The position numbers and the translations under genes were made by a program. A stretch of 52,749 bases of DNA from the sequence record SRR31156797_3954; one strand, written 5' to 3'. Below, piece by piece: positions 1-52,749 of the stretch. Position 1 is the first letter of the stretch. Each line of letters starts with the position of its first letter. The notes beneath the pieces were generated by a model. The model did not search any database. It was given only the letters and a program-made list of their open reading frames with translations, and was not told where the DNA came from.

Positions 1-25
1 CCGATTTCATCGGGATCGCAATGAC
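1..25. repeat. Partial REP-like palindromic element (cut by window start)
   Basis: CCGAT-TTC-ATCGG hairpin followed by ATCGCAATGAC (15-25), which matches ATCGCGATGAC at 10066-10076 in 10/11 nt. Confidence 0.45.
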
Positions 26-86
26 GTCTTTGATTTATTTGTGGTGCATTTTTCTGTTTTTTGTGTAACCTTAAACACCATTAACC

Positions 87-539
87 GTGAAAACATTAGT
101 AAGTTTTTTAACAGCAACAATGTTAATGGTAGGTTGCGAAGCACAAAATAGTACCGAACAACCCACCGTTAATGATGACACAACCCAAATACAGCCTAAA
201 ACAGACATTCGGGTTAACAAGGAGTATGATGATGATGGAAATTTAATTCGGTATGATTCCGTCTATTCTTCGTATTACAGCAACATTGATGGAAATCCAC
301 AGGTGGCAGACAGTATCATAAATGAATTCAGAAAACATTTTAACTCACAATTTCCTATGTCTATGAATCCATTTTTTGATAACATGTTTTTCACTGATTC
401 ATTGATGCAGTATGACTTTTACAAAGATGACTTTTTCCATAACCGATTTAAACATAACTGGCGGCATATGGATGAGTATTTTAAAGAAATGGACTCAATT
501 AAAAACGCGTTTTTTGGAAAGCAATTTCCCAAACAATAG
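87..539 (+). CDS. Hypothetical lipoprotein
   Basis: 150-aa ORF, GTG start, signal peptide with lipobox MVGC, F/D/M-rich C-terminus, followed by a terminator. Confidence 0.75.
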   Translation: MKTLVSFLTATMLMVGCEAQNSTEQPTVNDDTTQIQPKTDIRVNKEYDDDGNLIRYDSVYSSYYSNIDGNPQVADSIINEFRKHFNSQFPMSMNPFFDNMFFTDSLMQYDFYKDDFFHNRFKHNWRHMDEYFKEMDSIKNAFFGKQFPKQ

Positions 540-557
540 TAATTTTTCATAGCGAAG

Positions 558-589
558 AAAAGCATCGATGTAAGTCGGTGCTTTTTTTT
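558..589 (+). terminator. Rho-independent terminator
   Basis: Stem AGCATCGA/TCGGTGCT (one G:U), 6-nt loop, T8 tract. Confidence 0.8.
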
Positions 590-628
590 ATTCACACGCT
601 TAAATAGATATTTTAACCTAATATTGCT

Positions 629-636
629 TAAATTTG
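629..636 (+). promoter_or_regulatory. Bacteroidota sigma-A -7 box
   Basis: TAAATTTG matches TAnnTTTG, ~40 nt upstream of ATG 679. Confidence 0.55.
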
Positions 637-678
637 ATTAAGAAAATGACTCGTCAACTAATCACCTAATTAAGCTTT

Positions 679-1095
679 ATGGAACAAAAAGATTATATAC
701 TTCGTGAAATAGAGAAAATAGGTGCGATAATAAGTGCTATTCGACAAAAGCTCTTTGGCGGAAAAGAGAAATTAGCAATAAATACAGAAAATGAAGTAAA
801 AGAAGCCGCTGGAATGCTAATGGACAGTTTGAATTTTGATTTGCATAAGTTCCTGGAGTTTGATAATGAAAAGTCAATTCAATATTTAAATGGGTTTAAA
901 GGTTTTAATGAGGATAATTTAGAGGAATTTTCAGCCGTAATGGCTCAAATAGGATTTAGTTGCGAAACCAATAAAGCAAAAAATTACCTGCAAAAAGCAC
1001 TTCTATTGTACAATCACATTAATTCAAAAACAAAAACATTCTCTTTTGAAAGAGAGAATAACATTAAAAGAATTGAAGATATGCTTCATGAATAA
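679..1095 (+). CDS. Hypothetical helical protein (DUF6483-like N-terminus)
   Basis: 138-aa ORF beginning MEQKDYILREIEKIG; TPR-like helical C-terminus. Confidence 0.6.
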   Translation: MEQKDYILREIEKIGAIISAIRQKLFGGKEKLAINTENEVKEAAGMLMDSLNFDLHKFLEFDNEKSIQYLNGFKGFNEDNLEEFSAVMAQIGFSCETNKAKNYLQKALLLYNHINSKTKTFSFERENNIKRIEDMLHE

Positions 1096-1110
1096 GACAT
1101 TTGAATACCC

Positions 1111-2025
1111 ATGTTGAGTTTTAAAAAAATCATATCACTTACCAGTTTATTACTAGCAATATCATTTTTGTTTCTAATTTCGTGCGGACAAGATAAAATT
1201 TCTGATGAACAAAGAATTGGACAGCTAACAGATTCCCTAATCCAGGTTCAAAAAATTAATGATGTTACAATTTTGGTTTCATTCGGTGCTGATGCAGTTA
1301 GTGCTATAAATACCAGAAATGGCATTGTTGTTATTGATGCCGGTATTTCTACATATCTTACAAAAAAGTATAAAAAAATTATTGCTCAGAAATTCCATAA
1401 TCAGAAATTTGTTTATTTAATAAATACCCATTCACATCATGATCATAATAGAGGGAATAGTGTTTTTGATGAAGCCAAAATTATTGGACATATCAGCGGA
1501 TTAAATGAAATTGACAAGCAATGGAATAATCCGAAAGAATTTATTGATCGGACTAATCAAACTGTAAAAGAGTATAACAGCATTCTGCAAAATCAATTAA
1601 AGTATTCTAAAGATTGGATTGAAAGTTTCACACAAAAAATACGATATCAAAGTGCATTAAGTGATGCTGAAAATTTAATTCCCATAAGAAAACCTGATGT
1701 AACCTTTCAAGATAGTTTAACTATAACTGTGGGCGATATTCGATTTGAAATGAAATATTTCGGAGGCTGCCATTCAAATAGCGACATATTGATTTTTGTT
1801 CCGAAATTGAATTTATTGTTTACCGGAGACTTAATGTTTCAATATGGGAAGCCAAGCATAGCCAGCAACACCGTAAAAAACAAAGAAATATGGAAAAATG
1901 CTGTGCATTGGATTCAAAAAAGAATGAATCAAAAAACCATAATTATTGGAGGGCATGGTCAACTCTTTTCCATTGAAGATTTAACTTCATTTAATAAGCA
2001 AATTTTACAAAAAACCCAATTATAA
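1111..2025 (+). CDS. MBL-fold metallo-hydrolase, probable lipoprotein
   Basis: THSHHDH (HxHxDH), CHSNSD, TGDL and GHG motifs; lipobox LISC. Confidence 0.85.
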   Translation: MLSFKKIISLTSLLLAISFLFLISCGQDKISDEQRIGQLTDSLIQVQKINDVTILVSFGADAVSAINTRNGIVVIDAGISTYLTKKYKKIIAQKFHNQKFVYLINTHSHHDHNRGNSVFDEAKIIGHISGLNEIDKQWNNPKEFIDRTNQTVKEYNSILQNQLKYSKDWIESFTQKIRYQSALSDAENLIPIRKPDVTFQDSLTITVGDIRFEMKYFGGCHSNSDILIFVPKLNLLFTGDLMFQYGKPSIASNTVKNKEIWKNAVHWIQKRMNQKTIIIGGHGQLFSIEDLTSFNKQILQKTQL

Positions 2026-2041
2026 CACAAACAAGAAAACC

Positions 2042-2614
2042 ATGAAATACAAAGTGTTAGCAATATTATTTATTAGCTTTTTAGCCTGCAAACCGGGACT
2101 TGCCCAAAATGATTATTTAATGGTTGTAGATGTGCAGAAACAGTTCTATGAAAACACCAAAATGGAGCAAAAAGCCAATGAAATGGTTGAAAATATCAAT
2201 AAAATCATAGAAACCTTCGAAGCTCAAAATGTGATTTACATTAAAACAACCGGTAAAATGCTCACTATTTCATTTAAAGGAATAAAAACAGAGCCAATGA
2301 TACCCAATCCGACATTGGACAACAACTTGAAAATAGTAAGTGAAAATGTCTTTACAAAAAATGTTGGAAATGCTTTTAACCATATTGGCTTAGCTGATTT
2401 TCTTCAAAAAAACAGGATTGAAAATATCACAATTGTTGGTTTACTGGCAGAACAGTGCATTACTAAAACTGCTTTAGGAGGCATTGAAAAAGGATACCAA
2501 ATAACTGTGGTTCCTGAAGCTATTTTGGGCAAGACCTCATCCAAAAAAGAAAAAGCGGTTAGAAAATTAGCAAAAAAAGGAGTTCAGATAAAGAGCCTAA
2601 ATGAGTTTTTATAA
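2042..2614 (+). CDS. Isochorismatase/cysteine hydrolase family protein with signal peptide
   Basis: VVDVQ, FTK and GLLAEQCI give the Asp-Lys-Cys triad; hydrophobic N-terminus. Confidence 0.85.
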   Translation: MKYKVLAILFISFLACKPGLAQNDYLMVVDVQKQFYENTKMEQKANEMVENINKIIETFEAQNVIYIKTTGKMLTISFKGIKTEPMIPNPTLDNNLKIVSENVFTKNVGNAFNHIGLADFLQKNRIENITIVGLLAEQCITKTALGGIEKGYQITVVPEAILGKTSSKKEKAVRKLAKKGVQIKSLNEFL

Positions 2615-2676
2615 ATTAAAAACCCAAATCTCAACAACATCAAATCTTCGAAAGCACATTTTTTAACAACTTTTAT

Positions 2677-2684
2677 TAGATTTG
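2677..2684 (+). promoter_or_regulatory. Bacteroidota -7 box
   Basis: TAGATTTG upstream of ATG 2723. Confidence 0.5.
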
Positions 2685-2722
2685 TAGGCAAATGAAACTA
2701 ATTGACAGCTAACAAATCCTAT

Positions 2723-3388
2723 ATGAAAACAATAACTTTTACAGCAGCATTCCTATTAATATCCCTTTTTACCATTGGGCAAACTATTAATATTCAAGGT
2801 GGTACATCTGTGTCAAAAATGGATTGGAAAGACAAGCTCAACAATACAACATACAAGTGGTATGATGAAGAAATAACAGGATATTCATTTTTAATTGGAG
2901 TAAATTACCTGGAAAAAAAGTTCTTTAATCTTTCTTCAAATATTGGCATTATAAAAAAAGGAGGAAAAGAAAACTTTGAAGCACTCACATTCGACCAGCC
3001 AGGCGACCCTCTTCAAGACATAACCATAAGTACATATCTTGAATATCTTACCATAAACACAACTATTGATTTAAAGTATGATATCAAAAATTATGGATCA
3101 CCATTTATTAGCGTGGGTCCACGGTTCGATTATTTAATAAAATATTCTGAGGAATTTGACGATATTAAGGAAAATAAACATCTCAATAATTACAATATTG
3201 GATTATTGTTAGGTGCAGGTTATCGGTACACTTTATTCAATTTCCAATTTGGTGTCCGCGCAGATTACTATTTAAATTTCATGAGCATTGCAGATTGGTC
3301 GTGGTCAAATGAAGGCATCAATTTCAGTGCAGATATTAACGACCAAACTTATACACTAAACTTAATACTTGGTTATAAATTCAATTAA
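2723..3388 (+). CDS. Outer-membrane beta-barrel (porin/PorT-like family) protein
   Basis: Start moved to ATG 2723 (MKTITF...); signal peptide, amphipathic strands, GPRFDYL, C-terminal LGYKF beta-signal. Confidence 0.8.
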   Translation: MKTITFTAAFLLISLFTIGQTINIQGGTSVSKMDWKDKLNNTTYKWYDEEITGYSFLIGVNYLEKKFFNLSSNIGIIKKGGKENFEALTFDQPGDPLQDITISTYLEYLTINTTIDLKYDIKNYGSPFISVGPRFDYLIKYSEEFDDIKENKHLNNYNIGLLLGAGYRYTLFNFQFGVRADYYLNFMSIADWSWSNEGINFSADINDQTYTLNLILGYKFN

Positions 3389-3401
3389 TAAACATTGCAT
3401 T

Positions 3402-4058
3402 ATGAAAACAACTGCATTAACTATTATCTTAACAGTCATCTGTCTTCTATCAATTGGCCAAACCCTAAAAGTGCAAGGAGGACTATCCTACTCAAATCTT
3501 AGCCGAGAACTAGATGGCCGAAAGGTTGAACTCTTTGATGAACAAATAACAGGCTATGCTTTTCTCCTAGGAATAGATTACGCAGAAAATAAGTTCTTCA
3601 ATTTATCCAGTAACATTGGAATGCTACGTAAAGGTGGAACTAATGAAGTTGAAAAAACAACTGTAGATATGCCTGATGGCACTGGAGAAACCTACGACTT
3701 AACTGCTACTCTAGACTATCTAACTTTCAACACTACTTTTGATATAAAATATGGATTAAAACAATATGGAAGTCCCTATTTAAGCATAGGCCCAAGATTC
3801 GATTATCTTGTTAATTTTTCTAAAGAATTTGATCAATTTGATGAAGAAGATGAACTTAATAAATACAATTTTGGATTAATAGTAGGTTTGGGTTATAAAT
3901 ACGAAATTTTCGATGTTGTATTTGGCTTAAGAGCAGACTATTATGCCAATTTCATGAAAATTGCTGAATGGGATGATGAAGGTGGCAAAATTCCCGGTTC
4001 TATAAACGACCAAACCTATACGATTACTGCTACAATTGGCTATAAATTAAGCAAATAA
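3402..4058 (+). CDS. Outer-membrane beta-barrel protein, paralog of 2723..3388
   Basis: Start ATG 3402 (MKTTAL...); shares KFFNLSSNIG, GPRFDYL, RADYY and INDQTYT with the preceding gene; C-terminal IGYKL. Confidence 0.8.
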   Translation: MKTTALTIILTVICLLSIGQTLKVQGGLSYSNLSRELDGRKVELFDEQITGYAFLLGIDYAENKFFNLSSNIGMLRKGGTNEVEKTTVDMPDGTGETYDLTATLDYLTFNTTFDIKYGLKQYGSPYLSIGPRFDYLVNFSKEFDQFDEEDELNKYNFGLIVGLGYKYEIFDVVFGLRADYYANFMKIAEWDDEGGKIPGSINDQTYTITATIGYKLSK

Positions 4059-4067
4059 ACACTTCGA

Positions 4068-4792
4068 ATGAAAAGAAAGATAGTTTTTGTAACTTTTCTG
4101 GGAATGATTTTAACTCATTTCAGCCTGGCACAAGATCTTAAAAAACTTAGTTTTCAGTTTGACGCGGGATCTACTGTATCTATTCCCAACTATAATAAAT
4201 CAGAGTATTTGACTAATATAACAGACCATCCGGAAACTACCTATCTCCCATGTTCAGGTTTCTTTGGCGAAATTATCGGCACGTATCAGCTCAGCAAAAA
4301 AACAAGCTTACAAAGCGGAATAAACTATAGTTTTTTCCGTCAACGCATAGTAGATGAGATAGGCAATGAGGAAAGAAAAGGCAGAATCAAAAGATCATAT
4401 CTCCAATTACCTGTTGTATTCAGATATAAACTTTCAAATAACCATCCATTAAATATTGCTATTGGCACTTACTTGGGTTATTTAACGCTGCCAAAAGAAA
4501 AGGTGGGCTGGTAGTTGAGCAAATTGCAACAGTATTGAATGAGTGGTATGCCATACCAACTGAAGCTGATGAGATGGATTTAAAATCCGGTTACTATGAT
4601 TATGATTTTGGCCTTACTTTGCAAGGAGATTATGCAATTGCATTAAAAAACCAGCATGCGTTATTATTCCTTTTAAGATTTAATTACGGACTAATGGATA
4701 TTACCTCTGACAAATCTAATCCTGAAATAGGTTACGAAGCAAGATACACAAGAAACATCAATCTTCTATTTGGCATTGGATATAGGATTTAA
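4068..4792 (+). pseudogene. Outer-membrane beta-barrel gene split by a single-base frameshift near 4498-4501
   Basis: ORF 4068..4514 has signal peptide and YLQLPV...GTYLGYL; the frame of ORF 4535..4792 (DFG...RFNYGL...GIGYRI) is open back through 4490; adding one A gives a continuous ~241-aa protein (...PKEKGGLVVEQIATVLNEWY...). Confidence 0.7.
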
Positions 4793-4802
4793 ACTCTAAT
4801 AC

Positions 4803-5216
4803 ATGAAATTCATTACAATTAAAGAATCCCACTACGCCTCTGATTTATACATATTAAAAAGTAAACTGGAATCAGAAGGTATCGCCTGCCAAATAAAAGA
4901 TGAATTGTCTACTCAGGTGATGAATCATATCCCTACTATTGCTGCACAACTGCAAGTTGCAGAAAAGGATTTAGAAAAAACTATCGAGATTCTAAATGAA
5001 ACAGGACAAAGTGAATCTGAAAAATCTAAACTGGTTTGTCCAAAATGTGGTTCAAATGATTTGAAAGTTAAAACTAGTATAAAAACTGTATTCAAAAGCT
5101 TGGGGTTACTTATATCAGCTGCTTTTCTTTTAAAGCCGGTTGGCAATATCTTCAAAGACGCACAATATATCTGTAACACTTGTCAACAAAGGTTTAAAAT
5201 ATCCGATTCAAATTAA
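4803..5216 (+). CDS. DUF2007-type (putative signal-transducing) protein with Zn ribbon
   Basis: LKSKLESEGIAC...LQVAEKD pattern; CPKC...CNTC flanking a hydrophobic segment. Confidence 0.7.
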   Translation: MKFITIKESHYASDLYILKSKLESEGIACQIKDELSTQVMNHIPTIAAQLQVAEKDLEKTIEILNETGQSESEKSKLVCPKCGSNDLKVKTSIKTVFKSLGLLISAAFLLKPVGNIFKDAQYICNTCQQRFKISDSN

Positions 5217-5278
5217 AAGGTTATTAATTATATTGTAGTATATTTAAGTAGCTCGGAATCAACGCTAATTATTATACT

Positions 5279-8200
5279 ATGAAGCCTTCATCTATCTTTA
5301 TTCGCTCTTTGCTCGTATTTCTTTTAGCCTGCACATTAAACACCCAGGCTCAAAATTCAAAACTACCAAAAGCCCCATCCAAGGCAGCAAAAATACTGGA
5401 CACTGATGGTGATGGACTTTCAAACCTTGATGAATATACAATTTACTTTACTAATCCTTTTAATAATGATACTGACGGCGACGGTATTACAGACGGAAAC
5501 GAAGTAAATATTTTCATGACAAATCCTCTACTACGGGACACCGATCATGATATGATTCAAGATGGAACAGAAGTAGGACTAACAGCCCCACAGGGAGATA
5601 ACTTTTGGGGACATTTTATTGCGGATAGTGATGGTGGAATTACTACTACGTCTCCTATCGATAACGATTCCGATAATGATGGCATTATTGATGGTTTTGA
5701 GGATTATAATCGAAATGGTACTGTAGATGCAGATGAAACTGATCCAAATTCAGAAACACTTAATACAACGCTAATTGACAGTGACTTAGACAGCCTTCCA
5801 AATGTAGTTGAACTATACTGGGGTACTGACACATTAAATGATGATACAGATAATGATGGAATTATTGATGGAATCGAAATACTAGTATATGGTACAAATC
5901 CATCCGACTGGGACACAGATGGCGACGAACTGCCTGACGGACTGGAGGTTGGGCTATACAAACCACAAGGAATAAATACAGATCTATTTGAATATAAAGC
6001 AGATGCCGATTCAGGTCAAACCACAACCAGTCCATTATACTATGACACAGATTTTGGAGGTGCCGGCGATCAACTGGAAGACCTTAATTATAATGGACGT
6101 TTTGATGCAACCGAATTTGATCCGAACAACAGATTTGACGAACCAGATGATAATGATATGGACGGTGTAAGAGATCAAATAGAAGATACTGTTGGGACAA
6201 GCTTCTCTAATTTTCAGGATGATTATGATTCTGATGGAGATGGGCTTTCAGATTTTCATGAAATATTAGGTCCGGATGGTTACATTCTATCAGGGGATGA
6301 GCCAGGCACAGATCCAGCCAATGGCGATTCAGATTCAGACCAGCTCACTGATGGTGATGAGTTATTGCGTTATCATACAAATCCATTGAGTGGCGATTCA
6401 GATAATGATGGTTTGACCGATGAAAATGAAATCAACGTTTATTTCACCAACCCGCTTGATGCGGATACTGATAATGATGGACTAACAGACTTCAATGAAG
6501 TTGTAACATATAACACCAACCCAATTATGGCTGATTCGGATCTGGATTTAATTCAGGATGGTACCGAGTTAGGAATGCATGAAGCAGAAACTGAAGATAC
6601 TGATCTTTCAGTTTTTGTGCCGGACAGTGACACACTTACAACCACTGATCCGAATGTTGCTGATACTGATATTGGAGGCACTATAGATGGATTTGAAGAC
6701 TTCAACCTCAATGGGAAAGTGGATATTGATGAGCAAGACCCTAATAATATTGCTGATGATGTTACTCCTCTTGATACGGATAACGACTCTCTTCCCGATG
6801 CGTTAGAAGTTCATTTGGGTTCAAACCCAAACAATATAGATTCTGATAGTGATGGGCTAACTGATAAAGAAGAAGTTTTCACACATAAGACAAATCTGAT
6901 TTCTCCAGATTCTGATGGCGATGGTCTTTCAGATGGAAATGAAGTGCTTGTTCACTTAACAAATCCTACCAGGGCAGACACAGATAAAGACGGACTATCA
7001 GATTATTACGAACTTAATTTTTCAAACTCTGACCCACTTGACGAAGACACAGATGATGATACGCTTGAAGACGGAATGGAAGTCAATATTTATAATTCAG
7101 ATCCGCTTTCAGCAAACCCTGACAATGATAACGCAACTGACGATTATGAAGTAAACGTGATTTATACAGACCCCATGAATCCTGACACAGATGGAGATGA
7201 AATACTAGATGGGCAAGAATCTTGGCACAGCACTAATCCTAGAATTGCAGATACAGACAACGACTGGATGGTTGATGGTGATGAAGTAAACATTTATGGT
7301 TGTGATCCGCTTGATACTGATACAGATGATGATTTATTACCAGATGGAGCTGAACCCTTGTATAATTGCGATCCACTTATTCAAAACATGGACGATGATA
7401 TGCTTACCGATGGATTTGAAGTTTACACAACATTCACAAACCCCACAGACCCTGATACAGATAACGACTCGCTATTAGACGGAGAAGAGTGGCAATATAC
7501 TGATCCAAACGATCCGGATACAGATGATGATTTTCTGAATGATGGAGAAGAAGTGCTTATAGCATTTACTGATCCATTAGACAGCGATACAGATGATGAC
7601 ACTTTTTTAGATGGACTGGATTGCAATCCACTAGATTCAACTATAAACCCGGACGCCATTGAAATAGAATGTGATGGCATAGATCAAAATTGCAACCCCG
7701 ATGACGAGGACATGACTCCTCCTGAAGTTAATTATCCTTCAGAAATTTTATTGTATGTAAATGAAAACTGTTTGGCAGAAGTCCCAGACATGTCAAACCT
7801 AATTTCGGCAGTAGATTCTTGCTCAGACACCTTGCTATTTAATCAATCAATTGAAATTGGTGAATTTTTAGCTCAAAACACTAGCATTTCGGTAGAAATT
7901 AGTGACACGTCAGAAAACAGTACAATGGCAAGCATTCAATTAACCATTATAGATACCATTCCGCCTGAAATTATTTGTCCGGACGATACGGAAAGTACAG
8001 TGCCACAAATAGAATATGATCAACCACAAGTTTTTGACAATTGTAATGGTGTAATCATGGAATTAACAGCAGGACTGGAGTCAGGCTCAACTTTCCCTCA
8101 AGGTTTCACAATAATTGAATATATAGCAACAGACACTACAGGTAATAAAGATAGTTGTGAATTTACTATACTTTACGAACCACTTGGAGTTGAATATTTA

Positions 8201-8434
8201 ACAGAGCAAAAACAATTAACCATATACCCTAATCCTGCCAGCAATTTCATATATATTCAGAAATATACTGATTTTGAAAACATTCCATTAAAAATATTAG
8301 ATGCAATAGGTAATTTGATGCCAATAAAATATGCCACTTCACAGAATTTGATTGAAATCAATATAGTAGATTTTAAACCTGGATTATATTTTATTATCAT
8401 CGGAAATAAAAAAGAAAAATTTATAAAAAATTAA
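5279..8434 (+). CDS. T9SS-secreted Asp-rich repeat protein (thrombospondin type 3-like repeats, MopE-like motif, HYR-like domain, CTD)
   Basis: Signal peptide; many DxDxDG[LI]xDxxE...T[ND]P repeats; DCNPLDSTINPDAIEIECDGIDQNC; DTIPPEIICP...FPQG; IYPNPA...GLYFI...KFIKN type A CTD. Confidence 0.85.
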   Translation: MKPSSIFIRSLLVFLLACTLNTQAQNSKLPKAPSKAAKILDTDGDGLSNLDEYTIYFTNPFNNDTDGDGITDGNEVNIFMTNPLLRDTDHDMIQDGTEVGLTAPQGDNFWGHFIADSDGGITTTSPIDNDSDNDGIIDGFEDYNRNGTVDADETDPNSETLNTTLIDSDLDSLPNVVELYWGTDTLNDDTDNDGIIDGIEILVYGTNPSDWDTDGDELPDGLEVGLYKPQGINTDLFEYKADADSGQTTTSPLYYDTDFGGAGDQLEDLNYNGRFDATEFDPNNRFDEPDDNDMDGVRDQIEDTVGTSFSNFQDDYDSDGDGLSDFHEILGPDGYILSGDEPGTDPANGDSDSDQLTDGDELLRYHTNPLSGDSDNDGLTDENEINVYFTNPLDADTDNDGLTDFNEVVTYNTNPIMADSDLDLIQDGTELGMHEAETEDTDLSVFVPDSDTLTTTDPNVADTDIGGTIDGFEDFNLNGKVDIDEQDPNNIADDVTPLDTDNDSLPDALEVHLGSNPNNIDSDSDGLTDKEEVFTHKTNLISPDSDGDGLSDGNEVLVHLTNPTRADTDKDGLSDYYELNFSNSDPLDEDTDDDTLEDGMEVNIYNSDPLSANPDNDNATDDYEVNVIYTDPMNPDTDGDEILDGQESWHSTNPRIADTDNDWMVDGDEVNIYGCDPLDTDTDDDLLPDGAEPLYNCDPLIQNMDDDMLTDGFEVYTTFTNPTDPDTDNDSLLDGEEWQYTDPNDPDTDDDFLNDGEEVLIAFTDPLDSDTDDDTFLDGLDCNPLDSTINPDAIEIECDGIDQNCNPDDEDMTPPEVNYPSEILLYVNENCLAEVPDMSNLISAVDSCSDTLLFNQSIEIGEFLAQNTSISVEISDTSENSTMASIQLTIIDTIPPEIICPDDTESTVPQIEYDQPQVFDNCNGVIMELTAGLESGSTFPQGFTIIEYIATDTTGNKDSCEFTILYEPLGVEYLTEQKQLTIYPNPASNFIYIQKYTDFENIPLKILDAIGNLMPIKYATSQNLIEINIVDFKPGLYFIIIGNKKEKFIKN

Positions 8435-8468
8435 TCTAATATAATATCCCCTTTCACAATGAAAAACA

Positions 8469-8476
8469 TAGATTTG
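8469..8476 (+). promoter_or_regulatory. Bacteroidota -7 box
   Basis: TAGATTTG ~35 nt upstream of ATG 8511. Confidence 0.5.
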
Positions 8477-8510
8477 CATAGCGAAAAATTTACTTTAAAA
8501 ATTTAGAATA

Positions 8511-8984
8511 ATGGCACAATTAAAAGAGATCAAAGCAGGCATCGGATTAGACAGCATCAAATTCGGAATGTTCAGAGATGATATTAAAAACCTATTGGGC
8601 GATCCTGATGAAATCGACACGCATACTGACAACGAAGATGAAGGTCAAACTGAATCATGGCATTACGATGAACTTGAGCTATCAATCAGTTTTGAAGAAA
8701 TTGATGATATGCGCTTATTCTCAATTGCTGTATCAGGCGAAAACTATGAGTTTAAAGGCAAAAAGCTAATTGGGCTTAAGAAACCTCAGTTACTAAAAGA
8801 GCTAGCTGCTTTAAACATTGACGATTTAAAAGAAGAAGCCTGGGATACTGATGATTTCACAAAGCAAGAATTAATTTTTTCAGAAAACAATAGTCTTAAC
8901 TTCTGGATGGAAGATGACGAACTATCTGAGATTCAATTCGGACCTTTATTTGAAGACGAAGAGACCATTAAATGGCCGGAGTAG
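8511..8984 (+). CDS. Hypothetical acidic cytoplasmic protein
   Basis: 157-aa ORF, GIGLDSIKFGM...LLGDPDE motif, no signal peptide. Confidence 0.7.
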   Translation: MAQLKEIKAGIGLDSIKFGMFRDDIKNLLGDPDEIDTHTDNEDEGQTESWHYDELELSISFEEIDDMRLFSIAVSGENYEFKGKKLIGLKKPQLLKELAALNIDDLKEEAWDTDDFTKQELIFSENNSLNFWMEDDELSEIQFGPLFEDEETIKWPE

Positions 8985-9025
8985 CAAAAAACTTAAACAC
9001 CAAATTCCAATATCCAAATTCCACC

Positions 9026-9041
9026 CTTCGACTTCGCTCAG
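9026..9041 (+). repeat. REP-like element CTTCGACTTCGCTCAG
   Basis: 15/16 identical to the reverse complement of 10177-10192. Confidence 0.55.
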
Positions 9042-9103
9042 GGAACTTATAAATGAAATATCATTAAAACTGGTTTTTCGAAGGGATAAAAATTATAAGT
9101 AAG

Positions 9104-9445
9104 ATGTCTGATGAAATGAAACCTTGTCCGTTGTGCAAATCACCTTATGGGTATGCGTTAAGTGAAGAACTATATGCTTGTCCGGAATGTAACCATCAGT
9201 GGAACCCAAATGAAGTAATTGAAGAAGATGCCTTTATCGTAAAAGATTCCAATGGTAATATTTTACAAGATGGTGATTCGGTTATTGTAATTAAAGATCT
9301 TAAAGTAAAAGGGGCATCAAACCCCGTAAAAGCAGGAACTAAAGTAAAAAACATACGTCTTGTAGAAGGTGATCACAACATTGATTGCCGCATAGATGGA
9401 TTTGGTGCCATGGGATTAAAATCTGAATTTGTCAGAAAAGCTTAA
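9104..9445 (+). CDS. yjdM: Zinc-ribbon protein YjdM/PhnA family
   Basis: CPLC...CPEC Zn ribbon; [27 protein letters not shown]...GTKVKNIRL...LKSEFVRKA. Confidence 0.9.
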
Positions 9446-9449
9446 ACTT

Positions 9450-9914
9450 ATGCAAACAAATATTCAGCAAGACCTCAAATCAATCCGCATTGTATATTCA
9501 GCTTTAATAATAGCTGTTGTAGTCTTTTTGGGATCATCCATTTTTTTAGCATACCTAAATAATGGCACTCCATATATCGATGATGAATTAATTTCACAGG
9601 TATTCCAAACAATGATTTTTGTTTTTGGAGTTCCTTCCTTTGCTGGCGGTATGTATATCTTTAATAAAAAAATAAAGGCTATTACTGTAAAAGAAACAAA
9701 TGAAAAACTTGCTAAATACCGTGAGGCGATGATCATTCGTGCAGCGACCATCGAAGGTGCCAGCTTCTTCTTTGTCTCTGGTCATTATATGTTTAATGAT
9801 GATGTTTTTATTATTGCTGCTTTAATTGGACTTGGATTTCTGGCTTTCTTTTTCCCAACCAATGCAAGAATTGCCAAAGAATTAAACATTCAGGAGCAAG
9901 AATTGAATCAATAA
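9450..9914 (+). CDS. Hypothetical membrane protein (about 4 TM helices)
   Basis: Start moved to ATG 9450; four hydrophobic segments; IIRAATIEG and FFPT motifs. Confidence 0.7.
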   Translation: MQTNIQQDLKSIRIVYSALIIAVVVFLGSSIFLAYLNNGTPYIDDELISQVFQTMIFVFGVPSFAGGMYIFNKKIKAITVKETNEKLAKYREAMIIRAATIEGASFFFVSGHYMFNDDVFIIAALIGLGFLAFFFPTNARIAKELNIQEQELNQ

Positions 9915-10042
9915 GTAAGTTTAATTCCAAATAAAGCTATCACTGTAACACAAATTCAATTGAAAGATTAAACAAAAGGCTAGCTTTAGCGCTTCAAAAT
10001 AATTCAGAAGCTAAAAACCATATTCTTTGTAGAAACATTTTC

Positions 10043-10076
10043 GAGATCGCTTCTTCATTACATTCATCGCGATGAC
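10043..10076 (+). repeat. REP-like element (GAGATCGCTTC...ATCGCGATGAC)
   Basis: Shares its 3' end with 15-25 and its 5' end with AGATTGCTTC at 51779-51788. Confidence 0.5.
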
Positions 10077-10176
10077 TGTTCCAATTTTCTTGCCCTTTAG
10101 ACTCTTTATTCGCTTTGTCTCTCCTTCGCTCCGATCTCATAAATCTCTGCTTTCTTATCACTCATAACTCCGGTTG

Positions 10177-10192
10177 CTGAGCGAAGCCGAAG
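10177..10192 (-). repeat. REP-like element CTGAGCGAAGCCGAAG
   Basis: Inverted copy of 9026-9041 (15/16). Confidence 0.55.
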
Positions 10193-10214
10193 CACACCCA
10201 ATACTGATCTTTTG

Positions 10215-10243
10215 CATTCATCTGCCCAATTCCTACGCTCATC
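10215..10243 (+). promoter_or_regulatory. Putative LytTR-type operator (direct repeat, 21-bp period)
   Basis: CATTCATC (10215-10222) and CGCTCATC (10236-10243) upstream of an imperfect -7 box TTAATTTG (10276-10283); LytS-type kinase two genes downstream. Confidence 0.5.
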
Positions 10244-10307
10244 GCTTTTTATTTTAAGGGGCAAATTTTTACCATTTAATTTGCATCAAACCTTAAAACC
10301 AAAAAAA

Positions 10308-12707
10308 ATGAAATTAATCGCAACGTTTTTAACCCTTTTAATCATGACAAGTGCCATGGCAGAGCCTGGCGAAAGATTAGCTTATACCCAAACCGTGCGT
10401 GGACGAATTATTGATGCGCAAACACAAGTACCTTTGATAGGTGCTGCCGTTCAAATCTACAATGGTGATTACAGCAGCGGAACCATAACTGATGCCCTGG
10501 GATACTTTGAAATGGATGAAGTGCCCATTGGCCGTGTTACCGTGTTGACCAGTTACCTTGGATATTTTCCGCGCAAATACGAAAATGTGCCACTTACAAC
10601 CGGAAAACAACTTGTGTTGCAAGTACAAATGGAACAACAGGTTATTACAACTGAAGAAGTTGTTATTGTTGCCAAAAAAGATAAAACCCGTGCCAACAAC
10701 AAAATGGCTACTGTGAGTGCCCGCCAATTTACAGTGGAAGAATCACAACGCTATGCAGGAGCACGTAACGATGTTTCTAGAATGGCAACCAATTATGCCG
10801 GAGTAAGTGCAGCCAACGATGCCGTAAACGACATCGTGATTCGTGGTAACTCACCAATTGGTTTGCTATGGCAATTAGAAGGAGTGCCTATCCCAAACCC
10901 CAATCATTTTGGCGGAATGGGTGCTACCGGTGGTCCTGTTAGCATGCTCAACAACAACGTATTAGCCAACTCCGATTTTATGACATCTGCTTTTCCTGCC
11001 GAATATGGTAATGCTACTTCAGGTGTATTTGATCTCAAAATGCGCAACGGAAACTATGATAAGCACGAGTTTATGGGACAAATTGGATTCAATGGGTTTG
11101 AGTTTGGTGCTGAAGGACCAATAAGCCGTGAAAACAAATCCTCATACCTTATCAATTATCGGTATTCAACATTAGGTGTGATGGCTGATCTTGGTTTCGA
11201 CTTTGGAACCGGAACCGCTATTCCATATTACCAGGATTTAAACTTCAAAATTAACCTACCTACTAAAAAAGCGGGAACTTTTGAGGTATTCGGACTTGGC
11301 GGATACAGCCACATTGAATTTATGAACAGTGAAAAAGATGAAGAAGATGATAGTGAAAGCTTTTATGAGGACGACTGGATGGACATTCAGAGCGAGGGTG
11401 AAACAGTAGCTACAGGAGCCTCTCATACTTACATTTTCAGTCCTAGAACTCACTACAAGGCCACATTAGCTTACACACATATTGGCAATCGTAATAGTCT
11501 GGACTCAATAGGTGATAATAACAGTCTTCAAGACTGGAGAGAACTATCATTTACTCGGGATAACCTGATCGGGCAAGCATACATTAATCATAAATTCAAC
11601 TCAAAGCATAACATAAAAGTTGGTGCCCGATTTATGAATATAAACTACAAATTAGTTGACAGCTTATGGAATGAAAGCCTCGGATATTTTGAAACCACCA
11701 ACAATGAAGATGGAAGCACACAACAATTGGAATCATACGTGCACTGGCAATATCGCCCAAATGACAAAATTGAATTTAACACAGGGTTACATTACCAACA
11801 CTTAACGCTTGACAATCAGATTACTATTGAACCAAGAGTAGCATTCAAATGGCGCCCATTCCAAAACCAGACATTAAATATTGGATATGGTTTACATAGT
11901 CAACGTCAGCCCATGTATATGTATTTTGAACGCACCGTTTTTCCTGATGGAAGTTATGTTCAACCCAACAAAAACCTTGATTTCTCAAAAAGCCATCATT
12001 TCGTAGTAGGATATGACTGGAACATTACAGAGCACATGCGCATAAAAGCAGAAACCTACTACCAAAGATTATTTGACATTGTAGTTGAGCAAAACCCAAG
12101 CACCTATGCTTCAGTTAATACCGGTTCACAAGAATACTTTATTCCTGACAGTCTTGAAAATGGAGGTTGGGGCCAGAATTACGGTATTGAGTTAACTGTG
12201 GAGCGCTTCTTACACAAAGGTTTCTATTATTTGGCAACTCTTTCACTGTTTGATTCTCAATATGAAGGAAGCGATGGCAAACGCCGTTCAACTCAATTCG
12301 ATAGCGATTATGTATTCAACATTTTAGGTGGAAAAGAATTTGAACTATTCAAGAAAAAAGAAGATCGAAAATGGCAGCAATGGATCAGTATCGATTTTGC
12401 TCTTACTACAGCAGGAGGACAGCGCTACACGCCTGTAGACATTGCTGCATCTATTGCCAGTGGGCAAACAGAATATGATTACGACCGGGCCTTTTCAGAA
12501 AAGTTTGAAGATTATTTCAGAGCTGATGTTCGAATCGCTTACAGATTAGATGGTAAAAGATTTTCACAAGAATGGGCGTTTGATGTGCAGAATGTAACTG
12601 ATCATAAAAACCCTTTCAGCAAGCAAATTAACTTAGCCACAGGTGAAGAAGAAACAACCTATCAATTGGGTTTTTTCCCAATGGTGAATTACAGAATAAC
12701 ATTTTAA
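10308..12707 (+). CDS. TonB-dependent receptor with carboxypeptidase-regulatory-like N-domain
   Basis: Start moved to ATG 10308 (MKLIATFL); QTVRGRIIDAQTQVPLIGA, plug NDIVIRGNSP, NYGIELTVE, C-terminal YRITF. Confidence 0.92.
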   Translation: MKLIATFLTLLIMTSAMAEPGERLAYTQTVRGRIIDAQTQVPLIGAAVQIYNGDYSSGTITDALGYFEMDEVPIGRVTVLTSYLGYFPRKYENVPLTTGKQLVLQVQMEQQVITTEEVVIVAKKDKTRANNKMATVSARQFTVEESQRYAGARNDVSRMATNYAGVSAANDAVNDIVIRGNSPIGLLWQLEGVPIPNPNHFGGMGATGGPVSMLNNNVLANSDFMTSAFPAEYGNATSGVFDLKMRNGNYDKHEFMGQIGFNGFEFGAEGPISRENKSSYLINYRYSTLGVMADLGFDFGTGTAIPYYQDLNFKINLPTKKAGTFEVFGLGGYSHIEFMNSEKDEEDDSESFYEDDWMDIQSEGETVATGASHTYIFSPRTHYKATLAYTHIGNRNSLDSIGDNNSLQDWRELSFTRDNLIGQAYINHKFNSKHNIKVGARFMNINYKLVDSLWNESLGYFETTNNEDGSTQQLESYVHWQYRPNDKIEFNTGLHYQHLTLDNQITIEPRVAFKWRPFQNQTLNIGYGLHSQRQPMYMYFERTVFPDGSYVQPNKNLDFSKSHHFVVGYDWNITEHMRIKAETYYQRLFDIVVEQNPSTYASVNTGSQEYFIPDSLENGGWGQNYGIELTVERFLHKGFYYLATLSLFDSQYEGSDGKRRSTQFDSDYVFNILGGKEFELFKKKEDRKWQQWISIDFALTTAGGQRYTPVDIAASIASGQTEYDYDRAFSEKFEDYFRADVRIAYRLDGKRFSQEWAFDVQNVTDHKNPFSKQINLATGEEETTYQLGFFPMVNYRITF

Positions 12708-12715
12708 TTTATAAC

Positions 12716-12746
12716 GTCAGGCAGGAAATCAAACTGCCTGACTTTT
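12716..12746 (+). terminator. Rho-independent terminator
   Basis: GTCAGGCAG/CTGCCTGAC 9-bp stem followed by TTTT. Confidence 0.7.
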
Positions 12747-12784
12747 CTATTTGTGATTAAATTGAAATTAATAATTTTACACTC

Positions 12785-13843
12785 ATGTCAGACCAACCAC
12801 ATAAAATAAAAATTGTCTCATGGGGAACCATATATGAATCACTCATAATTGCATTCATACTTACTTCCTTTTTTGGCATTCGAATGTATGTTGCTGAAGA
12901 TCCAAATTTTAGCTGGCAAATAGGTGTTGTCTCATTTATATTTACTTTTTCAGTAGCATTCTCAATAACAGCTGTGGACCATTTGCTTGTAAATTGGTTT
13001 CAGGTCAAATTTCCGTGGCAAAAAGACAATGTTAAACGAATTACCATTGAATTTGTAATAACATCAATAACCTCAGCAATTATTATCACAATCATCTATT
13101 TAATTTTTCTCTCATTTAATCAAAACACATGCATTGGCGGACCATTACAAGTTGAATTGATGGATCATATTGCCATTGCCGTAATGATTAACCTTATTAT
13201 GCTGGGTATTGCAGAAACTAATTTCATGGTGAAACAGTGGAAGGCTTCCATTGTACAACAAGAAAAACTAAAACGAGAAAATGCCGAATCAAAATACCAG
13301 GCATTAAACAACCAGGTAAACCCTCATTTTTTATTCAATAGTCTTAATACTTTAACTTCGTTAATTGTACAATCTCAAAAACAATCTTTAGAGTTTGTGC
13401 ATCGATTTAGTGCCGTTTATAGATATGTTTTAGACACCTCAGACAAAACAGTAGTTGAAGTAAATGAAGAGCTACAATTTGTAAAATCCTATCTACATTT
13501 ACAGGAAGCTCGTCATGGAGAAAGCCTAAAAACAACCATTGATATTCAATCAAATAATTTGAATAAACTTATTCCACCCCTCTCCTTGCAGCTTTTGATA
13601 GAAAACGCCATTAAGCACAATGAAATATCAAATAGTCATCCTATCCATATTCGTATATACACAAAAGAAGGGTATTTGATAGTTGAAAACAACTACCAAC
13701 CGCGTAAAGAAAAACTTAATGATACTGGAAAAGGTTTAAAGAACCTGGAAGAACGCTATGCTTATTTGGCAGAAGAAAAGCCTTTCTTTGGGATTAAGGA
13801 CGATATATTTATGGCCAAGATTCCTTTGTTAGAAGATGAATAG
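12785..13843 (+). CDS. LytS/YehU-family membrane sensor histidine kinase
   Basis: Four TM segments; QVNPHFLFNSLN H-box; LQLLIENAIKHN N-box; GKGLKNL G-box. Confidence 0.92.
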   Translation: MSDQPHKIKIVSWGTIYESLIIAFILTSFFGIRMYVAEDPNFSWQIGVVSFIFTFSVAFSITAVDHLLVNWFQVKFPWQKDNVKRITIEFVITSITSAIIITIIYLIFLSFNQNTCIGGPLQVELMDHIAIAVMINLIMLGIAETNFMVKQWKASIVQQEKLKRENAESKYQALNNQVNPHFLFNSLNTLTSLIVQSQKQSLEFVHRFSAVYRYVLDTSDKTVVEVNEELQFVKSYLHLQEARHGESLKTTIDIQSNNLNKLIPPLSLQLLIENAIKHNEISNSHPIHIRIYTKEGYLIVENNYQPRKEKLNDTGKGLKNLEERYAYLAEEKPFFGIKDDIFMAKIPLLEDE

Positions 13844-13858
13844 TAAAAGATATTTGAT
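13808..13858 (+). repeat. Direct repeat copy 1 (kinase 3' end)
   Basis: 44/51 nt identical to 14678-14728. Confidence 0.85.
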
Positions 13859-13974
13859 CTTGGATAAGTGGATCTTGGGTAGGTCGAGGTCAACTTTTCT
13901 TCAGTTAAATAAATAATACCTTAATTTTATAGTTTAATTCGAATTCATGTTATTTATACATCCAAATTAATGCT

Positions 13975-14577
13975 ATGAAAAAATTGCTATTATCGTTATT
14001 TATTTTTACTGCTGTATTTACTTCATATTCACAGTCAAAACGGACAAATCAGGTAGATTTATCTGGATATTTTTTCACAAATAATGTATTTCGATTTTCA
14101 GAGATTGATGGAGCCGGATTCGTTGACAACGGTGAAGGAATCAGATTTGAGTTACAATACAGTAGGTTAATTACTAATAAAATATGGTTAAATACGGGAA
14201 TTGGATTCTTAAGAGCTTCAAATGTTTATCATGGTGCAATTATTAATCCTATGGACACACAAATAAGGCTAGATCAGGAAACAAATATAATTCAGATTCC
14301 AATTCGTATTCGATATGACCTGATTAATTGGCTATACTTCAAAAGCGGACTAACAATAGAATATCAAATAAATTACAAAAATAGAGATAAGATAAGTAAT
14401 CAATCTGGAATTGGTTTTTCATTTGCAGGAGGTATTAACTTGAAATTATCTAATTCTCTTAGATTAAGTATTGAACCCAAATTAGGAATTACTTCCTTGA
14501 TACCATTTAATGGAGTTGAATATCAACAGCATTTTTTATTGACCGGAATAAATTGTAATCTTGGCTACATATTTTAG
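13975..14577 (+). CDS. Outer-membrane beta-barrel protein
   Basis: Signal peptide; IQIPIRIRY, NQSGIGFSFAGG, IEPKLG; C-terminal LGYIF. Confidence 0.8.
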   Translation: MKKLLLSLFIFTAVFTSYSQSKRTNQVDLSGYFFTNNVFRFSEIDGAGFVDNGEGIRFELQYSRLITNKIWLNTGIGFLRASNVYHGAIINPMDTQIRLDQETNIIQIPIRIRYDLINWLYFKSGLTIEYQINYKNRDKISNQSGIGFSFAGGINLKLSNSLRLSIEPKLGITSLIPFNGVEYQQHFLLTGINCNLGYIF

Positions 14578-14677
14578 AAATGGCTTATAAATAAAAGACA
14601 TAAAGTTACCTACTTTAGCTATCATTAATAACTTAGCCCTTCTATATGCTTCTTCATTTGCTCCATCAACCATTAAG

Positions 14678-14728
14678 TTTGTGGCGAAAATCCCTTTGTT
14701 GGAAGATGAATAGCAATAGATATTTGAT
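14678..14728 (+). repeat. Direct repeat copy 2: orphan duplicate of the kinase C-terminus
   Basis: Translates FVAKIPLLEDE* versus FMAKIPLLEDE* in the kinase; offset 870 bp. Confidence 0.85.
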
Positions 14729-14733
14729 ATGAG

Positions 14734-14784
14734 TAGACGGAGCGCGACTCTGATTCTATTTATGGAAAAGTCGGACTCCGACTA
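14734..14784. repeat. Inverted pair of REP-like palindromes; possible terminator for ispH
   Basis: TAGACGGAGCGCGACT (14734-14749) and AGTCGGACTCCGACTA (14769-14784) are 13/16 reverse-complementary; located between convergent genes. Confidence 0.5.
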
Positions 14785-14823
14785 ATCTCTTAATCAACCT
14801 ATTTACTCAATTAACTTAATAAC

Positions 14824-15678
14824 CTAATCAACCAACCCCTCTATTCGCTCCTTCACCTTTTCCATCAACCACTGTGGAGTTGAAGTAGCTCCGCAAATTC
14901 CCACATGCATTCCATCTGTAAACCAATTTGAATCTACTTCGTCTGCATTGGATACAAAATAGGTATTTGAATTGGCTTTTTTAGCTACATTATAAAGCAT
15001 TCGGCCATTGGAACTGTTTTTCCCGCTCACAAATACAATCACATCATACTCACGGGCAAATTCAGCTATTTCAGGCACACGGTGAGATACTTTGCGGCAA
15101 ATAGTATCGAAGGCAGTCACATCCTTTTTTATATAGGCTTCAAGCTCATGCTTCATTTCCTGGAAGCCCTCCAAAGGCATGGTTGTTTGAGAAAACATAA
15201 CAACTGGTTTCTGAGGATCAAGCTTATAAATATCTTCAGGAGCTGATAACACAATTGCATTTCCATCCGTCTGACCAACCAAACCAACTACTTCAGCATG
15301 TCCTTCCTTACCGTAAATTATTAATTGAGTTTCAGGATGTGTCAGATAAAACTTCTTCACCTTTTCTTGCAATTTTAAAACAATCGGACAAGTTGCATCT
15401 ATCAATTGTAACCCTTTTTCTTCAATTTTTTCATAAGTTGATGGAGGTTCGCCATGTGCTCTAATTAAGATAGCTCCCTCTTGACCTTTGTCTAATTCAG
15501 CGCAAGAAACGGTTTTCATACCACGGTTCTCCAATCGATGCACTTCTTCTGCATTGTGAACCATCTCACCAATAGAACTTAATGGCTCACCACTAGCTAA
15601 ATGTTTCTCAGCTAATTCAATGGCTCGTACAACACCAAAACAAAAACCACTTTTAGGATCAATTGTCACAAGAATCAT
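14824..15678 (-). CDS. ispH: 4-hydroxy-3-methylbut-2-enyl diphosphate reductase
   Basis: GFCFGV, RAHG, DATCP, GHAEV, SQTT, DTIC, SSN and GATSTP motifs. Confidence 0.97.
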   Translation of the reverse strand: MILVTIDPKSGFCFGVVRAIELAEKHLASGEPLSSIGEMVHNAEEVHRLENRGMKTVSCAELDKGQEGAILIRAHGEPPSTYEKIEEKGLQLIDATCPIVLKLQEKVKKFYLTHPETQLIIYGKEGHAEVVGLVGQTDGNAIVLSAPEDIYKLDPQKPVVMFSQTTMPLEGFQEMKHELEAYIKKDVTAFDTICRKVSHRVPEIAEFAREYDVIVFVSGKNSSNGRMLYNVAKKANSNTYFVSNADEVDSNWFTDGMHVGICGATSTPQWLMEKVKERIEGLVD

Positions 15679-16361
15679 AAGGCATCACCTATTTTTGAAT
15701 AAACTATCTGCAAAGCATGTTCCAATTGTTGTTCACGAGTCATTATGCTGTTATCAATTACAGTTGCATCATCTGCTTTTCTTAATGGAGCTATCTTGCG
15801 ATTTTGGTCTGCCTCATCACGCTGTTTGATGTTTTGCAGAACATCCTCAAAAGGCTGCTCCATACCTTTCTCTTTTAATTCATCAAATCGACGCTTTGCT
15901 CGCACTTTAGGATTAGCGGTAAGAAAAAGTTTCACTTCGGCATCAGGAAATACATGTGTTCCAATATCGCGCCCATCCATTACCACACTGTTTGTAAGGC
16001 TATATTCTTGTTGCATTTTCACCATTTTCTCTCGCACAAAACCATGCCTTGCTACCTCACTCACATGGCTGGCAACCTGTTTTCCCCTTATCTCTTGCTC
16101 CACATCTTCGCCATTTAAAAGCAAATGATTATTTGAAGCTTGAAATTCAATTTTAACCTTATCTATTAGAGGCTGTAAGCAGCTAGTATTCAAGCCTCTG
16201 TCAGACATACAGTTATTTTTAATAGCAAGGAGTGCTATTGCCCTGTACATGGCGCCGGAATCAATATATATTGCACCTAACCGCTGTGCTATTTGTTTAG
16301 CAAGGGTACTCTTCCCACATGATGAAAATCCGTCGACTGCTATTTTATATTTTAATGTCAT
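15675..16361 (-). CDS. cmk: Cytidylate kinase
   Basis: Start moved to ATG 16361; IAVDGFSSCGKST P-loop, DSGAMYR, DGRDIGT; overlaps ispH start by 4 nt. Confidence 0.97.
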   Translation of the reverse strand: MTLKYKIAVDGFSSCGKSTLAKQIAQRLGAIYIDSGAMYRAIALLAIKNNCMSDRGLNTSCLQPLIDKVKIEFQASNNHLLLNGEDVEQEIRGKQVASHVSEVARHGFVREKMVKMQQEYSLTNSVVMDGRDIGTHVFPDAEVKLFLTANPKVRAKRRFDELKEKGMEQPFEDVLQNIKQRDEADQNRKIAPLRKADDATVIDNSIMTREQQLEHALQIVYSKIGDAL

Positions 16362-16379
16362 ATATTCAAATCTAAAGTG

Positions 16380-16387
16380 CAAATTTA
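16380..16387 (-). promoter_or_regulatory. -7 box of cmk-ispH promoter
   Basis: Reverse complement reads TAAATTTG, 18 nt upstream of cmk ATG. Confidence 0.6.
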
Positions 16388-16704
16388 CAAAATGCTACAT
16401 CAAATTTATCAAAGTAAACCGAACAACATTCTTAAAATTTGCTTCGAAGAATTTTTATTGTGGATTATCCGTGTAAATCTGTTTATCTATTTGATATTAT
16501 TACATTAAAACTTTATACATAAACTCAGGAGCTTACTTTGCTTAAATAATGGCACTTACTTACCAGATCAATCCGTTTAATCCGCGTTCTAATTCCCCTA
16601 AAATGTGTAATAAATAAGCTAAATCCGTTTAAGGAGCTTAATATAAATTGATTAAAACAGAAGACAAAAAAGCATCAGCTTTTCATTTATTTACAATAAC
16701 TCGC

Positions 16705-16712
16705 TATTTTTG
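16705..16712 (+). promoter_or_regulatory. -7 box of ispG promoter
   Basis: TATTTTTG 15 nt upstream of ATG 16728. Confidence 0.55.
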
Positions 16713-16727
16713 TGAAAATATTTCCGG

Positions 16728-18641
16728 ATGATTCAAAAAGTACCTTATCAACTTTTCAAATACGAACGATATAAAACCAACCCTGTCAAAGTTGGCCAAA
16801 TTGCAATTGGTGGCGATGCTCCTATCGTAGTACAATCAATGTGTAATACAAACACATCGGATGTAAAGTCATCCGTAGCTCAAGCTATTGAAATATTTGA
16901 TGCAGGTGCTGATATGGTTAGATATACTGTCATTCATAAAAAAGATGCTGAAGCATTAAAATCTATTCGGGAAGCCCTAACTGAAGCTGGCTACCATCAA
17001 CCCATTGTCGCAGATGTGCACTTCAATGCTGAACTGGCCTATATTGCAGCAAAATCTATAGAAAAGGTACGGATTAATCCCGGCAATTTTATTGACAAGC
17101 GCGCTAACTTTAAACAAATTAGCTATTCAATTGAAGAATGGCAAATTGAACTTGATAAAATTGAAACAAAGCTAAAGGAGCTTATTGATATTTGTAAAGA
17201 AAACGGCACAGCACTTCGCATAGGTACTAATCATGGCTCACTTTCTGATCGCATAATGAGCCGATATGGAAATACTGTAGAAGGGATGGTAGAAGCTACC
17301 ATGGAATTTCTTCGTATATGTCAAAAACACGATTTCTCAAATGTTGTGGTTTCTCTAAAATCAAGTAATGTAAAAGTAATGGTAACAGCATACCGTACAA
17401 TTATTGTGGCTATGCATAAAGAAAATATGCATTTCCCTTTACATTTGGGAGTTACCGAAGCTGGGAATGGCCTTTCAGGAAGAATAAAATCCTCGGCTGG
17501 AATTGGTGCTTTGCTGGCTGATGGTATTGGAGACACTATCAGAGTTTCATTAACAGAGCATCCTGCAAAAGAAATACCAGTTGCACAAACTATTATTAGG
17601 TATTTTGCCAACAGAGCTAATAAAGATGTTATTCAACCTTCAGTAAATACATACAAACCGCTAGACATCAATAAAAGAGATATTGAATCAGCAACCGATA
17701 TAGAAACAAAACATCCTGTTGTGGTAGTTGATTTAAGACATCTGAAGGAAATCAATGAAAGTGACATTGAAAATATTGGTTATATAAAAGTTGGTGACGC
17801 ATGGAAAGCTACACCAAGAGCTGCTGAATACGCTTTTGCTCAAACTACAAAAATAAATACATCAGTCCCAGAAGGTTTTAAGTTTTTATACGAATCATAC
17901 CTTGATGGCAAACCATGTAAACAAACTGCTCCTATTCTTACTCGTGCAGAATACCTTAAGCTATATAAACTTACAAGGCTAAAAGAAAAATGGGTATATC
18001 TACGATTAGAAGAGCTCACGGAAGAAATGATTGGAATTCTTAACAATGACAATCAGGTTATTATTATTTTAGAAACTACTCATCCACATGGTACTGCTGA
18101 TCAGAGATCGTTTTTCTTGCATCTAGCTGAGCTCAATTTGAAACGGCCTGTAATTATTAAAAAAAACTATGTAGAAGATGAGCCGGACGTTATGGCCATT
18201 AAAGCCGCTGCAGATATTGCACCATTATTTACCGATGGATTTGGAAATGGAATCTGGATCACTAACCCATTTATTACAGAAGTCAGAATATTGCATGAAA
18301 TAAGCTTTGAGATACTTCAGGCAACTCGCGCCAGAAGCACTTCTACAGAATTCATTGCTTGCCCTTCATGCGGCAGAACTCAATTTGACATTGAAAAGGT
18401 ACTTGAAGAGGTTAAGCAACGCACCAACCATTTAATTCACCTAAAAATTGGCGTAATGGGCTGTTTGGTAAATGGTCCTGGCGAAATGGCTGATGCCGAC
18501 TATGGATATGTTGGTGCAGCTCCAGGTAAAGTTAGTTTGTATAGTGGCAAAACACAGGTTCTTAAAAACATTCCGGCAGCCAATGCTGTTGATGAACTAA
18601 TAGATTTGATAAAACAAAACGGGGATTGGATTGACAAGTAA
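16728..18641 (+). CDS. ispG: (E)-4-hydroxy-3-methylbut-2-enyl-diphosphate synthase, long form
   Basis: VQSM, ADVHF, RINPGN, RIGTNHGSL, HLGVTEAG, GDTIRVSL, CPSCGR and GCLVNGPGE; central insert domain. Confidence 0.97.
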   Translation: MIQKVPYQLFKYERYKTNPVKVGQIAIGGDAPIVVQSMCNTNTSDVKSSVAQAIEIFDAGADMVRYTVIHKKDAEALKSIREALTEAGYHQPIVADVHFNAELAYIAAKSIEKVRINPGNFIDKRANFKQISYSIEEWQIELDKIETKLKELIDICKENGTALRIGTNHGSLSDRIMSRYGNTVEGMVEATMEFLRICQKHDFSNVVVSLKSSNVKVMVTAYRTIIVAMHKENMHFPLHLGVTEAGNGLSGRIKSSAGIGALLADGIGDTIRVSLTEHPAKEIPVAQTIIRYFANRANKDVIQPSVNTYKPLDINKRDIESATDIETKHPVVVVDLRHLKEINESDIENIGYIKVGDAWKATPRAAEYAFAQTTKINTSVPEGFKFLYESYLDGKPCKQTAPILTRAEYLKLYKLTRLKEKWVYLRLEELTEEMIGILNNDNQVIIILETTHPHGTADQRSFFLHLAELNLKRPVIIKKNYVEDEPDVMAIKAAADIAPLFTDGFGNGIWITNPFITEVRILHEISFEILQATRARSTSTEFIACPSCGRTQFDIEKVLEEVKQRTNHLIHLKIGVMGCLVNGPGEMADADYGYVGAAPGKVSLYSGKTQVLKNIPAANAVDELIDLIKQNGDWIDK

Positions 18642-18652
18642 AAAAAAGAAAA

Positions 18653-19240
18653 ATGAATTTAAAAAACTGGTTCAACAAATATAAAAAGCGCAAAAAAACT
18701 GCGATAATTTCAGATATAATTTTAGTAGCATTAATCATTGTAATGATAATTCCGTCATGGAGAAGAGAAGTTGGTGCACTCATGGTACGTGTTATCATGA
18801 CCTCACCTGATGTGGAAGAAACAATGATACAGCCATTGCCACAATCAGCACTTGCATTAACATTTGCATCACCTGATGGCCAAACATATCAGTTGATTAA
18901 CGTACTTGACAAGCCGATTTTATTAACTTACTGGGCAACCTGGTGCCATCACTGTGTAGCAGAGCTTCCTGCATTAGTTGAACTTCAGGAAAAAGCTGGT
19001 AATGATATGCATTTGCTTGTACTGGTAAATGAAAATTTAAATGAAGTGCAAGCATTTCTTGATCAAAAAGGAGTTAATCTGCCAATCTATAGACAAAAAA
19101 GCGCAGCGCAGGAAATGCTTTACAGCAAAAAAATTCCAGCGTCTTTTTTAATTGACCGTAATGGAAATTTAATACTAAAAGAAACCGGAGCCACAAAATG
19201 GAACTCCGGTGAATTTATTACTTTTATTAAATCGCTTTAA
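18653..19240 (+). CDS. TlpA-family thiol-disulfide oxidoreductase
   Basis: N-terminal TM anchor; WATWCHHC active site; IPASFLIDRNG. Confidence 0.9.
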   Translation: MNLKNWFNKYKKRKKTAIISDIILVALIIVMIIPSWRREVGALMVRVIMTSPDVEETMIQPLPQSALALTFASPDGQTYQLINVLDKPILLTYWATWCHHCVAELPALVELQEKAGNDMHLLVLVNENLNEVQAFLDQKGVNLPIYRQKSAAQEMLYSKKIPASFLIDRNGNLILKETGATKWNSGEFITFIKSL

Positions 19241-21076
19241 TTACTCAACAGTGACTGATTTTGCAAGGTTTCTTGGTTGATCCACATTACACTCACGCAA
19301 TACAGCAATGTGATATGATAGTAATTGCAATGGCACAACAGTAGTCAATGCAGAAAGCATTTCAGTACTATCAGGTACTTCCATTACATGGTCAGCCATA
19401 TTTCTAATTACTTCATCCCCCTCAGTAACTACGGCAATTACTTTACCGTTTCGAGCTTTTACTTCTTGTATATTACTTACAATCTTATCGTATGATTTAT
19501 CTTTTGTAGCAATCACAATCACAGGCATATTCTCATCAATTAATGCAATAGGCCCATGCTTCATTTCAGCAGCTGGATAACCCTCTGCATGGATATACGA
19601 AATTTCTTTTAGCTTAAGCGCACCTTCCAAAGCAACAGGGAATAGATATCCACGACCTAAATAAATTGCATTTGTAGCATTTTGATATATTTCAGCAATT
19701 TTCTTTATTGCTTCATTCTGTTGCAAAATCTTTTCTATTTTGGCTGGTACTTCTGTTAAATCATGGATTAGCTCGTTGTATTTATCCAATGAAAGCACAC
19801 CTCGCTTATTTCCAAGTACCATAGCCATCATAGCCAAAACTGTAACCTGTGCGGTAAAAGCTTTTGTTGAAGCCACACCAATTTCGGGTCCTGCATGAGT
19901 ATAAACACCGGCATCTGTTTCTCTTGGAATACTAGATCCCACTACATTACAAATACCTAACACTGTTGCACCAGCCTCTTTAGCCATTCGAATTGCAGCT
20001 AATGTATCAGCTGTTTCACCGCTTTGGCTAATGGCAATTACAAAATCATCCTTTCCAATCACGGGATTTCTGTAACGAAATTCTGATCCGTATTCAACCT
20101 CTACAGGAATACGAGCCAAATCTTCAATCATATACTCGCCCACTAAACCTGCATGCCATGATGTTCCACAACCTACAATTAAGATACGTTGTGCTTTTAC
20201 CAGATCATCAATTACTTTATATAAACCGCCAAGCACGATTTCGGTATTATCTTTGGCTACACGACCTCTGAAAGTATCTAGAATTGAGCGTGATTGCTCA
20301 AAAATTTCTTTCAACATAAAATGATCATAACCATTCTTGTCAATTTCACCAATATCCAAATCAAGCTCCTGAACAACGGGCTCCTGGCGTTCATCGTGAA
20401 TGGTTTTAAGAATCATTTGGTCTTTTTCAATCACAGCCAAATCATCATCATTCAAATATATCACACTATTTGTATGCTCTACAATTGGTGTAGCATCAGA
20501 AGCAAGAAAATATTCTCCTTTTCCAACACCAATTACAAGGGGACTTCCCTTACGTGCAGCAATTAATTTATCAGGCTCTTCTGTGCTAAAAACAACAAGA
20601 CCATAAGCGCCAATTACTTTCTTTAATGCATAGCGTACTGCCATTTCAACTGACATTTCACGCTCATTATAAATATAGGCTATCAGGTTTGCCAGCACCT
20701 CTGTATCAGTATCTGATGTGAATGTAAAACCATGCTCTTCCAATGATTTCTTTAGCTTTCCATAATTCTCTATGATACCATTATGGATTAATACAAACTT
20801 GCCATCCATTGAACGATGTGGATGCGCATTCGAATCATTCGGTTCACCGTGAGTGGCCCATCTGGTATGACCTATTCCAATAGTTCCTGATACATTTTGA
20901 TTGGAAATATGTTCTTCTAAATCAGCAACCTTCCCCTGCTTCTTGTAAACATTAATGCCTCCATTAAGCAAAGCTACTCCTGCAGAATCATATCCTCTGT
21001 ATTCCAATCTTTTAAGTCCATTGATTAGTATAGGGTATGCATCTTTGTTTCCAATATATCCTACAATTCCACACAT
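19241..21076 (-). CDS. glmS: Glutamine--fructose-6-phosphate aminotransferase
   Basis: MCGIVG, LEYRGYDSAG, GHTRWATHG, SQSGETADT, PRNLAKSVTVE. Confidence 0.99.
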   Translation of the reverse strand: MCGIVGYIGNKDAYPILINGLKRLEYRGYDSAGVALLNGGINVYKKQGKVADLEEHISNQNVSGTIGIGHTRWATHGEPNDSNAHPHRSMDGKFVLIHNGIIENYGKLKKSLEEHGFTFTSDTDTEVLANLIAYIYNEREMSVEMAVRYALKKVIGAYGLVVFSTEEPDKLIAARKGSPLVIGVGKGEYFLASDATPIVEHTNSVIYLNDDDLAVIEKDQMILKTIHDERQEPVVQELDLDIGEIDKNGYDHFMLKEIFEQSRSILDTFRGRVAKDNTEIVLGGLYKVIDDLVKAQRILIVGCGTSWHAGLVGEYMIEDLARIPVEVEYGSEFRYRNPVIGKDDFVIAISQSGETADTLAAIRMAKEAGATVLGICNVVGSSIPRETDAGVYTHAGPEIGVASTKAFTAQVTVLAMMAMVLGNKRGVLSLDKYNELIHDLTEVPAKIEKILQQNEAIKKIAEIYQNATNAIYLGRGYLFPVALEGALKLKEISYIHAEGYPAAEMKHGPIALIDENMPVIVIATKDKSYDKIVSNIQEVKARNGKVIAVVTEGDEVIRNMADHVMEVPDSTEMLSALTTVVPLQLLSYHIAVLRECNVDQPRNLAKSVTVE

Positions 21077-21082
21077 ATTCTT

Positions 21083-22441
21083 TTAGTTATTCGTTCTTTT
21101 TGAATAGGTAATATAAATTTTAGGCCTAAGCGAATCAACCGGGTGATTACTTCCGGCAATTACTGCTCTATTTGCAGTAATGGTTTGCTGAAGAGGAGTA
21201 ATCCACAGAGTATAGCTATTTGAGCTCGATGATGGATCATCTACTTTTTTATGCGTAAATGCACTCAATAAAATCTCATATCCAGAACTGTCACTACTAT
21301 TCCAGCCTTGTGCTTGTGACACATCATAAGCTGAAATAAAATAATCATCAATCGGATCAGTACCATCATCTGTTATTTCTAATATACTAATTGCACTAGG
21401 TGGCCTGTATATTAGGGTATCCTCATTAGGCACATCAAAATCAATTGTATGAAGTTTTAAATACGCTCTGTTTATTACGATTTCATCCTCTGTTTCAAAA
21501 AACTCTGTGCCTGCCATATCTACGGCAACTTTCAAGTTTATGCCCCGCATTGTCTGCAAAAATGCCAATTCATCATTCTCATTAAACTGCGGTACATCAG
21601 TACTAGTCATATACTGGCTAATTGTTCCTGTTGTATAATCATGTTCAAAGAAATTAAATCGCTTTGTAGGAAGGCTATTATCAGAGTCAGAGATATAATA
21701 GTTAAATGCTAGATCATCCTCTTCATCACTATGAAACTTTAAGTAAAGTCTCGAATCTGTATCTGCAAAATTAAATGAAACAACACCTCCATCTGAACCA
21801 CCTTGGCGCTCTGCTTTAATTACGAAACCATAGAAATAATCCATAAATAGGGAATCACTAGATAGTTTATCCCAATTTGTTAATAATTCATCTCCAAGTT
21901 CAACAGGTAATAAAAACTCTAAAAACTGAACTGAAGCGGAAGTATCTTCTATCTTAAATTCACTTGTAGCCAATGGCGTTGGATCATAATACTGGTTTAT
22001 ATCAATACTACTTATAGGCTCGCCATCAATTTGGCCTAAAGAATCTGTAACTCTGTGAATAGTAAAAGTTATCGGATTTATAGTATCATATCCATAAAAT
22101 GAACCTGAGTATTGCATATACATTATTAAAGTATCAGCATAATAAACTGTAGTATCGTCTTCAATATTACTCTGTGGAACCAAATTGAAGGCTGTAAACG
22201 CTTTATGATCCCCAAAAATATGATCGTGATAATCCCCAATTAATGATATTGACGCACCACTTTTTACTGAGGAAGTATCCTCATATGCTGTTGACAAAGT
22301 AGTTACATTCAAAACTGTATCAAAATAAAGGTCTAGCTGTCCATCCAAAAAGTTTTCACCTAAAACACTTTCATCATCTTTACACGAAAAGAAAGCTAAT
22401 GTTAAAAACATTAGCATCATTCCCCACTTCAAAAATTTCAT
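21083..22441 (-). CDS. DUF4270-family lipoprotein
   Basis: Lipobox FFSC-KDDES; G.YHDHIFG, FMDYFYGF and PKIYITYS motifs; typical position between glgA-like gene and glmS. Confidence 0.8.
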   Translation of the reverse strand: MKFLKWGMMLMFLTLAFFSCKDDESVLGENFLDGQLDLYFDTVLNVTTLSTAYEDTSSVKSGASISLIGDYHDHIFGDHKAFTAFNLVPQSNIEDDTTVYYADTLIMYMQYSGSFYGYDTINPITFTIHRVTDSLGQIDGEPISSIDINQYYDPTPLATSEFKIEDTSASVQFLEFLLPVELGDELLTNWDKLSSDSLFMDYFYGFVIKAERQGGSDGGVVSFNFADTDSRLYLKFHSDEEDDLAFNYYISDSDNSLPTKRFNFFEHDYTTGTISQYMTSTDVPQFNENDELAFLQTMRGINLKVAVDMAGTEFFETEDEIVINRAYLKLHTIDFDVPNEDTLIYRPPSAISILEITDDGTDPIDDYFISAYDVSQAQGWNSSDSSGYEILLSAFTHKKVDDPSSSSNSYTLWITPLQQTITANRAVIAGSNHPVDSLRPKIYITYSKRTNN

Positions 22442-22456
22442 ATAACGTATTTCAAT

Positions 22457-23269
22457 TTAATCGTTTAATAATTCATCATAAAATGCATCATAGGCATCCA
22501 CATAATTTTCGTCGCCCTGATAATTTAGCATTTTAACGTTTTTATCGTTGGCATATTTTACCACATCACTATTTATTTGCTCACTTCCTTCAACAATGGC
22601 ATCTGATTTATCAATCGCCATTTTCATTAGGTTCGCAAAACTAGGATCTTTCTCTACATGAGATATATCTGCTTTATCAAATCCTTCCTCCATTAATTTT
22701 TTATGGAAATTACCATTAAAAGATGGTGAGAAGTCATCATCATACAAAGAATAAGTAATTTTTGCATCAGCAAATAAAGGGTTGTCTTTGTATATCTGCT
22801 TAACATATAGCGGAACAAGGCTTGTGATCCAACCATGACAATGAATAATATCAGGAGCCCAACGTAATTTTTTTACTGTTTCCAGCACTCCACGAGCAAA
22901 AAATATTGCTCTCTCATCATTATCTTCAAAATACTTGCCGTCTTTATCTGTTAAAACAGCCTTTCTTTGAAAATACTCCTCATTATCAATAAAATAAACT
23001 TGCATGCGAGCAGCTTGTATAGAAGCTACTTTAATAATTAAAGGATGATCAGTATCATCAATAATTAAATTCATCCCTGAAAGGCGAATCACTTCATGAA
23101 GTTGATTTCTTCTTTCATTAATTTTGCCGTAACGAGGCATAAACGTTCTAATTTCCTTTCCCTTCTCCTGTATGCCCTGAGGAAGAAATCTAGCTATTTT
23201 AGACATGTGATTTTCAGGCAAATAAGGAGTAATTTCTTGTGCAATGTACAAAACCTTTGCTTTTTCCAT
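22457..23269 (-). CDS. Glycogen/starch synthase-like protein (GT5 N-terminal domain only)
   Basis: RTFMPRYG, DNDERAIFF, PDIIHCHGW; 270 aa with no C-terminal domain. Confidence 0.85.
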   Translation of the reverse strand: MEKAKVLYIAQEITPYLPENHMSKIARFLPQGIQEKGKEIRTFMPRYGKINERRNQLHEVIRLSGMNLIIDDTDHPLIIKVASIQAARMQVYFIDNEEYFQRKAVLTDKDGKYFEDNDERAIFFARGVLETVKKLRWAPDIIHCHGWITSLVPLYVKQIYKDNPLFADAKITYSLYDDDFSPSFNGNFHKKLMEEGFDKADISHVEKDPSFANLMKMAIDKSDAIVEGSEQINSDVVKYANDKNVKMLNYQGDENYVDAYDAFYDELLND

Positions 23270-23303
23270 CTTTTAATCAGGTATTAGTTGCGTATAAGTT
23301 TTG

Positions 23304-23311
23304 CAAAATTA
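23304..23311 (-). promoter_or_regulatory. -7 box of glgA-like/DUF4270/glmS operon
   Basis: Reverse complement reads TAATTTTG. Confidence 0.55.
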
Positions 23312-23487
23312 ATAAATATTTCAACACAAATGCAATCTTTAACATTTGAATAAACGCTTTGAGGATGAACATTTTGCTATTATCACAAAAGCACTGATGA
23401 ATTATTGATAACAATCCTGAAATGAATATTCCTCCATTTTGGTGAATTATCAGGAGCAAAATGACTAGTTAGTTCATTTAATTGATT

Positions 23488-23495
23488 TAAATTTG
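23488..23495 (+). promoter_or_regulatory. -7 box of panC
   Basis: TAAATTTG ~40 nt upstream of ATG 23535. Confidence 0.55.
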
Positions 23496-23534
23496 TCACC
23501 TATTTGTATTTAAACCACAGGATTAACAGACAGT

Positions 23535-24380
23535 ATGGAAAAAATTACTACTATCAATGATTTAAAGAAAACAATTGATAAATATAAATCTGAAAATAAA
23601 AAAGTTGGTTTCGTACCGACAATGGGAGCCCTACATAATGGACATTTATCATTAATTATAGAAGCCAAAAAACATTCCGATATTATTGTAGCTAGTGTAT
23701 TTGTAAACCCTACCCAATTTAATGACGCTAAAGATTTTGACAAATACCCCAGAACCCTAGAAACAGATATGAAAATGCTTCATGGGGTTGGAACTGATAT
23801 CGTATTTGCCCCAAATAAAGAGGAGATGTATCCTGAAAAAGACACCAGAGTTTTTGATTTCGGTGAACTGGAATCTGTAATGGAAGGAAAACACCGTCCG
23901 GGACATTTTAATGGAGTAGCCCAAATTGTGAGTAAATTATTTGATGCAGTTAATCCTGATGTGGCAGTTTTTGGCGAAAAAGATTTTCAGCAATTAGCTA
24001 TTATCCGTGCACTGGTTGAGCAAGAAAACTACCCAATTGAAATCATTGGTGCCCCAATAATACGAGAAGTAGATGGTTTAGCAATGAGTTCAAGAAACCA
24101 AAGGCTGAGTGAAACAGAAAGAAAAGATGCAGGACATATCAATTTAGTTCTAAAGGAGTCAATTTCATTGGCACAGGAAAAATCAATTTCAGAATTAGAA
24201 CATTGGGTAATAAATTCCGTAAACACAAAAGGGACCTTAAACGTTGAATACTTTGAAGTAGTTAATGCTAAAACACTGCAAAAGATAACATCATGGCAGG
24301 AAAATTGCGATAAAATTGGATGCATCGCAGTTTTTTGTGGCGAAGTACGTTTGATTGATAATATCAAATATTCATTGTAA
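23535..24380 (+). CDS. panC: Pantoate--beta-alanine ligase
   Basis: FVPTMGALHNGH, FVNPTQF, RPGHFNGV, FGEKDFQQ, GLAMSSRN, RLIDN. Confidence 0.98.
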   Translation: MEKITTINDLKKTIDKYKSENKKVGFVPTMGALHNGHLSLIIEAKKHSDIIVASVFVNPTQFNDAKDFDKYPRTLETDMKMLHGVGTDIVFAPNKEEMYPEKDTRVFDFGELESVMEGKHRPGHFNGVAQIVSKLFDAVNPDVAVFGEKDFQQLAIIRALVEQENYPIEIIGAPIIREVDGLAMSSRNQRLSETERKDAGHINLVLKESISLAQEKSISELEHWVINSVNTKGTLNVEYFEVVNAKTLQKITSWQENCDKIGCIAVFCGEVRLIDNIKYSL

Positions 24381-24407
24381 ATTTGCACCGACTAAACAAG
24401 GAAAAAA

Positions 24408-24761
24408 ATGTTGATTGAGGTAGTAAAATCTAAATTACACAAAATAACAGTAACTGAAGCTAATCTTCAGTATGTTGGAAGTATAACCATTGATGAAGAT
24501 TTAATGGACGCAGCCAATATCATTGAAAATGAAAAAGTACAGGTTGTAAACATCAACAATGGTGAAAGATTAGACACTTATGTTATCAAGGGAGAAAGAG
24601 GTTCAGGAACTGTTTGTTTAAATGGTCCTGCAGCTAGGAAAGTTCAGGTTGGTGATGTGATAATTGTAATATCATATGCGCAGTTAGATTTTGAAGAAGC
24701 TAAAACATTTAAACCAACTTTTGTTTTCCCGGATGTAGAAACAAACACAGTTGTAAAATAA
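24408..24761 (+). CDS. panD: Aspartate 1-decarboxylase
   Basis: [13 protein letters not shown] (G-S self-cleavage site), [15 protein letters not shown]; own TAAATTTG box at 24378-24385. Confidence 0.98.
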
Positions 24762-24767
24762 GATATT

Positions 24768-25790
24768 TTGAAAAAAATTATCATTAATGCCATTAAGTTC
24801 CTGGTCTTCATAAGTCTGGGAATTTTTATTTTTTGGAAAGTTTATGAAGGGCAGGATGTAGATCAAATCATAACTGCCATGCAAAAAGTAGATTTCACAT
24901 GGGTTTACGTAAGCATTTTTATTGGTCTATTAAGTCATATAGCCAGATCAGCTCGCTGGGTGTTATTGGCAAAATCATTAGGTTACAAACCAAGTCAAGT
25001 AAACTCCTTTTTTGCAGTAATGATCACGTATTTTGCTAATCTGGCATTTCCCAGACTTGGTGAAGTAACACGACCAGCTGTATTGAAACGCTACGAGAAA
25101 ATCCCCCTTTCCACAGCATTAGGGACAATCATAACAGAAAGAATCATAGATGTTATTATTTTACTAAGCATAACTTTTATTGGTGTAATATTACAATTTA
25201 ATGTTTTTGACCAATTTTTAACTCAAAACCCATCAGTATCAAATAATCTGCAAAAGCTTCTGGATTCTGGTTGGATTATTGGAGGTCTTTTCTTTTTGGG
25301 TCTATTATTTACTTTTTCGTTTTTCCTTTTCAGAAAAAGATTTAATCACATTAAAATAGTAAAAAAGCTAAATGAAAAAGTTGACACTTTAAAAGATGGC
25401 CTTCTCAGTGTAAGAAAAGTGGAGAACAAATTTCTTTTTATCATTTATAGCATATTGATTTGGATTTTTTATTACCTAATGATTTATGTGTGCTTTTACA
25501 GCTTTGACTTTACAAATTCTTTTGGATTAGTTGAAGCACTTGCATTATTTGTATTAGGTAGTTATGGTATGGTTGCTCCTGTTCAGGGAGGAATTGGAGC
25601 CTACCACTTCATGATTATTTCCGGATTGATGATTTATGGTATTTCTGAACCGGACGCCGGCTTGTTTGCGCTTATTGTTTGGAGTGCTCAAACACTTATG
25701 ATTATTGGGCTAGGGTCATTATCTTATATATCTTTACCGTTTTACAATAAATACTTCAAAAATGACACAACTGGAGATCATTCAGAATAA
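24768..25790 (+). CDS. Lysylphosphatidylglycerol synthase TM-region (flippase-like) membrane protein
   Basis: TTG start; RSARW, PRLGEVTR, TERIID and PVQGGIGAYH motifs; multiple TM helices. Confidence 0.85.
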   Translation: MKKIIINAIKFLVFISLGIFIFWKVYEGQDVDQIITAMQKVDFTWVYVSIFIGLLSHIARSARWVLLAKSLGYKPSQVNSFFAVMITYFANLAFPRLGEVTRPAVLKRYEKIPLSTALGTIITERIIDVIILLSITFIGVILQFNVFDQFLTQNPSVSNNLQKLLDSGWIIGGLFFLGLLFTFSFFLFRKRFNHIKIVKKLNEKVDTLKDGLLSVRKVENKFLFIIYSILIWIFYYLMIYVCFYSFDFTNSFGLVEALALFVLGSYGMVAPVQGGIGAYHFMIISGLMIYGISEPDAGLFALIVWSAQTLMIIGLGSLSYISLPFYNKYFKNDTTGDHSE

Positions 25791-26253
25791 GATTCATACT
25801 AAAGAAAGCATTCAAGCGCTTTTAAGTATTTGGAGATTTAAAGAACAAAAAATTGTTTTCTCGAATGGTTGCTTTGACATCATTCATAAAGGACATATTG
25901 AATACCTGGCAAAAGCATCAGATCTGGGTCAAAAAATGGTGATTGGTCTCAACACTGACAATTCAGTTAGAAACCTCAAAGGTGAATCGAGACCCTTGCA
26001 AGATGAGTCATCCAGATTAACTATGCTAGCTTCATTGCGCTTTGTAGATGCAGTAATTCTTTTTGATGAGCCTACGCCATATGAATTAATAAAAGCAGTT
26101 CAACCGGATTATTTAGTTAAAGGCAAAGATTACAAAGCAGAAGATGTGGTTGGATATGATATTGTAACAGCACGTGGTGGTAATGTTGTGACAATTGATT
26201 TAACACCTGGTTATAGCACTACTTCCATTATTGAAAAGATAATTAATCAATAG
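25762..26253 (+). CDS. rfaE2: D-glycero-beta-D-manno-heptose 1-phosphate adenylyltransferase-like cytidylyltransferase
   Basis: NGCFDIIHKGH, GLNTDNSV...KGESRP, KGKDY, YSTTSII. Confidence 0.9.
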   Translation: MTQLEIIQNKIHTKESIQALLSIWRFKEQKIVFSNGCFDIIHKGHIEYLAKASDLGQKMVIGLNTDNSVRNLKGESRPLQDESSRLTMLASLRFVDAVILFDEPTPYELIKAVQPDYLVKGKDYKAEDVVGYDIVTARGGNVVTIDLTPGYSTTSIIEKIINQ

Positions 26254-26335
26254 TAGTAATTTATTAATCAAAAAAGTAGGTGGTAATGATCTAAATTTCT
26301 TAATTTTACCTCCTAATTTGTTCAAAAGTATTACC

Positions 26336-26773
26336 ATGAGAAAAATATTGCCAATTCTAATCGTTCTCTTACTTGTCTTTTCAGGATGTTTGAAAAGAAA
26401 AGAATCATTTTTGGTTGGTAGATGGGAAGATATACCTAGAAATGCAGAACCAGCTGTTTTAAATGTATGGGCTTTCAAAGACAATAACACTTTTGTAATT
26501 GAAGTCTTTCCTTATGAAGAAGATGGCAGTATTGGGGAATTAGACAGAACTATAACTGGTGAATACACACTAAAGAAGAAAAATGTATCTGAATTTAGAC
26601 TAACCATTGATATACCAAACGAAAATAATAACTACATCGCTCATGGTAATCCCATGAGAATTAGTGGTGAATACTGGATTGATGAACTTGACAGAGATAT
26701 GCTAAAAATGACAAGGGAAAAGCATGATGAACCAGGTACTCCTTTTCTCAGACTTGAAATGATCAGACTATAA
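26336..26773 (+). CDS. Hypothetical lipoprotein (lipocalin-like beta fold)
   Basis: Start moved to ATG 26336; lipobox FSGC; LVGRW motif. Confidence 0.7.
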   Translation: MRKILPILIVLLLVFSGCLKRKESFLVGRWEDIPRNAEPAVLNVWAFKDNNTFVIEVFPYEEDGSIGELDRTITGEYTLKKKNVSEFRLTIDIPNENNNYIAHGNPMRISGEYWIDELDRDMLKMTREKHDEPGTPFLRLEMIRL

Positions 26774-26774
26774 G

Positions 26775-28109
26775 TTGGCCAAATCCAAAACACAATACAT
26801 TTGTCAATCTTGTGGAGCCAGTTCTCCTAAATGGCTGGGAAAATGTCCACAATGCGATGCATGGAACAGCATGGAAGAAACCATTGTTTCTGCACCATCC
26901 AAATCAGGCACTAAATCCAGAAACGTTAGCATACCTGATGACACCCAAAAGCTTTTCAAACTCAAGGATGTAAAACCTGAAAAACACAAACGCATTTCCT
27001 CAGAGATTGATGAATTAAATCGTGTGTTAGGTGGCGGCATGATGCCAGGTTCTGTAATTCTTATTGGAGGAGAACCAGGAATTGGTAAATCAACCTTACT
27101 TTTGCAAGTAACCATAAAAAATCCCGATAAAAAGATTATTTATGTAGCAGGCGAAGAAAGTGCAGCTCAAATTAAAGACCGCGCAGATCGCCTCGGTACA
27201 ATCTCCGATAATTGTCAAATAAGTACAGAACTTACTGTTGAACATCTAAACGAACAACTTAAAAAAGAGCGCCCTGACTTAATCATAGTTGATTCAATAC
27301 AAACATTACAAAGTCAAAATCTGGAGTCTATACCAGGAACAATCAGCCAAATTAGAGAATCTGCTTATCAGCTGATTAATATGGCCAAATACTTAAACGT
27401 ACCTCTTTTCCTGGTTGGTCATATTACAAAATCCGGGAACATTGCGGGACCAAAAGTATTGGAGCACATGGTTGATACTGTTTTACAATTTGAAGGAGAA
27501 CATACAGGTCAACTTCGCCTTTTGAGAACTACTAAAAACAGATTTGGAAGCACCGCAGAAATTGGGCTTTTTGAAATGCAACAAAATGGGTTAAGAGAAG
27601 TTTCAAATCCCTCAGAGCTCCTGACTCGTAATAATGAGGAACAACTTACCGGAACTGCTGTGGCCATTATTAACGAAGGTATTCGCCCGTTAATGGTTGA
27701 GGTACAAGCCCTTGTAAGCCCTGCCACTTATGGAACTCCACAACGTACAGCAACCGGTTATGATCAAAAAAGATTAAATATGCTATTGGCCGTTTTAGAA
27801 AAAAAAGCAGGTCTCAAATTAAGCACTCGTGATGTTTTTGTAAATATCGCAGGTGGCCTTAAAGCAGCCGATACAGCAATTGATTTAGCAATGGCTGCAG
27901 CTATAATTTCTTCTTATCTTGATATAGAATTACCCAAAAACAGTTGTTTTACTGGGGAAATTGGTCTAGCCGGTGAAATAAGAACCGTAAGCCAATTAGA
28001 TCATAGATTATCTGAAGCCAAAAGATTAGGATACCAAAAGATCTATTCTAAAAACAAAGGTACTACTATTAACAATGTAAAAGAATTAGTTAAAACTATT
28101 GGTAGTTAA
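26775..28109 (+). CDS. radA: DNA repair protein RadA/Sms
   Basis: TTG start; CQSC...CPQC Zn finger, GGEPGIGKST, KNRFG, Lon-like C-terminal domain. Confidence 0.97.
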   Translation: MAKSKTQYICQSCGASSPKWLGKCPQCDAWNSMEETIVSAPSKSGTKSRNVSIPDDTQKLFKLKDVKPEKHKRISSEIDELNRVLGGGMMPGSVILIGGEPGIGKSTLLLQVTIKNPDKKIIYVAGEESAAQIKDRADRLGTISDNCQISTELTVEHLNEQLKKERPDLIIVDSIQTLQSQNLESIPGTISQIRESAYQLINMAKYLNVPLFLVGHITKSGNIAGPKVLEHMVDTVLQFEGEHTGQLRLLRTTKNRFGSTAEIGLFEMQQNGLREVSNPSELLTRNNEEQLTGTAVAIINEGIRPLMVEVQALVSPATYGTPQRTATGYDQKRLNMLLAVLEKKAGLKLSTRDVFVNIAGGLKAADTAIDLAMAAAIISSYLDIELPKNSCFTGEIGLAGEIRTVSQLDHRLSEAKRLGYQKIYSKNKGTTINNVKELVKTIGS

Positions 28110-28362
28110 CCTAAAATATACTCTTAATAATCTCTTGCTTGTCCTATTACCCCATTCTTAAAACCTCTAATAATAACAATGTAGGTAAAAATACGTAGTG
28201 ATCAAGAAAATAAATTCTCTCGTCAAATTACACTACTAATTTTGAAAAAAAAACACAGAACCTAAATTAATCAAAGCAAGAGGAATAAAGGTGTCGAATC
28301 TTTATGTTAAAAAAATCCGGAAAAACGAAAACTTCATTCGTCTTTTATAATCCAACATGAAG

Positions 28363-28393
28363 TTTGTTATCACATAAAAATAAAGTACTTTTA
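28363..28393 (+). promoter_or_regulatory. Putative -33/-7 promoter of the giant T9SS gene
   Basis: TTTG (28363-28366), 19-nt spacer, TACTTTTA (28386-28393; one mismatch to TAnnTTTG). Confidence 0.45.
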
Positions 28394-28515
28394 CACTCCT
28401 TTTACATGTCACTTATAAAAAAACAGGCAAATACACGTGTTGTGAAAGCAAAATCAGGTTCTAACAACTATTTATTTCTTTTGGAAACTCTTGTAGAGAC
28501 TAAACTTTTCAAAAA

Positions 28516-31500
28516 ATGAGCAAAACATCTTTTACTCCAGTAAAAAAAATTTTACTAGCAACTACTTCAATCGTATTATTCACAATTAACACTTTCGGGC
28601 AAACTATATTATTTTCAGAAGATTTTGACGGAAGTCTTCCTGCAGAATGGACAAACACCGTTATTGAAGGGCCAACCGGATACCCTGGTTGGGAATGGAC
28701 TAATGTTGGGGGAGATTCGGGTGGCCAATTGAGTTCCACAACTGCCGCAAATGGATATATGATCCTAAACTCGGATGCAAATGGTGTCTCAATCAGTGAC
28801 CCTGAGGATGCTGAATTAATATCTCCCGCAATCGATTGTAGCAATGTTGATTTAGTTGAACTATCATTAGAGCATTGGGCTCGATCATGGGAAGATATGA
28901 ATATCAGCATCATTATTAGTACTGATGATTTTTCCACAGAAACTGTCATTTATAACTGGTCAAGCACAATTGATGAGACCAATGGCAGTAATCCAGTTGA
29001 ATCCAATTTTGATATTTCTACCTACGCTGCAGGAGCCAGTGAACTAAAAATCAAATTCAAATTTCAAGGAGATTGGGAGTATTGGTGGCTTATTGACGAC
29101 ATTCAAGTAACCGGTGATAATCTCATTTGGAAAGAAGATTTTACATATGCTGACAATACCAACACAGGTACAGGAATTCCGGGAATTACTTCCTGGACCG
29201 CAGATGGCGGAGAAAGTGGTGTTACAGTAATGAGCAATGAACTTAGAGGACGAAATACAAGAAACCCAAATCCTGATCAAACAACCTGGACCATTGACTC
29301 AGATGATCTTATTGAAATCGGCGGCTTCTCTGATGTGATGGTTACCATGGATTTGGATAACGATGGAAATCTGGATAATCCAGACTATATACAAATTCAG
29401 TACAATTTGGACGAATCCGGCTGGGTCGACTTTCCTACAAACGGATACTTAAACGGAAATTTTGCTGCAACAACTGCCTCTGTATCCGGATTAAATGGAA
29501 CTACACTTCAACTTCAAATTATAATTTATTGCAATGCAGATAATGAAATTTATTATGTAGACAATATTCAGGTTACAGGTATACCAACCTATTCAGGTTC
29601 AGGTAAGATTTATTACTCCTACCAATCAGGAAATTGGAATGTACCCACAACCTGGTCACATGATCCGGGAGGAACTACTCAAACTGCAATAGATATTCCG
29701 CATTCTGGCGATAATGTGATAATTTTGAATGGTAGAACCGTAACCCTTGATGCTGACTTAGACACTGCAGCACTTGATATTACAATACGAGAAGGTGGAG
29801 TTCTCAATCAATCTACGTATGAATTCACAGAAACTATTGCAGCACTTCGTGGTTCAGGAACGCATAAATTAGCGTCTGTTAATTATCCGTCAATAACGTT
29901 AAATGCTTTTGCTAAAACTGATGGTGGGACAACAGAATATAACAATGCTAGTGATTTTACACTACCTACAGCTCAAACAGAGTATTACAACTTACGTCTT
30001 AACGCTTCTGGAACAACAGCTTTACAGCTGAGCGACATCAGCTTAAACGGGGATTTTCATATAAAACAAGGGACATATCAGATAAATGACAATACTGCAA
30101 CACGGAGACAACTAAACATAGGCGGAGATCTACTGGTTGACAACGGAGCATCAATTGTAATTGGAACCGGAGATACTGACGGAAGCGATCTAAGCGGAGG
30201 AACTGCTCCTTTTACAGATTATTATGATAAAAACTCTCACCGAATCGTAATTTATGGAGACCTAATCAATAACGGTACAGTTAAATTTACTAACCAAAAT
30301 TACCCTCAATATGATGCATTTCCATCAAATGGAATGGCAACGGTTTATTTTAGAGGAGCCTCTAATAATAAACTTACTTGTAACGGAACAACTGACTTTT
30401 ACAACCTTGTGCTAGACAAAGGGATAGATCAAACTTTTAAACTAACTGTATATTCTACAGCCTATGACAACTTTCGCTTGTTTGGTAGAAATAATCTTGA
30501 TGGTGAAAATGATGTAGACAATCCTGATTTAAGGAAGGCATTATGGATCAGGACCGGAACATTAGAGTTAACCGGAATTACTATTATTCCTTCATTAACA
30601 GAAGCCACTAATGCAGGAGGTACACCTAATGGAGACTTTTATTTGCCTGTAAATGGAGCACTTAAAATAAATGGGTCACAAGTAATTGTATATAACACTG
30701 CCGATGATTATCAAGAAGTAAATTTGGCTTACAATATTGCTGCCACTTCAAATGCTGATTTAGGTATTTTAACTGCTGGAGGCAACCAGTCACTATCCAT
30801 TTATGGAAAACTCCAAATAGAAGATGGGTATTATTCCACGAAAGAATCCGGCGGTATCATTACCTGGGATAAATCATCAGGTGAATTAATTATTAATGGT
30901 GGAATTATAGATGCTAAACAATATCGCTCATCAGGTAGTGAAGGTGGATTAGCATCATATAGTCAAAGTGGTGGAACATTTTTATTAAGAGGGCGTTTCC
31001 AGCGGACACCAGCCGCTTATGCTAGTATTAACAACTTAAAAGATTTCTCAGTAACAACATTAAATACAACACGAGAATCAAGCGGTTTAAACGGCAATTT
31101 GGGAACATTTAATATTAATGAGGCAGAAAATGTCTTTGCCATGTCAGGTGGCACTATCAGAATTTATGATGTTTGTGGCACAGGCCAAAGCGAGGCTTTC
31201 CAGATACTTTCAGATGCGTCAAATAACAATGTTACAGGTGGAACCGTCGAAATTGCACCCATAACCGGTAGCGGTACAGATGCCACGATATTTCATATTG
31301 AATCAAATGCTGATTTTGGAAACCTTGTAATTAATAGGTTAAGCAGCGCCGCATCAGTAAATATATTAAATAATAACTTAACTATTTTAAATGATTTTAC
31401 AATTACTTCCGGTGAATTTGATGCCAATAATTTAAATGTCTCAATTGGAGGAGATTTTACCTTACAAACCGGTACTACTTATACTCCCGGAACGAATTCT

Positions 31501-34500
31501 ACAATATTTAATGGGTCTCAAAACCAATTACTTACTGTTAATCTTGCATCGGCTCCAACTTTTAATAACCTAACGCTCAACAATTCAGGCGACAATAGCC
31601 TAACAATTAATGGAACTCAAAGTGATATCAATGTTGCAGGTACACTTAGATTACAAAAAGGAGAGCTAATTGACAATGGTAAAACTATTAATGCATCAGG
31701 TACTATTTATAATGCGGCCACACACAGCGGCGATGGAAAAATAACACTAAATGGAACATCAGCTCAAATAATAAATGGTGATGGAAATGGTGTATTTGGC
31801 AATATTGAACTTAATAATACCTCTGCTGAAATAGCACCTGTTTCATTAGTTGCCAATACTCATATTAATGGAACTTTGACCTTTTCACAAGATAAATTAC
31901 TTGATATCTCGACCTATCAATTAAGTTTTGGAGAAGACGCTACTGTTATAAATGCAGGAACTAATCGTTTCATCCAAACAGCAGGAAATGCAGGTGATGG
32001 CGGAGTAGAAAAAACATACAGTGCTACAGCCAATTCATTTACTTTTCCAATCGGCTCAATTTCAACCAGTCACGCTGCTCCAGAATACACACCAGCAACA
32101 ATCTCTTTTGGTACAAACCCAACTAGTTTTGGATCAATTACAGTAACTCCAGTAGGCTATGAACATCCAAATACAACAACTAATGGACGAAGCCTGACAT
32201 ATTTTTGGCGAGTAAAATCATCCAACTTTGATTTAGGTTCAGCCGCAATAAACCATGCTTATACATATTCAGAAAATGATGTGGTAACAGGTGCCGATAT
32301 TACAGAGGTCGGCTATCTAGCAACCTCATATAGTAATACAACCTACACATGGACAAAATATGCAACCACTGACATTGACGAATCAAGCAACCTTATAGGT
32401 GGAGCAGGAACAGCAATGGCGACATTAGATTATATTGAAGGTGAGTTTACTGCCGGCGATGATAGCCCTTCTGACCCTTTTGGAACACCTACCGTTTATT
32501 ATAGCAGGCAAACCGGACCATGGGATCAAACTTCAACCTGGTCATTAACAGACCATGACACTGATGATGAACCAGCTAGTGTTCCCGGAGCTTCTGATAT
32601 TGTTGTAATTGGAGGAAACGACTCAATTTATCTTGACACCGATGATACAAATCCAAATACCGGAGTGCAAAATGCAGCTACATTAAAAATAGAACAAGGT
32701 TCAGCTCTTGATATTGGTTATAATCCAGGATGTGAATTTTCGGTTGTATTGAATCACGAAAATGGAAACGGTAATTTCAGGCTAACCACATCATATACTA
32801 GTGGCAGTACATATGCTTACCCAGGTGGCGACTTTTCAGACTTTAATGTTAACATTGGTACTACAGAACTTTATACAGTTAATGAAACCGCTGGAACCAC
32901 GTATTGGTTGCCTAACGATATTTCATCATATGGTAATTTAATTATTTCACCTCTAGGTGGATCAAATATCATCTTCGGAAATTTAAATGTTCATATTTAT
33001 GGTAATCTAATTGCACGTGGACAGGACTCAAGATCTTGGTATTGCCCAAGTTGGAGAGAAGAAAATTACCCAACCGATCCAGTGTCTCCAGTTGCTAAAA
33101 CGATTACCATCGATGGTAATTTTGATCTACAAGGTGGAGCATTGGTTTGGTACAATATGAACAATATCGGTGCACAAGATTTTGTTATTGGAGGAGATTT
33201 AATTATTAGTAATGGATCAGGAGTGCAAGTACACACAAACGGAAACAGCAATAGACAATCTATTACAATCGGTGGAAGCTTAATAAACAATGGATTGACT
33301 CCTACAGGAGCCTGGAACGACCCACTGGCATATCGTGGTGCAGATTTTACAAATATTCCGCTTACTTTTAACGGAAACGGCACACAATACATTACAAACG
33401 ATAATCCTGCTGATAATACTTACACTATTCTTGATTCATTAACTGTAAACATAGGATCATCGCAAACTGATGAATTAATTCTTGATATTACAGGTACACT
33501 AAATACACCAACAGATAGTTGGTTAACTTTATTGAACGGAACGTTCAAATATGAACATAATGATGACCTAACAATTTCAGAAACAAGTATTTTCACAATT
33601 CCCTCAACCGCAGGATTATACATTAATTCATCTGGCAATAATGTGTACATAGCAAACGACAATGTTGACAACAATGATGTCTACTTAAATGGTAAAATTA
33701 CGGTTATAGATGGCAACATTTATATTGGACCAACAGCAGCGCCAGACAATAATAATGATATTGAATACTCAGGAGGTGGTGCCTCAGAAATCGAAATACA
33801 AGGCGGTAGCCTAACTATAAACGGTCAAATAAGAAGAAACCCTTCAAATGCAGCTGGAATTTTGAAATATACTCAATCGGGAGGATCTGTAACTATTAAT
33901 GGTAGAAACACATTATCATCCAATGCTAAACTTGAAATTTTAAATACCGGTAGTACATTCAACATGTCTGATGGAACACTGACCATCAAACGTGGTGGCG
34001 GTGGAGGAACTTATGGAGACCTCTATATTCGCCCTGAAACTTCGAATGTATCAGGCGGTGAAATTATTTTTGACCCTGATGGAAATCAAGACTTTATTTT
34101 CGATGCTAATGTGCCAATTTGGGACTTAACCCTTAACGGTTCTGGTGGTAATGAAGCTAATGTGACTCTATTAGTGAGTCCGTTAACCATTCAAAACGAT
34201 TTAACCATTGAAAATTCAAGTGATCTCGATGTAAACAGCTCATTCGACATAGCACTTACCATCCATGGTAATTTTGAAAATAATGGAACTTACACACACC
34301 ATAATAATTTAACCACTTTTGATGGTGGAGAACAATCAATTTCGGGAACAGGAACAATTAGTTTTTATGACCTGATTATTGACCCTGTAACAAGTGTAAC
34401 TTTATATAAAGATGCTACTGTAAACAATGATATCTCTTTAACTTCAGGAACTTTTGCATGTGGAGATTATACTTTAGATATAAAAGGAGATGTAACCAAC

Positions 34501-37500
34501 TATGCTAATTACACTGATAATGCCACCGGCTTTGTTTTAAGTGGATCAAGCACACAATATATAGAAGGTAATGGAACATGGGGTCAATTAGAGCTAGATA
34601 ATATAAGCGGAGCAAGATTAAATAGTGAAATTACTTTGGCGAATGATTTAATAATCACCAATGGTGTATTAGATATTAATTCAAAACTATTATCCCTGGG
34701 CTTAAATAGTGATATAATAGGAAGTGGATACAGTGCTGCAAAAATGATTGCCTCAGATGGAGTATACAGTGATGTGGGGATATCAAAAGTATTTTCAAGT
34801 GCATATGATGGATCTACAGTAATATTTCCGTTAGGTACATCAAACAAATATACGCCGGCTGAAATTGACATTACAAGTATTGGTAATACAGGAACCATCC
34901 GAATAAATAATATTAATAGTAGTCACCCGGGTGTGATTGATGCCACAAATGTCCTTGACTATTATTGGGAAATTGAAAGTACCGGGTTAACAGAATTCAA
35001 TGGAACCGTCGAACTTAATTATTTAGATCGTGACGTAAATGTTACAGGACTGAACACTGAAGCAAACTATGTTGCTACATATTTATTGCTACCAGGAACA
35101 AGTTGGTCTAAAGCTGCCTTTGGCTCAGCCACTGACAATGTAGATGAAGTAAACGACGTCATTACCTTCAATTTCTCAGATAGTGATAATTTAACTGGCG
35201 AATATACTGCTGGAATTGATCAGGCATTACCAGATGAAGTTCCTGAATTTACAAGTGTTCAATCTGGAGACTGGTCAGACCCAAACACCTGGACACAAAC
35301 AGGTGGAGATACTTACACACTTACAGGTGCACCAAATGGTTTTATTATCAATATCCTTGAATCGCATACAGTTACAACATATTCAAATTATTCATCTGCC
35401 TATCGCATTGCGCTTGATGGCACACTCAACATTGACAATACAACCTATGGACATAATCTGGGAACTGTAAGTGGATCAGGCACTTTACATTTAGAAGGAG
35501 CAACCTTCCCTGCAGGTCGGTATACCGCTTTTTTTGATTGCTCCAATGATGCTGTTTTAGAATATGGAGGAACAGGAGAAAACTATACAATCGTAACAGA
35601 TCTTTTTAATACGCTACCATATCTGCATTTTATCGGAACCGGAACAAGAGCATTGCCTGCTGAAGACCTCACGGTTTGCACTCAATTAATGATAGATGGA
35701 CCAACATTGGACAACAGTGTTAACAACAGCAGTTTAACCATCGGAGGAACTATGGAGCGTTATAATACAGGTGCTTTTGTTAGTGGAACCGGTGATGAAG
35801 CCACCGTAACTTTTGCAGGCACCTCTGAACAAACTATCGCAGGTATTTTAGGAGATTTTTCAGGATCTAACGCATTTAACAATCTTGAAATAGATAATAG
35901 TAGTGGTCTAACTATCAATGAAAATGGTGAAATTGAAATTGATGGCTCACTTAAACTCACAGATGGAAATATTACAACCAGCAGCACAAACAAACTTACA
36001 ATTACTAACACTGATAGTGATTGCGTGGAGCCCGCAGGTGGACAAATAAACTCATATGTTGATGGCCCATTAATTAAAGTAATCAATCAGGGAGATAGTT
36101 TTAAATTCCCAATAGGAAAAGATGATGATATTGGAAACAAATTAACACTTTCTAATAGCCAGGCAGGAACAATTGAGTGGACTGTAGAGTATGAAAATCC
36201 TAATGATACATATACTAGTTACAATACTCCTTTATCGTATGTTAACTCATATGATCGATGGATAGTTTCAGCAACCGCAGGTCGCGAAGCCAATATAAGC
36301 ATCGATTGGAATTCAAACAGTGACCTGACTCCGGCCAACACACAAAATGGCACATCAGATATGCGTGTGGCAAAATATGATGAAAGTAATACAGTATGGA
36401 ATGAATTATCATCTAATGCATCAGGAACCAATAATGCAGGAACAGTAACCACAAGCAGCCGAATAACCATTCCTGCCGAAGGTTACTCACTATTTTCAAC
36501 CGCTTGTATCAATACAGTTAAGCCGCAAGCTAAACTTACTCCATATGCTACAGTTTGTGGTACATCAGGAATCCCAGTATCATTCTCATCAAGTCCGAAT
36601 TTAAGTTATGTGCTATCATATACCCTTGATGGCATTTTACAACCAGATGTGACTGTAACATCAACTCCATACACTCTTCCAACACAAGAAAGCGGAGGTG
36701 TATATAAACTGGTCTCATTTACCTATGACGGTGGAACAGCCGGTGCAGTGGACCAAGGTGAAATTACAGTTCACGAACAACCGGAAATCCCAGGTGCGGG
36801 CGATGATCAATCATTGTGTGGGGCAACCCAGGCAACAATTACAGGTACTTCTCCTGCTGTTGGTTCGGTGCTTTGGACCATTACGTCAGGAACCGGAGGA
36901 TCAATTGTCGCTCCTACATCAGAAAGTACAACCTTCAATGGAACCAACGGAACAGGTTATGTGTTAACCTATACCGTTGACAATAACGGATGTACTGCAT
37001 CAGACGAAGTAGAAATTGACTTCCCGGTATTAGCAGCGCAACCTGATCCATTTACAGTATCAAGCACAGATGTTTGTCAAACTGAATCAGATGTAGTATA
37101 CACTGTCCCAGATGATGCTACAGTAAGCTACACATGGTTATTCGACAACAATGGAAATCCTGGCGATGGAAACGATAATTTGGTTATATCAGGAACAGGC
37201 AACAGTATTACCGCTGATTTTTCATCTGTAGGTGCTGATGGAACACTACAAGTAGTTGCTTCAAATGCATGTGGCGATAGCGATCCACGCATGGTTGACA
37301 TTACAATTCATCCTATACCAATTGTTTCGCTTACTGATGATGATGCAGACAATGCCATTTGCAACGGATCAACCATTGAGTTTACAGCAAATGAAACAGC
37401 CGGAATAACTGTTTCTACATATGACTTCCTTGTAAATAGTGTAAGTACACAAAGCGGTGCATCAAATACCTTCAGTACTGCTACTTTATCAAATGGAGAT

Positions 37501-39282
37501 CAGGTAGAAGTAATTGTTACATCAGATGCAAACTGTGCAACTACTAGTAGTGCAACAACTATTTCTGTGGGTGATCGCATATGGGATGGCAGCATAAGTT
37601 CTGATTGGACATTGGCAGATAACTGGAGTTGTGGTGATGAACCAACAAGCAGTGATGCCATTATTATCTCGGGTAGTGCAACCACAATGCCTGAAATTGG
37701 TACAAGTGCAGAGTGCGGTGGATTGACTATCGAATCTGGTGCAACCATTACTTTGCATGGATCAAACAACTTTGATTTATATGGAAACTGGGAAAATTCA
37801 GGTAGTTTTTCAACCAATAATGGTATAGTAAATATTAAAGCCAATGCCACATTAAGTGGGCCTGCTGAAATAACAATAAATGATTTGATCATTGACAATG
37901 GAGTTACCCTTACATCGACAACTGATAACCTGAATATAACTGGTAATTTTACCAATAATGGCACATTTACACATAATAATGGTGATATTACATTTAATGG
38001 TTCCAGTGCTCAAACTATTTCAGGAGATTTTACAGGTAGTAACACTTTAAATAACGTTGAAATTAATAATGCAGCAGGAGTAATCCTTGCCTCAGGCAGC
38101 AAACAAATAAATGGAATATTAACCCTGACAAGTGGAGTAGTTGAATCAAACGGTTTACTGACACTGGGTCAGAGTGCTACGACTAATGTAACTGCTGCAA
38201 GTGGAGAAGTATCAAGTTTCATCAATGGTACTTTAAGTAAAATAATATTCGGAAACAGTGGCCCGGGATTCTTTTTCCCAATTGGTTCTAGTGCAACATA
38301 CAAACCTGTTGGAGTTAGTTCTCTGGCAAATGCTGTTGGAGCCAATACATGGACCGCCCAATATAACAATACAGCACCAGCTGAAAATCCGATTCAATCC
38401 GGAGACGAAATTATTAGGGTTAGCAATAAAGAAAGCTGGACAATTAACTCATCAGGTGGTGATGCGAAAGTAACTATCTCATGGGTTGACAATTATGACG
38501 GCGACTTGTATGTTGATAGCGATCAATTAGGAACGCTCAGAATTGCGCACTTAAACAATAGTTCTGAATGGGAAACAACTAACGCAGGTACGACAACCGG
38601 TGCGGGAGGTAGCTTTGGTACAATTACATCAGGAGACGTTATTTCTTTTGATGGAGCAAAGGCAGGTTCTGAATCATTTACACTTGGAGCTACTGTTGAT
38701 CAATATCACCCACTACCAGTAGAATTGCTTTCATTTACAGGTGTTGAAATTGAAGGTAAAATAAAATTAGACTGGTCAACAGCAACTGAGACAAATAATG
38801 ATTATTTTGAAGTACAACATAGCACCAATGCAATAAACTTTAACACTATAGGAATAGTTAACGGTGCTGGTAACAGTTTGGAAATAAAAGACTATGACTT
38901 CACTCACAACACACCTATAAATGGCATTAACTATTATCGCCTCAAGCAAGTAGACATTAATGGTAACTATGAATTGCTTCATACCATAGCTGTTCACTCG
39001 GAAAGCCTCAGTTTATTTGGCGATGGCTCATTTAATATTTATCCTAATCCGTATAAACAAGGTGAATTATTCATTGAGTTGAATAATCCTGAATCAATCT
39101 CAATTATAAATCTTTCAATTGCAAGTATTACAGGTGAAATTGTTTATCAAGAAGAATTATCTGTTACTTCAAATAAGAGTTTTATAAACCTGTCACATAA
39201 AACAAAACTTTCATCAGGAATATATCTGGTAAATATTAAAAACGGTGGAAATATTGCTGTAAAAAGATTAATTGTATACTAA
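28516..39282 (+). CDS. Giant (3588 aa) modular T9SS-secreted surface protein/adhesin
   Basis: Signal peptide; N-terminal beta-sandwich domains; four G.W....TW/NW modules each followed by beta-helix-like sequence and an FP[IL]G domain; Ig-like stalk; PLPVELLSF domain; IYPNP...GIYLV...KRLIVY CTD. Confidence 0.88.
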   Translation: MSKTSFTPVKKILLATTSIVLFTINTFGQTILFSEDFDGSLPAEWTNTVIEGPTGYPGWEWTNVGGDSGGQLSSTTAANGYMILNSDANGVSISDPEDAELISPAIDCSNVDLVELSLEHWARSWEDMNISIIISTDDFSTETVIYNWSSTIDETNGSNPVESNFDISTYAAGASELKIKFKFQGDWEYWWLIDDIQVTGDNLIWKEDFTYADNTNTGTGIPGITSWTADGGESGVTVMSNELRGRNTRNPNPDQTTWTIDSDDLIEIGGFSDVMVTMDLDNDGNLDNPDYIQIQYNLDESGWVDFPTNGYLNGNFAATTASVSGLNGTTLQLQIIIYCNADNEIYYVDNIQVTGIPTYSGSGKIYYSYQSGNWNVPTTWSHDPGGTTQTAIDIPHSGDNVIILNGRTVTLDADLDTAALDITIREGGVLNQSTYEFTETIAALRGSGTHKLASVNYPSITLNAFAKTDGGTTEYNNASDFTLPTAQTEYYNLRLNASGTTALQLSDISLNGDFHIKQGTYQINDNTATRRQLNIGGDLLVDNGASIVIGTGDTDGSDLSGGTAPFTDYYDKNSHRIVIYGDLINNGTVKFTNQNYPQYDAFPSNGMATVYFRGASNNKLTCNGTTDFYNLVLDKGIDQTFKLTVYSTAYDNFRLFGRNNLDGENDVDNPDLRKALWIRTGTLELTGITIIPSLTEATNAGGTPNGDFYLPVNGALKINGSQVIVYNTADDYQEVNLAYNIAATSNADLGILTAGGNQSLSIYGKLQIEDGYYSTKESGGIITWDKSSGELIINGGIIDAKQYRSSGSEGGLASYSQSGGTFLLRGRFQRTPAAYASINNLKDFSVTTLNTTRESSGLNGNLGTFNINEAENVFAMSGGTIRIYDVCGTGQSEAFQILSDASNNNVTGGTVEIAPITGSGTDATIFHIESNADFGNLVINRLSSAASVNILNNNLTILNDFTITSGEFDANNLNVSIGGDFTLQTGTTYTPGTNSTIFNGSQNQLLTVNLASAPTFNNLTLNNSGDNSLTINGTQSDINVAGTLRLQKGELIDNGKTINASGTIYNAATHSGDGKITLNGTSAQIINGDGNGVFGNIELNNTSAEIAPVSLVANTHINGTLTFSQDKLLDISTYQLSFGEDATVINAGTNRFIQTAGNAGDGGVEKTYSATANSFTFPIGSISTSHAAPEYTPATISFGTNPTSFGSITVTPVGYEHPNTTTNGRSLTYFWRVKSSNFDLGSAAINHAYTYSENDVVTGADITEVGYLATSYSNTTYTWTKYATTDIDESSNLIGGAGTAMATLDYIEGEFTAGDDSPSDPFGTPTVYYSRQTGPWDQTSTWSLTDHDTDDEPASVPGASDIVVIGGNDSIYLDTDDTNPNTGVQNAATLKIEQGSALDIGYNPGCEFSVVLNHENGNGNFRLTTSYTSGSTYAYPGGDFSDFNVNIGTTELYTVNETAGTTYWLPNDISSYGNLIISPLGGSNIIFGNLNVHIYGNLIARGQDSRSWYCPSWREENYPTDPVSPVAKTITIDGNFDLQGGALVWYNMNNIGAQDFVIGGDLIISNGSGVQVHTNGNSNRQSITIGGSLINNGLTPTGAWNDPLAYRGADFTNIPLTFNGNGTQYITNDNPADNTYTILDSLTVNIGSSQTDELILDITGTLNTPTDSWLTLLNGTFKYEHNDDLTISETSIFTIPSTAGLYINSSGNNVYIANDNVDNNDVYLNGKITVIDGNIYIGPTAAPDNNNDIEYSGGGASEIEIQGGSLTINGQIRRNPSNAAGILKYTQSGGSVTINGRNTLSSNAKLEILNTGSTFNMSDGTLTIKRGGGGGTYGDLYIRPETSNVSGGEIIFDPDGNQDFIFDANVPIWDLTLNGSGGNEANVTLLVSPLTIQNDLTIENSSDLDVNSSFDIALTIHGNFENNGTYTHHNNLTTFDGGEQSISGTGTISFYDLIIDPVTSVTLYKDATVNNDISLTSGTFACGDYTLDIKGDVTNYANYTDNATGFVLSGSSTQYIEGNGTWGQLELDNISGARLNSEITLANDLIITNGVLDINSKLLSLGLNSDIIGSGYSAAKMIASDGVYSDVGISKVFSSAYDGSTVIFPLGTSNKYTPAEIDITSIGNTGTIRINNINSSHPGVIDATNVLDYYWEIESTGLTEFNGTVELNYLDRDVNVTGLNTEANYVATYLLLPGTSWSKAAFGSATDNVDEVNDVITFNFSDSDNLTGEYTAGIDQALPDEVPEFTSVQSGDWSDPNTWTQTGGDTYTLTGAPNGFIINILESHTVTTYSNYSSAYRIALDGTLNIDNTTYGHNLGTVSGSGTLHLEGATFPAGRYTAFFDCSNDAVLEYGGTGENYTIVTDLFNTLPYLHFIGTGTRALPAEDLTVCTQLMIDGPTLDNSVNNSSLTIGGTMERYNTGAFVSGTGDEATVTFAGTSEQTIAGILGDFSGSNAFNNLEIDNSSGLTINENGEIEIDGSLKLTDGNITTSSTNKLTITNTDSDCVEPAGGQINSYVDGPLIKVINQGDSFKFPIGKDDDIGNKLTLSNSQAGTIEWTVEYENPNDTYTSYNTPLSYVNSYDRWIVSATAGREANISIDWNSNSDLTPANTQNGTSDMRVAKYDESNTVWNELSSNASGTNNAGTVTTSSRITIPAEGYSLFSTACINTVKPQAKLTPYATVCGTSGIPVSFSSSPNLSYVLSYTLDGILQPDVTVTSTPYTLPTQESGGVYKLVSFTYDGGTAGAVDQGEITVHEQPEIPGAGDDQSLCGATQATITGTSPAVGSVLWTITSGTGGSIVAPTSESTTFNGTNGTGYVLTYTVDNNGCTASDEVEIDFPVLAAQPDPFTVSSTDVCQTESDVVYTVPDDATVSYTWLFDNNGNPGDGNDNLVISGTGNSITADFSSVGADGTLQVVASNACGDSDPRMVDITIHPIPIVSLTDDDADNAICNGSTIEFTANETAGITVSTYDFLVNSVSTQSGASNTFSTATLSNGDQVEVIVTSDANCATTSSATTISVGDRIWDGSISSDWTLADNWSCGDEPTSSDAIIISGSATTMPEIGTSAECGGLTIESGATITLHGSNNFDLYGNWENSGSFSTNNGIVNIKANATLSGPAEITINDLIIDNGVTLTSTTDNLNITGNFTNNGTFTHNNGDITFNGSSAQTISGDFTGSNTLNNVEINNAAGVILASGSKQINGILTLTSGVVESNGLLTLGQSATTNVTAASGEVSSFINGTLSKIIFGNSGPGFFFPIGSSATYKPVGVSSLANAVGANTWTAQYNNTAPAENPIQSGDEIIRVSNKESWTINSSGGDAKVTISWVDNYDGDLYVDSDQLGTLRIAHLNNSSEWETTNAGTTTGAGGSFGTITSGDVISFDGAKAGSESFTLGATVDQYHPLPVELLSFTGVEIEGKIKLDWSTATETNNDYFEVQHSTNAINFNTIGIVNGAGNSLEIKDYDFTHNTPINGINYYRLKQVDINGNYELLHTIAVHSESLSLFGDGSFNIYPNPYKQGELFIELNNPESISIINLSIASITGEIVYQEELSVTSNKSFINLSHKTKLSSGIYLVNIKNGGNIAVKRLIVY

Positions 39283-39302
39283 TTCACAATAACTCCCAAA
39301 GC

Positions 39303-39335
39303 AAAAGCGGCTGCCTTCAAAGACAGCCGCTTTTT
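39303..39335. terminator. Bidirectional Rho-independent terminator
   Basis: AAAAGCGGCTG/CAGCCGCTTTT stem with A and T tracts on either side, between convergent genes. Confidence 0.85.
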
Positions 39336-39352
39336 ATATGAATTTAAACGAA

Positions 39353-39850
39353 TTATAATTTCCCTAGTTGTTTCAATAAATTAGTAAAAAACAGAATAGA
39401 AAGATTCAAACCCTGATTCTTGTCAAATGTAAGTCGCAAAGAATAAATATTTTCATTTCTACCTAAAGTCCACATGCGATCTACAAAACCTTTTTTAAAC
39501 TCCTCATCATCGGTTGAACTCCAGAAACCTTTGCGGTTATCATCAATACCAGTAATTCTTGTAATTTTTTCAATAATTTGTACAATATTCTCCTTTTTGT
39601 GACCCTCATCAGCATGAAAAGTCACATTGATGTGATTGGTTCCCGTAATATTGGTTTTTTCGATAAAAACCCGGAATACAACACGATTGAATACATCAAA
39701 CTCTTTCCAGGGTAGGATTTTTTCATAATCGATCAAAACAGTATCTAAAATTTCTTCGCTGTTTATTTCTTTATAATCTTCGTAGAAAAAGGTGGTCAGA
39801 TCATAAGTGAACAAATCAAGAATATTTTTTGGCTCTTGAAAAAAATTCAT
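39353..39850 (-). CDS. Hypothetical protein
   Basis: 165-aa ORF with ATG start, downstream of mfd. Confidence 0.7.
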   Translation of the reverse strand: MNFFQEPKNILDLFTYDLTTFFYEDYKEINSEEILDTVLIDYEKILPWKEFDVFNRVVFRVFIEKTNITGTNHINVTFHADEGHKKENIVQIIEKITRITGIDDNRKGFWSSTDDEEFKKGFVDRMWTLGRNENIYSLRLTFDKNQGLNLSILFFTNLLKQLGKL

Positions 39851-39900
39851 TTGCAGTTATATTTAATTCCCCTTCTGTAAAGTTAACACAAAAATACGCA

Positions 39901-42900
39901 TCACATAATTTTTTTTAGCTTTTCATAGGCTGCACTAATATTATTTATTCCACTGAATACAAGACGCAACCGCTCATTCTTTTCTTCAATTTTTCCCAAA
40001 GTATTATTCACCTGAAGATTTTGTAAAATTTTCATGAAAACCCCGGATTCATAATACGAACTTTCTTTATTTGAGATAAACCAGCAAAGCATTTTGCCGT
40101 TTTTAATTACTATTTTTTCAAACCCAGCACGCTGAGCAATCATTCGGACACGCACCACTTCGAGCAAATCTTTAGCCTGACTAGGTAATGGTCCAAAACG
40201 ATCTTCTAAGCGCTCTTCAAACAATAATAATTCTTTACTGTCTATAATTTCATCAAGCTCTCGGTATAGTTTTATACGCTCAGACACATTTCCTACATAT
40301 TGGTCTGGTAAACGAACTTCAAAGTCGGTATCCACGTGACAATCTCTGGCCCATGATTTCAACTTATCATCTTTCGCCTTATCTTCATCTGCAAACAAAT
40401 CAGAAAATTCTGTTTCTTTCAATTCAAACATGGCTTCGTCCAATATTTGCTGATATGTTTCCAAACCAACATCAGCAATAAAGCCACTTTGCTCTGCCCC
40501 AAGCAAATTACCGGCACCACGTATGTCTAAATCTTGCATGGCTATATTAAAGCCACTTCCAAGCTCTGAAAACATCTCCACAGCATCTAATCTGCGACGA
40601 GCTTCATTTGTAAGCGTAACCAATGGTGGAGTAAGCAAATAACAAAAAGCTTTTTTATTGGAGCGCCCTACTCTTCCACGCAACTGGTGCAAATCGCTCA
40701 ATCCATAATTTTGCGCATCGTTAATTAAAATGGTATTGGCATTTGGAATATCTAATCCCGATTCAATTATGGTAGTGGCGATCAATACATCATATTTTTG
40801 TTCGATAAAATCTAACATTACCTTTTCAAGTCTTTTGCCTTCCATTTGGCCATGTGCATACACTGTACTTGCTTCTGGTATTATTCGTTTTATCATCGCT
40901 TCAACCTCGGCAATGTTCTGCACCCTATTATGAATAAAAAAGACCTGACCTCCTCTTGAAACCTCATAGTGAATAGCCTCACGAATAACCTGCTCGTTAA
41001 AGGGATGTAATTCAGTAGTAATTGGATAGCGGTTTGGTGGAGGTGTGTTGATAATTGAGAGATCTCTTGCGCCCATCAATGAAAACTGCAATGTACGTGG
41101 AATTGGTGTAGCAGTCATTGTCAAAGTATCCACATTGGCTTTCATTGCTCTAATTTTCTCTTTGGTAGCCACACCAAATTTTTGTTCTTCATCATTAATT
41201 AGTAAACCTAAATCTTTAAACTTAATATCTTTCCCAACCAATCGATGTGTGCCAATTAAAATGTCTATTTCACCGGTTTCGAGCTCTTTTAAAATTCTTC
41301 TTTGCTCCTTAGCTGAGCGCATTCTGGATATATAATCAACTTTTACCGGAAAGTTTTTTAATCTATCCGAAAAGGTTTTATAATGCTGAAAAGCCAGTAT
41401 TGTAGTAGGCACCAAAACAGCTACTTGTTTACTATCACACGCAGCCTTGAATGCAGCACGAATAGCAATTTCTGTTTTACCAAAACCCACATCTCCACAG
41501 ACCAATCTATCCATTGGAATATCTTCTTCCATATCAGCTTTTACGTTCTGAGTTGCTTTGAGCTGATCGGGAGTATCCTCGTATATAAATGAAGCTTCTA
41601 ACTGTTCATTCAAATATGAATCACCACTAAATGCAAATCCCTTTTTCTCTCTTCGGGCAGCATAGAGCTTAATTAAATCGCGTGCAATATCCTTAACTTT
41701 AGACTTGGTCTTACTTTTCAGTTTAGCCCAGGTGGCTGATCCAAGCTTATGTATTCTGGGAGGAGTATTGTCTTTTCCTTTATATTTTGAAATGCGATGC
41801 AAGGAATGAATATTCACATAAAGCACATCATTGTCACGATATATAAGTTTGATGGTTTCCTGAGGCTTGCCATTTATTTCAATCTTTTCCAGGCCTCCAA
41901 ACTTACCTACTCCATGATCAATATGCACCACATAATCACCCGGATGTAAACGACTTAACTCTTTTAGCGAAATAGCATCCTTTTTATTAAAGCGCTGTTT
42001 TAGCATAAAACGCTGATACCTTTCAAAAATCTGATGATCAGTGTAGCAAGCTAATTTTAAGTCGTGATCAATAAAACCCTGATGAAGGCGTCCAATAAGC
42101 GGAGAAAAATTAACATCTGTTTCAATCTCTGCAAAAATGTGAGATAACCTGTCTATTTGACTTTGCTGAGTAGAAATAATTACATTCTTATAACCACTCA
42201 TTGCATTTTGCTTCAGGTTTTCAGCAATAAGATCAAACTTTTTATTGAATGCCGGTTGGATATCAGTATTAAAGTCAACTGTTTTATGTATATCTGATGA
42301 TTTACTTTTAGCATCAATTGAATAAAATTGATCACCTAAAAAGTTAACCTTTTCTTTTTCAACAATAGCATCGGCCACATCAATATTAAATGCATCCTTT
42401 AATTCATCAGCCTTTTGAATAGCTATATCAATGGTTTGAAGAATACTTTCTTTTACTCTTTCGGAATCTTTTGCAATTAAAATGACATTTTCATCCAACA
42501 GACTTAAAAGATCGGTTCTGTTTTTAAAGAGTGTTTCATCGTTAAGATCTGGTATTATTTTTACTTCTTCGAATGTTTCTTTGGAGAGTTGATTCTCAAT
42601 ATCAAAAGTTCTGAGACTCTCAACTTCTTCACCAAAAAAATCAATTCTATATGGCCAATCAGCTGCATATGAAAAAACATCGATTAACCCGCCACGCATA
42701 GCATATTGACCCGGTTGATATACAAAATCAACTCGTTCAAAACCATAAGTCATTAGAACCTCTTCTATAAAATCTGTAGAAAGTTTATCCCCTATTTTTA
42801 CATTTAAGGTATTTTCTTGTAATGCAGCGGGAAGGAATACTTTTTCAGCTAAAGCTTCGGGGTATGTGATCAGGATCATCTGATCAAAACGTGGATTAAA

Positions 42901-43233
42901 AAAGTTAGTAAGAGCTTCTGTTCTTAACAGACTACTTTCCGGATCGGGCTGGCCGTAAGCAATAGATCTCTTAAATGCTGAAGGCATAAAATACACACAC
43001 CCATCACAAGAAAACAACTCAAGTTCATTTTGCAACTGAGCTCCATCCTCTTTCTCATCAACAACTAAAATTGCCTTTTTACCAACCCTTTTTGCACACA
43101 AAAGGCTCATCAGTGATAACGATGAACCTTTTAAACCTTCCCATACAAGGTGTTTGTTTTGCTCTAAAATTGTTTTGGTTTCTGCTAATCCTGGATGTTG
43201 ATTTAATAATTGTAAAAACTCTTTCTTGTCCAC
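39901..43233 (-). CDS. mfd: Transcription-repair coupling factor
   Basis: GTG start; UvrB-like N-domain, GDYVVHIDHGVG (RID), GDVGFGKTE, DEEQKFG, QLRGRVGR, TRCF C-terminal domain. Confidence 0.98.
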   Translation of the reverse strand: MDKKEFLQLLNQHPGLAETKTILEQNKHLVWEGLKGSSLSLMSLLCAKRVGKKAILVVDEKEDGAQLQNELELFSCDGCVYFMPSAFKRSIAYGQPDPESSLLRTEALTNFFNPRFDQMILITYPEALAEKVFLPAALQENTLNVKIGDKLSTDFIEEVLMTYGFERVDFVYQPGQYAMRGGLIDVFSYAADWPYRIDFFGEEVESLRTFDIENQLSKETFEEVKIIPDLNDETLFKNRTDLLSLLDENVILIAKDSERVKESILQTIDIAIQKADELKDAFNIDVADAIVEKEKVNFLGDQFYSIDAKSKSSDIHKTVDFNTDIQPAFNKKFDLIAENLKQNAMSGYKNVIISTQQSQIDRLSHIFAEIETDVNFSPLIGRLHQGFIDHDLKLACYTDHQIFERYQRFMLKQRFNKKDAISLKELSRLHPGDYVVHIDHGVGKFGGLEKIEINGKPQETIKLIYRDNDVLYVNIHSLHRISKYKGKDNTPPRIHKLGSATWAKLKSKTKSKVKDIARDLIKLYAARREKKGFAFSGDSYLNEQLEASFIYEDTPDQLKATQNVKADMEEDIPMDRLVCGDVGFGKTEIAIRAAFKAACDSKQVAVLVPTTILAFQHYKTFSDRLKNFPVKVDYISRMRSAKEQRRILKELETGEIDILIGTHRLVGKDIKFKDLGLLINDEEQKFGVATKEKIRAMKANVDTLTMTATPIPRTLQFSLMGARDLSIINTPPPNRYPITTELHPFNEQVIREAIHYEVSRGGQVFFIHNRVQNIAEVEAMIKRIIPEASTVYAHGQMEGKRLEKVMLDFIEQKYDVLIATTIIESGLDIPNANTILINDAQNYGLSDLHQLRGRVGRSNKKAFCYLLTPPLVTLTNEARRRLDAVEMFSELGSGFNIAMQDLDIRGAGNLLGAEQSGFIADVGLETYQQILDEAMFELKETEFSDLFADEDKAKDDKLKSWARDCHVDTDFEVRLPDQYVGNVSERIKLYRELDEIIDSKELLLFEERLEDRFGPLPSQAKDLLEVVRVRMIAQRAGFEKIVIKNGKMLCWFISNKESSYYESGVFMKILQNLQVNNTLGKIEEKNERLRLVFSGINNISAAYEKLKKIM

Positions 43234-43243
43234 TTAATTTACT

Positions 43244-43648
43244 TTAAAAATCATCGTCATCATCGTCGTCATCATCAACACCAACTAGTTTAATTGGAAC
43301 TTTTTTAAGCATTTGATAAATCTCGCCTTCTGATTGAATATCATCATCATCTGTATTATAATACCAAAGCACATCTATTTTCAACCCTGAAGAATAAAGC
43401 TCTTCCAATTTGGTCAATATCAACGAAATCATTTTTGCAGATGCACTATTTAAATAATCCATCCTGAACTTCATCTTTATATCACCTTTAGCATCAGCCA
43501 GGTTCCGCTCTATCCATTTCAAAACAGGATCGTAGGTTTTCACTACATTTTCTGGCAATGACCTCCCTGAAATCTCATAGTGACTTGCTCCCGGATCAAA
43601 AACAACTTTTGGCGTTTTTGGCGTTGCTTCAATGATTAATGGTTCCAT
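43244..43648 (-). CDS. SiaC/DUF1987-family regulatory phosphoprotein
   Basis: IEATPKTPKVVFD, ISGRSLPEN, YLNSAS and WYY..DDDD...GE motifs; Asp9 tail. Confidence 0.8.
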   Translation of the reverse strand: MEPLIIEATPKTPKVVFDPGASHYEISGRSLPENVVKTYDPVLKWIERNLADAKGDIKMKFRMDYLNSASAKMISLILTKLEELYSSGLKIDVLWYYNTDDDDIQSEGEIYQMLKKVPIKLVGVDDDDDDDDDF

Positions 43649-43765
43649 AAAAATGACTTTCGTTTCAAACTAGAATGATAAAGATATAATATCTGATTGA
43701 AATAACGAAATTAATCAAATGTTAAGTAAACACAATTTTGAATCTTTTATCGCTTTAGCTTTTCC

Positions 43766-44083
43766 TTATGAATCTAAAGTATTCCAATATCTACGAGTAG
43801 ATGGAAAGGATTTTATATTATGCTCTAAATCTTTGAAAGCTTTGTTTAAAGCTTTCAAATCGGTTAGTATACCATAAAACAATTGCTCCATATCTTCATC
43901 TGAAATCTTACCGTCAAGTTTATCAACGAGCCATTTTAAAGAATTTTTTCCATAATAAAAATGAATTCCATCTAATCTTTCAGATTTACCGGAAAGGGTA
44001 CAATAAACCTCTAAACCTCTGTTAGAGAGCTCAGGGTAATCATTTGTAACCTTTTCATAAAGCGAACAACAAGTATGTGCCAT
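43766..44083 (-). CDS. Hypothetical protein (105 aa)
   Basis: Start moved to ATG 44083 (MAHTCCSLY...); minus-strand TAAATTTG box at 44151-44158. Confidence 0.55.
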   Translation of the reverse strand: MAHTCCSLYEKVTNDYPELSNRGLEVYCTLSGKSERLDGIHFYYGKNSLKWLVDKLDGKISDEDMEQLFYGILTDLKALNKAFKDLEHNIKSFPSTRRYWNTLDS

Positions 44084-44190
44084 AGTGATATGTTTTTTGT
44101 TAATTTTTATCAATTGGGATATATAATTTACGATAATTATCAATAGCAGCCAAATTTATTATGTCCCAAAATGAACATTAATTAAAAATA

Positions 44191-44222
44191 TTTGTAGTTT
44201 AAGAAAAGGTTTTATATTATTG
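44191..44222 (+). promoter_or_regulatory. Putative his operon promoter (-33/-7)
   Basis: TTTG (44191-44194), 20-nt spacer, TATTATTG (44215-44222; one mismatch). Confidence 0.55.
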
Positions 44223-44230
44223 TGCCTGAA

Positions 44231-44284
44231 ATGAAGAAACAAACTTTACATACTGCAAACCATCATCATCATATGAAAATGTGA
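44231..44284 (+). CDS. hisL: His operon leader peptide 1 (MKKQTLHTANHHHHMKM)
   Basis: 17-aa ORF with 5 CAT codons, 4 consecutive, followed by an attenuator hairpin. Confidence 0.85.
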   Translation: MKKQTLHTANHHHHMKM

Positions 44285-44317
44285 CGACTGGCAGTAGTAT
44301 GCATAAGCAAAAAATAT

Positions 44318-44354
44318 AAAAGAGGCTTGCAGAAACTGCAAGCCTCTTTTTTTT
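44318..44354 (+). terminator. Attenuator terminator 1
   Basis: AAAAGAGGCTTGCAG-AAA-CTGCAAGCCTCTTTT perfect stem ending in a T8 tract. Confidence 0.9.
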
Positions 44355-44394
44355 ATTAAAACAAAACTTTAAAAATATAATAAACTAAAAAAAT

Positions 44395-44484
44395 ATGAAG
44401 CAAATTAACCCCATACAAATCCATCATCATATGCATCATCATTTCCGATACCGAAGGTACACGGCAAAATGCGTATGGTCATAA
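44395..44484 (+). CDS. hisL: His operon leader peptide 2 (MKQINPIQIHHHMHHHFRYRRYTAKCVWS)
   Basis: 29-aa ORF with 6 CAT codons (HHH-M-HHH), followed by an attenuator hairpin. Confidence 0.85.
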   Translation: MKQINPIQIHHHMHHHFRYRRYTAKCVWS

Positions 44485-44506
44485 AACTCATTAATTTTAG
44501 TTACAG

Positions 44507-44537
44507 AGGGCCGGCAGCAAATGCCGGCCCTTTTTTT
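44507..44537 (+). terminator. Attenuator terminator 2
   Basis: AGGGCCGGCA-GCAAA-TGCCGGCCCT stem, T7 tract, 30 nt before hisG ATG. Confidence 0.9.
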
Positions 44538-44567
44538 ATTCAAGAAATTAAACATAAAACAAATAAA

Positions 44568-45425
44568 ATGGAAAAAATTACAATTGCAGTACAGAAGAAA
44601 GGTCGCATGAGCGACAAATCATTACAACTTTTTAAAGAAAGTGGAATCAGATTTACCAATGGGGAGAGACGATTAATTGCGCTTTCGAATGACTTTCCTA
44701 TTCGCCTGCTATACTTGCGCGACGATGATATTCCACAATACGTTGCAGATGGCGTCGCAGATGCGGGGATTGTTGGTGAAAATGAGGTTTTGGAAAAACG
44801 AAAACCTGTCGATATTGATCTCCGTCTGGGATTTGCAAAATGCAGATTATCCCTTGCTATACCTAAAGATATCAAGTACAAGGATAATAGCTACTTTAAC
44901 GGAAAGCGAATCGCTACCAGTTATCCTCAGATCCTCACTAAATATTTAATTAAAAACAACATCAGAGCTGAAGTGCACGAAATTAGTGGATCAGTAGAAA
45001 TTGCCCCGGGAATTGGGCTTGCTGACGGTATTTTTGATATTGTAAGTTCTGGTAGCACTTTAATTAGCAATGGCCTAAAAGAAGTTGAAACAGTTTTGAA
45101 AAGTGAAGCTGTATTAATAAAGAACATGGCTATATCTAAAGAAAAACAAGCACTACTTGACCAATTGATTTTTAGAATCAATGCCGTGCGAGCTGCTGAT
45201 AATAACAAATACATTTTGCTGAATGCTCCAAACGAAAAGCTTGATGATATCATTGCTTTAATTCCGGGCATGAAAAGCCCAACTGTGGTGCCTTTGGCTG
45301 ATAAAGGTTGGAGTTCAGTACACTCTGTAGTAAATGAATACAAGTTCTGGGAAGTAATTGATGAACTAAAAAATGCAGGTGCAGAGGGAATTTTAGTCAC
45401 TTCACTTGAAAAAATGATTGTTTAA
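44568..45425 (+). CDS. hisG: ATP phosphoribosyltransferase (long form)
   Basis: Start moved to ATG 44568 (MEKITIAVQKKGR); RDDDIP, IATSYP, GSVE, DIVSSGSTL; C-terminal regulatory domain. Confidence 0.97.
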   Translation: MEKITIAVQKKGRMSDKSLQLFKESGIRFTNGERRLIALSNDFPIRLLYLRDDDIPQYVADGVADAGIVGENEVLEKRKPVDIDLRLGFAKCRLSLAIPKDIKYKDNSYFNGKRIATSYPQILTKYLIKNNIRAEVHEISGSVEIAPGIGLADGIFDIVSSGSTLISNGLKEVETVLKSEAVLIKNMAISKEKQALLDQLIFRINAVRAADNNKYILLNAPNEKLDDIIALIPGMKSPTVVPLADKGWSSVHSVVNEYKFWEVIDELKNAGAEGILVTSLEKMIV

Positions 45426-45441
45426 TTCTAACTCACAAACA

Positions 45442-46737
45442 ATGCAATACATTCAATATCAAACAGAAGCAGACCTCGAAAGGGTCATAAAACGACCAAC
45501 TTTTGACAGCAGTGATTTAATTCCTGAAGTGCAACAAATTATGAACTATGTGAGTAAAAATGGAGACCATGCATTAATGGAATTAACCAAAAAATTTGAT
45601 GGTGTTAATCTGCAAAAAATAATCATTGACAAAGTACAAATTATTGCTTCGGAAGGTGCTGTTACAAACGAACTGAAACAAGCTATAAATCAAGCTGCAC
45701 AGAACATCAAAAAATTCCACAATGCCCAAATTCCTGAGACAATAGAGATCGAAGTGGCTCCAGGAATAAACTGTTCTCAGAGAGCAGTACCCATTGAAAA
45801 AGTTGGATTGTATGTTCCTGGTGGAACAGCTCCCCTGTTTTCATCTGTTTTAATGCTTGCCATTCCCGCCGTATTAGCAGGATGCAAAGAAATTATTCTG
45901 TGTACTCCTCCCAATCGCCTAGGAAAAATCCCTGATCCTATGTTATATGCTGCTAAAGTAGCAGGTTTAGAGAAAATTTATTGTGTTGGAGGAGCCCAAG
46001 CTATCGCTGCAATGACTTACGGCACCGAAAGTATTCCCAAAGTTGACAAGATCCTGGGTCCGGGTAATCAATATGTTACAGCAGCAAAGCAATTGGCTTT
46101 TTTACAAGGTACCGCTATAGATATGCCAGCCGGTCCAAGTGAGGTACTCGTAATTGCAGATGAAACATCAAACCCTGCTTTTGTTGCTGCAGACCTTCTT
46201 TCGCAAGCAGAACACGGAATTGACAGTCAGGTTGTACTTGTGTGTACATCATCGGATCTAATTCAACTTATCAAAAAAGAAATCGAGACACAATTAGAAA
46301 TATTGCCCAGAAAATTAATCGCAGCTGAAGCACTTAAAAACAGCACCATAGTGCTTGTATCAGATCTGGATGTAGCAATGATTGTTTCTAATGCCTATGC
46401 ACCTGAGCACTTAATTATTGCTTCTGAAAACAATAAATATTTGGTTGACAAAATCGTAAATGCAGGATCAGTGTTTCTAGGCAACCTAACACCAGAAAGT
46501 GCCGGTGATTATGCATCAGGAACTAATCACACCCTGCCAACAAATATGGCAGCTCGGGCATTTAGCGGCGTCAACATGGATGCTTTCATAAAAAAAATAA
46601 CATTCCAGGAGCTTAATTCTGAAGGAATTCAAAGCATAGGTAATTCAGTTTTCACAATGGCGCTTAATGAGGAATTGCAAGCTCACGCTAATGCAATGTT
46701 GTTAAGATTAAACAGTATTCAAAATCAGCTATCATGA
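45442..46737 (+). CDS. hisD: Histidinol dehydrogenase
   Basis: Start ATG 45442; YVPGG, GGAQAIAA, GPGNQYV, DMPAGPSE, SQAEH, APEHL, GDYASGTNHTLPT. Confidence 0.98.
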   Translation: MQYIQYQTEADLERVIKRPTFDSSDLIPEVQQIMNYVSKNGDHALMELTKKFDGVNLQKIIIDKVQIIASEGAVTNELKQAINQAAQNIKKFHNAQIPETIEIEVAPGINCSQRAVPIEKVGLYVPGGTAPLFSSVLMLAIPAVLAGCKEIILCTPPNRLGKIPDPMLYAAKVAGLEKIYCVGGAQAIAAMTYGTESIPKVDKILGPGNQYVTAAKQLAFLQGTAIDMPAGPSEVLVIADETSNPAFVAADLLSQAEHGIDSQVVLVCTSSDLIQLIKKEIETQLEILPRKLIAAEALKNSTIVLVSDLDVAMIVSNAYAPEHLIIASENNKYLVDKIVNAGSVFLGNLTPESAGDYASGTNHTLPTNMAARAFSGVNMDAFIKKITFQELNSEGIQSIGNSVFTMALNEELQAHANAMLLRLNSIQNQLS

Positions 46738-47780
46738 ATTTAAAAGACATTACAAGAACCAATATATGGAATCTTAAAGCATACAGTTCAGCCAGAAGCC
46801 TGAATATGCAAAAGGATTTAGTTTTATTGGATGCCAACGAAAATCCGTTTTCTGAGAATGGACGTTATCCTGATCCTAACCAAACTGAACTTCGGGAATC
46901 ATTATCAAACTATTACGGAATTCCGGCAAACGCTATCATGCCCGGAAATGGATCTGATGAACTTATCGATTTGTTGTTCAGAGCTTTTACAGAACCAGGT
47001 GAATCTAATATTGTTTTGCCAGATCCAACCTATGGTATGTATGAGGTTTCTGCCAATGTGCAAAACTGCTTAATTCAAAAAGTTTTGCTCAATGATGATT
47101 TCTCTTTGAATGCTTCAAGAATTTTAGCTGCGACGGACTCAAACACGCGAATTATTTTTATCTGTTCGCCCAACAACCCCACAGGAAACGAATTTGATCC
47201 GATGGAAATTGAAAAAGTGCTAAAATCATTCAATGGCATCGTTGTTTTAGATCAAGCATATGCTGATTTCAGTGAAAAACCCAAATGGAGAAATCGCATC
47301 AATGAATTTCCTAATCTGGCTGTTTTGCAAACATTCAGCAAAGCCTGGGGTATGGCAGCATTGCGAATGGGAGTTTTATTTACCAATCCGGAGATAATAG
47401 AAATCCTGATGCGCATCAAATTACCCTATAATATGAACGAACTCACTCAGCAAGTGGTGATTAATGCCTTAAAAAACAAAAATCAGGTTTCGAATTGGAT
47501 TCAATATATTAAAACAGAAAGACAAAGATTAGTTGAAGTACTGGAAAGATTAAGCTTAACTAAAGATATTTTCCCAACAGATGCCAATTATGTACTGGCC
47601 CGTCTTTCAGATGCCAATTTAGTTTATAATAAACTTAAAGAAAAAGGGATAATTGTGCGCAATAGAAGCAACCAGCCCTTATGTGAAAACACCCTTCGAA
47701 TTTCAATTGGCACTCCTGAAGAGAATAACACTTTATTTGAAGCACTTGTAGAAATAGACAACAATTTAAATATAGATTAA
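46734..47780 (+). CDS. hisC: Histidinol-phosphate aminotransferase
   Basis: LDANENP, GNGSDE, SPNNPTG, DQAY, TFSKAWG..ALRMG. Confidence 0.97.
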   Translation: MNLKDITRTNIWNLKAYSSARSLNMQKDLVLLDANENPFSENGRYPDPNQTELRESLSNYYGIPANAIMPGNGSDELIDLLFRAFTEPGESNIVLPDPTYGMYEVSANVQNCLIQKVLLNDDFSLNASRILAATDSNTRIIFICSPNNPTGNEFDPMEIEKVLKSFNGIVVLDQAYADFSEKPKWRNRINEFPNLAVLQTFSKAWGMAALRMGVLFTNPEIIEILMRIKLPYNMNELTQQVVINALKNKNQVSNWIQYIKTERQRLVEVLERLSLTKDIFPTDANYVLARLSDANLVYNKLKEKGIIVRNRSNQPLCENTLRISIGTPEENNTLFEALVEIDNNLNID

Positions 47781-47781
47781 A

Positions 47782-48882
47782 ATGCAGAAAATATTATTCA
47801 TAGATCGCGATGGAACGCTTATTAAAGAACCACCAACAGATTATCAAATTGATGCACTGGAAAAGTTTGCTTTGGTGCCCGGAGTAATTTCTGCATTAAA
47901 GCAAATTATCACTAAAGCCGATTACAAACTCGTAATGGTTTCCAATCAGGATGGTTTGGGTACAGAATCTTTTCCAGAAGAAACATTTACCCCTCACCAA
48001 AATTTATTGATCGACATTTTAGCCTCAGAAGGAATCACATTTGATGAAATTCTGATAGATCCTTCAATGCCAGAAGAAAATAGTCCTAATCGGAAACCCG
48101 GTATTGGAATGTTAAAAGGCTATTTCAATGGACAATACAACCTCAGTGAATCCTATGTAATTGGCGATCGCTATACAGATGTGCAACTGGCAGAAAATAT
48201 TGGCGCAAAGGCTATCTTCTTTAACACTGAAAACAATAAAACCAGTAGCGCCATAAAACTAAAAACAACGAATTGGCAAGAAATTGCTGACTATTTTACA
48301 ACTACTAATCGTAAAGCTGAAATCATCCGTAAAACAAAAGAAACTGATATCTCAGTTAAACTAAATCTGGATCAATTTGAAAATCCTGAAGTCGAGACTG
48401 GTATTGGTTTCTTTGACCATATGTTAGAGCAAATTGGATTTCATGGAAACGTCCAATTAAAAATAAAAACCGTCGGTGATTTAGAAGTTGATGAGCACCA
48501 TACCATTGAAGACACTGGATTAGCTTTAGGTGAAGCTTTTGCAAAAGCCCTGGAAAACAAAAAAGGCCTTGCACGTTATGGTTTCACGCTACCCATGGAC
48601 GAATCTCTGGCCAATGTAGCCATTGACTTTGGTGGTCGCCCTTACCTAAAATGGGATGTAGAATTTATTCGAGATACAGTTGGCAATATTGATGTCACAC
48701 TTTTCGAGCACTTTTTCAGATCATTTGCACAAAAAGCTGCCTGCACACTCCATATTAAGGCCTGTGGCAAAAACGACCACCACATTATTGAGGGTGTTTT
48801 CAAAGCTTTTGCAAGAGCAGTTCGTATGGCAATAGCCAAGACAGACGATGGCATTTTACCTTCATCAAAAGGAAATATTTAA
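47782..48882 (+). CDS. hisB: Bifunctional histidinol-phosphatase/imidazoleglycerol-phosphate dehydratase
   Basis: HAD DRDGT N-domain; FFDHML, DEHHTIED, NDHHIIE, PSSKG. Confidence 0.97.
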   Translation: MQKILFIDRDGTLIKEPPTDYQIDALEKFALVPGVISALKQIITKADYKLVMVSNQDGLGTESFPEETFTPHQNLLIDILASEGITFDEILIDPSMPEENSPNRKPGIGMLKGYFNGQYNLSESYVIGDRYTDVQLAENIGAKAIFFNTENNKTSSAIKLKTTNWQEIADYFTTTNRKAEIIRKTKETDISVKLNLDQFENPEVETGIGFFDHMLEQIGFHGNVQLKIKTVGDLEVDEHHTIEDTGLALGEAFAKALENKKGLARYGFTLPMDESLANVAIDFGGRPYLKWDVEFIRDTVGNIDVTLFEHFFRSFAQKAACTLHIKACGKNDHHIIEGVFKAFARAVRMAIAKTDDGILPSSKGNI

Positions 48883-48892
48883 AAAAAATACT

Positions 48893-49477
48893 ATGATTGT
48901 GGTTATCATAAAATACAACGCAGGAAACATTCAATCGGTAGATTTCGCGCTGCAAAGATTAGGAATCAAGGCACAAATCACCGATGATTTCACTGCAATA
49001 CGTTCCGCAGATAAGGTCATATTTCCCGGTGTGGGTGAAGCTTCTTCAACAATGAAATATCTGCGCGAAAAAGAATTAGACAAACTTATTCCCGATCTAA
49101 AACAGCCTGTGCTGGGAATTTGCCTGGGCATGCAGCTCATGTGTAAAAGCTCTGAAGAAGGAAACACGCAAACGCTTGGAATTTTCGATACTAAAGTAAA
49201 AGAATTTCAACCACAACCAGGTATTAAAATTCCACACATGGGTTGGAACGATGTATCGGCAACAGAAGATGAACTTTTTCAAGTACTTGATCAACAATAC
49301 GTCTATTTCGTGCACAGTTTTTATGCACCGCTTTGCACTGAAACTATGCTGACCTGTGAGTATGGGCAAAAATTCACTGCTGCTATGCAAAAAGACAATT
49401 TTTATGGCGTGCAATTTCATCCTGAAAAAAGTGGTGAAGTAGGATCAAAATTTCTTAACCAATTTTTACAATTATGA
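48893..49477 (+). CDS. hisH: Imidazole glycerol phosphate synthase, glutaminase subunit
   Basis: Start ATG 48893; FPGVG, GICLGMQ, PHMGWN, YFVHSF, QFHPEKS. Confidence 0.97.
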   Translation: MIVVIIKYNAGNIQSVDFALQRLGIKAQITDDFTAIRSADKVIFPGVGEASSTMKYLREKELDKLIPDLKQPVLGICLGMQLMCKSSEEGNTQTLGIFDTKVKEFQPQPGIKIPHMGWNDVSATEDELFQVLDQQYVYFVHSFYAPLCTETMLTCEYGQKFTAAMQKDNFYGVQFHPEKSGEVGSKFLNQFLQL

Positions 49478-50211
49478 ACACACAAATAATTCCTGCAATA
49501 GATATTATTGACGGTCAATGCGTTCGTCTGCAACAAGGAGATTTTAATCGCAAAACTCAGTATGGCCTCAAACCATTGGACGTAGCTATAGAATATGAGA
49601 ACCAGGGCTATGAAAGGCTTCACGTTGTAGATTTGGATGCTGCTAAGGGAGATGGGAAAAGCAATAAAACTACTATTAAAGAAATCGCTTCCAATACCAA
49701 CCTTAAGGTTGATGTTGGAGGCGGGATTAAAAGCACAGAGCAAATAGAACAGCTTTTTGAAAACGGCGTATCCGCAGTCAATATAGGCAGTACAGCAATT
49801 AAGAATCCTGATTTTTTTATTAAATGGTTGGCAGCTTATGGCAACGACAAAATCTGGTTGTCTGCAGATGTGAATAAAACCAAAATAGCCATAAACGGCT
49901 GGCAGCAAAAAACAGAAATCGACCTATTTGATATCCTTCAACAATTTGAACAAACCAATTTGTTAACGGCCGTAATCACATCAATTGATCGCGACGGCAT
50001 GATGAAAGGTCCCAATGTGGAATTGTATGCACAAATAATGAATCAATTCCCGGACCTAAATATCGTGGCCAGTGGTGGAGTTACTTCACCTTCTGATTTA
50101 AAAAAACTTGCTGCCATTGGCATATCACAAGCCATCGTAGGTAAGGCACTTTATGAAACGGATGTATTTGCCAAGTGGAATAATGAAAACATTAATGATT
50201 TAGCAATATGA
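49474..50211 (+). CDS. hisA: ProFAR isomerase
   Basis: IIPAIDIIDGQCVRLQQG, HVVDLDAA, GGGI, ASGGV, VGKALY. Confidence 0.96.
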   Translation: MNTQIIPAIDIIDGQCVRLQQGDFNRKTQYGLKPLDVAIEYENQGYERLHVVDLDAAKGDGKSNKTTIKEIASNTNLKVDVGGGIKSTEQIEQLFENGVSAVNIGSTAIKNPDFFIKWLAAYGNDKIWLSADVNKTKIAINGWQQKTEIDLFDILQQFEQTNLLTAVITSIDRDGMMKGPNVELYAQIMNQFPDLNIVASGGVTSPSDLKKLAAIGISQAIVGKALYETDVFAKWNNENINDLAI

Positions 50212-50316
50212 CGATTCGATTCTAGCTATAAACAAATCAACAAATAACCAAAAAGTTGCTAGAAAAAATAAAAATACAGAAAACTCAATAGTACAATTAA
50301 CACAAAAAATATAAAT

Positions 50317-51072
50317 ATGCTCACAAAACGAATTATACCCTGTCTTGATGTACGCAACGGAAAAACCGTAAAAGGCATCAATTTTAAACAAATAAAAGAA
50401 GTAGGTGACCCTGTAGAATTAGGAAAACTCTATAGTGCTTCAGGCGCCGATGAACTTGTATATCTGGACATTACAGCCAGTCAGGAAGAACGCAATACTT
50501 TTCCCGAACTGGTGCGTCGCATCGCTAAAAATGTAAACATTCCATTTACCGTAGGAGGTGGAATTAAAACTGCACAAGATGCATCTATATTATTACAAGC
50601 AGGTGCCGACAAAGTATCAATCAACTCTGCAGCGCTCTTTAACCCAAAACTCATTAACGATATTGCTTTAGCTTTTGGAAATCAGTGTGTAGTATTAGCC
50701 ATCGATGCAAAGCTAGAAAATGGAAAATGGAACGTATACGCCAAAGGTGGCACGCAACGAACGGCAAAAGAACTTTTCAGCTGGGCTAAAGAAGGCGTGC
50801 AGCGTGGAGCAGGCGAAATTCTTTTCACTTCAATGAACCACGACGGCACAACTAATGGCTATGCCAATGAAGCTTTGCAACAACTTACGGAAACCGTAAA
50901 CGTTCCTGTTATAGCATCTGGTGGTGCAGGCACCATGGAACACTTTGCCGAAACATTTAAAAATGGAAAGGCCGATGCCGCGCTAGCAGCCAGTGTATTC
51001 CATTACGGAAAAATCCAAATCAACGACCTGAAAAAATACCTAATTGGAGAAGGAATTGCAATTCGTAATTAG
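50317..51072 (+). CDS. hisF: Imidazole glycerol phosphate synthase, cyclase subunit
   Basis: [41 protein letters not shown]. Confidence 0.98.
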
Positions 51073-51092
51073 ACCAATAAAAAAGCACGTAA

Positions 51093-51112
51093 AGACGCAC
51101 TATAGTGCGTCT
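51093..51112. repeat. Perfect 20-bp palindrome, REP-like
   Basis: AGACGCACTATAGTGCGTCT between hisF and hisIE; no T tract. Confidence 0.7.
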
Positions 51113-51144
51113 CAACTATAGTACGTCACATTAAAAAAATAAAA

Positions 51145-51747
51145 ATGAACACAAACGAAATAAAATTTGACCCACAAACCAGACTCGTCCCGGCCATCAT
51201 CCAAGACATTGACACCAAACAAGTGCTCATGCTTGGCTATATGAACAAACAATCTCTGGAACTGACGCTTGAAACAAAAAAAGTAACCTTTTACAGTCGA
51301 AGCCGACAAGAAATTTGGGTAAAAGGAGAAACAAGCGGCAACTATCTCAACCTCATCAGCATTGATGCAGATTGCGATAGCGACACATTGCTCATTTTAG
51401 CTAAACCCGTTGGACCAACATGCCACACAGGCAGCTACAATTGCTTCGACATAAAAAAGCAACCTGTGCTGGATTTTCTACCCAAACTTCAAGGTGTAAT
51501 TGACCAGCGCAAAAAAGAGATGCCAGAAGGATCTTACACCACACACCTATTCACAAAAGGAATCGATAAAATTGCCCAGAAAGTAGGTGAAGAAGCCGTT
51601 GAAACCATCATCGAAGCTAAAAACACCGACGATAATCTGTTACTAAATGAATCAGCAGACCTACTTTATCACTTAATGGTGCTACTAAGCGCCCGAAACC
51701 TAAGCATAAAAGATGTGGAGGATATATTGGTTGAAAGGCACAAGTAA
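51145..51747 (+). CDS. hisIE: Bifunctional phosphoribosyl-AMP cyclohydrolase/phosphoribosyl-ATP pyrophosphatase
   Basis: SRSRQEIWVKGETSGN, DCDSD, CHTG...CF, KVGEEAVE, ADLLYH. Confidence 0.97.
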   Translation: MNTNEIKFDPQTRLVPAIIQDIDTKQVLMLGYMNKQSLELTLETKKVTFYSRSRQEIWVKGETSGNYLNLISIDADCDSDTLLILAKPVGPTCHTGSYNCFDIKKQPVLDFLPKLQGVIDQRKKEMPEGSYTTHLFTKGIDKIAQKVGEEAVETIIEAKNTDDNLLLNESADLLYHLMVLLSARNLSIKDVEDILVERHK

Positions 51748-51752
51748 TTGAA

Positions 51753-51794
51753 GAAGCAATCTGTTTAATATTTTCATCAGATTGCTTCCTTTTT
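51753..51794 (+). terminator. Probable his operon terminator (REP-related arms)
   Basis: GAAGCAATCTG/CAGATTGCTTC 11-bp stem, 14-nt loop, then CTTTTT. Confidence 0.55.
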
Positions 51795-51984
51795 AAAGAG
51801 ATTATAGGTTCAAGGCTTTAACTCTTCATCTTGCCAGCACACACCTCACTAACGCTCCTAAAGGAGCGAACTCCAAACCCGCAGGGGGAATAGAATTTTC
51901 AATTTTTTAATTAATCATTTTCATTTGACTAACTATAATATCTTAAGCTTTCTGATTTTTGAATTTCAAAGCTATATTTGTCAA

Positions 51985-52485
51985 ATGATTAAAAAGAAAC
52001 ATATAAAAAGATTTAGTTACTTAAGAGCTTTATTATATGGCATTCCCATGGGAATAATTTCAATGACTTTTGGGATAATAGAACTTTTCAATACACCAAG
52101 TAACACAAATGAGCTTAGAATAAAAACAGGTAAAGCAAAGAAATTTGAAGAAACAAAATATTTCAGTAAAAAAGCAAATAGGTTTTTCAATGCATTTGTA
52201 ATCAATTTTGAAAATGGGGAAGAGTTTTATACGACAACTAATGAATACATAGAATTACTTTCAAACCAATTTGATTTTACTTCAAACAACGATAGTATAA
52301 AAATATGGCATATTATTGAAGAGAATCAAATTCTTCAAATATCTAAAAACGGAAAAATGATTTACAGCTATAAACCGACTTACTGGATTGGTCATTTTTT
52401 CTTTTGGATAGGACTATTAATTCTGATAGCAGTTCTTTCACATATAATAAAACATCCTAATGATTTAAATTACACAAAAAAGTAA
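51985..52485 (+). CDS. Hypothetical membrane protein (2 TM helices)
   Basis: Start moved to ATG 51985, 4 nt after TATATTTG (51973-51980), suggesting a leaderless transcript; N- and C-terminal hydrophobic helices. Confidence 0.65.
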   Translation: MIKKKHIKRFSYLRALLYGIPMGIISMTFGIIELFNTPSNTNELRIKTGKAKKFEETKYFSKKANRFFNAFVINFENGEEFYTTTNEYIELLSNQFDFTSNNDSIKIWHIIEENQILQISKNGKMIYSYKPTYWIGHFFFWIGLLILIAVLSHIIKHPNDLNYTKK

Positions 52486-52569
52486 TAAGAATTGCTTTTA
52501 ACTATGACTTAAAATTCATATTGACTTTGAATTTTCATTCTAATTAATATACACTTTTGTTTTCGGACC

Positions 52570-52745
52570 GACCTAAGTGTTTTAAGTGGGCACCTTCTTT
52601 CTTGAAGCAATTGGCCGAAGGCAAATTAAAATCTGTTTGAAATGATGCGTAATAAAGATCTTTAATAATTGAGAATTTACCTGCATCATTGAGTTATTTT
52701 AATTTAAATTGCAAAAGATTAGAAGGTCACTTAAAATACTAAGTC
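52570..52745. repeat. Long nested imperfect inverted repeat (MITE-like or structured element)
   Basis: Arms GACCTAAGTGTTTTAAGTG...ACCTTCT and AGAAGGTCACTTAAAATACTAAGTC, with inner pairs GCAATT/AATTGC, AAATTAAAAT/ATTTTAATTT and AATGATGC/GCATCATT. Confidence 0.6.
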
Positions 52746-52749
52746 TTGA

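What the first reader, a model, noticed from the sequence alone, without database searches (positions are those of the whole stretch)
44191..44567. Two complete histidine leader-peptide attenuators in series upstream of hisG
Seen: leader 1 (44231-44284, MKKQTLHTANHHHHMKM) with terminator 1 (44318-44354), then leader 2 (44395-44484, MKQINPIQIHHHMHHHFRYRRYTAKCVWS) with terminator 2 (44507-44537), then hisG at 44568. All 11 His codons are CAT. Both units have a CATAC before the His run that is complementary to a downstream GTATG (CATACT/AGTATG; CCATAC/GTATGG), a candidate protector stem. Unit 1 has a candidate antiterminator, TGCA-TA-AGC, pairing with GCTTGCA in the terminator 5' arm. No TAnnTTTG box lies between terminator 1 and leader 2. 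The two terminators differ in sequence, so this is not a recent duplication. Known: single ribosome-stalling his attenuators are classical, and tandem T-boxes/riboswitches sharpen dose-response. Inference: a serial two-gate attenuator that multiplies repression and steepens the response to His-tRNA starvation. I do not recall tandem leader-peptide his attenuators being described but cannot verify novelty.
Basis: partly seen in the sequence, partly recalled or inferred. Interest (0 to 1): 0.85.

Follow-up and report, generated by a model that had tools for sequence, protein, structure and literature searches.

The report
Two histidine leader attenuators in series
The histidine-biosynthesis operon of this Bacteroidales bacterium is preceded by two complete histidine-sensing "leader peptide plus terminator" switches in a row instead of the usual one, an arrangement that recurs in two other Bacteroidales genomes and probably tightens control of the operon.

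Summary
Upstream of an eight-gene his operon (hisG start 44568) lie two units. Each has a His-rich mini-ORF (5 and 6 His codons, all CAT) followed by a strong intrinsic terminator (-22.8 and -23.5 kcal/mol).

I surveyed the region upstream of hisG in 80 Bacteroidota genomes. One such unit is the norm: 65 of 80 loci have a His-rich mini-ORF. Two Bacteroidales genomes (L002, L048) carry the same leader-terminator-leader-terminator layout.

A covariance model built only from eight single-unit relatives finds both window units (70.2 and 33.8 bits). Unit 1 is the canonical Bacteroidales his leader. Unit 2 is a diverged second copy whose best match is unit 2 of L048.

The 44-base spacer between the units contains no G, so it cannot hold a Bacteroidetes-type promoter box. 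One transcript therefore probably crosses both gates.

His-dependent switching is inferred, not shown. The candidate antiterminators are no better than shuffled sequence, and unit 1's is weak.

Verdict: a real, conserved tandem attenuator, a new variant of a known mechanism. My literature searches found no earlier description.

The parts
44191..44222 (+). Candidate Bacteroidetes-type promoter: -33 TTTG (44191-44194), then a -7 box TATTATTG (44215-44222, one mismatch to TAnnTTTG) 20 nt downstream. The transcription start would fall near 44227-44229, leaving leader 1 almost leaderless.
   Evidence: motif scan. Relatives carry TAnn[T/A]TTGCA 16-21 nt before their leader ATG. The consensus itself is recalled, not taken from a call. 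Inferred; not mapped.
44231..44284 (+). Leader ORF 1, MKKQTLHTANHHHHMKM*. It has 5 His codons, all CAT: one at 44249-51 and four at 44261-72.
44249..44301 (+). Unit 1 hairpin (regions 1:2). The outer helix pairs 44249-56 with 44294-301 and encloses the His run.
   Evidence: -18.1 kcal/mol, z = -3.25, 1 of 200 shuffles as good. The same CAUA...UAUG(CAG) pairing appears with different flanking bases in relatives.
44300..44331 (+). Unit 1 candidate antiterminator (regions 2:3): UGCA-UA-AGC (44300-08) pairs with GCUUGCA (44325-31) in the terminator's 5' arm.
   Evidence: Appears in folds with the His codons masked. About -6 kcal/mol, and not better than shuffles (202 of 300 as good).
44318..44354 (+). 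Terminator 1: a 15-bp stem (A-tract / U-tract extended, so symmetrical) with an 8-T run.
   Evidence: -22.8 kcal/mol. Its stem GGCUUGCAG/CUGCAAGCC matches the conserved stem of single-unit Bacteroidales relatives.
44351..44394 (+). Inter-unit spacer: 27 A, 14 T, 3 C and 0 G. It has no room for a TTTG-containing promoter box and forms an A-rich approach to the leader 2 start codon.
   Evidence: Similar A-rich spacers (AAAACAAA) occur in L002 and L048.
44395..44484 (+). Leader ORF 2, MKQINPIQIHHHMHHHFRYRRYTAKCVWS*. It has 6 His codons, all CAT, at 44422-30 and 44434-42.
44426..44479 (+). Unit 2 hairpin (regions 1:2): the His-codon stretch 44426-36 pairs with 44469-79 (AUGCGUAUGGU). An alternative helix pairs CCAUAC (44411-16) with GUAUGG (44473-78).
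   Evidence: -16.4 kcal/mol, z = -1.38, 18 of 200 shuffles as good, so not significant on energy alone. The equivalent helix in L048 unit 2 keeps pairing through one G-C to C-G swap (read by eye).
44470..44519 (+). Unit 2 candidate antiterminator: UGC (44470-72), UGGUC (44476-80) and CUC (44487-89) pair with GAGGGCCG (44506-13) and GCA (44517-19). This occupies 8 of the 12 bases of the terminator's 5' arm.
   Evidence: -10.3 to -15.1 kcal/mol with the ribosome mask; 41 of 300 shuffles as good.
44505..44537 (+). Terminator 2: a 12-bp G+C-rich stem with a 7-T run.
   Evidence: -23.5 kcal/mol.
44568..51747 (+). Regulated operon: hisG, hisD, hisC, hisB (bifunctional), hisH, hisA, hisF, hisIE.
   Evidence: every gene scores above its NCBIfam curated cut-off.

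Best explanation
One promoter near 44191-44222 drives a transcript that must pass two ribosome-mediated histidine attenuators before it reaches hisG.

In each unit a short ORF with a run of CAU codons is translated while RNA polymerase is still in the leader.

- When His-tRNA is plentiful, the ribosome clears the His codons. The hairpin around the His run re-forms or its 3' strand stays unavailable, the terminator hairpin folds, and transcription stops at 44354 or at 44537.
- When His-tRNA is scarce, the ribosome stalls on the CAU run and holds the 5' strand of that hairpin. The freed 3' strand pairs with the 5' arm of the terminator, and polymerase reads through.

Because the gates are in series, read-through probabilities multiply. 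Basal expression is lower and the response to His starvation is steeper than with a single gate.

Unit 1 is the canonical Bacteroidales his leader. Unit 2 is an old, diverged second copy lying between unit 1 and hisG.

Shown: the ORFs, the terminators, the hairpin of unit 1, family membership of both units, recurrence of the layout, and the absence of a promoter box between the units. Inferred: translation of both ORFs, the antiterminators, His dependence, and multiplicative action.
For: - Anatomy at the stated coordinates.
- A complete his operon lies immediately downstream.
- Single leader-plus-terminator units are the rule upstream of hisG in Bacteroidota. 65 of 80 fetched loci have a His-rich mini-ORF within 650 nt, most followed by a hairpin and T-run.
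- Model R1, built from 8 single-unit loci and from none of the tandem ones, hits window 44231-44356 (70.2 bits, E = 1e-11) and 44395-44541 (33.8 bits, E = 2e-4). Apart from minus-strand matches over the palindromic terminators, the only other match in the 52.7-kb window at E <= 1 is 39297-39421 on the minus strand (17.9 bits, E 0.39).
- The same leader-terminator-leader-terminator layout occurs in L002 and L048. Their upstream neighbour genes differ from the window's: co-directional there, divergent here.
- Unit 2 of the window and unit 2 of L048 are reciprocal best matches (z = 13.6 and 11.8). Unit 1 is closest to the single units L009 (18.3) and L002_U1 (17.4).
- Masking a ribosome footprint on the His codons releases the 3' strand. 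In unit 2 this pairs 8 of the 12 bases of the 5' arm upstream.
- No G in the spacer 44351-44394.
- 11 of 11 His codons are CAT.
Against: - The antiterminator pairings are not better than dinucleotide shuffles. Shuffles as good, out of 300: win_U1 202, win_U2 41, L002_U1 242, L002_U2 151, L048_U1 44, L048_U2 29.
- In unit 1, 5 arm bases pair upstream even in the free RNA, so the computed switch is small.
- Pre-terminator folds are not significant for unit 2 (z = -1.38), L002_U2 (-1.81), L048_U1 (-1.09) or L048_U2 (-0.32).
- Model R1 finds L048_U1 only weakly (23.1 bits, E = 0.033) and does not find L048_U2 at E <= 1.
- The three tandem loci are not one clade on the hisG tree. L048 is sister to single-unit L062 with 100% SH-aLRT, so gains or losses must be invoked.
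- The promoter assignment rests on a one-mismatch box. It would leave only about 2-4 nt of 5' UTR before leader 1, against 16-21 nt in relatives.
- No expression data exist for this organism.
Confidence: 0.6

Rival explanations
1. Only one unit is a working His sensor. The other is a decaying duplicate whose terminator is constitutively leaky or constitutively strong. It sets a fixed damping factor and adds no His sensitivity.
For: Unit 1's antiterminator is weak and no better than shuffles. Unit 2's hairpin is not significant on energy. Unit 2 scores only 33.8 bits against the family model.
Against: Both ORFs are intact, both keep uninterrupted CAU runs, and both keep strong terminators. The same two-unit layout survives in genomes whose hisG is only 63-67% identical to the window's, which argues for selection on both units. 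Single-unit relatives show equally weak computed antiterminators, so weakness in this calculation does not mark a dead unit.
Confidence: 0.17
2. Unit 1 is a separate small transcription unit. Its terminated RNA or its 17-aa peptide acts in trans, as the trp attenuator products rnTrpL and peTrpL do in Sinorhizobium meliloti. Unit 2 plus the his operon would then be transcribed mainly from an unrecognised promoter.
For: Terminator 1 is very strong and symmetrical. Attenuator-derived sRNAs and leader peptides with trans functions are documented; I saw only the abstract starts in the listing (PMC7968998, PMC7298713).
Against: The spacer has no G, hence no TTTG box. Unit 1 is homologous to the units that sit directly before hisG in single-unit relatives. 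A trans role would add to the cis role and need not replace it.
Confidence: 0.1
3. Unit 1 is left over from a lost or moved gene (for example another His-regulated gene) that once lay between the two units.
For: Tandem units are rare (2 of 80 other loci).
Against: In both other tandem loci the units are also directly adjacent, with no gene between them. None of the 80 loci shows a leader-terminator-gene-leader-terminator-hisG arrangement within 650 nt.
Confidence: 0.05

Closest known systems
hisL leader-peptide attenuator of the Escherichia coli / Salmonella his operon (Rfam His_leader, RF00514)
   Same: A short ORF with a run of His codons, alternative hairpins and an intrinsic terminator sit directly upstream of hisG. 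The logic is sensing of charged tRNA-His through ribosome stalling. (The mechanism is textbook knowledge, recalled here.)
   Different: There is no detectable sequence or structure match to RF00514 (no hit at E <= 10; nothing at gathering threshold). The His runs are shorter (4+1 and 3+3, against 7 as I recall). There is no Shine-Dalgarno-type context. There are two complete units instead of one.
Single his leader units of other Bacteroidota
   Same: Unit 1 shares with them the H-x-x-x-HHHH peptide pattern, the CAUA/UAUG hairpin and the GGCUUGCA terminator stem. The Flavobacterium psychrophilum transcriptome paper notes conserved 5' elements upstream of hisG with no Rfam hit, and leader-peptide attenuation upstream of amino-acid operons (PMC9723704; passages read). 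Vitreschak et al. 2004 predicted such attenuators in Bacteroidetes; this is recalled and was not seen.
   Different: Those loci have one unit. The window has two in series.
Tandem attenuators of the Salmonella mgtCBR leader (mgtM and mgtP)
   Same: Two short ORFs in one long leader, each proposed to control stem-loop choice and transcription into the coding region (PMC3641672; title and start of abstract only).
   Different: As I recall, the two mgtCBR ORFs respond to different signals (ATP and proline charging) and are not paralogues. Here both ORFs carry the same His-codon signal, and each is followed by its own canonical intrinsic terminator.
Tandem riboswitches and tandem T-boxes
   Same: Two complete sensors of the same ligand, each with its own terminator, in series on one leader. 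This gives lower basal read-through and a steeper response.
   Different: Those sense a metabolite or an uncharged tRNA directly through RNA. Here the sensor is a translating ribosome.

Membership tests
Ribosome-mediated (leader-peptide) transcription attenuator | A short ORF enriched in codons of the end-product amino acid lies upstream of the biosynthetic operon. | tested here: met
   Two ORFs with 5 of 17 and 6 of 29 His codons lie upstream of hisGDCBHAF-IE.
Ribosome-mediated (leader-peptide) transcription attenuator | An intrinsic terminator lies between the leader ORF and the first structural gene. | tested here: met
   Hairpins of -22.8 and -23.5 kcal/mol followed by 8 and 7 T.
Ribosome-mediated (leader-peptide) transcription attenuator | Mutually exclusive structures (1:2, 2:3 antiterminator, 3:4 terminator), with region 1 overlapping the regulatory codons. 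| tested here: inconclusive
   The 1:2 hairpins enclose or overlap the His codons. Unit 1 has z = -3.25 and unit 2 has z = -1.38. Antiterminators appear under a ribosome mask but are not better than shuffles.
Ribosome-mediated (leader-peptide) transcription attenuator | Read-through rises when charged tRNA-His is scarce. | not testable with these tools
   This needs expression or in vitro data.
Rfam His_leader (RF00514) | A match to the covariance model at or above its gathering score. | tested here: not met
   No match even at E <= 10 over 43900-44800, and none at gathering threshold in the whole window. The best sub-threshold hit was Thr_leader over unit 1: 35.8 bits against a gathering score of 55.
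Bacteroidales his leader (uncurated; model R1 built here from 8 single-unit loci) | A full-length match to the model on the hisG strand, upstream of hisG. | tested here: met
   Unit 1: 70.2 bits, E = 9.6e-12. Unit 2: 33.8 bits, E = 2.3e-4. Both span model positions 1-125. The model's E-values are rough because calibration was short.
Tandem same-signal cis-regulators (as in tandem riboswitches or T-boxes) | Two complete sensor-plus-terminator units on one transcript, with no promoter between them. | tested here: inconclusive
   Two complete units are present. No TAnnTTTG-like box and no G occur in the spacer. The transcription start was not mapped.

The most novel reading that the evidence does not exclude
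This would be a natural two-stage leader-peptide attenuator in which both stages sense the same amino acid. It is old within Bacteroidales, because the unit-2 type is shared by the window and L048 across about 63% hisG identity. Selection maintains it to give the his operon a switch-like, multiplicative response. A bolder addition: the second leader carries a conserved Arg/Tyr-rich tail (FRYRRY here, LRYRRR in L048) encoded by different codons. That tail might act through the nascent peptide or through Arg-codon decoding, and not only through RNA structure.
Probability: 0.45. Interest if true: 0.6.

Novelty: new variant of a known kind. Interest (0 to 1): 0.5.

Why it matters
Leader-peptide attenuation is a textbook mechanism, but it has been studied almost only as single units in Proteobacteria.

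A conserved tandem version that senses one amino acid twice would be the ribosome-based counterpart of tandem riboswitches and tandem T-boxes. It would give a natural test of whether serial gates sharpen amino-acid responses.

It also matters for Bacteroidota. They lack Shine-Dalgarno-led initiation and use an unusual promoter, and how transcription and translation are coupled in them is poorly known. Two nearly leaderless or A-rich-led mini-ORFs controlling terminators would make a compact system for studying that coupling.

On the practical side, the survey and model R1 show that a his-leader family is widespread in Bacteroidota and has no Rfam entry.

Tried and rejected
- **Rfam.** No family reaches gathering score in the window. 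His_leader is absent even at E <= 10. The Thr_leader hit (35.8 bits) reflects generic attenuator shape and is not membership.
- **RNAalifold on MAFFT alignments of the units** (A3). It recovered only the terminator helix (10 pairs, 3 with compensatory changes). The 1:2 helix could not be tested for covariation because the middle of the alignment is unreliable. The compensatory change I cite between window U2 and L048 U2 was read by eye from the folds. It rests on two sequences only.
- **Shuffle test of the antiterminators**. No unit stands out, so I do not claim the antiterminators as demonstrated.
- **A single origin for the tandem loci on the hisG tree** (quick IQ-TREE, LG+G4, 81 rows). They need 3 changes, the same as shuffled labels (500 of 500 shuffles as low). 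One origin is not supported by this tree, which is poorly resolved (25 of 78 inner branches open).
- **Closest relatives.** hisG proteins 79-93% identical to the window's (P0001-P0007) exist only as proteins here. So the layout in the nearest relatives stayed unchecked.
- **First architecture script**. It stopped on a formatting error and was rerun.
- **Literature.** Six full-text searches found no paper describing tandem his leader peptides. The library lacks most subscription journals, and Vitreschak et al. 2004 could not be read.

Full report
**What is in the sequence**

The window is low in G+C (35.9%). It encodes a 3588-aa protein with a type IX secretion C-terminal sorting domain. Its hisG is closest to proteins from Bacteroidales metagenome bins, one of them named Salinivirgaceae at 79% identity.

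From 44568 to 51747 lies a complete his operon, hisG-D-C-B-H-A-F-IE. Every gene scores above its NCBIfam curated cut-off. The gene upstream (43766-44083, minus strand, no family match) is divergent. The 484 bases from 44084 to 44567 are therefore a promoter-plus-leader region for the his operon.

- Leader 1 (44231-44284) encodes MKKQTLHTANHHHHMKM.
- Terminator 1 is a 15-pair hairpin at 44318-44350 with eight T up to 44354.
- Leader 2 (44395-44484) encodes MKQINPIQIHHHMHHHFRYRRYTAKCVWS.
- Terminator 2 is a 12-pair, G+C-rich hairpin at 44505-44533 with seven T up to 44537.
- The hairpins are worth -22.8 and -23.5 kcal/mol.

The in-frame ATG at 44469 that the ORF listing joins to hisG is not the start. 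It would read through terminator 2, and the hisG homologues are 285 aa and align from residue 1.

**Is it more than chance?**

In the whole window, both strands, only five ATG-ORFs of 60 aa or less have at least four His in eight residues. Two are these leaders and the other three lie inside long ORFs. Shuffled windows give 0.38 on average.

All 11 His codons are CAT. In 14 long genes the ratio is 94 CAT to 54 CAC, giving p = 0.0068 if codons were independent. Repeat slippage in CATCAT runs could contribute to this.

**What relatives show**

It returned 80 loci, nearly all Bacteroidota, with hisG 59-67% identical to the window's.

A script then scanned the 650 bases upstream of each hisG. It looked for ATG-ORFs of 8-45 aa with at least three His in eight residues, and for hairpins of -7 kcal/mol or better followed by a T-rich stretch.
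- 65 of 80 loci have at least one His-rich mini-ORF, most followed by a hairpin and T-run. 15 of 80 have none.
- The leader-peptide his attenuator is thus the normal state in this phylum, although Rfam has no family for it.
- This agrees with remarks in a Flavobacterium transcriptome study on a conserved 5' element upstream of hisG without an Rfam hit (PMC9723704; passages read).
- Exactly two loci repeat the window's layout of leader, terminator, leader, terminator, hisG. They are L002 (uncultured Bacteroidales) and L048 (a Bacteroidales bin).
- L017 has two His-rich ORFs, but they overlap in different frames and are not tandem units.

In L002 and L048 the upstream gene is co-directional and ends 59-115 bases before leader 1. 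In the window the upstream gene is divergent. The pair of units therefore travels with hisG and not with the upstream neighbour. In none of the three genomes is there a gene between the units.

**Relationship of the two units**

Local alignment z-scores (against mononucleotide shuffles, so inflated by shared CAT and T runs but comparable with one another) show the following.
- Window unit 1 is closest to the single unit of L009 (18.3) and to L002 unit 1 (17.4).
- Window unit 2 and L048 unit 2 are reciprocal best matches (13.6 and 11.8).
- L048 unit 1 is closest to the single unit of L062 (12.0), which is its sister on the hisG tree.

A covariance model built only from eight single-unit Bacteroidales loci (A4, R1) finds the following.
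- Window unit 1: 70.2 bits (E about 1e-11).
- Window unit 2: 33.8 bits (E about 2e-4).
- L002 units: 60.5 and 50.6 bits.
- L048 unit 1: 23.1 bits only. L048 unit 2 is not found at E <= 1.
- The other window matches at E <= 1 are all on the minus strand. Two lie over the palindromic terminators. The third is a weak hit at 39297-39421 (17.9 bits, E 0.39), far from the leader.

I conclude that unit 1 is the canonical Bacteroidales his leader. Unit 2 is a diverged member of the same family lying between unit 1 and hisG. The duplication is old and not recent.

On a quick hisG tree all three tandem loci fall in the Bacteroidales group of 18 rows, but they do not form one clade. L048 is sister to single-unit L062 (Perlabentimonas gracilis) with 100% SH-aLRT. 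The history therefore includes either losses or more than one gain. The tree is too poorly resolved to decide.

**One transcript or two?**

Bacteroidetes promoters use a -7 box TAnnTTTG and a -33 TTTG (recalled knowledge). The intergenic region has no exact box. One-mismatch boxes lie at 44187-94 and at 44215-22.
- The box at 44215-22 (TATTATTG) has a TTTG 20 nt upstream (44191-94). It resembles the TAnn[T/A]TTGCA that precedes leader 1 in the relatives.
- It would put the transcription start about 2-4 nt before the leader 1 ATG, much closer than in the relatives (16-21 nt). This is a weak point in the assignment.
- Between terminator 1 and leader 2 (44351-44394) there are 27 A, 14 T, 3 C and no G, so no TTTG-containing box can exist there.
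- The spacers of L002 and L048 are similarly A-rich and share an AAAACAAA motif. This looks like the A-rich translation-initiation context of this phylum (recalled).

This supports a single transcript crossing both gates, but the start was not mapped.

**Folding and mechanism**

Unit 1 folds into a hairpin whose outer helix (44249-56 with 44294-301) encloses the His run, followed by the terminator.
- Without the terminator, the leader segment still folds better than shuffles (-18.1 kcal/mol, z = -3.25, 1 of 200 as good).
- The same CAUA...UAUG(CAG) pairing, with different neighbouring bases, appears in the single-unit relatives.

Unit 2 folds so that the His codons themselves (44426-36) pair with 44469-79. 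This fold is not significant on energy (z = -1.38, 18 of 200 as good).

I then masked a ribosome footprint over each His codon and folded the transcript up to the terminator loop.
- In unit 2 the freed 3' strand pairs with 8 of the 12 bases of the terminator's 5' arm (-10.5 to -15.1 kcal/mol).
- In the free RNA, 5 arm bases of unit 1 still pair upstream.

A shuffle control shows that these antiterminators are not better than chance. Shuffles as good, out of 300: 202 for unit 1, 41 for unit 2, and 242, 151, 44 and 29 for the four L002 and L048 units.

The classical three-structure scheme fits the anatomy, and the canonical family shows the same short UGCA-centred pairings. The antiterminator step is nevertheless inferred and not demonstrated.

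**Best explanation and rivals**

I think the most likely reading (0.6) is a serial pair of His-sensing attenuators on one transcript that multiply each other's termination. The rivals are:
- one unit is a fixed damper without His sensitivity (0.17);
- unit 1 is mainly an independent small RNA or peptide unit, as described for the Sinorhizobium trp attenuator (abstract starts seen) (0.1);
- unit 1 is a relic of a lost gene (0.05), which the two other tandem loci argue against.

**Comparison with what is known**

It works like the enterobacterial hisL attenuator but is not a member of Rfam His_leader.

It resembles the tandem attenuators of Salmonella mgtCBR in having two leader ORFs (PMC3641672; title and abstract start only). 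As I recall, however, those sense different signals. Its closest functional analogues are tandem riboswitches and tandem T-boxes (recalled).

Six full-text searches found no description of tandem his leader peptides. The library omits most subscription journals, and I could not read Vitreschak et al. 2004. The claim of novelty is therefore provisional.

**Verdict**

This is a real and conserved feature, and a new variant of a known kind. It is moderately interesting (0.5). The architecture is solid. The regulatory behaviour awaits mapping of RNA ends and reporter tests.

Noticed in passing
window 44446-44463; L048 2778-2798: After the His codons, leader 2 encodes F-R-Y-R-R-Y. L048 leader 2 encodes L-R-Y-R-R-R at the same place using different Arg codons (CGA CGA AGG here; CGC AGG CGG CGG there). 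In the window these are the less-used Arg codons (CGA 15%, AGG 6%, against AGA 33%). It is open whether the constraint acts on the peptide, on codon decoding, or on G+C-rich RNA pairing.
   Followed up: partly
window 44215-44233: If TATTATTG is the -7 box, leader 1 would be translated from an almost leaderless mRNA (about 2-4 nt of 5' UTR). In the relatives, 16-21 nt separate the box from the leader ATG.
   Followed up: partly
L008, L017, L021, L025, L027, L041, L054, L055, L056 (about -210 to -100 relative to hisG): The Cyclobacteriaceae-type loci share a longer leader ending in ...HH[FI]HHSS*. My scan found no hairpin plus T-run after it, which suggests a different expression platform in that lineage.
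   Followed up: no
L027, L055, L040, L059, L067: These records are titled Limnohabitans, Synechococcus or Pyrinomonadaceae, yet they carry Bacteroidota-type hisG genes and His leaders that nest inside Bacteroidota clades. This points to mis-binned contigs or gene transfer.
   Followed up: no
window 28516-39282 (+): A giant 3588-aa ORF with a type IX secretion C-terminal sorting domain and PKD/Ig-like domains near its end. Most of the protein matches no Pfam family.
   Followed up: no
window 43244-43648 (-) and 43766-44083 (-): A SiaC-family regulatory phosphoprotein homologue (Pfam 109.8 bits) lies next to a 105-aa protein with no family match. Both are divergent from the his leader.
   Followed up: no
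window 44318-44350, both strands: Terminator 1 is flanked by an A-tract and a T-tract and scores as a terminator on both strands. No minus-strand gene lies to its right that it could serve.
   Followed up: partly
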